Shown piece after piece: positions 1 through 31,198 of a DNA stretch of 31,198 nt. Under the pieces are notes generated by a model. It saw only the letters and a program-made list of their open reading frames with translations. It had not been told where the DNA came from and searched no databases. The translations under genes and the position numbers were made by a program. Origin of the DNA: a virus (lineage: Duplodnaviria; Caudoviricetes); IMG/VR virus record IMGVR_UViG_3300017565_000253, positions 1 to 31,198 of that record. The stretch is one strand, 5' to 3'. How positions within the stretch are numbered: position 1 is the first letter of the stretch; each line of letters opens with the position of its first letter.

Positions 1-1
1 A

Positions 2-430
2 ATTGCCGACATCACCCAGCGATACAGCCTTGCGCTGCCTGACCGGACCTTTGTTCTCCGGCGCCAGATCGACGCTTGCGCCGAACTGGCCCGGATCCGG
101 CTCTCGCCGGAGCTAGTAACGAATTCTGTCGAGGCTCTCCGGGAATATGCCAGATCGGGCGGCGGAGTTACGCTGCTTCCGCAGCTTGCGGTTAGCGGCG
201 ACCTCCGGGACGGTCGCCTGGTTGGAATACCGCTCGCAGAACCTATTCTGCGAAACTCGACGATCGACATCGTGGTCTCGAAAGGCGACGCGCTATCACC
301 CTCATTGAAGGCTTACGTCAACTGCATAAAGGACGCGGCAGAAGACATAGCATCCGCACTCCGGACGACAGCCCGGCCCTTGCGACGTTCCAAGCCACGC
401 CGGCTCAAGTCGGCGGAAGCGTCATCGTAA
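2..430 (+). CDS. LysR-type transcriptional regulator, C-terminal substrate-binding domain (5'-truncated by window edge)
   Basis: Open frame from position 2 to TAA at 428-430, absent from the ORF track. Translation ...LALPDRTFVLRRQID...PELVTNSVEALREYARSGGGVTLLPQLAVSGDLRDGRLVGIPL... fits the LysR substrate-domain pattern. Confidence 0.85.
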   Translation: MADITQRYSLALPDRTFVLRRQIDACAELARIRLSPELVTNSVEALREYARSGGGVTLLPQLAVSGDLRDGRLVGIPLAEPILRNSTIDIVVSKGDALSPSLKAYVNCIKDAAEDIASALRTTARPLRRSKPRRLKSAEASS

Positions 431-728
431 CTGCTCAGCCCGCCGGGTGCTCCGCGCCTTGCCTTAAGCCCCACCCATCCTCGCAGCTTATCGACGCTGG
501 TGTGGACATTGTCACGGCGTCCCGACGGCTCGGTCATGCCTTTCCTGCCATTACGCGGGTCTGCGCGCATTGGTCGGAAAAGGTGACAACAAAGCCGCAG
601 ACGCAATCAATCAAGCGTTGTCCAACAGCGACTACGCATGATAGGGAGCAGCCCTCGGCGGCAATCCGGAGACAACGCTTCTTTTGCTCTCCGCTAGAAT
701 CACCTAAGCTGTTGAAATAATTGAGTTT

Positions 729-818
729 GGAGGGGTGGCCGAGTGGTTTAAGGCAGCGGTCTTGAAAACCGCCGTGCGGGCAACCGTACCGTGGGTTCGA
801 ATCCCACCCCCTCCGCCA
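729..818 (+). tRNA. tRNA-Ser (anticodon TGA)
   Basis: GGAGGGG/CCCCTCC acceptor stem, D-arm GCCGAGTGGTTTAAGGC, anticodon loop CTTGAAA, long variable arm, GTTCGAATC T-loop and encoded CCA end; 90 nt. Confidence 0.98.
805..818 (+). repeat. attL core CACCCCCTCCGCCA (tRNA-Ser 3' end)
   Basis: Identical 14-mer recurs at 15095-15108. Confidence 0.9.
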
Positions 819-956
819 GAACCTTGTTCACCGCATTTCATCATTGTCCATAAACTCAATATCTGTCGATATTTTTGAGCTTTGTCTGCTCGCAATTGTT
901 CTTTTTTGCCCGTCGATGTACCGTGGGTAGAGAATTTGGTTCGGCGGACACATTAA

Positions 957-2213
957 ATGACTAAAGTCCCAACCGGAAAACTCTCGGGCATTGACCTTTG
1001 GCAACTTGCGCCAGGGACCCACTCGGACGGGGACCGATTGCTGCTGCAAGTCAGCAGCCGAACGGCAAGATCATGGATCTATCGCTATCAACTTCACGGC
1101 AAGACGCGAGATTACGGGCTGGGCCCTCTTTCACTCGTCTCCCTATCGCAGGCCCGCAAAGCCCGAGATAAGGCCCGCTATGAGGTCAAGATCGCAGGAC
1201 GCGATCTTGTCGGTGAACGTCTTGGCGCCAAAGCAGAGCGGCGTGCTGCAGCGACAAAACCTCCCAGCCTAACGTTCCGCGAGTGGTCGGAAAAATACAT
1301 CGAGGAAAACTGGGAGAGCTGGCAGAATCCCAAGCATCGCGAGCAATGGCGCAGCACGATCAAAGCGTATGCGCTGCCGCACATTGGGGATCTGTCACCA
1401 TCAGAAATCACCGCGGCTCAAGTCCTGGACATTCTGCGCCAGCCGGTCCCGGTGAAGAGGGATGCGGAGGGTGCTACCGGCATTTTCTGGGTGGAGAAGA
1501 ACGAGACGGCCCGTCGCGTCGCGGGCCGGATACGATCGGTCCTCGACTATAGCCGCCCTACCGATGACCTAAGCTTCGTGAACCCGGCCGAGCTTACCCG
1601 CGCGCTTCGCAACAAGCTACCCCGCCTGCCGGCAGATAAGGCCGGAAAGAACTTCCCTGCCCTGCCTTACGATTCGATGCCTCGGTTTATGGCGGCCTTG
1701 CGCGGCCAGGCCGGCAACGCGGCGCGCGCCGTAGATTTCCTGATTCTTACGGCAGCCCGAAGTGGCGAAGCGCGTGGCGCAAAGTGGAATGAAATCGACT
1801 GGCAGAATGAAATCTGGGTCGTGCCCGCAGCACGGATGAAAAAACGCCGCGAGCATAAAGTCCCGTTGTCGCCTCAAGCTCTCACGATTCTTCGCACAAT
1901 GCAGTCGGTTGCCCAGAGCGATCTCATATTCTCCGGCCAGCGGGGCGGCACCGAGCTTAGCGATACCGCCTTACGGCTTGTGCCGCATCGTCTCGGCTTC
2001 ACCGATATATCCATTCACGGATTCCGCAGCACGTTTGCGTCTTGGCGTGCTGCGAAGGTCGGCGCGCGTTTCTCGCGGGAGCTGGCGGAGGCTGCGCTTG
2101 CTCATATGCTCGGCGACAACGACACGGAGCGTGCTTACCAAAGGGATGACATGGTCGAGCGGCGCCGAGAACTTATGGCTGAATGGGCGGATTTCTGCGA
2201 TGGAAAATCGTGA
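957..2213 (+). CDS. int: P4-like tyrosine integrase with N-terminal arm-binding domain
   Basis: N-terminal HSDGDRLLLQVS...SWIYRY...GLG..SLSQAR arm domain. Catalytic motifs TAARSGE, RMK, HGFRSTF, LAH and AY. Confidence 0.96.
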   Translation: MTKVPTGKLSGIDLWQLAPGTHSDGDRLLLQVSSRTARSWIYRYQLHGKTRDYGLGPLSLVSLSQARKARDKARYEVKIAGRDLVGERLGAKAERRAAATKPPSLTFREWSEKYIEENWESWQNPKHREQWRSTIKAYALPHIGDLSPSEITAAQVLDILRQPVPVKRDAEGATGIFWVEKNETARRVAGRIRSVLDYSRPTDDLSFVNPAELTRALRNKLPRLPADKAGKNFPALPYDSMPRFMAALRGQAGNAARAVDFLILTAARSGEARGAKWNEIDWQNEIWVVPAARMKKRREHKVPLSPQALTILRTMQSVAQSDLIFSGQRGGTELSDTALRLVPHRLGFTDISIHGFRSTFASWRAAKVGARFSRELAEAALAHMLGDNDTERAYQRDDMVERRRELMAEWADFCDGKS

Positions 2214-2802
2214 ATACGAGCCCAAGTGGCTGACCGGGCAAGAAGTCTACACCCTATTCGCCAGTCGAAATGACGCAATCGCGTGGCTCGGTCGAGCTGT
2301 GCGTGATCGCGGGATAGTTGCTCATTCAGCCGCTGATCCGGAAGTGGATTTGTTTCGCCTCACTATCCCAGTAGCGCCAATGCGGCGAGCAAGTATCTGG
2401 AAAGCTGATGCGGACCAGATCGACTGGGCTGATTTCTCTATCCCCTCACCGCACGGCATGAGACGCATTTCATTGCCCACCCCCATTGAGGTGTCGGCCA
2501 GCCTCATCCGCACCCTCCTTGGCGGGGTCGGATCAAATACTAGCGAAGCGTCGGCCGCCTCAACCTCGAACCGCGGCCGTAAGCCTGCCGCTGACTGGGA
2601 TGCCGTCGAACTCTCGGTGCAACTAGAGATTCAAAAGCGAAAATTTCCTGACGCGGAAAATGACGAGGCGGGATGGAACTGCCAAGCTGACGTCGAACGT
2701 TTTGTCGCTGATTTGCTGGAACGTCGAAACACCCCGATATCGGAATCTACGGTCCGCTTTCACGTTGGGAAAATTCTCAATTCTATCAAGGCCGGAAATT
2801 AA
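2200..2802 (+). CDS. Hypothetical protein with probable C-terminal HTH (putative regulator)
   Basis: ATG at 2200 overlaps the int 3' end; the ORF-track start at 1909 lies inside int. C-terminus has RGRKPAADW...ISESTVRFHV, an HTH-like segment. Confidence 0.6.
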   Translation: MENREYEPKWLTGQEVYTLFASRNDAIAWLGRAVRDRGIVAHSAADPEVDLFRLTIPVAPMRRASIWKADADQIDWADFSIPSPHGMRRISLPTPIEVSASLIRTLLGGVGSNTSEASAASTSNRGRKPAADWDAVELSVQLEIQKRKFPDAENDEAGWNCQADVERFVADLLERRNTPISESTVRFHVGKILNSIKAGN

Positions 2803-2844
2803 TTATCGGCCTTTCCCGGCCTTTTCCGGCCGACATTCGCCGGC
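2790..2844. repeat. Short direct/inverted repeats, candidate operator upstream of the AlpA-like gene
   Basis: CTTTCCCGGC (2811-2820) and CTTTTCCGGC (2821-2830) in tandem. GGCCGGAAA (2790-2798) is the perfect inverse of TTTCCGGCC (2823-2831). Confidence 0.5.
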
Positions 2845-2891
2845 TCTCAGAACATCAATGAACCGCAACGCAATGACTTGGGCGGTTCAAT

Positions 2892-3137
2892 ATGCAGACC
2901 CATCGATCAGAACGGCGACGGCCGCCGGCTCGTCCCGCAGAGGCACCTCCAGGCAAAGCCTTTGAGTTTCAGCGCGCCTGTTATTCCGTCGCCGAGACTC
3001 AGCGGATGCTTGGTATCGGACGTACGAAGCTCTGGCACTTGACCCGGACAGGCGATCTGAAATCTGCGAATATTGGACGCCGCGTCGTCTATCTCGCTGA
3101 TGATCTGTCAGCCTTCCTGGCAAAGCTGCGGCAGTGA
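2892..3137 (+). CDS. AlpA/excisionase-like HTH protein (HTH_17 type)
   Basis: YSVAETQRMLGIGRTKLWHL...GDL...IGRRVVY...DL..FL is the typical MerR-like excisionase pattern. Confidence 0.85.
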   Translation: MQTHRSERRRPPARPAEAPPGKAFEFQRACYSVAETQRMLGIGRTKLWHLTRTGDLKSANIGRRVVYLADDLSAFLAKLRQ

Positions 3138-3487
3138 GGATCAGATATGGCGCGGGGCGCACGGCCGTTCAGAACCGCACGCCCCGGGACAGGAAGACGC
3201 AGCAACCTGTTCATAGCCGCACTCCCGCAGATCCGCGACGCACCAAGAAACTACTGCGTTGGGCGGCTCTGCTCGACGGCGAGATCATCGCCGGCGCCAT
3301 CGCCTGCCCTGCTCCAGGCTATTCTCTTTCGGACCGATCCATCACAGTCGCAATTGCCGACGGCTGGCCTGGCGGATTTTCCGTCCGGAGCCGCATCGTC
3401 AGTCGCGACGTCGCGCGTGCCCATGTTGCCGCCCTGCTGTCGGAAGCGGGTAGCCAGCAGTTCGCTCTGTTTCCGGAGGTGCCGTGA
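3134..3487 (+). CDS. Hypothetical protein
   Basis: GTGA start/stop overlaps with both neighbours, suggesting translational coupling. Confidence 0.55.
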   Translation: MRIRYGAGRTAVQNRTPRDRKTQQPVHSRTPADPRRTKKLLRWAALLDGEIIAGAIACPAPGYSLSDRSITVAIADGWPGGFSVRSRIVSRDVARAHVAALLSEAGSQQFALFPEVP

Positions 3488-4050
3488 TGCTGGGCGCCCT
3501 CATCGAAATGCGCGCGGAACTGCATGTTCGGGCCTTTCCGACGGAAGACTGGCTGCGGTATGTCCGACAACACCGCCTCGACATAAGCGCGATTGGGCGG
3601 TGTGCGAGCCTTCTCGGCGTGACGCGGTGCGAGTTTCTGGATAACGGACGGTTCGACTTTTCGGACAGCGGCGAACTGTCGGCCGTGATCGAGGTCTTCG
3701 ACATTGACCTCGAGACAGTCATCGATCTCGTCGCGTGGCCCTGTTCCGATCCGGTCCGATTTGCGACCGCATTCGGCATTGCCGCCGGACTTGGCATCGA
3801 CCAAGTAACGAATCCGGCAAGCTTTTTCCTGGGAAAGCCTCTCGCCGTCCACCACACGCCGCTCTCATGGCTCCAGGCTGGTGGCCAGGGCGTCGTCATC
3901 CTTGACGACAGATCGGCGCCACGGTGGCTGGGTGAGGCGCTAGGTCGACTGGCCGCGGAAGATCTGGAGCACGGCCGGCGTCTTGCTCGCGTGCTGCATG
4001 GCTATCTTGATCTGCGCCGTATCCTGGCGCCGGTCCAGGAGGCAGCATGA
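3484..4050 (+). CDS. Hypothetical replication-module protein (possibly a Toprim-like primase part)
   Basis: Coupled to the helicase by an ATGA overlap. IDLVAW...PL.WL..G..GVVILD pattern recalled from alphaproteobacterial phage proteins; function inferred from position only. Confidence 0.55.
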   Translation: MMLGALIEMRAELHVRAFPTEDWLRYVRQHRLDISAIGRCASLLGVTRCEFLDNGRFDFSDSGELSAVIEVFDIDLETVIDLVAWPCSDPVRFATAFGIAAGLGIDQVTNPASFFLGKPLAVHHTPLSWLQAGGQGVVILDDRSAPRWLGEALGRLAAEDLEHGRRLARVLHGYLDLRRILAPVQEAA

Positions 4051-5150
4051 CGAGCGCGACCGTTCTCAAGCCGATCACGGATGCTTCCCACACCGCGCCT
4101 CGGCGGAAGAGCGGCGGCGAGGCCCCAAAATTCCGGCTAGTCCCTTTCGAGCAGATCAAGGTCGATCTCGAGCGGCGCCCTTACTTGGTGAAAGGCCTCC
4201 TTCCGAACACCGGTTTGTCGGCGATCTGGGGGCCGCCGAAATGCGGGAAATCCTTCTGGGCGCTCGACGTGGGCATGCACATCGCGCTCGGTTGGGAATA
4301 TCGCGGACGGCGAGTCCAGGGTGGCCCGGTTGTCTATGTCGCGCTTGAGGGCAGCGAGGGCTTCAAAGCTCGCATTGAGGCTTTCCGCCGCCGCCATCAG
4401 GTGACGCGCGCGGACTTCTTCCTGATCACCGCCCCACTCAACATGGTCGCTGAGCGCGGGGCACTGGTCGCCGACATCCGGGCCCAGCTCGGCGATATTC
4501 GGCCAGCCGCAGTCTTCATCGATACCCTGAATCGCTCCTTGAAGGGCTCAGAGAGCAAGGACGAGGACATGGCGGCCTATATCTCGGCCGCCGAGGAAAT
4601 TGCCGCGGCATTCGCATGCCATGTCCCAATTGTGCACCACTGCGGCGTCGATGCCAGCCGCCCGCGCGGCCACACATCCTTAACAGGCGCGGTGGAAGCG
4701 CAGATCGCCGTCAAGCGCGAAGGCGAAGGCTTCTCCGTCACGCTGGAATATATGAAAGACGGCCCGGAGGGTGACACCCTCAACCTCCGGCTCGAACAGG
4801 TGGTCGTCGGCGCAGACCCCGACGGCGACGACATCACCACCTGCATCGTCGAGGATAGTTCGCCCGCCGCCAAGGCCCGCCAGCGCGTTAAGCTGGCCCA
4901 GATGCCGGCAGCTGGACTGCGCCAGCTTCACGAATGCTTGGCTGAAAGTGGCAAGCCCTCAACACCTTCGGAACACGTCCCAGCAGGCGTCACATGCGTC
5001 ACGCTCGACGCTTGGAAAGACCGCATGGTCGCGGCAGGCATTTTGAATGCCGAAGGCAACCCTCGCGAACAATTCCGGCGCATACGTGTGACGCTCATAA
5101 ACGCCGGTCTTATCGGCGTTTGGGAGGGCTCGGCATGGTCTGTCACGTAG
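4047..5150 (+). CDS. AAA_25 / RSF1010 RepA-like replicative helicase
   Basis: Walker A GPPKCGKS, VVYVALEG, Walker B VFIDT, VHH, RGHTSL..AVE and KDGPEG motifs; probable C-terminal winged helix. Confidence 0.9.
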   Translation: MTSATVLKPITDASHTAPRRKSGGEAPKFRLVPFEQIKVDLERRPYLVKGLLPNTGLSAIWGPPKCGKSFWALDVGMHIALGWEYRGRRVQGGPVVYVALEGSEGFKARIEAFRRRHQVTRADFFLITAPLNMVAERGALVADIRAQLGDIRPAAVFIDTLNRSLKGSESKDEDMAAYISAAEEIAAAFACHVPIVHHCGVDASRPRGHTSLTGAVEAQIAVKREGEGFSVTLEYMKDGPEGDTLNLRLEQVVVGADPDGDDITTCIVEDSSPAAKARQRVKLAQMPAAGLRQLHECLAESGKPSTPSEHVPAGVTCVTLDAWKDRMVAAGILNAEGNPREQFRRIRVTLINAGLIGVWEGSAWSVT

Positions 5151-5238
5151 CGTCACATCCCCGTCACATCCCGTCACTGTGACGGCGGTGCAACCGTCAC
5201 GTCACAGTCACCCCCCCTTAGAAGGGGTGACATGTGAC
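5142..5238. repeat. GTCAC iteron cluster, putative replication origin
   Basis: Ten GTCAC/GTGAC copies in 97 bp (5142, 5152, 5163, 5173, 5179 rev, 5196, 5201, 5207, 5227 rev, 5234 rev). Includes palindrome CCGTCACTGTGACGG and inverted arms around CCCCCCCTTAGAAGGGG. Confidence 0.75.
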
Positions 5239-5266
5239 AGCACCCGATCGAGCAGGAGCAATCAGA

Positions 5267-5713
5267 ATGTCCAATGATCTCACCACCACGTCGAAACGAT
5301 CGCTCCCGGGCAAGGTAACCGGACGCTTGAAGCAGGCCATTGACCTGATGGTTTGGCAAAATCTGACCGACAACGAAGCTGCCGTGAAAGTCAGAATGAC
5401 TGTGCAGGCAATTCGTTACGCCCTGAAGCGACCGCATGTCGTGCGGTATTTGAGAGAGCAGCGGGAGGTAATGCACACCCGTGAACTCGCCCGCAATTCC
5501 CACACGCTTGTCGACATCCGGGACAACAGCAAAAACGCGATGGCGCGTGTCGCCGCCGTCCGGGAGCTCGAACAGCGTCATGACGAGGATGCGAAGGCGC
5601 CTGCGGCTGCTCGCACCCCGGGCATTGTCATTCAGATCATTGCCGCAGAGCCGGCCTCACCGCGCGTCATTGAGGGTGTGCGCGTGGGTAACGCTGGTGA
5701 TCGCGATGAATAG
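5267..5713 (+). CDS. Putative terminase small subunit-like HTH protein
   Basis: AGGAG RBS at 5254. N-terminal HTH (DNEAAVKV...AIRYALKRPHVVRYL), helical ARVAAVREL segment and C-terminal beta strand PGIVIQII, an architecture typical of TerS. Confidence 0.55.
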   Translation: MSNDLTTTSKRSLPGKVTGRLKQAIDLMVWQNLTDNEAAVKVRMTVQAIRYALKRPHVVRYLREQREVMHTRELARNSHTLVDIRDNSKNAMARVAAVRELEQRHDEDAKAPAAARTPGIVIQIIAAEPASPRVIEGVRVGNAGDRDE

Positions 5714-6024
5714 TCAGTCGTATCAAAGCCCTATGGCGGACCATGCATCCGCCTCGCACGGCATGGCCACCCGTCGGGTCCGCATGTCCTCTGCGGTTGA
5801 CAACAGGCGCTCCGGCCGAAGGTCACCCCCTCCCCCCTTGCGCATATACAGCCCGTCGCTATCCGACCCCCGGCAGGGAAAATGCGACCGCAAATATGGT
5901 GCTGGTGCGCAGCGCATCTGCTTCTCCAAAAAATACTCCAGCCAGAAATCCACGAAAAATGGGCGTTTCGAACGGTGCGTTGTGAGCGCCGAGCATTCTG
6001 CTCAACTGCGGATCGGAGGCGGCG

Positions 6025-6300
6025 ATGCGGATCTATGAAGTTCAGGATTGCGAACTCGGGCGCACGATCGAAATGACAGCGATCGATTTCCGCGAGGCGC
6101 AGCAGAACGCGCCTGGTCGCTACGAATTCATCCGCCGCCTCGACGAGCCCGCGACACCTGCGCTGACAGATCCCCTGTTCCCCGGGCAGGTTCGCAGGAC
6201 GCCTTCCGATGATGCCCGCACCCTGAAGGCCGATCCGCGCTCTGTCGCGGCAGCCCCGAAACCCATCCAGACCAACCGTCGCCGCAGCATGCGGCGCTGA
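6025..6300 (+). CDS. Hypothetical protein
   Basis: GGAGG RBS upstream; first gene of an apparent operon ending in the 1265-aa gene. Confidence 0.6.
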   Translation: MRIYEVQDCELGRTIEMTAIDFREAQQNAPGRYEFIRRLDEPATPALTDPLFPGQVRRTPSDDARTLKADPRSVAAAPKPIQTNRRRSMRR

Positions 6301-6317
6301 TTACGAGGAGCACTGAC

Positions 6318-6521
6318 ATGGACGAATTTGACCACGGCGATCCCACCCTGAACCGTCAGCGGCGGAAGGCCGAACAGGCCGGGCTAGCCGCCCGGTTCAA
6401 CGCTCGCCGCGAGGATCATATCGCCAAGGCGGCGGATGATCTGAAACATCAGCGCCCAGGCGCGCCGATGTTGTCGCCGCTCGCACAAAAGCGCGGTCAG
6501 AAACTTTTGGACCCGAGGTAA
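6318..6521 (+). CDS. Hypothetical protein
   Basis: GAGGAG RBS and tight spacing to neighbours. Confidence 0.6.
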   Translation: MDEFDHGDPTLNRQRRKAEQAGLAARFNARREDHIAKAADDLKHQRPGAPMLSPLAQKRGQKLLDPR

Positions 6522-6525
6522 TCAC

Positions 6526-6765
6526 ATGGCAGCGAACATCACTCTCACAATCGAACTCCCTGAGAATTTCGCGACGGAGTATTCCGCGCGGCAGGCGCTG
6601 GCGGAGCAACTTCAGCTCGCCTCGATAAGGGTCGGCAGCACGGCCGATGTTTTCGGTGACCTGTTCGACGCATCAGGCCGTGTCGTCGGAATGTTCATGA
6701 TCAGTGACGATCCGATCCAGCCTCAGGCACAATCCGCAGCCTTGCGTGCGGGCCGAGCGGAGTAG
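6526..6765 (+). CDS. Hypothetical protein
   Basis: GAGGT RBS; ends 6 bp before the large gene. Confidence 0.6.
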   Translation: MAANITLTIELPENFATEYSARQALAEQLQLASIRVGSTADVFGDLFDASGRVVGMFMISDDPIQPQAQSAALRAGRAE

Positions 6766-6771
6766 CGGTCC

Positions 6772-9700
6772 ATGCCGCTCATTTTTCCCGACGAACCATA
6801 TACGCCGCAGACGCGTGTGCCGACTGGTGTGGAACCGCCGCGCGAGATGCCGCCTTCCGGGCCGGCCGTTCAGGCCGCCGCGATGCGGCAGGAAAACCCT
6901 ATCGTCAATCTGGCGACCCGTCTGTTTGCCGAGTCCTATCCGGAGGAACCCGGCCACAATCCGCTCGACATTATCCGCGACACGCCGTTCGAGGAGCGGC
7001 ATCTCGACCTTTTCGCGAACAGCCGGTCGGAGGCAGAGACGCGGTCGATCATGCGCCGCATCGAGGGTGAGGACGCTGACCGCCGGATGCTCGACGCCGC
7101 CGGGTTTGCCGGGGTGGTGGCGCAGTTCGGCGCCGGGATGTTCGATCCGACCATCGCCCTGCCAGCCGGCACGATCTATCGCAATGCCCGCGGGGGCCTG
7201 TCCATCGGCCGGTCCGCGATGAGCGCGGCCGCCGCCGGCACCTTGCAGGCAGGCGTGGCCGAGGCGGCCCTACAGGCGGGCCAGGAGACGCGCACGGCGG
7301 CGGAGAGCGCCATGGCCATCGGCTCCGCCACGCTGCTCTCCGGCCTGCTGGGGGCCGGCGCGGTGGCGCTTCTGGCCCGCTCGGAGCGCGACGTGCTAGT
7401 GAACGCGCTGGACCGGATGCGGGACGAGATCGACGCGCACGCCGGAAACCGGCCGGAAGCGGCCGCGCCGCCGGGTCAAGCCGGCGCTGAGGCCGCTTCG
7501 GGACCGGTCGGCCGCGGTGCTGAGGTCGGGATGCGGCCGGCCGCCGCGAATGACGCTGGTTCGCCAGCCATGGCGGCATCTGCCGGCGCGGCTGCTGCGG
7601 ACACCCGACAACTCAATCTCGCTGGCGCGCTGGGTATAGAGAAAATCCCAATGGGGCCGTTCGGCTCGCCGACCCGTCGCACGCTCATGTCGGAGTCCAT
7701 CCCGGCTCGCCGCGTCATGGCCGACCTGGCTGAGACGCCCTATCGTTTCGAGGGTGACGAGGTGCCGACCAAGGGGCCCGCGGCGTCGCGCATCATCTCC
7801 ATGGAGGTGAATGGCACCAAAGTGCAGGTCAGCGATGAGATGGACCGCCTGTTCGCGGAATATCGGTTCGGGGGTGAGCAGGTCTGGTTTCCTCGCGGGC
7901 GCGCGCAGTTCGAGCGCTTCACGGGGCAGGCCGACCAGTTGATGACCTATGCGGACTTCAAGCGGGCCGTGGCGCGCGCCGCGATGTTCGGCGACAGCCA
8001 CGAAATTCCGCAGGTCGCGCAGGCCGCGCAGTTCATCCGCCGGAAGGTGTTCGAGCCTTGGGCGACGCGGGCCGAGAAGGCGATTCCAGAGTTCAAGCGC
8101 ACGGCCGCCGCCGAGGGCGAAGCCTATTTCCCGCACGTCTGGAACAAGCAAAAGGTGCGCGCGCAGCGCCCGGAGTTCGTCGACAAAATCACCGACCACT
8201 ACGTGGCCGATCAGGCGAAGAAGGCGGCGGCTAAGCAGCGCCTGACCTTCCTTCAAGCCCAGCTTCGGTCATGGAATCAGCAGATCGGAAAGCTGGACGC
8301 ACGGTTTGCGCGGATCGAGACGAGGCTTGACGATCTGGCCTCCCGCAGCGCTGAGCGTGACGTTGCCGATAGCGCGGCCCGGAACCGCGCCGAAGCGCTG
8401 GAAGAACGCCACGGCCGGATTGCCAATGAGGCAGCCGAACTCGATGACGCCATCGCGCTGCTTGAGGAGATCGGACCTGCCAATCCGACGGTGCGCGCTA
8501 TCCTCGAACGCACGGAAACCATGCTCGGGCGCGCGACCGTGCGCTATGACCGCACCGGTGCCGTGACGGCAGAGGCGGTGCGCGCGGAGCGCCGAAATCT
8601 CAAACGGATCGAAGTGCTGAAAGAACGGCTGGAAAACGCCGAGGCCCGCAAGTCGCTGATCGAGGAATATCGAGCCGTGGCAGATCAGGTCCGCTCCGAA
8701 ATCCGCGCTAAGATCGAGGCGGAAATCGCGGCTTGGGAGGGCAAGAGCACGGCAGAAGCCCGGTCTGCACTCAAGGCGCGCGAACAGTATGCGGCGGATG
8801 CCGAGCGCGGGGCGGACGCACCCCGGCTGGAAGGCGCGGACGATGCGGTGGACCGGGCTGTCCGCCGGATCATCGAGAGTGATCGTGACCTTGATGCTGG
8901 CGACCTGCGTCGCCGGGCCGAAGAAACCGTCGACCGCATTCTCGGCTCGCCAGACGGCCGGCTCCCCTACGACATGAACATGGGCGGACCCCGCATGGGT
9001 GTGCCGACGGGTCCGGCGCAGCGGGGTTCGCTGGCCGGCCGCCAGTTCGATGTGTCGAATGCATGGGCTGCGGACTGGATCGTAGACGACATCGAGGAAG
9101 TCGTCGCAATGCACCTGCGGACCATGGTGCCCGACGTGGTGCTGTCCGAGCGGTTCGGCGATGTGGACATGACGCAATCGTTCCGGGCGGTGCAGGAGGA
9201 TTATGCCGACCGGATCGGCAAGGCGAAGTCCGAGAAGGCGCGTGTGGCGCTGAGCAAGGAGCGCGACCGGGTGATCGCGGACCTGGCGGCCGTGCGCGAC
9301 CGGCTCCGCAGCACGTTCGGATGGTCGCCAGAATACGGGATGCAGCAAGCAGCTCGCTTTGCCACTGCCGCAAAACTTTTGAACAACCTGACGATGATGG
9401 GCGTGGCGGCTGTGACATCCATCAACGATATGGCCGGAATCGTATTCCGTTATGGCCTTTCCTCCGCGTTAGAAAAAGGATGGAAAGTCTATCTGACACA
9501 GATCGCCCGTGGCACGGAACCCGGTGTAAGATTCAAAAAGCAAATGCGTGCTCTTGGCATTGGTGCGGAAACCGCTCTTGCCACCCGCCAGCATGCGTTC
9601 GACGACATCACCGACGTCTATCGGCCGGGCTCTCGGTTCGAGCGGACCCTTCATGCTGCGTCAGACAAGTTTTTCATTCTCAACCTTCAGGCGCCATTAA

Positions 9701-10569
9701 CAGACGTGACGAAGCTGGTAGCGTCTCATGTCGTGGTATCGGAGATGCTGGATGCATCCATTGCTGTCGCTACAGGCAAAGCGACGCGAAAGCAGATCGC
9801 CAACCTCGCGGAATCCGGCATCGACGGCCAGATGGCGACGCGGATCGCCGAACAGTATGCCAAGGGCGGTGCGGAGATCGACGGCGTGCGGCTGCCGAAT
9901 ACGGCGGACTGGACGGATCAACAAGCGGCGCAGGCGCTCAATGGCGCCATCGCCCGTGAGGTGGATATCGCCGTCACGACGCCAGGACAGGAGAAGTCCA
10001 ACTGGTTGTCGCAGCCTGTGCTTGGCGTTTTGGGGCAGTTCAAATCCTTCACCGCCTCTTCCACCGAGCGCATTATGATCGCGAATCTGCAACGCCGGGA
10101 CGCCCAGACCTTGCAGGGCCTGATTATTTCAATCGGCCTTGGAATGATGAGTTATAAGCTCAACAGCATGACTGGCGGCCAACCTACCAGCGACCGTCCG
10201 CAGGACTGGGTGAAGGAAGGCATCACGCGCTCCGGCGTTCTCGGCTGGTTCGAGGAAGGGAATGCGCTGGCGTCCAAGGCGACCCGCGGCGGGGTGGACA
10301 TTTATCGCCTGATCGGCGCGGACAAGCCGGCGTCACGCTTCGTCTCCCGCAGCGCGGCGGACATGCTGCTCGGGCCGACCTGGGGCAAGATCCAGAGCCT
10401 GCCGGGACTGACGGGCGCGGCGGCGTCGGGGGACTGGTCCGAAAGCGACACACGGGCGCTGCGCCGGCTGATCGCTTTGCAGAATCTGTTCTATGTCCGT
10501 GGCCTGTTCAATGAGGTCGAGCGTGGCGCGAATGGTATGTTCGGCGTGGAGATGCGGCTGCGGCCATGA
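6772..10569 (+). CDS. Large internal virion / DNA-ejection protein (T7 gp16-like)
   Basis: 1265 aa, helical, with Ala/Gly-rich hydrophobic N-terminal segments and a central coiled coil. Motifs YFPHVW, GQFKSFT, LIISIGLG and ITRSGVLG parallel motifs I recall from T7 gp16 (YVPHVY, MQFKSFT, IITSMGLAG, LSRSSQLG). Confidence 0.75.
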   Translation: MPLIFPDEPYTPQTRVPTGVEPPREMPPSGPAVQAAAMRQENPIVNLATRLFAESYPEEPGHNPLDIIRDTPFEERHLDLFANSRSEAETRSIMRRIEGEDADRRMLDAAGFAGVVAQFGAGMFDPTIALPAGTIYRNARGGLSIGRSAMSAAAAGTLQAGVAEAALQAGQETRTAAESAMAIGSATLLSGLLGAGAVALLARSERDVLVNALDRMRDEIDAHAGNRPEAAAPPGQAGAEAASGPVGRGAEVGMRPAAANDAGSPAMAASAGAAAADTRQLNLAGALGIEKIPMGPFGSPTRRTLMSESIPARRVMADLAETPYRFEGDEVPTKGPAASRIISMEVNGTKVQVSDEMDRLFAEYRFGGEQVWFPRGRAQFERFTGQADQLMTYADFKRAVARAAMFGDSHEIPQVAQAAQFIRRKVFEPWATRAEKAIPEFKRTAAAEGEAYFPHVWNKQKVRAQRPEFVDKITDHYVADQAKKAAAKQRLTFLQAQLRSWNQQIGKLDARFARIETRLDDLASRSAERDVADSAARNRAEALEERHGRIANEAAELDDAIALLEEIGPANPTVRAILERTETMLGRATVRYDRTGAVTAEAVRAERRNLKRIEVLKERLENAEARKSLIEEYRAVADQVRSEIRAKIEAEIAAWEGKSTAEARSALKAREQYAADAERGADAPRLEGADDAVDRAVRRIIESDRDLDAGDLRRRAEETVDRILGSPDGRLPYDMNMGGPRMGVPTGPAQRGSLAGRQFDVSNAWAADWIVDDIEEVVAMHLRTMVPDVVLSERFGDVDMTQSFRAVQEDYADRIGKAKSEKARVALSKERDRVIADLAAVRDRLRSTFGWSPEYGMQQAARFATAAKLLNNLTMMGVAAVTSINDMAGIVFRYGLSSALEKGWKVYLTQIARGTEPGVRFKKQMRALGIGAETALATRQHAFDDITDVYRPGSRFERTLHAASDKFFILNLQAPLTDVTKLVASHVVVSEMLDASIAVATGKATRKQIANLAESGIDGQMATRIAEQYAKGGAEIDGVRLPNTADWTDQQAAQALNGAIAREVDIAVTTPGQEKSNWLSQPVLGVLGQFKSFTASSTERIMIANLQRRDAQTLQGLIISIGLGMMSYKLNSMTGGQPTSDRPQDWVKEGITRSGVLGWFEEGNALASKATRGGVDIYRLIGADKPASRFVSRSAADMLLGPTWGKIQSLPGLTGAAASGDWSESDTRALRRLIALQNLFYVRGLFNEVERGANGMFGVEMRLRP

Positions 10570-10573
10570 TCGC

Positions 10574-11128
10574 TCAGATTTCCATCCCACGCGCCTTTGG
10601 CGTGGGAGTGTCGGGGGGTGTTGTTCGAGGCGCAGTTTGCGAAGGAGGTGATAGCGCGGCCTTCGCGCGCATCTCGATCACCGCGTTCGAAATACCTGGG
10701 ATGTAGTTTTTACGATTAATGTCGCGGTAGTCTTTCGCGCTGATATTGATTTCGTACTTATACTGGGCAATCACCAGTGCGCTGACGACCCTCTCCCAGT
10801 CACCATTGCAACGATCATAGGCTGCCCGCGCAATGGAATCAGCGGCATCCGAATTGGTCGCGGCGAATATCACTGCTAGCTCCACCGAGCATTTTACAGC
10901 AACCTTGGTCGCCGACGTGACGAGCGGGTCGTCCAAAAGTAAGCGCACGCGTTCGCTGAACGGCTGCTGATTCGGGCCAAGAGAGAGCGGCGATCGTGCA
11001 AATTCTGTTGGACTGGTGGGCGGAGAATAATTTGTGGCTGGTGGGATATAGGTCGAAGCCGGCGGGGAGCCCGTGGTGGTGCAGCCGACCAGATGGCAGG
11101 CTAGAGCAATCCCCCCGAGCTTACGCAT
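10574..11128 (-). CDS. Putative lipoprotein
   Basis: MRKLGGIALACHLVG|C: basic N-region, hydrophobic core and LVGC lipobox, then a Pro/Thr/Ser linker; ATG at 11128. Confidence 0.7.
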   Translation of the reverse strand: MRKLGGIALACHLVGCTTTGSPPASTYIPPATNYSPPTSPTEFARSPLSLGPNQQPFSERVRLLLDDPLVTSATKVAVKCSVELAVIFAATNSDAADSIARAAYDRCNGDWERVVSALVIAQYKYEINISAKDYRDINRKNYIPGISNAVIEMRAKAALSPPSQTAPRTTPPDTPTPKARGMEI

Positions 11129-11314
11129 GACATTTCCCCCCACCGTTGCGGGTATTGATTCCGCAACTTTGGCGCGGCCGCAAGGGGGTAGTTAGTAATT
11201 AGTTAAGACTAGGCACCTGACGCACTATCTCTGACATTTCGATCACGCCGCGGTGGCGGCAGCGCAGCACTCGACGGGCAATGGCGGATAGCGGGTCAAT
11301 TAGCAGGCTTGTTC

Positions 11315-11491
11315 TCAACAATCTGAGCATCCAGATTGGGTCGCACCCAACTGCTCTCTCAACCCGCAAGACTGGCAGAGCAATACATTCGACTCTGGGC
11401 CGGACGACTGTTCCGTCCGCAACCCTATGATATCCGTGGATCCGCATTCGAGGCATTTGTGGTCGCGCACCGCATAGAAGTCTAATCGCAT
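11315..11491 (-). CDS. Small zinc-ribbon protein, possibly a pseudogene fragment
   Basis: GAGGA RBS before ATG at 11491; CLEC, CQSC and CSDC motifs. Confidence 0.4.
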   Translation of the reverse strand: MRLDFYAVRDHKCLECGSTDIIGLRTEQSSGPESNVLLCQSCGLREQLGATQSGCSDC

Positions 11492-11519
11492 CACGTCCTC
11501 GGCTTCAAAGTCATCGCTG

Positions 11520-11693
11520 TCCCGCTTCCTATACCACGTCGCGCGGCTGACCTTGGCGCTGTGCCCCACCGTCTCGCGTCCCCGGCAGGCGCTTGGCGCG
11601 CTAACAGTGGGAGACTGGCGCAGGTTGATCGCCTTTCAGAACGTGCACGGCCTGGGCAATGAGGTCGAGGACGAGGCCAACGGCCACCGCTGA
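11520..11693 (+). pseudogene. Degenerate second copy of the 3' end of the ejection-protein gene
   Basis: Translates SRF...LALCPT...LGALTVGDWRRLIAFQNVHGLGNEVEDEANGHR*, versus SRF...MLLGPT...TGAAASGDW(SESDTRAL)RRLIALQN(LFY)VRGLFNEVERGANG in the intact gene. Exact 13-mer CAATGAGGTCGAG at 10509 and 11657. Confidence 0.8.
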
Positions 11694-11709
11694 CCGAATA
11701 GCAGATCAG

Positions 11710-12627
11710 CTATTCGGATTTCATTTCTGACCAGCTATACAAGGCTCTTAAAGTGAGCACTGGCCTAACTGGTGCCTCCGAGATATCGCCAATTCGACGC
11801 CATTTGTGGACCTCTTCCATAGATAGGACGCCCACCTCGAACGCGTTTGAGATGATTGTATCATTAATCTGATCGTGGAATCCTGACAGACGAATGATAG
11901 GAAATTGCCCAAAGTATAGCTGTCGTGAAACTAAGAGACCAACGGTGAGGTCTATAGGAACCTTCATTCCGTGGCCGTTTTCCATCATCAAAGGTCGATT
12001 GAGAATCGGAATGCGATCATGTTGTCCAGGCTCAGTCGGATATCGTCCAGCGTCCCATTCCGAAGATGCGATTGAAAGCACTGTGCCGAGATTTTCCTGT
12101 GAACCAGAATCAAAAACCGGAACAGATTCGTAAAAATTCAAAGGAGTAGTGAACGGTAGTGGTGCGCTCATACGAAAGCCGAAAGACATTGCTGCTGAAC
12201 GAAAGTCGCAAATTACAGGAATTTTTAAGCGTGCTTGCCATTTGTGAGGATCGGTGTCGATCGGGCTGTAAAGATCTATCTGCAATTGCTGAGCTCGGGC
12301 CTTTGCATTTGGAGTGAATCCCGAAGGGCACACTATCACGCCTCGCTGAACTTCGACGTCGTCGAATAGACCCGCACACTCCTCAACATCTTTGATGTCT
12401 ACCTTTGCTTTGTAGTCCTTGCAGTCAATTGCGATTTTAATCGAGTATTGGCCGATACTATCTTCTATAAGTACATCGATCTGTCGGTCGGCCCCAGACT
12501 TCCCTTTGATCCTTACGTTGTGGGAAACTTTAGAATTTGGTGCGAGATCCTGCTGAATTTTAGCAACCAGCTTCTCAAGCTTCAGATAGTCCGCTTCGGT
12601 TGCGGGAAATTCATTGTCGTCGCTCAT
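11710..12627 (-). CDS. Mrr_cat-like PD-(D/E)XK restriction endonuclease with an uncharacterised C-terminal domain
   Basis: GKSGADRQIDVL...IAIDCKDY..KVDI.DV...GVIVCPSGFT..A motif. GGAG RBS before ATG 12627; visibly lower GC than the flanks. Confidence 0.85.
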   Translation of the reverse strand: MSDDNEFPATEADYLKLEKLVAKIQQDLAPNSKVSHNVRIKGKSGADRQIDVLIEDSIGQYSIKIAIDCKDYKAKVDIKDVEECAGLFDDVEVQRGVIVCPSGFTPNAKARAQQLQIDLYSPIDTDPHKWQARLKIPVICDFRSAAMSFGFRMSAPLPFTTPLNFYESVPVFDSGSQENLGTVLSIASSEWDAGRYPTEPGQHDRIPILNRPLMMENGHGMKVPIDLTVGLLVSRQLYFGQFPIIRLSGFHDQINDTIISNAFEVGVLSMEEVHKWRRIGDISEAPVRPVLTLRALYSWSEMKSE

Positions 12628-12994
12628 CGCAAGCTCCGTGTTCACGCCGCTGTGGGCGCAAGCAAGATCGAGCTTGACCGCGAAACCAAGTCTGATCATT
12701 CTCAGACGTGTATCGGACCGCTACCCGCATCGCCGACCTTATCCGATGCGGGTCTGAGATCGAGAAGAATGCCACGACATCGGGAGAGCGTCGTGGCGTT
12801 TTCTTTTTCTCAGGTCGATTCGGAGGCTAGCTCTGTTCTTGGAAGCCGCAAGCGCTAGAACATTTGGCGAACTGTCTGTACCCAAATATCACAGGCAATC
12901 TGGTAACTGTGACTTCAACTTGACTCTGGTGCGTTGCAGAGCGCCGGCTATCGGGAGAAACCCGGACCATCCGCACCAGCGAATGGCGAGAACC

Positions 12995-13510
12995 ATGACT
13001 TTCCATATCATCGGTGAAGCGTCGGGAATGGACGACATCCACCGCGTGCTGCGCGACCGCGCTGAGGAGATCGGCGCGTCCAGGATGACGCTCGATGAGG
13101 CGACCGGGCTTCCATCAGGCTACAGCGCAAAGCTGCTCTGTAACCCGCCGATCAAAGGGCTCGGCAAGCTGTCGCTAGGCCTGATGCTGCAAACCTTGGG
13201 GCTTCGGCTGCTGGTCGTTGAGGACCCAGATGCAACGGCAGCTGTGGCCCCTCTTCTGCCCCCGAAGCATGCTTCTCGCGATACGCGCTCGAAGGTCAAC
13301 CAGGACATTTCTCTTCGTCCGGACATACAGGCCATTGTTGCACGCCGTGTCCGCGAGGAAATGAAGGCTCAGAGCAGCCGCGGGGGCTTCGCCAGCCAGC
13401 GCAGCAAGACGCCCGAGCAGCGCCAAGCCCAGGGGCGCCGTGGCGCCATGGCCCGCTGGCACGGCCAGAGAGCCTCAAACGCAGCGGCCACTGGCGGACC
13501 ATCCGAATAA
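12995..13510 (+). CDS. XRE/Cro-like HTH protein with basic C-terminal tail
   Basis: RAEEIGASRMTLDEATGLPSGYSAKLL...LQTLGLRL HTH pattern; start at ATG 12995 chosen, but uncertain. Confidence 0.6.
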   Translation: MTFHIIGEASGMDDIHRVLRDRAEEIGASRMTLDEATGLPSGYSAKLLCNPPIKGLGKLSLGLMLQTLGLRLLVVEDPDATAAVAPLLPPKHASRDTRSKVNQDISLRPDIQAIVARRVREEMKAQSSRGGFASQRSKTPEQRQAQGRRGAMARWHGQRASNAAATGGPSE

Positions 13511-13912
13511 TAATACCTGCTCATCTCTGACCGCTTGCGCGGCGCGAACGGCATGTTGTGCCAGCCCGTCACCGATCGCCAGATCGAACGCGAGAATTGT
13601 CCAAGCACGGGCGCGAGCATCCGCGAGACTAGCCGGCTTTGCGGCGGTCGCCCTTTCGACGAGGGCCTTCTCCAGATCGTAAGCAAATTCGGTGATGTTG
13701 TTGAGGATCACTCCCGCACCATTTAGAACGGCCGTATCGCCCTCCTCGAAACGAGGCTGACAAGTCATGGCCTCCGTGACCTGAGCAATCGTCCGGATCG
13801 CCTGACAGAGGCCGCGGACCTCGTTGAACGATAGTGCCTCAATATCTGCATCGGTAACCGCAAGAACAACAGGCAAGCTGGCGGCGGCTGCCGGATTGGA
13901 GGATTTCGGCAT
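13475..13912 (-). CDS. Hypothetical protein
   Basis: GGAG RBS upstream; divergent from the XRE gene across an AT-rich operator region. Confidence 0.6.
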   Translation of the reverse strand: MPKSSNPAAAASLPVVLAVTDADIEALSFNEVRGLCQAIRTIAQVTEAMTCQPRFEEGDTAVLNGAGVILNNITEFAYDLEKALVERATAAKPASLADARARAWTILAFDLAIGDGLAQHAVRAAQAVRDEQVLLFGWSASGRCV

Positions 13913-13924
13913 GAAAGGCTCCGT

Positions 13925-13997
13925 TGATATCTAGGTATCAGTATGATACATATAGATCACTGTTAGCCATTTGTCAATACTTTTAGATCACTGTGAT
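13925..13997. promoter_or_regulatory. Divergent promoter with three 16-bp operator-like palindromes
   Basis: TGATATCTAGGTATCA (13925-13940), TGATACATATAGATCA (13944-13959), CAATACTTTTAGATCA (13975-13990); TAGATCACTGT repeated at 13953 and 13984. Confidence 0.65.
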
Positions 13998-14001
13998 CCT
14001 T

Positions 14002-14247
14002 ATGGACATTCCGACCGGTAGACAGATCGCAGCGGCCCGGGCCCTTCTTGGCTTGACCCAAGCCGAGGTTGCCCTCCGCTCAAAGCTTTCCGTACCGACG
14101 CTCAAGAGAATGGAGGCGAGCGAAGGGCCGATAGCGGCTATGCAGAACAACGTCGATAGTTTGGTCCGAACGCTCGAGGAGGCCGGCGTCGAGTTCATCG
14201 CGGAGAATGGCGGTGGTGCCGGTGTCCGGCTAAACAAAAGGTCATGA
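14002..14247 (+). CDS. XRE-family HTH transcriptional regulator
   Basis: QIAAARALLGLTQAEVA..S.LS..TLKRME...LEEAGVEFIAENGGGAGVRL, a common alphaproteobacterial XRE signature. Confidence 0.9.
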   Translation: MDIPTGRQIAAARALLGLTQAEVALRSKLSVPTLKRMEASEGPIAAMQNNVDSLVRTLEEAGVEFIAENGGGAGVRLNKRS

Positions 14248-14681
14248 ACCCTCCATCCGGACCACTGTTTGTTACCCGCGAACAAGCAGCTACGCGTCAG
14301 GTGGAGGCGGCAATCTCAGCTCTTGAACGTGGTGAATTTGACATCGCCATCACGCTCGCCGGCGCCGCGGAGGGGATGTTTGACTTTCGAAAGGAAGGAA
14401 CAATTCTCGAAGGAATAGCGAACGCTGAACGGGCCCTGACGCACTTCGAAAAGAAAGACTGGATCAATATCCTGAACATGGAGCGTAATTGGCTCAAACA
14501 TTCGAGCGATCGTACCGGCACGATAGCCATCGAACTGTTCTCGGCTGCGTTCATGATTGCCCGAGCTGCGAGCAAGCTGACCCATTGGACGCAACCGCTT
14601 CACGACTTCAAGGCGTGGTATCTTGGCTGGTTATCCACTTACAATCCGTCTTTGCCGGATGATCAAGTTGAGCCCCAATGA
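14244..14681 (+). CDS. Putative HEPN-like protein
   Basis: N-terminal helix pattern AISALERGEFDIAITLAGAAE and Rx4H motif RNWLKH; ATGA-coupled to the XRE gene. Confidence 0.55.
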   Translation: MNPPSGPLFVTREQAATRQVEAAISALERGEFDIAITLAGAAEGMFDFRKEGTILEGIANAERALTHFEKKDWINILNMERNWLKHSSDRTGTIAIELFSAAFMIARAASKLTHWTQPLHDFKAWYLGWLSTYNPSLPDDQVEPQ

Positions 14682-15034
14682 CCACTAAGAAGCCTCCAAT
14701 CAAGATGCCGACGCACATCCCGCTCTATCCGAGCGAAAATCTCATCGCCATCTTGGTGCTGGGCGACCGCGCGCGGGACTGGCCTGGCGTGGCGGCGCTA
14801 GATGAGCGGAAAGGTTTGCCGAAGATCGACCCTGTTCGCGGCGGGCGGTATTGGCCAGCTGTAAAAGCTTTCTACGATATGCACAACGGCGTGAGTTCAA
14901 TCGCTGCGGCAAGCTCTTACCCCATCAGCAGAGGCATTCGGATTGCACCTTTTGCGCTAGACGGCGAGGAAACGCCGCACATTGAGAAGGCAATGGCGCG
15001 CCGCAGGGGCCGCCGCAAGCCGGCATGGGGTTAA
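14678..15034 (+). CDS. Small winged-helix/excisionase-like protein
   Basis: GLPKIDPVRGGRYWPAVKAFYD pattern. Last gene before attR, so it would sit next to int in the excised circle. Confidence 0.5.
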   Translation: MTTKKPPIKMPTHIPLYPSENLIAILVLGDRARDWPGVAALDERKGLPKIDPVRGGRYWPAVKAFYDMHNGVSSIAAASSYPISRGIRIAPFALDGEETPHIEKAMARRRGRRKPAWG

Positions 15035-15094
15035 GATGTGGGTATGTCGGATAACGACGAGAATACCTCTGTAATATCAATATGATTGCGCGGA

Positions 15095-15108
15095 CACCCC
15101 CTCCGCCA
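15095..15108 (+). repeat. attR core of element 1 and junction with element 2
   Basis: CACCCCCTCCGCCA, identical to 805-818. Confidence 0.9.
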
Positions 15109-15384
15109 CTTGCTCTCGCGAAAGCGTTCTCCCGATCTGGCTCCGGCCGGATTTTCCCGTTGCTTTCGAGGGTTATGCGCGGTTGGCTTTGCACTGGCGT
15201 CCTCGCTGCAGCAGCCGGAATGGTTCTCTGAAGCCCGATATTCTCCGGACCTCTCGACTGCGCGCATCCGGTGTAGAGCCCGTAACCGATTGAAAATATG
15301 GGGACAGATCCTCGCGCCACCTGAACACTTCGACGCCGGTGGCGTTCGTGAGATGGAACAGAAATCGAACTCCTGCAGTGAGCT

Positions 15385-16098
15385 TCAATCCGACAGGGGA
15401 AGCGCGTTGAGGTCGGATCGGATTTGCCGCCATCCCGGCATGTTGCGATCAAGGGTCTGCAAGAAGAGTTCGTCGTGTCGCGGTGACACGAAATGGGCCA
15501 TCTCATGCAAGATGACGTAGTCGACGGCGGGCAGAGGTTTCTTCGCGAGGTCAAGGTTCAGCCACACCAGCCCCTTTTCGGGATTGCAGCTGCCCCACTT
15601 CGTCTTCATCAACCTGATGCCCCACCGCGGTATCGGTACGCTTAGCCGATCTGACCACTTGGCGATGCGGGGAGCGGCCTTTTCCCGCAGCTGAGATCGG
15701 TACCACGTCGCCATCCAGCGTGCTTTCTGATCGGTCGTTGAGCCTTCTGGCACCAACATCATCAGGCGATCCGAAGGGTCTGGACGGATCACACAGCGGT
15801 TCTGGTCGTTCGGCTGGACCAGAAGCCTGAGCGGTTTTCCGAAGACAAAATGGGTTTCGCCGGAGACATGCCGGCGTTTGGGTTGGCGGGCCTGACCTTC
15901 GAACTCGCGCCGCTTCTTCTTGATCCAGCCCAGCCGGGTCACAACTGCGACCCGGACGGCGTCTTCGCTGATGGCCGGAGGGGCAGCGACCCGCACGCGA
16001 CCGGCCGGAGGATAGACCCCGATATGCAGATTCTTGATCGGCTTGCGGACCAGTTCCACCGAAAGCCCGGCGATCTCGATCAGCTCAGTATTCATCAT
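15385..16098 (-). CDS. M48/YgjP (DUF45) zinc metallopeptidase associated with type I RM
   Basis: RKPIKNLHIGVYPP, MKTKWGSCN and HEMAH zinc motif; overlaps the hsdR 3' end. Confidence 0.92.
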   Translation of the reverse strand: MMNTELIEIAGLSVELVRKPIKNLHIGVYPPAGRVRVAAPPAISEDAVRVAVVTRLGWIKKKRREFEGQARQPKRRHVSGETHFVFGKPLRLLVQPNDQNRCVIRPDPSDRLMMLVPEGSTTDQKARWMATWYRSQLREKAAPRIAKWSDRLSVPIPRWGIRLMKTKWGSCNPEKGLVWLNLDLAKKPLPAVDYVILHEMAHFVSPRHDELFLQTLDRNMPGWRQIRSDLNALPLSD

Positions 16099-19000
16099 GC
16101 GACCGGATGATCTCGATGATGCTGTCCACGGCGTCCTCTGAATCGAGGATCTCCAGCAGCTTTCGCCGCAGCATCCGCTCCTTCATCTTGTTGCCACGCC
16201 ATCCCGTCTGGGCTGTGCTCCGGATTGCCTCATCAACCGCCATGGTCGCAGCTTCATCCTGACCGAGATTGTCGTAGAGCGCCTTGCGCCCCGTCGTGGT
16301 CATGGTCGACGGGTATTCGCTGCCGTGCCCCGCCTTTACCGCCCTGACCAATTCCGCGATCTTTTCCAAGTATTCCGCGTAGGCGATAGCGTCGTCCTTC
16401 CGCTTCTTGACGAGGTCAGTCAGCAGTTCTGATATTCGCTCGTAGAACTTTGGGTTCACCGGCGTTTCGTCGATGATCAGCCTGCGGACGTTGTTCTCGA
16501 TGGCTTCGGCCACGTTCTCGCGTTTATTCTTCAGGGAACTTGGCAACTCCCCCTCGACTGCGGCCCCCTTGCTCGCCACCAGGTCGATCAGGCTGATATC
16601 GTCCAGATGCGAGATCACCTCGGATTCGTCGGCCTTGATATAGGTGTCGATCAGGTGCCGCATCGCGGGTTCGAACTGTTTCATGTCCACGGCATCGCCG
16701 CTGTGCAGGCGCACAGCATCACGCAGCGAAATCGCCCGTTCCACCTCGCTGCGGTACTGCGCCAACTGCAGGTCATTGACCCCGGAGGCTGCGGGATCAT
16801 CCGCCACCGATGCGAAGGCACGGGCATAGGCCCCTGCCAGCTTGTAGAGAGCCTGACGCCGCCGCGCCTTTTCATCGGCCTGCGGATCGGCCTCCCATCC
16901 TCCGGGACTGGAGAAATAGGCAAGCATCTGGTCGTCGCCTTTTGGCTGCTCAACTGGATCAAGCAGCCCGAACCAGGCGTCGCGCGCGGTCATCAGATCC
17001 TCGCCCGCCTTTTCGGCCCGCGAAGAAATCAGCCCTTCCACATCAGCAGCATCGAAGGCGTCGAAGGCGCCCGAGGTGTAATCCTCGACGGCCGTTTCGA
17101 TGTTCTTGAACAGGTCCTTGTAGTCGACGACATAGCCGTAATCCTTGTCGTCCCCGTCCAGGCGGTTCACCCGGCAGATCGCCTGGAACAGCCCATGGTC
17201 ACGCATCTGCTTGTCGATGTAGATGTAGGTCGCCGTCGGCGCGTCGAACCCGGTCAGCAGGCGGCTGACGACGATCAGCAGCTTCATCTGCGCCGGTTCC
17301 TTGCGAAATTTCCGTAGGGCCTCGGCCTCATAGGCCTCTTCATCCGTGTGCAGATCGGTCATCAGCCGGTCATAGACGCGATAAACGTACTGCTTTTCCG
17401 TCTCGCCCATCCCGGCCTCTTCGCCGGTCAGTTCCGAGGCGTTGCGCGTGTAGGACGTGACGATGGCGCATTTCCCGGCGAGGTCCGAGCCGGAATTGCG
17501 GAAGATCTCGAACAGCCTGCATGCCTCGGGGATCGAGCCCGCGACCAGCATGGCGTTGCCGCGGCCTGCCTTCAGGCGCGGCTTCAGCTCCATGTCCATG
17601 ATGATGTCATTGGCGATCTGTTCCAGCCGGTCCTTCGACGACAGCACGCGCTGCAACGTGCCCCAGCGCTGTTTCAGGGTCGCCTTGGCCACCGGGGTCA
17701 GACCCTTGGTCTTGGCCTCGAACCATTCGTCGATCTTTGTGGGCGAGGCGACACGCTGGTCGATGTCACGCGCCTCGTATCGCAGGTCCAGCACGACGCC
17801 ATCCTCGACCGCCTCGTTGAAGCGGTAGGGCGTGCCGATATAGGGGCCGAACACCTCGAGCGAGGGCTGCTTGTCCGACCGCAGCAGCGGTGTGCCGGTG
17901 AAGCCGAAGAACACCGCGCCCGGCAGGATCGACCGCATGGCGCGGGCGAGCTTCCCCGACTGCGTCCGGTGCGCCTCGTCGATGAAGACGAAGAACTCGC
18001 CCACCGGTGCGCCGATCTGGCCGCGCTGGATGTCGGCGATCATCGCGCCCAGCTCGTCCTCCTCCCGCCGCCCGAACTTGTGGACCAGCGAGGACACCAC
18101 CCGGTCTTTCGGGTCGGCCAGTGCCGCCAGCAAGTCGGCGCCGGATTTCGCGCGGCGCACCTTGTCGCCGGTGTTGCCGAAGACGTCCTCGATCTGTTTG
18201 TCCAGTTCCTTGCGATCGGTCACCACCAGGATGCGCGCGTCGGGCCGCGCCTCGCGGATCCAGCGGGCCAGCATCACCATGATCAGGCTCTTGCCCGAGC
18301 CCTGGGTCTGCCAGATGATCCCGCCCTTCTTCGCCGCCACGGCCTCTTGCGCGGCCTTCACGGCGAAATACTGGTTGGGGCGGGTGACTTTCTTGATGCC
18401 CGCATCGAACAGGATGAAATCGTTGATCAGCTCCAAGAACCGCGCGGGGGTTAGCATCTGCGCCACATCGCGGTCGAGCGGGTTGGTGATCGTGCTCTCC
18501 TCCTTCCAAGCCAGCCAATAGGGCTGCGGGGTCTGGATTGCGGCATAGCGCAGGCCCTGCATGTCGTTGCCTGCAAGGGTGATCTGCACCGTGGTGAAGA
18601 AGTGGCGGATGAACTCGGGGCGCTGGTTGTCCAGTGTCTGGCGGATGCCCGCGCCCAGATCCACGGTGGATTTCTTCAACTCCACCACGCCCAGCGCGAT
18701 GCCGTTCACATAGATCACCAGATCGGGGCGCTTGTTATAGGCCTTGGGGTTCTTGGCGGTGACGGCCACCTCTTCGGCGACGCCCAGATCATTGGCGGCG
18801 GGGTTGTCCCAATCGACAAAGCGCACGGTGACAGGGGCCTCGCCGGGGCCGGGGGTGACCTGCACGCCATAGCGCAGCATGTCATAGGTGGCGCGGTTCG
18901 CCTCATACAGCTTCAGCCCGTCCATCCGGGCGACGCGCTGCAATTCGGCGATGGCCTTGGTCGCCACCTCGGGGTCATGACCACGGGCGAGCAGCCAGGG

Positions 19001-19171
19001 GCGCAACAGGGAGGGTTCGATGTTGGCGTTGGCTTGTCCGGTTTTTTCGGGGCGCTTGTGCCAGTCGCCAAGGTAGCGCCAGCCGAGGCCGCCGGTCTGC
19101 CCGGAGGTATCGCCGCACAGCTGCGCGATCATGCGGTTCTGCGTGGCGCGTTCCGGATCGCCGATGGCCAT
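16085..19171 (-). CDS. hsdR: Type I restriction enzyme R subunit
   Basis: Nuclease motif RPDLVIYVNGI...VELK, Walker A QGSGKS, DEAH box, FTGTP, LTGFDAP and QAICRVNR. Confidence 0.97.
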   Translation of the reverse strand: MAIGDPERATQNRMIAQLCGDTSGQTGGLGWRYLGDWHKRPEKTGQANANIEPSLLRPWLLARGHDPEVATKAIAELQRVARMDGLKLYEANRATYDMLRYGVQVTPGPGEAPVTVRFVDWDNPAANDLGVAEEVAVTAKNPKAYNKRPDLVIYVNGIALGVVELKKSTVDLGAGIRQTLDNQRPEFIRHFFTTVQITLAGNDMQGLRYAAIQTPQPYWLAWKEESTITNPLDRDVAQMLTPARFLELINDFILFDAGIKKVTRPNQYFAVKAAQEAVAAKKGGIIWQTQGSGKSLIMVMLARWIREARPDARILVVTDRKELDKQIEDVFGNTGDKVRRAKSGADLLAALADPKDRVVSSLVHKFGRREEDELGAMIADIQRGQIGAPVGEFFVFIDEAHRTQSGKLARAMRSILPGAVFFGFTGTPLLRSDKQPSLEVFGPYIGTPYRFNEAVEDGVVLDLRYEARDIDQRVASPTKIDEWFEAKTKGLTPVAKATLKQRWGTLQRVLSSKDRLEQIANDIIMDMELKPRLKAGRGNAMLVAGSIPEACRLFEIFRNSGSDLAGKCAIVTSYTRNASELTGEEAGMGETEKQYVYRVYDRLMTDLHTDEEAYEAEALRKFRKEPAQMKLLIVVSRLLTGFDAPTATYIYIDKQMRDHGLFQAICRVNRLDGDDKDYGYVVDYKDLFKNIETAVEDYTSGAFDAFDAADVEGLISSRAEKAGEDLMTARDAWFGLLDPVEQPKGDDQMLAYFSSPGGWEADPQADEKARRRQALYKLAGAYARAFASVADDPAASGVNDLQLAQYRSEVERAISLRDAVRLHSGDAVDMKQFEPAMRHLIDTYIKADESEVISHLDDISLIDLVASKGAAVEGELPSSLKNKRENVAEAIENNVRRLIIDETPVNPKFYERISELLTDLVKKRKDDAIAYAEYLEKIAELVRAVKAGHGSEYPSTMTTTGRKALYDNLGQDEAATMAVDEAIRSTAQTGWRGNKMKERMLRRKLLEILDSEDAVDSIIEIIRSHDEY

Positions 19172-19201
19172 GAAATACCCCCTTGGAAACTGTTACCCGA
19201 G

Positions 19202-20329
19202 TCAGACCAGCCTGACCCGCCCTATCAAAAGATTTTGCATCATCCCCTCCTTCACCGCCCGCGCCTTGGCGAGGCGGGACTCGAGGGTCTGGATTTCGGC
19301 GTCCATGTCACGAAGGACGGAAGCGATTGCCTTTTGTTCGTCAATGGAGGGCAGCAAAACCTTCAGCTTGCGAACGTCCGAATTACTGATTGCGGGATAG
19401 TTCGAACCAGCGATGACCTCGTCGATCTGCCGCCCGATCACATCGCTCATTATCAACTCGAACAGATAGCCCGGGATAGACTTTTCGGGGCGCGGCCGCA
19501 GAACAGCAAAGCCCGTGGAACCGACCCAATCCGCACCAAGCCGGTCGAAAAGCATGTGGGATTTCAGGTTCGGCCGAACCGTCCCCAAGAGCACATCATC
19601 TTTCTGAAGGATGCGACGCGCCCGAGACGGCGCTGATCCAAAGGCGACATCTGTCCAGCCGGAGAGAACTCCTTGATTAACGTCCTCCAAGGAAATGTAA
19701 CGAAAGGCATAGTCCTTTGGGGTTCCGGCGCCGAGAGCCTCTGGGTCAACATGTGCAACGTCTGAAATTGTGGCCTCCTCCCACTCCCCCGAGAACCCCG
19801 GGAGGCGGCGGCGGGCGGTGAGGAGGTCTTGCATCGCGCCCTGCTTGATCAGGCGCTTCTTGGCGATCACCCGCTCCAACCCCGCCACCGCCCCATCCGC
19901 ATCCGACAACGCGGCGGCGATGGCCTGTTGTTCGGGGAGAGTGGGGACCGAGAACGTCATTTCTTTCAGGAATTTGAAATGTCGGTTGTATCCCGTGTTT
20001 GGGACTTCCTGCGCCGATAGCAGAAATGCCAGAAAGCGCGTGTCGTTATCGCCTCGCGCGGCGATGAGTTGCGTTCCGTCCGCCCCAATCGCAAAATCGA
20101 AATCAACGAACTTCACGATCCTTGTGTGGTCTCCGAATACGATCACGCCGCCATCTGGGGGAGTGAATCGCTTCGCAAGGTTGTTGGTGTAGCCTGCGAT
20201 CTGAGACTTTCCTTGATCTACGACAGGCAAATCGCCCTGTGCGAGGATCTCGGTTGACAGTATCTGCTTATCCTTCGCGTTTATCCGGCGATAAAGATCA
20301 TTAAACGTTGCGTTGGTGTCCTCACTCAT
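19202..20329 (-). CDS. hsdS: Type I restriction enzyme S (specificity) subunit
   Basis: Two variable TRDs, each followed by a conserved P...EQ.AIA..L.D.D...K.G.MQ.LL repeat. ATG at 20329 overlaps the hsdM stop. Confidence 0.95.
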   Translation of the reverse strand: MSEDTNATFNDLYRRINAKDKQILSTEILAQGDLPVVDQGKSQIAGYTNNLAKRFTPPDGGVIVFGDHTRIVKFVDFDFAIGADGTQLIAARGDNDTRFLAFLLSAQEVPNTGYNRHFKFLKEMTFSVPTLPEQQAIAAALSDADGAVAGLERVIAKKRLIKQGAMQDLLTARRRLPGFSGEWEEATISDVAHVDPEALGAGTPKDYAFRYISLEDVNQGVLSGWTDVAFGSAPSRARRILQKDDVLLGTVRPNLKSHMLFDRLGADWVGSTGFAVLRPRPEKSIPGYLFELIMSDVIGRQIDEVIAGSNYPAISNSDVRKLKVLLPSIDEQKAIASVLRDMDAEIQTLESRLAKARAVKEGMMQNLLIGRVRLV

Positions 20330-22764
20330 CCCGCCATCCCCATCGCCGCCAGATGCCCGGCCACCCGCGCCTCCAGCCCGGCCAGATCCTGCAGGATCTG
20401 CGGCAGGGTCTGGCCATAGCGCTCGGTCAGCACCCGCACGCGTGCGGTGAGCGTTTCCGTCCGCGCCTCGACCTCGGCCCCGATGGCGGCGGTGATGTCG
20501 GCCAGCCACTTGTCCTGCACCACAAGGGTCTGGATCTCGCCCATGGTCAGGGCGGGGTATTTCTTCAGCACGGCTTGCGTCAGCCGCGCCTCGGCCTCTT
20601 TCGCCGCGCGTTTCGCCTCGGTCTCGCCTTCAAACAGCGCGGCCGCCTGTTTCAGCAGGGCCTTTTCGTCGGGCTCCAGGCCCCTGTCCTTCAGCCGCGC
20701 CTTCACCCCGCCCGCCGTCAGCTTGGCCCCATCGGCCATCAGTTCCTCGAACAGCCCGCCCTCGGCCCCGTGTTCCTCGGCCAGCTCCTCGATCTCGCGC
20801 CCCAGTTCCTCGACCCTTGCGGTGGCCTGATCCAGCACCGCCTTTAGGTCGGCAAAGAAACGCGCGGTAATCAGGGCGGGCGGGATCACATCGGCCACAA
20901 GGCGGACCTTGTTCACCGTCAGGTCGCCCTCTTCCAGCCATTTCACCTTGCCGTCGTCGCTGGTCTCTTTCCGCGCCTCGCGCAGATCACGCGCCGCCAG
21001 CCAGCCGCCGCCCGCGATGATGAACACATCGTCCTGCATCGTCGCGGCCCAATAGGCCATCAGCCGCTGATAGGCCTCATACTTGTCGACCAGGGGTGCT
21101 GCGTCGAACCGGGTCAGCATGTCCTCGGCAATGGTGTGGATCAGGTCGCGCGGGTGGTCGCCCTGTTTGATGCCCATCAGGAGGGGGGTATTGGCAGTGA
21201 TCCAGCCGTTCAGGATGGCGGTGACCTGCGCGCGGAAGGCCGCGAAATCGGGGTGGTTGCGAATGGTCGTGCGCACCTGATCCGGGACGACCAGCGGATC
21301 GGCATAGCCCGGCCGCGGGTTCGGCCCGAACAGCGTGGCGCGCAGGGTGGGCATGATGGCCCAGAACTCGCCCAGCGCGTCGATGTCCCGCTCCGGCACG
21401 CCGCCATGCAGGTGGGCGGTGATGTCCTGCAGATCCTCGGGGTCGGAGGCGTCGATATAGCGGGGGATGTTCAGGTTGAAGTCGTTGCGGGTGATCTCGT
21501 CAAAGGGGACAAGGCGGGAATAGCCGGGGATCGTCTGCGCCCGCGTGAAGGCGTCGATGATCTTGTGGATGTCTCGCTCGCGCAGGCGGTTCTTGTTGCC
21601 GTCCTTGATGAAGCCCCGGGAGGCGTCGATCATGAAGACGGGGCGGTCCGCGCGGGCCTTCGACTTGTCCAGAACTATGATCGAGGCGGGGATGCCGGTG
21701 CCATAGAACAGGTTGGCGGGCAGGCCGATGATCCCCTTGATATAGCCGCGCTTCAGGATCTTCTCGCGCAGCCTGGCCTCGGCATTGCCGCGAAACAGCA
21801 CGCCATGCGGCAGGATGACGGCGCCCGAGCCGGTGGCCTTCATCGAGGCGAGGATGTGCAGCAGAAAGGCGAAATCGCCGTTCTTGGCGGGCGGTTCGCC
21901 ATCGTCGAAGCGTCCGTATTTCGTGTCCTCGGTCAGGCCGGCGGCCCAGGCCTTGGCCGAGAAAGGCGGATTGGCGACGACGAAGTCGAAGGTCTGGAGC
22001 GTGTGGGCATCGGCCAGGAAATGCGGCTCGGCGATGACGTCGCCCTGCGCGATCTCGGCCGTGGCGCGATTGTGCATGATCATGTTCATGCGCGCGAGGC
22101 CGCGGGTGGCGATGTCCATCTCCTGCCCGAAGATGGTGATCGGCACGCGGGCGGTCTCGGCGGCTTTCAACAGCAGCGAGCCCGAGCCGCAGGTCGGGTC
22201 GTAAACGGTTTGCTTCGGGCTGGTAGCGCGGCTGACGCCCGCCACGGCGGCGACGACCCGCGAGACCTCGGCCGGGGTATAGAACTGCCCCTTGGACTTG
22301 CCCGCCTCGGTCGCGAAGTTGCGCATCAGGTATTCGTAGGCATCGCCGAGGATGTCGTCGCCGTCGGCCCGGTTCTTCGAAAAGTTCAGCTCTTCGCGGC
22401 TGAAGATGTTGATCAGCGCGGTCAGGGTGTTGATCATCTTCTGGCCGCGCCCGAACTTTTCGGGGTCGTTGAAGAAGGCCCGATCAATCACGCCGCTGAG
22501 GTCGTTCTCTTCGGCGATGCGGGCGATGATCGTGTCCATCCCCTCGCCGATGTTCTTCGATCCGCGCAGGGCCTTCATGTCTTTGAAGGAGGCCCCGGGC
22601 GGCACCTCGATCAGCGCGTCAGGCTGGCCAGCGCGGTCGGAGACATATTTCACGAAGAGGAGCGTGAGGATGTAATCCTTGTAGAGCGACGCATCCATGC
22701 CACCACGGAGCTGGTCGCAGCTTTCCCAAAGGGATCGGTAGATGTCGCTCTTCTTGATGGCCAT
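20326..22764 (-). CDS. hsdM: Type I restriction enzyme M subunit (N6-adenine methyltransferase)
   Basis: CDQLRGGMD, GQFYTP, YDPTCGSGS (motif I), NPPF (motif IV) and FNLNIPRYID; start MAIKKSD at 22764. Confidence 0.97.
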   Translation of the reverse strand: MAIKKSDIYRSLWESCDQLRGGMDASLYKDYILTLLFVKYVSDRAGQPDALIEVPPGASFKDMKALRGSKNIGEGMDTIIARIAEENDLSGVIDRAFFNDPEKFGRGQKMINTLTALINIFSREELNFSKNRADGDDILGDAYEYLMRNFATEAGKSKGQFYTPAEVSRVVAAVAGVSRATSPKQTVYDPTCGSGSLLLKAAETARVPITIFGQEMDIATRGLARMNMIMHNRATAEIAQGDVIAEPHFLADAHTLQTFDFVVANPPFSAKAWAAGLTEDTKYGRFDDGEPPAKNGDFAFLLHILASMKATGSGAVILPHGVLFRGNAEARLREKILKRGYIKGIIGLPANLFYGTGIPASIIVLDKSKARADRPVFMIDASRGFIKDGNKNRLRERDIHKIIDAFTRAQTIPGYSRLVPFDEITRNDFNLNIPRYIDASDPEDLQDITAHLHGGVPERDIDALGEFWAIMPTLRATLFGPNPRPGYADPLVVPDQVRTTIRNHPDFAAFRAQVTAILNGWITANTPLLMGIKQGDHPRDLIHTIAEDMLTRFDAAPLVDKYEAYQRLMAYWAATMQDDVFIIAGGGWLAARDLREARKETSDDGKVKWLEEGDLTVNKVRLVADVIPPALITARFFADLKAVLDQATARVEELGREIEELAEEHGAEGGLFEELMADGAKLTAGGVKARLKDRGLEPDEKALLKQAAALFEGETEAKRAAKEAEARLTQAVLKKYPALTMGEIQTLVVQDKWLADITAAIGAEVEARTETLTARVRVLTERYGQTLPQILQDLAGLEARVAGHLAAMGMAG

Positions 22765-22836
22765 ATTGCCCCTGCCAATCTCTTGCACTACCCCCTCTTG
22801 GCGGCACGGCTTGCAAAAGGTGCTCAGGGGATTGTG

Positions 22837-23217
22837 CTATCTATCTGATGTCTGCCTTGACCATTCAACCGGAAACGGCTCCAGAGCCCGCGCCAGCGTG
22901 ATCTCCGGCCCTTGCTTCCCGTCCAGAATCGTCTCCACGATATCGGGCGAGAGCAGTGTCAGGCGCAGGATCCGGGCCATGTAGGTGAAGGCGATGCCTT
23001 CCCTCGCGGCCAGTTCGGAGATCGACGCGAACTCGCCCGACTCCAGCATGCGCTTCCAGCGGAAGGCGCGTGCCAGCGCCTTGACGAGGGTATCGTCGGG
23101 GCGGCGCTGGGTCGGGACGTCTGCAGGCAGTACCATCTCCTTCCGCCCACCGCGCCTCACGATGCGGAAAGGGACGTGGATGGTGACGGTGTCGGGAATC
23201 GGCGTGTCGCGGATCAT
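22837..23217 (-). CDS. Recombinase-associated HTH protein
   Basis: ATGA-coupled to the recombinase; LVKALARAFRW..ML..G...SISELA..EG...Y..RILRL..L.PDIV pattern. Confidence 0.75.
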   Translation of the reverse strand: MIRDTPIPDTVTIHVPFRIVRRGGRKEMVLPADVPTQRRPDDTLVKALARAFRWKRMLESGEFASISELAAREGIAFTYMARILRLTLLSPDIVETILDGKQGPEITLARALEPFPVEWSRQTSDR

Positions 23218-24536
23218 GCTGCTGCTCTAAGGTCGGTGGTGATTTCGCGCGCCAGCCCGGCCAGTCCGTCCATACGCAGCCGGACGTTCAGCCCTTCGGT
23301 GCCGATCTCGACCCGCTCGACCAACAGCGCCACGATGCGCGCCTGCTCGGCGGGGAAGAGTTCGTCCCACAATGGATCGTGCTTCTGGAGGGCTGCGCGA
23401 GCGTCAACCTCAGTGATTCCGTCGTCCTGCGTCCGCGCCGACTTCCATGTCCCAGCCACGATTTCGGGCTGGCGGAACACGGCGCGAAGCTGGTCGATGA
23501 CGGCGGCCTCAATCTCCCCCGCAGGCACCCGGCCGATGGGACACGCCCCCGCGCCGTGCTTCAGCACCGTCTGGCTGACATAGTAGCGGTAGAGCCTGCC
23601 GACCTTGCGGGTGTGGGTCGGCGAGAACGCGGCGCCATCGGGACCGAAGAGTAGTCCCTTCAGCAGCGCGGGCGTGTCGGCGCGAGTCCGGGCGGCGCGC
23701 TTGCGGGGGCTTTCCTGCAGGATGGCGTGAACCTTGTCCCAAGTCTCGCGGTCGATGATCGCGTCGTGTTCGCCGGGATAGCTCTCGCCCTTGTGGACCG
23801 CCTCGCCGATATAGGCGCGGTTCGCAAGCATCCGGTAGAGATACTTCTTGTCGATCCGGTTGCCACGAGGCGTCCCGAGCCCCCGTGCGTCGACCTCGCG
23901 GGCCAGCACCGTGCAGGAGCCGATCTCGATGAAGCGGGCGAAGATCCAGCGCACATGCGCGGCGGTGTCCGCGTCGACCAACAGCTTCCGATTTTCCACC
24001 CGGTAGCCGAAGGGCGGCACCCCACCCATCCACATGCCCTTCTTGCGGCTGGCGGCGACCTTGTCGCGGATGCGCTCAGCCGTCACCTCCCGCTCGAACT
24101 GGGCGAAGGAGAGCAGGATGTTCAATGTCAGCCGCCCCATCGAGGTGGTGGTGTTGAAGGACTGCGTCACCGAGACGAAGGTCACGCCGTTCCGGTCGAA
24201 CACCTCGACCAGCTTGGCGAAGTCGGCCAGCGAGCGGCTGAGGCGGTCGATCTTGTAGACGACGACCACATCGACCAGCCCGTCCTCGATATCGGCCATC
24301 AACCGCTTCAGGCCGGGGCGTTCCAGCGTGCCGCCGGAGATGCCGCCGTCGTCATACTGATCGCGGACCAGCACCCAGCCCTCGGAACGCTGGCTGGCGA
24401 TGTACGCCTCGCAGGCCTCGCGCTGAGCGTGGAGGCTGTTGAACTCCTGCTCCAGCCCTTCCTCGGAGGATTTCCGGGTGTAGACCGCGCAGCGCAGCTT
24501 GCGGACGAGCTTCGTTTTTTCGGGCGGCTTCATCAT
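23214..24536 (-). CDS. Large serine recombinase (resolvase plus recombinase domains)
   Basis: AVYTRKSS catalytic Ser, DDGGISG...RPGL, KIDRLSR, FAQFERE...ERI, GG.PPFGY and GEHDAII. Probable start at 24536, overlapping the DUF2924 stop. Confidence 0.95.
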   Translation of the reverse strand: MMKPPEKTKLVRKLRCAVYTRKSSEEGLEQEFNSLHAQREACEAYIASQRSEGWVLVRDQYDDGGISGGTLERPGLKRLMADIEDGLVDVVVVYKIDRLSRSLADFAKLVEVFDRNGVTFVSVTQSFNTTTSMGRLTLNILLSFAQFEREVTAERIRDKVAASRKKGMWMGGVPPFGYRVENRKLLVDADTAAHVRWIFARFIEIGSCTVLAREVDARGLGTPRGNRIDKKYLYRMLANRAYIGEAVHKGESYPGEHDAIIDRETWDKVHAILQESPRKRAARTRADTPALLKGLLFGPDGAAFSPTHTRKVGRLYRYYVSQTVLKHGAGACPIGRVPAGEIEAAVIDQLRAVFRQPEIVAGTWKSARTQDDGITEVDARAALQKHDPLWDELFPAEQARIVALLVERVEIGTEGLNVRLRMDGLAGLAREITTDLRAAA

Positions 24537-24988
24537 CTCCGCCCTCTGTGGTTCTTGAGCCCGAAGAACACCCAGCCGTTCCAGCGCGTGCCTGTGATGG
24601 CCCGCGCGATGGCGGACAACGACTTGTACGGCCGACCCTGCCACTCGAAGCCATCGGCGGTCACGGTGACGACCTGTTCGACGCCCTGCCACTCGCGCAG
24701 CAGCCGCGTGCCGTTGATCGGGCGGTCGCGGTCGGCGCGGATCCTGCGTTTCGTCGTGTCGCCGCCGTCCAGTTCCTCGCCCAGCCGTTCCAGCCGCCGG
24801 ATCGTCTCCGGTTTCAGCCCGCCATAGGCAAGTTCCTGGATGCGGTACGCCAGCCGGGATTCGAGGTAGCGTCGGTTGAACGGGGGCGGCTCGCTGTCGA
24901 ACAGGTCGCGCCACTGTTTCTTCAGGTCCGGCGTTGGCGTGGTCTTCAGCGCGGCCAGGCGCGCGGGGATGGGATCGGGCTTGTTCAT
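24533..24988 (-). CDS. DUF2924 domain protein
   Basis: LAYRIQELAYGGL, GTRLLREWQG and SLSAIARAITGTRWNGWVFFGL signature. Confidence 0.92.
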   Translation of the reverse strand: MNKPDPIPARLAALKTTPTPDLKKQWRDLFDSEPPPFNRRYLESRLAYRIQELAYGGLKPETIRRLERLGEELDGGDTTKRRIRADRDRPINGTRLLREWQGVEQVVTVTADGFEWQGRPYKSLSAIARAITGTRWNGWVFFGLKNHRGRR

Positions 24989-25188
24989 GCATTTCTCCGG
25001 TGAGTTGGAGTTGCATGACGGCATTGGTCGGGCGGATAGTGTAGGCAACGTTCTCCGGTATCGTCAGATACTTCGTCCGTCTTTCGCATCCGCAACCGAA
25101 CCAGCCCGAGCGCCAGCAGGCCGCACAGCTCAGTGCGGCGCTCTGCGGGCGTCATCTGGTCGGGCGGCAGCGGATTCGGGCGCTTCAT
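24985..25188 (-). CDS. Small hypothetical protein, first gene of the recombinase operon
   Basis: ATGA overlap with DUF2924; MTPAERR.ELC.LLA.GLVRL motif. Confidence 0.75.
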   Translation of the reverse strand: MKRPNPLPPDQMTPAERRTELCGLLALGLVRLRMRKTDEVSDDTGERCLHYPPDQCRHATPTHRRNA

Positions 25189-25223
25189 GTTTCGGTAGCC
25201 GTGATCGGTGGTACTTACCGATC

Positions 25224-25253
25224 AAAAGCCACCCCACCGGCCGTGACGGGACA
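25224..25253 (-). promoter_or_regulatory. TGTCCCG-N13-GGTGGCTTTT motif, copy 1
   Basis: Minus strand reads TGTCCCGTCACGGCCGGTGGGGTGGCTTTT, upstream of the 25188 start. Confidence 0.65.
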
Positions 25254-25376
25254 TCACTCCCTACAGGATTCAGGGTTGCGAACAGGTAGAGAACATCAGG
25301 ACTTGCCGATCACCGATTTGTCCGCGACAATCGCGAGTTGAATCAGTCGAGAGCAGTAATTCATTGAGGTAAGTTC

Positions 25377-25553
25377 ATGACGCGCGAAGCAACTCCGATC
25401 GGTCCCCATCTCCTGGAGCAGATCGAGGATGCGCGCGTGGTTCTCGCCTCTGTAGACGTAGCTTTCCGGCGGAAAGGCGACGTTGCCCTCGGTCTCCAGA
25501 GGCGACATCGCGGTATCAAGTTCCGAGCACGGCGCCACGATCGCCATGAGTAG
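25377..25553 (+). pseudogene. 58-aa ORF, probable truncated paralog of the downstream 734-aa gene
   Basis: GAGGT RBS. MTREATPIGPHLLEQIEDARVVLAS aligns without gaps to MVRVPAKTCPNLSRLFDDAEPELLS (8/25 identical). Confidence 0.4.
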
Positions 25554-25580
25554 CGCAAGTCAAAGTTCTCGGAGACTTCA

Positions 25581-27785
25581 ATGGTACGCGTCCCGGCTAA
25601 AACCTGCCCCAATCTTTCTCGGCTTTTCGATGATGCAGAGCCCGAATTGCTGTCCGGATTTCTCAACAGTAAGGCTTTCGAGAGGTTGGCCTGGCTTGCG
25701 ACCTACAAGTTCGACCCCGACGATCCGGATGGTCCGACAGCAGCGAGGAATATGCTGCCGAAGGAAAAGAAGGACCGGCTGGGCCCGCTCGAAGCTGAAG
25801 CAGCCCGGATCCTTACAATTGCGAGCGACCGCGGCGAATACGTCCTTCAAGGTCTCGCCACGACTACGCTTGAACCGGACCGCGCCAAGGAACTCCTGAA
25901 CCGGCGGGACAAGCTCGCGCGAAGCCTGTGGGCTTACGCCAACGAACACGGCTTGTTTGAAGCGGCGGAGAACAGCCTGCACCTGCGTCTCTACCGGCGC
26001 TACGACAAGCACTACCAGACCTTCATGGCCGAGCCTTCGGTCGATGGGGGCCCCGACGCCGGCAGTGCATTGCTCGACGAGCTTCTGGTCGACCTCAACA
26101 AGCGTCTCGATCGCGGCGACGGCTACAGCATCGACAAGTTCGACATCCCCGAGGACGGCGATGAACCGGCGGCGGAGATGTACCTGCTGTTCCATCCCGA
26201 TCCCCCCACGAGCGTTCGGGAGATCGATGACGATGGCAATCGGTCGAGCATCTATTTCCGCCCGCCTGGAGAGGCGATGATCGTCTATACGCCATCGACT
26301 GGGCGGGTCCATGTCCGCGCAGGCAACCGAAAGCTCAGGCACACAGTTGCCGAACGCTTCATCGAGACTGCCCTCGAGCAGACTTACTCCAACCAGCCCG
26401 TCGACTTTCAGGCCTACGACATTTCGCAGTTCCTGCAGGGGCTCGATCTTGGACCGCCGGAACTTGACGACGTGGTGATCGACCGCGCGCAGGTGATCCG
26501 CGCTGACATCAGCATCGGCAATCTCGCCAACCGCCTTTCGCTTTCCACCACGATCGACCAGGACATTTCCGAAATCATCGACAGCCAGCCGGGCCTTCCG
26601 AGGATTTTCGAGCGGGCGCTCGCAATCCGCTTCGTCGAGATTGCGGTCCGGTATTTCCGCGCGGGACGGGATGAGGCGCATACCCTCAACTTCACGCTCA
26701 CCGACCGCAACACGAGCAGCCTTCTCAGCATCGACGACCCGTTCGAGCGCATTCTGGGGCATCGCTTGCTCAGACACTGGAACATCCTCCGTGATGGTCG
26801 CGCACCGGGCGATGAGGAGAGCATGGCTGTCATGCCCGCCTTGCTGGCCATTTGGGACATCGGAGCTGACAGGGTCACCGGCGCATGGCTCCAAACTCGC
26901 GGTGTCGATCCTGGCCTCCTGACCGATCTGGGCTTCCTCGTTCCCGCCGGTTGGGAAGGAGACGACCTGATCGACGATGAAGACGAGGTCGGTCCGATTG
27001 CGGCCGAAGTGGTCGTTCGTGTCGATAAGGGGGATGCGGAGGAAGGCGACCGAAAGGTGGCCGACCTCAAGGTCACCGAGGGACAGGCGACGTCTGCGGG
27101 CAGCCCGGATCGCTACAGGATATATCGGGTTCGCGACGGCTGGGTCGCGCAACACCTGAAGGCACGTCTCGAAAAAGTGCTCGATGCACCTGCCATCGAG
27201 AAGCTAACCGATCATCTCCTCTACCTCGGAACGCTCCACGTCGATGGCGGGGACGTTCCGATCTATCTCGCGCGCGGTCTCGACCGGGAGAAGGTCCGCT
27301 CGGCCGTCGATACGGAGCTTCGGGCGCGCCACAACCTCGGCATCGGTCTTGTCCTGCAGGCCGGCAGCGCTCCCGGACCGTGTCTGGCGGCGAACGTTCT
27401 GACGCCGCTTGTCGATCAGATCGACACCCAGCAAGCCGAAATCGCGTTGGTCGCAGACAGGCTCCGGTCCGTGTTTCGACGCCATCGGATCCTGGCCCGT
27501 GGCGGCCAGGCTGTCGAACTAACCCGCGTCGGGGACAACATGGCAACTCTGTTTGTTCCGGGGAAAGGCAGCATCGATATCAAGGGCGAGAACCGCATCG
27601 GTGTCATCCAGCGGCTGGTCGATGCGCACAACGCCGGCCCGATGCCAATGGCGACGGCAGACCTGATCAGCGGAATCGCGGAAGACCAGTCGTTGGCGAA
27701 CATTTTCAAGCAGCCTCTCTGGAAAAAGCTGACGGCCGACTTCCTGCGAAGCCCCGGAAAAGGGCAATGGGAGATCGCCGTCTGA
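25581..27785 (+). CDS. Hypothetical protein (734 aa), possible C-terminal winged HTH
   Basis: Long ORF with GGAG RBS and natural amino-acid composition; no catalytic motif recognised. Confidence 0.85.
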   Translation: MVRVPAKTCPNLSRLFDDAEPELLSGFLNSKAFERLAWLATYKFDPDDPDGPTAARNMLPKEKKDRLGPLEAEAARILTIASDRGEYVLQGLATTTLEPDRAKELLNRRDKLARSLWAYANEHGLFEAAENSLHLRLYRRYDKHYQTFMAEPSVDGGPDAGSALLDELLVDLNKRLDRGDGYSIDKFDIPEDGDEPAAEMYLLFHPDPPTSVREIDDDGNRSSIYFRPPGEAMIVYTPSTGRVHVRAGNRKLRHTVAERFIETALEQTYSNQPVDFQAYDISQFLQGLDLGPPELDDVVIDRAQVIRADISIGNLANRLSLSTTIDQDISEIIDSQPGLPRIFERALAIRFVEIAVRYFRAGRDEAHTLNFTLTDRNTSSLLSIDDPFERILGHRLLRHWNILRDGRAPGDEESMAVMPALLAIWDIGADRVTGAWLQTRGVDPGLLTDLGFLVPAGWEGDDLIDDEDEVGPIAAEVVVRVDKGDAEEGDRKVADLKVTEGQATSAGSPDRYRIYRVRDGWVAQHLKARLEKVLDAPAIEKLTDHLLYLGTLHVDGGDVPIYLARGLDREKVRSAVDTELRARHNLGIGLVLQAGSAPGPCLAANVLTPLVDQIDTQQAEIALVADRLRSVFRRHRILARGGQAVELTRVGDNMATLFVPGKGSIDIKGENRIGVIQRLVDAHNAGPMPMATADLISGIAEDQSLANIFKQPLWKKLTADFLRSPGKGQWEIAV

Positions 27786-27878
27786 CGGCTGGCTCCGATC
27801 CGGCTCCGGTTGGGGGGTCTGACTAGCTCCGATTCCCCAGGCCAATGGGGGTGCTCACTCAGTCAGAGGAGCACTCCG

Positions 27879-28124
27879 ATGCCGACTCCCTTCCCCCCGC
27901 GCCAGGCAGCCCAGACGAGCTGGTCCGGCGCCGCGAATACCAAGCCCACCAACTCCAACTCGGAATGGCGCTGCACGCGCTGTGACAAGCTGCTCGGCGT
28001 CTGCCGGGACGGCCGCATGCACCTGCGCTTCGCGCGGGGGCACGAGTATCTCGTGGGCTTCCCGGTTCAGGCTACCTGCCGCGGCTGCGGGACGCTGAAC
28101 CACGCGACCGCGCCCGCGCGCTGA
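27879..28124 (+). CDS. Mu Com-like zinc-finger protein
   Basis: WRCTRCDKLL...TCRGCGTLN, matching the Com pattern RC..C.KLL...C..C; GAGGAG RBS before ATG 27879. Confidence 0.65.
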   Translation: MPTPFPPRQAAQTSWSGAANTKPTNSNSEWRCTRCDKLLGVCRDGRMHLRFARGHEYLVGFPVQATCRGCGTLNHATAPAR

Positions 28125-28223
28125 CGCGCGCATCCACCCAACCCCATGAAATCGCAGAGACGCGCGACGTCCTGACCTGGCCACGAGAAGGCGCCGGACG
28201 CCTGGCCGCAAGGCAGGCCTCCG

Positions 28224-28946
28224 ATGTCCTTCGCGTGGCACGAGATCCGTGATCACCTCATGCATTCATCCACGAACCTTCACTTCCAGCGCAGTTTCGA
28301 CGCCGTCCGGCGTGGACAGGCCGCCCTCACACCGTTCCGGGATCCGGCGGCCCTGCTGGACGGGCTGCACCGCACGCCCGGCGATCAGGGTCAGAAGAAC
28401 CTGATCCTCTCCGCGCTCGTCGAGGCAGCGCAGGGCGACGGGCCCGCGTCCGACTGCGCCCTGACGCTGCTGTTGCTGGCGCTCTGGCCGGGCCTCGACG
28501 CCATCCGCCGCCGGTCGATCTGGCGCAGGCTCGGCACGGCCGACGAGGTCGCGTCCGATGTTCTGGCGCGCACCACCGAGGCGGTCCGCAGCCTCTACCT
28601 CGGACGCGTCAACTGGATCGCGGCCACGGTGCTGCGCAACGTCGAGCGCGACATGATCCGGGTGCGCCAGCGAGACCAGGCGCGCGAACATCTCGCCAGT
28701 GGCGCCGACCCCGACGAGGTGGCGGACAGCGGCGAAAGCGGCATCGGCGCGGCCGGGTACGCAAAGCTGAACGGCGCCATGCGGAAGCTGCTCGGCGACG
28801 ACGCCGTGCTGGTGATCCGCGTGGCGATCGAGGGCTTCTCGCAGGCTGAGGTCGCGGTCGAGCTGGGCCTGACCGAAGCCGCCGCCCGCAAGCGCTACCA
28901 GCGCGCCATGCGCCGGCTGCACGACGCCCTCGAGGAAATCCCCTGA
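28224..28946 (+). CDS. ECF-like sigma-70 factor
   Basis: Region 2-like segment (DEVASDV...WIAATVLRNVERD..R) and region 4 (IEGFSQAEVAVELGLTEAAARKRYQRAMRRL). Confidence 0.8.
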   Translation: MSFAWHEIRDHLMHSSTNLHFQRSFDAVRRGQAALTPFRDPAALLDGLHRTPGDQGQKNLILSALVEAAQGDGPASDCALTLLLLALWPGLDAIRRRSIWRRLGTADEVASDVLARTTEAVRSLYLGRVNWIAATVLRNVERDMIRVRQRDQAREHLASGADPDEVADSGESGIGAAGYAKLNGAMRKLLGDDAVLVIRVAIEGFSQAEVAVELGLTEAAARKRYQRAMRRLHDALEEIP

Positions 28947-28951
28947 ACCAA

Positions 28952-28984
28952 TGTCCCGATCCGGTGCCGCCGGTGGCTTTTCCC
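28952..28984 (+). promoter_or_regulatory. TGTCCCG-N13-GGTGGCTTTT motif, copy 2
   Basis: TGTCCCGATCCGGTGCCGCCGGTGGCTTTTCCC, upstream of the 29031 start. Confidence 0.7.
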
Positions 28985-29030
28985 ATTCGAGCGCCCCGAG
29001 CGCCTTCCCTCCAACCGAAAGCAGACACGC

Positions 29031-29225
29031 ATGAACCGCACTGCCGATCTGTCGCTCGAGGATTTCAGGCGTCTTCCGGGGCTCTATCGCCGCTGGGAGC
29101 TGACCGAGGTCTGCGAGCCCAACCGCAACTACCAGATCGAGGACGCCGGCGCCCATGCCGACGGGACGCCGCTGCTGGCGATCTACGTCGCCGAGCCCGC
29201 GCCCGACGTCCGCGAGGCCGCGTGA
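29031..29225 (+). CDS. Small hypothetical protein
   Basis: High-GC3 codon usage; follows motif copy 2. Confidence 0.65.
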   Translation: MNRTADLSLEDFRRLPGLYRRWELTEVCEPNRNYQIEDAGAHADGTPLLAIYVAEPAPDVREAA

Positions 29226-29263
29226 TGCGCCTCCTCGATCACATCATCCCACGGAGAAACGCC

Positions 29264-29560
29264 ATGCCGGACCAACCGAACGACATCAACCGTCTTCGCA
29301 AGGCGAGCTACGCGCTCGAAGACCTCCCCGAAACCATCGCCTTCCCGCAGCGCGCCGGTGACGAGCCGCGCGAGCCGCTGCCGGTCGTCGAGGCGACCGT
29401 CGACGAGATCGCCTTCGCGATCGTGGAGGCGGAGCGCGAGAGCTCGGCCGCCTACCGCCGCGCCGATGCGCTGAAGCGCCTCTACAAGCTCGCCCGCGAG
29501 GCCGGATGCATCGGCGCCGACCGCGCCGCCGCGTCGGTGATGAAGAAGGAGGGCCAGTGA
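29264..29560 (+). CDS. Hypothetical protein
   Basis: GGAG RBS before ATG 29264; stop overlaps the AAA_24 start. Confidence 0.7.
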   Translation: MPDQPNDINRLRKASYALEDLPETIAFPQRAGDEPREPLPVVEATVDEIAFAIVEAERESSAAYRRADALKRLYKLAREAGCIGADRAAASVMKKEGQ

Positions 29561-30438
29561 TGGCCCTTCCCATCATCGGCGCCGACGAACGGCTCGCGCA
29601 ACGCAAGGGCATCAAGGGCGTCATCTTCGGCCGGTCCGGCATCGGCAAGACCAGCCTGCTCTGGACGCTGAACGCCTCCACCACGCTCTTCCTCGACCTC
29701 GAGGCCGGGGATCTGGCGGTCGAGGGGCTGGAGATCGACACGCTCCGGCCCCGCACCTGGAAGGAATGCCGCGACTTCGCGGTGTTCATCGGCGGGCCGA
29801 ACCCGGCGCTGCGCGAGGACCAGCCCTACAGCCAGGCGCATTTCGACGAGGTCTGCGGGCGCTACGGCGATCCCACAGTGATCGGGAAATACGAGACCGT
29901 CTTCATCGACTCGATCACCGTGGCCGGGCGGCTCTGCTTCCAGTGGTGCCGCGGCCAGCCCGAGGCATTCTCCGAGAAGACCGGCAAGCCTGACATCCGC
30001 GGCGCATATGGGTTGCATGGCCGCGAGATGATCGGCTGGCTGACCCACCTGCAGCACACGCGCGGCAAGCATGTCTGGTTCGTCGGCATCCTCGACGAGC
30101 GGCTCGACGACTTCAATCGCAAGATCTTCCAGCCGCAGATCGACGGTTCGAAGACCGGGCTCGAGCTGCCCGGGATCGTGGATCAGGTCATCACCATGGC
30201 CGACATCCCGGACCCGGGCGGCCAGCCGCAGCGCGCCTTCGTCTGCCAGACGCTGAACCCCTGGGGCTTTCCGGCCAAGGACCGCTCCGGCCGCCTCGAC
30301 AGGGTCGAGCCGCCGCATCTCGGCCGGCTGATGGAGAAGATCCAGCGCCCCGCGGCGCCAGCCTCCGAACGCCTGACCTGGCCGCCAGTGACGCCCGCCG
30401 ATCATCCCGCCCCCGCGCAAGAGCCCGGCGATGGCTGA
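29560..30438 (+). CDS. AAA_24 (Sak4-like) phage ATP-binding protein
   Basis: Walker A GRSGIGKT, LFLDLEAG, Walker B VFIDSIT and AKDRSGRL. Confidence 0.88.
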   Translation: MALPIIGADERLAQRKGIKGVIFGRSGIGKTSLLWTLNASTTLFLDLEAGDLAVEGLEIDTLRPRTWKECRDFAVFIGGPNPALREDQPYSQAHFDEVCGRYGDPTVIGKYETVFIDSITVAGRLCFQWCRGQPEAFSEKTGKPDIRGAYGLHGREMIGWLTHLQHTRGKHVWFVGILDERLDDFNRKIFQPQIDGSKTGLELPGIVDQVITMADIPDPGGQPQRAFVCQTLNPWGFPAKDRSGRLDRVEPPHLGRLMEKIQRPAAPASERLTWPPVTPADHPAPAQEPGDG

Positions 30439-30458
30439 GCGCCTCTCGCCACGCCCGG

Positions 30459-30491
30459 TGTCCCGATCCGGTCGCCGGGGTGGCTTTTCCC
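30459..30491 (+). promoter_or_regulatory. TGTCCCG-N13-GGTGGCTTTT motif, copy 3
   Basis: TGTCCCGATCCGGTCGCCGGGGTGGCTTTTCCC, upstream of the 30540 start. Confidence 0.7.
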
Positions 30492-30539
30492 CACTGACGC
30501 CGCTGCGCGTCCCATCCTCCAACTGAAAGGAGCCGCGCA

Positions 30540-31163
30540 ATGTCCGGACCCTGGAACGACTTCAACTCCGCGCAATCCAACACAAACGTCATCCCGAAGG
30601 GCACGCTCGCCAAGGTGCGCCTGACGCTCCGCCCCGGCGGCTTCGACGACCCCTCGCAGGGCTGGACCGGCGGCTGGGCGCGCCGCGCCGCCACCGGCGC
30701 CGTCTATCTCGACGCCGAATACACGGTGCTCGAGGGGCCCTATGCCCGGCGCAAGGTCTGGTCGCTGATCGGCCTCTACAGCCCGAAGGGCCCGGACTGG
30801 GCGAACATGGGGCGCGGCCTGATCCGCGGCATCCTCAACTCGGCGCGCGGCGTGTCCGACAAGGACAACTCGCCCGAGGCGCAGGCCCGCCGCCGCATCA
30901 ACGGGTTCGGCGATCTCGACGGGGTCGAGTTCGTCGCCCGCATCGACATCGGCACCGACACCAACGGCGAGGACAAGAACGAGATCCGCGCCGCAGTCAC
31001 CCCCGACCATCGCGACTACGCCGCGCTGATGGGCACGGTCGCGCCGCAGTTCACCGCCGCCCCGGCGCAGGGCCACGCCGCGCAGCAGCCCACCACGGCC
31101 ACCCAGCCCAGCCAGCCCGCATCCGCCCCCGGCGCCGCCGGTCGGCCGAGCTGGGCGCAGTAA
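30540..31163 (+). CDS. Putative phage single-stranded DNA-binding protein (DUF669-like)
   Basis: Follows the Sak4-like gene. IPKGT...YL..E.TVLEGPYARRKVW...KNEI pattern with a low-complexity tail ending RPSWAQ. Confidence 0.7.
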   Translation: MSGPWNDFNSAQSNTNVIPKGTLAKVRLTLRPGGFDDPSQGWTGGWARRAATGAVYLDAEYTVLEGPYARRKVWSLIGLYSPKGPDWANMGRGLIRGILNSARGVSDKDNSPEAQARRRINGFGDLDGVEFVARIDIGTDTNGEDKNEIRAAVTPDHRDYAALMGTVAPQFTAAPAQGHAAQQPTTATQPSQPASAPGAAGRPSWAQ

Positions 31164-31177
31164 GGGGGAGACCGGCC

Positions 31178-31198
31178 ATGCGCCTGCGCCCCCGCCAG
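31178..31198 (+). CDS. Start of a probable DEAD/DEAH-box helicase (truncated by window edge)
   Basis: GGGGAG RBS then MRLRPRQ, a typical superfamily 2 helicase N-terminus; only 7 codons visible. Confidence 0.45.

Follow-up and report, generated by a model that had tools for sequence, protein, structure and literature searches.

Can a phage satellite that builds no particle of its own nevertheless bring along a single protein for DNA ejection? The question is raised by an integrated element in the window, by which we mean the whole 31,198-nucleotide stretch analysed (Duplodnaviria; Caudoviricetes; IMG/VR record IMGVR_UViG_3300017565_000253, positions 1 to 31,198). The preliminary description placed a 14.3-kb unit between 14-bp tRNA-Ser repeats. 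These boundaries were confirmed: the island at 805..15108 lies between two such repeats, with an att-to-att distance of 14,290 bp, and the 14-mer CACCCCCTCCGCCA occurs only at 805-818 and 15095-15108 across the 3.62-Mb assembly. No attP or attB joint was found in the contigs of four public runs (at most three samples), contigs being a form in which rare variants drop out, and in the same runs the read depth within the element equalled that of the right flank. We infer an alphaproteobacterial host.

Membership in the PICIs was judged by the SatelliteFinder definition, criterion by criterion, from the Pfam, PHROGs, structure and tblastn results. The island combines att repeats with an integrase (Pfam domains Phage_int_M, Phage_integrase, and Arm-DNA-bind_3), and its primase-replicase module is represented by the AAA_25 helicase and iterons; no primase domain was recognised in the ORF neighbouring the helicase. 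Ten GTCAC/GTGAC copies fall within 106 bp, while no cluster elsewhere on the contig reaches six. Iterons are likewise placed after the helicase in the sister elements G410 and G342, and the cluster is the likely origin. The integrase, helicase, and iterons of the preliminary description were thereby recovered. Its AlpA-like HTH held in part: ORF 2892-3137 occupies the AlpA position and matches HTH_17 and phrog_66 (labelled 'excisionase and transcriptional regulator'), but the Pfam scan gave no match to AlpA itself.

The TerS-like gene was also borne out. Its PHROGs match is weak (phrog_2538, E 0.029) and is backed by a structural match to a Terminase_2 cluster (TM 0.59/0.67) and by similarity (E 2.5e-8) to a prophage gene located two genes upstream of TerL. 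A viral scan using TerS alone gave no match. In a search for a pac site, the spacer 5713-6025 did not significantly match any of the post-terS spacers of nine related loci (the best spacer match was reached by 11 of 200 shuffles), and no sigma-70 promoter was found in 5100-11300. The three small ORFs expected after terS are present, each with GGAG/GAGG upstream. Using a profile made without the window, ORF 6025 gave E values of 4e-4 to 2e-3 among 6830 ORFs, and for ORF 6526 a single phage relative was identified, belonging to L182 (z 8.5). A by-eye resemblance between ORF 6526 and L184:7886-8104 failed the shuffle test (z 1.1). In the right arm (Table 1), ORF 11710-12699 is a possible defence gene, judging from its domain matches.

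Table 1. Features of the island and its integration site; percentages refer to the named sister elements.
Feature	Position	Strand	Remarks
tRNA-Ser(TGA)	729..818	+	Integration target; ARAGORN
attL core, 14 bp	805..818	+	tRNA 3' end
Tyrosine integrase with arm-binding domain	957..2213	+	Pfam PF13356, PF22022, PF00589; phrog_1 1.9e-49
ORF, no family assigned	1909..2802	+	True start probably near int end
Excisionase/AlpA-type HTH regulator	2892..3137	+	HTH_17 1.1e-10; phrog_66 1.7e-4
Small ORF, no family (Pfam, PHROGs)	3134..3487	+	
Conserved ORF ahead of helicase	3484..4050	+	Common to sister elements G410 (38%), G340
AAA_25 replicative helicase	4047..5150	+	AAA_25 E 2.9e-34; 46% to G410 element
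Iteron cluster, likely origin	5137..5242	.	10 x GTCAC/GTGAC around central palindrome
TerS-family protein, likely small terminase	5267..5713	+	
Weak homologue of small phage gene between capsid cement and tail tube A	6025..6300	+	
Small ORF, no relative found (Pfam, PHROGs, loci tested)	6318..6521	+	
Small ORF	6526..6765	+	Closest Atlas clusters: viral hypotheticals (0.85, lead only)
gp16-like internal virion (ejection) protein, intact	6772..10569	+	1265 aa; without N-terminal transglycosylase
Lipoprotein-like cargo ORF	10574..11143	-	Signal recognised by eye; no family
Small zinc-ribbon-like ORF	11315..11569	-	Weak Pfam matches below cut-off
Mrr_cat restriction-endonuclease-fold cargo	11710..12699	-	PF04471 6.7e-13; PADLOC PDC-S02 6.9e-6, partial
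Conserved ORF	12839..13510	+	Common to L184, L048, G410, G342, G194 and phages
ORF, no family; no relative in loci tested	13475..13912	-	
Xre-type HTH regulator	13993..14247	+	40-45% to L184, L048
ORF, no assigned function	14244..14681	+	
Small ORF adjoining attR	14678..15034	+	Common to G410 (49%), L020, several phages
attR core, 14 bp	15095..15108	+	

ORF 6772-10569 takes up 26.6% of the element, in agreement with the quarter first estimated for this gene of about 3.8 kb. Its product matched phrog_342 (E 3.5e-69 over residues 24-1251) and phrog_16310 (6.1e-96). Its phage relatives occupy the third position in a gp14-gp15-gp16 block that follows the nozzle in virion modules, which supports its assignment as a podophage internal-virion protein. 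Proteins of this family are carried inside the heads of short-tailed phages, with a predicted role in injecting the DNA. No Pfam or NCBIfam match was obtained, and elements of this kind therefore escape current annotation.

The likeness to T7 gp16 is indirect, drawn from family and gene position. The motifs YFPHVW, QFKSFT, and RSGVLG, previously read as those of T7 gp16, are present (residues 452, 1089, and 1153), but no PDB sequence or fold match confirmed that identity. Searches of PDB sequences (phmmer and profile) returned only coiled-coil noise, and two bridging homologues gave either no match or a lytic transglycosylase alone. In the structural comparison called for by the preliminary description, both AlphaFold halves of the protein had no Foldseek match in the PDB at E<=0.001, whereas BFVD, a set of predicted models, yielded 44 matches, including internal protein D and core proteins (TM 0.4-0.54). 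As with T7 gp16, the gene is the largest and third of the block in the phage relatives, and its predicted fold is all-helical; unlike T7 gp16, the protein has no direct match to a solved structure, lacks the N-terminal transglycosylase, and is strongly hydrophobic over a single 19-residue segment only (residue 183, mean 1.83). The lytic domain is located in gp15 in the related phage family, a shift allowed for in the available text of a review (PMC8954989), and a lone gp16 would therefore need the gp15 of a helper.

The reported lack of capsid, portal, and TerL genes was substantiated. No TerL or portal family was found among the 19 element ORFs scanned (Pfam and PHROGs), and tblastn against the element gave no match from 91 nozzle, 73 tube A, 43 capsid, and 85 gp14-like relatives. 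The 114 proteins labelled gp15 produced a single match, from a gp16 under a wrong label, which aligned with the big ORF. Genes for a tail, holin, portal, or connector were not detected by Pfam, PHROGs, and tblastn. For capsid morphogenesis, no capsid family or homologue was found in the element, ORF 6025 being only a weak relative of a capsid-module gene.

Of the 113 clusters formed by homologues of the big protein, 65 belong to podophage virion modules and 11 to integrase-bearing islands (11 of the 81 with enough context); another 32 lacked the length for a judgement. The synteny search found the architecture at 10 further independent loci, and because of this recurrence the 14.3-kb island is supported as a satellite-type element rather than a deleted prophage. 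Att repeats at tRNAs bound eight of the island clusters, with spacings of 12.2-19.5 kb; no att pairs were found for G164, G410, L184, G340, and G337. A single-protein scan of genome contigs yielded only three loci, all with phage virion genes.

L184 is a second gp16-only element; alongside an integrase, xis, and a primase it has ORF 12839, Xre, and a TerS of the same family. Its gp16 belongs to another clade (grouping with the window's gp16 rejected, AU p 3e-61). The satellite gp16 copies are polyphyletic, with at least six origins on starred branches, and a single clade for nine of them was rejected (p 2e-69). From these trees, related islands appear to have taken the gp16 gene from phages at least six separate times. 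The dN/dS values (0.17-0.25 for gp16 in four satellite pairs; 0.30 for gp15 in one pair) indicate that the island gp16 copies are under purifying selection. No satellite copy is closely related to the window's gp16, and the satellite-pair values reflect the copies of other elements. Within the family defined by TerS, multi-gene ejection cassettes occur in G340 and G337, gp14 and gp15 only in G342 (up to the contig end), and a gp14-like gene only in G194 and G246; ejection genes are absent from G087, G209 (twice), and G282.

We give about an even chance to the view that temperate podophages of Alphaproteobacteria serve as helpers of this island, a PICI-type satellite, and that its gp16 becomes part of their ejection machine. 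By analogy with PICI biology, helper induction would trigger satellite excision and replication, and the satellite TerS would recruit the helper TerL and procapsid. The satellite gp16 would be loaded in the helper head beside the helper gp14 and gp15 and would aid delivery of the satellite DNA, a chimeric ejection machine that would be the equivalent, in podophages, of the tape-measure swap made by PLEs. Control of DNA entry by the satellite gp16 is a possible gain, because T7 gp16-C is described as clamping the genome at about 850 bp, with point mutants permitting transcription-independent entry (PMC8954989, available text). The likely helper would be a 41-49 kb phage with the module scaffold-capsid-cement-tube A-nozzle-gp14-gp15-gp16; it is phages of this type that have the gp16 proteins nearest to the island's (55-63% identity), as well as a TerS from the same family. 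Homologues of podophage capsid, nozzle, tube A, and gp14 were not found in the genome assembly, so there is no resident helper. An element of this kind and a podophage prophage occur together in G130 and G716. Trimeric packaging in a helper of about 43 kb had been suggested from the element's length, but 14.3 kb is not diagnostic because the bounded sisters span so wide a range. A subunit about 60% identical to the known phage copies may fail to assemble with them. Somewhat short of even, in our estimate, is the proposal that satellites of short-tailed phages have captured ejection-protein genes repeatedly and independently, and that one captured gp16 suffices for a chimeric ejection machine with the helper gp14 and gp15, which would favour satellite DNA entry or disable helper particles.

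The lone gp16 could instead be either what remains of an eroding gp14-gp15-gp16 block or a fresh capture, in both cases without a role at present; function would then be confined to the multi-gene cassettes of the sister elements. The gp15-like partners found in 9 of the 11 satellite clusters (with gp14 in some) point in this direction, as do the partial sets and empty elements, whose ragged ejection content also fits decay, the N-terminally cut gp16 of L048, and the end branch of the window's gp16 (0.38-0.41), which is longer than in most phage neighbours. Yet the 3.8-kb frame is intact and keeps its conserved sites normally (122 of 126 strongly conserved C-terminal columns; median 97.6% in 48 homologues), the element shows no trace of gp14 or gp15, and the gp16-only state occurs twice, from different phage clades; we consider this explanation unlikely. 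Interference with the helper seems to us rather improbable. Here, a mismatched gp16 would enter helper heads and give non-infectious particles, or block incoming DNA, and so shield the host population, and sets consisting of one subunit, whether gp16 or gp14, would all act in this way. Different single subunits do recur on one backbone, and PLE Rta demonstrates that the DNA-delivery parts of a helper can come under attack from satellites. A poison has little need, however, of the two to four co-selected ejection genes held by most sister elements, the protein is full length with its conserved sites kept, and satellite particles would also be damaged unless the poison were excluded from them.

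Origin as a podophage prophage stripped of most of its virion module is disfavoured, and we regard it as highly improbable. The closest gp16 relatives all lie inside full phage modules, and TerS, ORF 6025, ORF 12839, and ORF 14678 have phage homologues, as such an origin predicts. Against it, the left arm (int-HTH-helicase-iterons-TerS) follows the PICI order and is common to G410 and G340, whose ejection genes belong to other lineages; both att sites are intact, no virion-module gene fragments remain, and the bounded sister elements cluster at 12-19.5 kb.

The PICI-type satellite that we favour is not the wholly new class first envisaged, as four of the five PICI core functions are present and both EcCIMP1 and the PLEs carry DNA-delivery-type genes. 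P4-like satellites carry Sid, Psu, Delta, and alpha, none of whose families was found among the 19 element ORFs (Pfam, PHROGs). The TerL, portal, capsid, and head-tail genes required of a cf-PICI are likewise missing from the island (Pfam, PHROGs, tblastn). It resembles SatelliteFinder type B PICIs, as described in PMC10085698, in having an integrase, small HTH, replicase, and TerS in the usual order and no capsid-morphogenesis gene, and adds to them a large virion protein; the main text of that paper contains none of the terms 'ejection', 'internal virion', and 'alphaproteobacteria'. EcCIMP1, a PICI of E. coli MP1, is mobilised by the temperate P22-related phage Kapi1, and its CDS 017-019, downstream of the primase, resemble DNA-transfer and DUF2824 proteins with a putative role (PMC11773190, available text). 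Compared by description, both elements are tRNA-integrated with an integrase; EcCIMP1 (about 20 kb, with integrase, AlpA, and primase) is enterobacterial and has P22-type transfer proteins in a multi-gene set, whereas the island has a presumed alphaproteobacterial host, a TerS-family gene, an AAA_25 helicase, and a single 1265-aa phrog_342 protein. PICMI (PMC10803314) and VEIMEs (PMC9618062) are reported to be free of capsid genes and packaged as concatemers in full-size helper heads, which by analogy is conceivable for this island, although PICMI, with a length of about 6 kb and integrated at fis, lacks packaging genes, TerS included, in contrast to 14.3 kb, tRNA-Ser, and a TerS-family gene here. 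The main text of the VEIME paper (PMC9618062) does not use 'internal virion' or 'ejection', and the available texts of the Charybdis preprint (10.1101/2025.08.03.668216) and the phiGT1 paper (PMC10386132; no occurrence of 'satellite') do not describe this element. The PLEs of Vibrio cholerae combine their own tape measure with helper parts, and transduction requires it, its deletion lowering transduction by 96-99.9%; they differ in using the tail of the myophage ICP1, unrelated genes, and a larger conserved core (PMC12987554, available text). Here, by comparison, the proposed helper is short-tailed and the protein is an internal head protein.

The satellite strategies known so far are directed at capsid size, at packaging or, for the PLEs, at the tail. 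That alphaproteobacterial satellites appear to have captured ejection genes at least six times independently, and keep them under purifying selection, points to genome ejection as a further contested step. If true, the use of a captured gp16 proposed above would amount to a general hijacking step, hitherto undescribed, that acts at genome delivery, not at capsid size or packaging. The gp16-only elements are suited to asking whether one ejection subunit is exchangeable between lineages that share about 60% identity, and whether gp16 decides which DNA enters the cell.

The preliminary description placed an integrase, an HTH regulator, a helicase with iterons and a TerS-like gene in a unit bounded by 14-bp tRNA-Ser repeats, and this organization was confirmed. 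The last 14 bases of the tRNA-Ser(TGA) gene recur at the right end of the element, these two copies being the only ones in the 3.62-Mb assembly, and the unit between the repeats measures 14,290 bp. From the left, it contains genes for a tyrosine integrase and an excisionase-type regulator (HTH_17/phrog_66), two ORFs without assigned function, and an AAA_25 helicase gene, 3' of which ten GTCAC/GTGAC repeats lie within 106 bp, a cluster without equal elsewhere in the genome. The layout of repeats flanking a central palindrome after the helicase is the same in two related elements. The next gene is TerS-like: its PHROGs match is weak (E 0.029), the Atlas model of its product matches a Terminase_2 cluster (TM 0.59/0.67), and the protein is similar (E 2.5e-8) to that of a prophage gene two genes upstream of TerL and portal. 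Homologues of an ORF near the right end occupy terminal positions in several phages and satellites; in phage Mwe-JY08, the homologue neighbours a 400-aa gene at the end of the genome. This ORF may encode a second excisionase. Homologues carry the names Bradyrhizobium, Xanthobacter and Bosea, which suggests a Rhizobiales alphaproteobacterium as the host. An independent assembly (L015), with a single base difference to the window over 19,995 positions, may derive from the same population.

Coordinates of the element, its surroundings and features of related loci
Feature	Sequence	Position	Strand
tRNA-Ser(TGA)	window	729-818	
Element	window	805-15108	
Left att core	window	805-818	
Right att core	window	15095-15108	
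gp16-like gene	window	6772-10569	+
Conserved ORF (ORF 12839)	window	12839-13510	+
Xre regulator	window	13993-14247	+
Possible second excisionase	window	14678-15034	
Left flank, depth	window	1-760	
Element and right flank, depth	window	789-17500	
Second island, adjoining attR	window	15109-31198	
phrog_308 gene, G130 element	L082	15739-16296	
Scaffold-like gene	L082	18340-18948	
Scaffold-like gene	L085	7039-7611	
Scaffold-like gene	L198	16436-17278	
Region of the G109 island	L094	9144-15070	
Prophage and satellite, G130	C1	1.41-1.44 Mb and 1.63-1.65 Mb	
Prophage and satellite, G716	C27 and C12		
Decaying prophage (L091), G321	C7		

The gp16-like gene encodes a 1265-aa protein without a match in Pfam or NCBIfam, of which residues 24-1251 match phrog_342 (internal virion protein; E 3.5e-69). 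In phage and prophage relatives, its homologue is the third gene of a block following capsid, cement, tube A and nozzle, after a gp14-like gene (phrog_418) and one for a 900-1250-aa transglycosylase-domain protein, the same order as in the gp14-gp15-gp16 ejection operon (PMC8954989). The AlphaFold model of residues 640-1265 (pLDDT 75, pTM 0.64) matches 44 predicted viral structures at E ≤ 0.001, including internal protein D/core proteins of Bordetella phage BB8, Vibrio phage VP2, Pseudomonas phage LKA1 and Ralstonia phage RSB3 (TM 0.37-0.54). Solved structures yielded no sequence match for the protein and no Foldseek match for either half. The label "gp16-like" thus reflects family, gene position and predicted folds rather than a match to T7 gp16 itself.

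A first search of relatives matched 0 of 60 genomes; wider scans matched 14/400 whole genomes at the family level, 13/400 at the order level and 6/400 at the class level, and a satellite-type element was present in eight genomes among the 32 of 33 matching genomes inspected. We pooled 163 loci from genome, viral and metagenome scans and from individual genomes. A family member is present in 156 of them, and clustering at 95% identity gave 113 groups. In 65 clusters, a capsid, tube A or nozzle gene lies within 12 kb; upstream DNA was too short in 32, and the probes detected none of these genes in 16. Five of the 16 were left out: L093, rejected as a satellite because the probes had overlooked a T7-like prophage, and G651, G673 C23, L026 and L087, which were ambiguous or fragments. 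The remaining 11 carry an integrase (the window, L020, L184 and elements in G130, G199, G164, G410, G109, G716, G673 and G524), and eight are tRNA-repeat-bounded (14.3, 17.5, 17.0, 17.2, 19.5, 15.7, 14.9 and 12.2 kb), the G524 element at the same tRNA-Ser(TGA) position as that of the window. True prophage decay in this phage family is exemplified by L091, a podophage prophage in which the genes for capsid, tube A, nozzle, gp15 and gp16 are fragmented.

Nine of the 11 elements encode a gp15-like partner, three of them with a clear gp14; only the window and L184 carry gp16 alone. L184, on a linear IMG/VR contig of 15,380 bp with no left end shown, encodes an integrase, xis, a primase, the TerS family of the window, a resolvase, small ORFs, an ORF 12839 homologue, gp16 (phrog_342, 3.6e-83), Xre and tRNA-Glu. 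A short fragment, L048, combines a cut gp16 with backbone genes as in these two. A classical TerS (phrog_51, about 1e-37) occurs in the G130, G199 and G164 elements. The G130 ejection cassette is transcribed away from TerS, with phrog_308 (internal virion protein) ahead of gp14-gp15-gp16. The 19.5-kb att-bounded G109 island, in which a gp16 with an N-terminal lytic transglycosylase precedes a 708-aa internal virion protein, is a different capture with a different gene order. Some sister elements have scaffold-like genes (weak phrog_458 matches; in one case a phmmer match to the scaffold of a phage), which may alter the size of the capsid.

Alignment searches with TerS matched 10/330 family genomes at 11 places, 10 of which were examined. 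The G130 place is a prophage. The integrase-replicase-TerS elements in G340 and G337 bear cassettes of several genes from a different ejection lineage (phrog_684, phrog_992, phrog_418). In G342, a gp14-like and a gp15-like gene are present and the contig ends without a gp16; in G194 and G246, the only ejection gene is gp14-like, both matches being weak (phrog_418 E 0.008 and phmmer only, respectively). No ejection gene was found in G087 (7.3 kb, att-bounded), G209 (two places) or G282. The ejection slot is therefore variable.

A quick IQ-TREE tree was built from the C-terminal 560 residues; removal of 14 near-duplicates left 78 of the 92 rows. On this tree, the ten satellite-labelled rows require seven changes, and starred branches force at least six. 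A FastTree of 80 rows, excluding duplicates and long branches and including new viral loci and six database proteins, gave the same values for 12 satellite rows, the L085 label having been assigned after the first tree was known. The window gp16 nests within phage genes (L011, L012, L017, L018 and L019), four of them on 42-49 kb contigs. AU tests of 38 rows, with groups set by gene context but after the trees were known, rejected a window-L184 clade (p 3e-61) and a single clade of nine satellite rows (p 2e-69). One satellite clade of six was found (G716, G673, G164, G199, G130 and L085), in which dN/dS was 0.17-0.25 for gp16 (four pairs; dS >1 in three) and 0.30 for gp15, versus 0.08 for integrase and primase.

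Four public runs, representing no more than three samples and with two flagged as a possible origin of the window DNA, supplied the contigs in which activity was assessed. These contained no att-att joint, and element depth equalled that of the right flank (12.2 in run X1). The element thus showed no visible sign of excision or amplification, which is what would be expected in the absence of a helper, and the runs lend its mobility no support. The left flank showed depths of 16 and 39 in X1 and X2, exceeding the 12 of the element and right flank, a step hinting that both islands are carried by only part of the population. The second island encodes a YgjP-like metallopeptidase, type I restriction-modification HsdR, HsdS and HsdM, a Ccr-like serine recombinase, an ECF sigma factor and other phage-like ORFs.

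By analogy with PICIs (PMC10085698, PMC11773190), induction of a helper phage would switch on the HTH regulator. Excision of the circle would fall to the integrase and its replication from the iterons to the helicase, and TerS would bring in the packaging motor of the helper. The likely helper is among those temperate 41-49 kb podophages whose gp16 genes are closest to that of the window and whose TerS belongs to the same family. G130 and G716 each carry a podophage prophage and an ejection-gene satellite, making them candidate helper-satellite pairs; in both, the two gp16 copies fall in different clades. Trimer packaging, as proposed in the preliminary description, fits arithmetically (3 x 14.29 = 42.9 kb), yet the lengths of sister elements range from 12 to 19.5 kb without a constant ratio; small heads are a possible alternative.

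Because the gp16-like protein would form no channel alone and lacks a lytic domain, a delivery role would require joining helper gp14 and gp15, and we judge the chances that it acts in this way to be even. An eroding or idle capture seems rather unlikely. The variable slot is compatible with both modular capture and decay. The window protein retains 122/126 strongly conserved columns and 41% of the variable columns, similar to the medians of 48 homologues picked by likeness to it (97.6% and 46.8%). Poisoning of the helper by the gp16-like protein, also envisaged in the preliminary description, is improbable. Reading the element as a deleted prophage appears very improbable; no capsid, nozzle, tube A, gp14 or gp15 remnants were detectable in it. 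Podophage virion genes were also absent from the rest of the 3.62-Mb assembly.

Satellites with DNA-transfer-like genes or their own tape measure are already known. EcCIMP1, a PICI of 19,963 bp that a P22-related phage mobilises, has three CDS whose predicted products its authors liken to DNA-transfer and DUF2824 proteins (PMC11773190), and PLEs incorporate a tape measure of their own into chimeric tails (PMC12987554). Searches of open full texts returned no further paper on satellites with ejection proteins besides that on EcCIMP1. The window locus adds a backbone family from Alphaproteobacteria, captures that recurred independently, and a form with gp16 only that was found twice.
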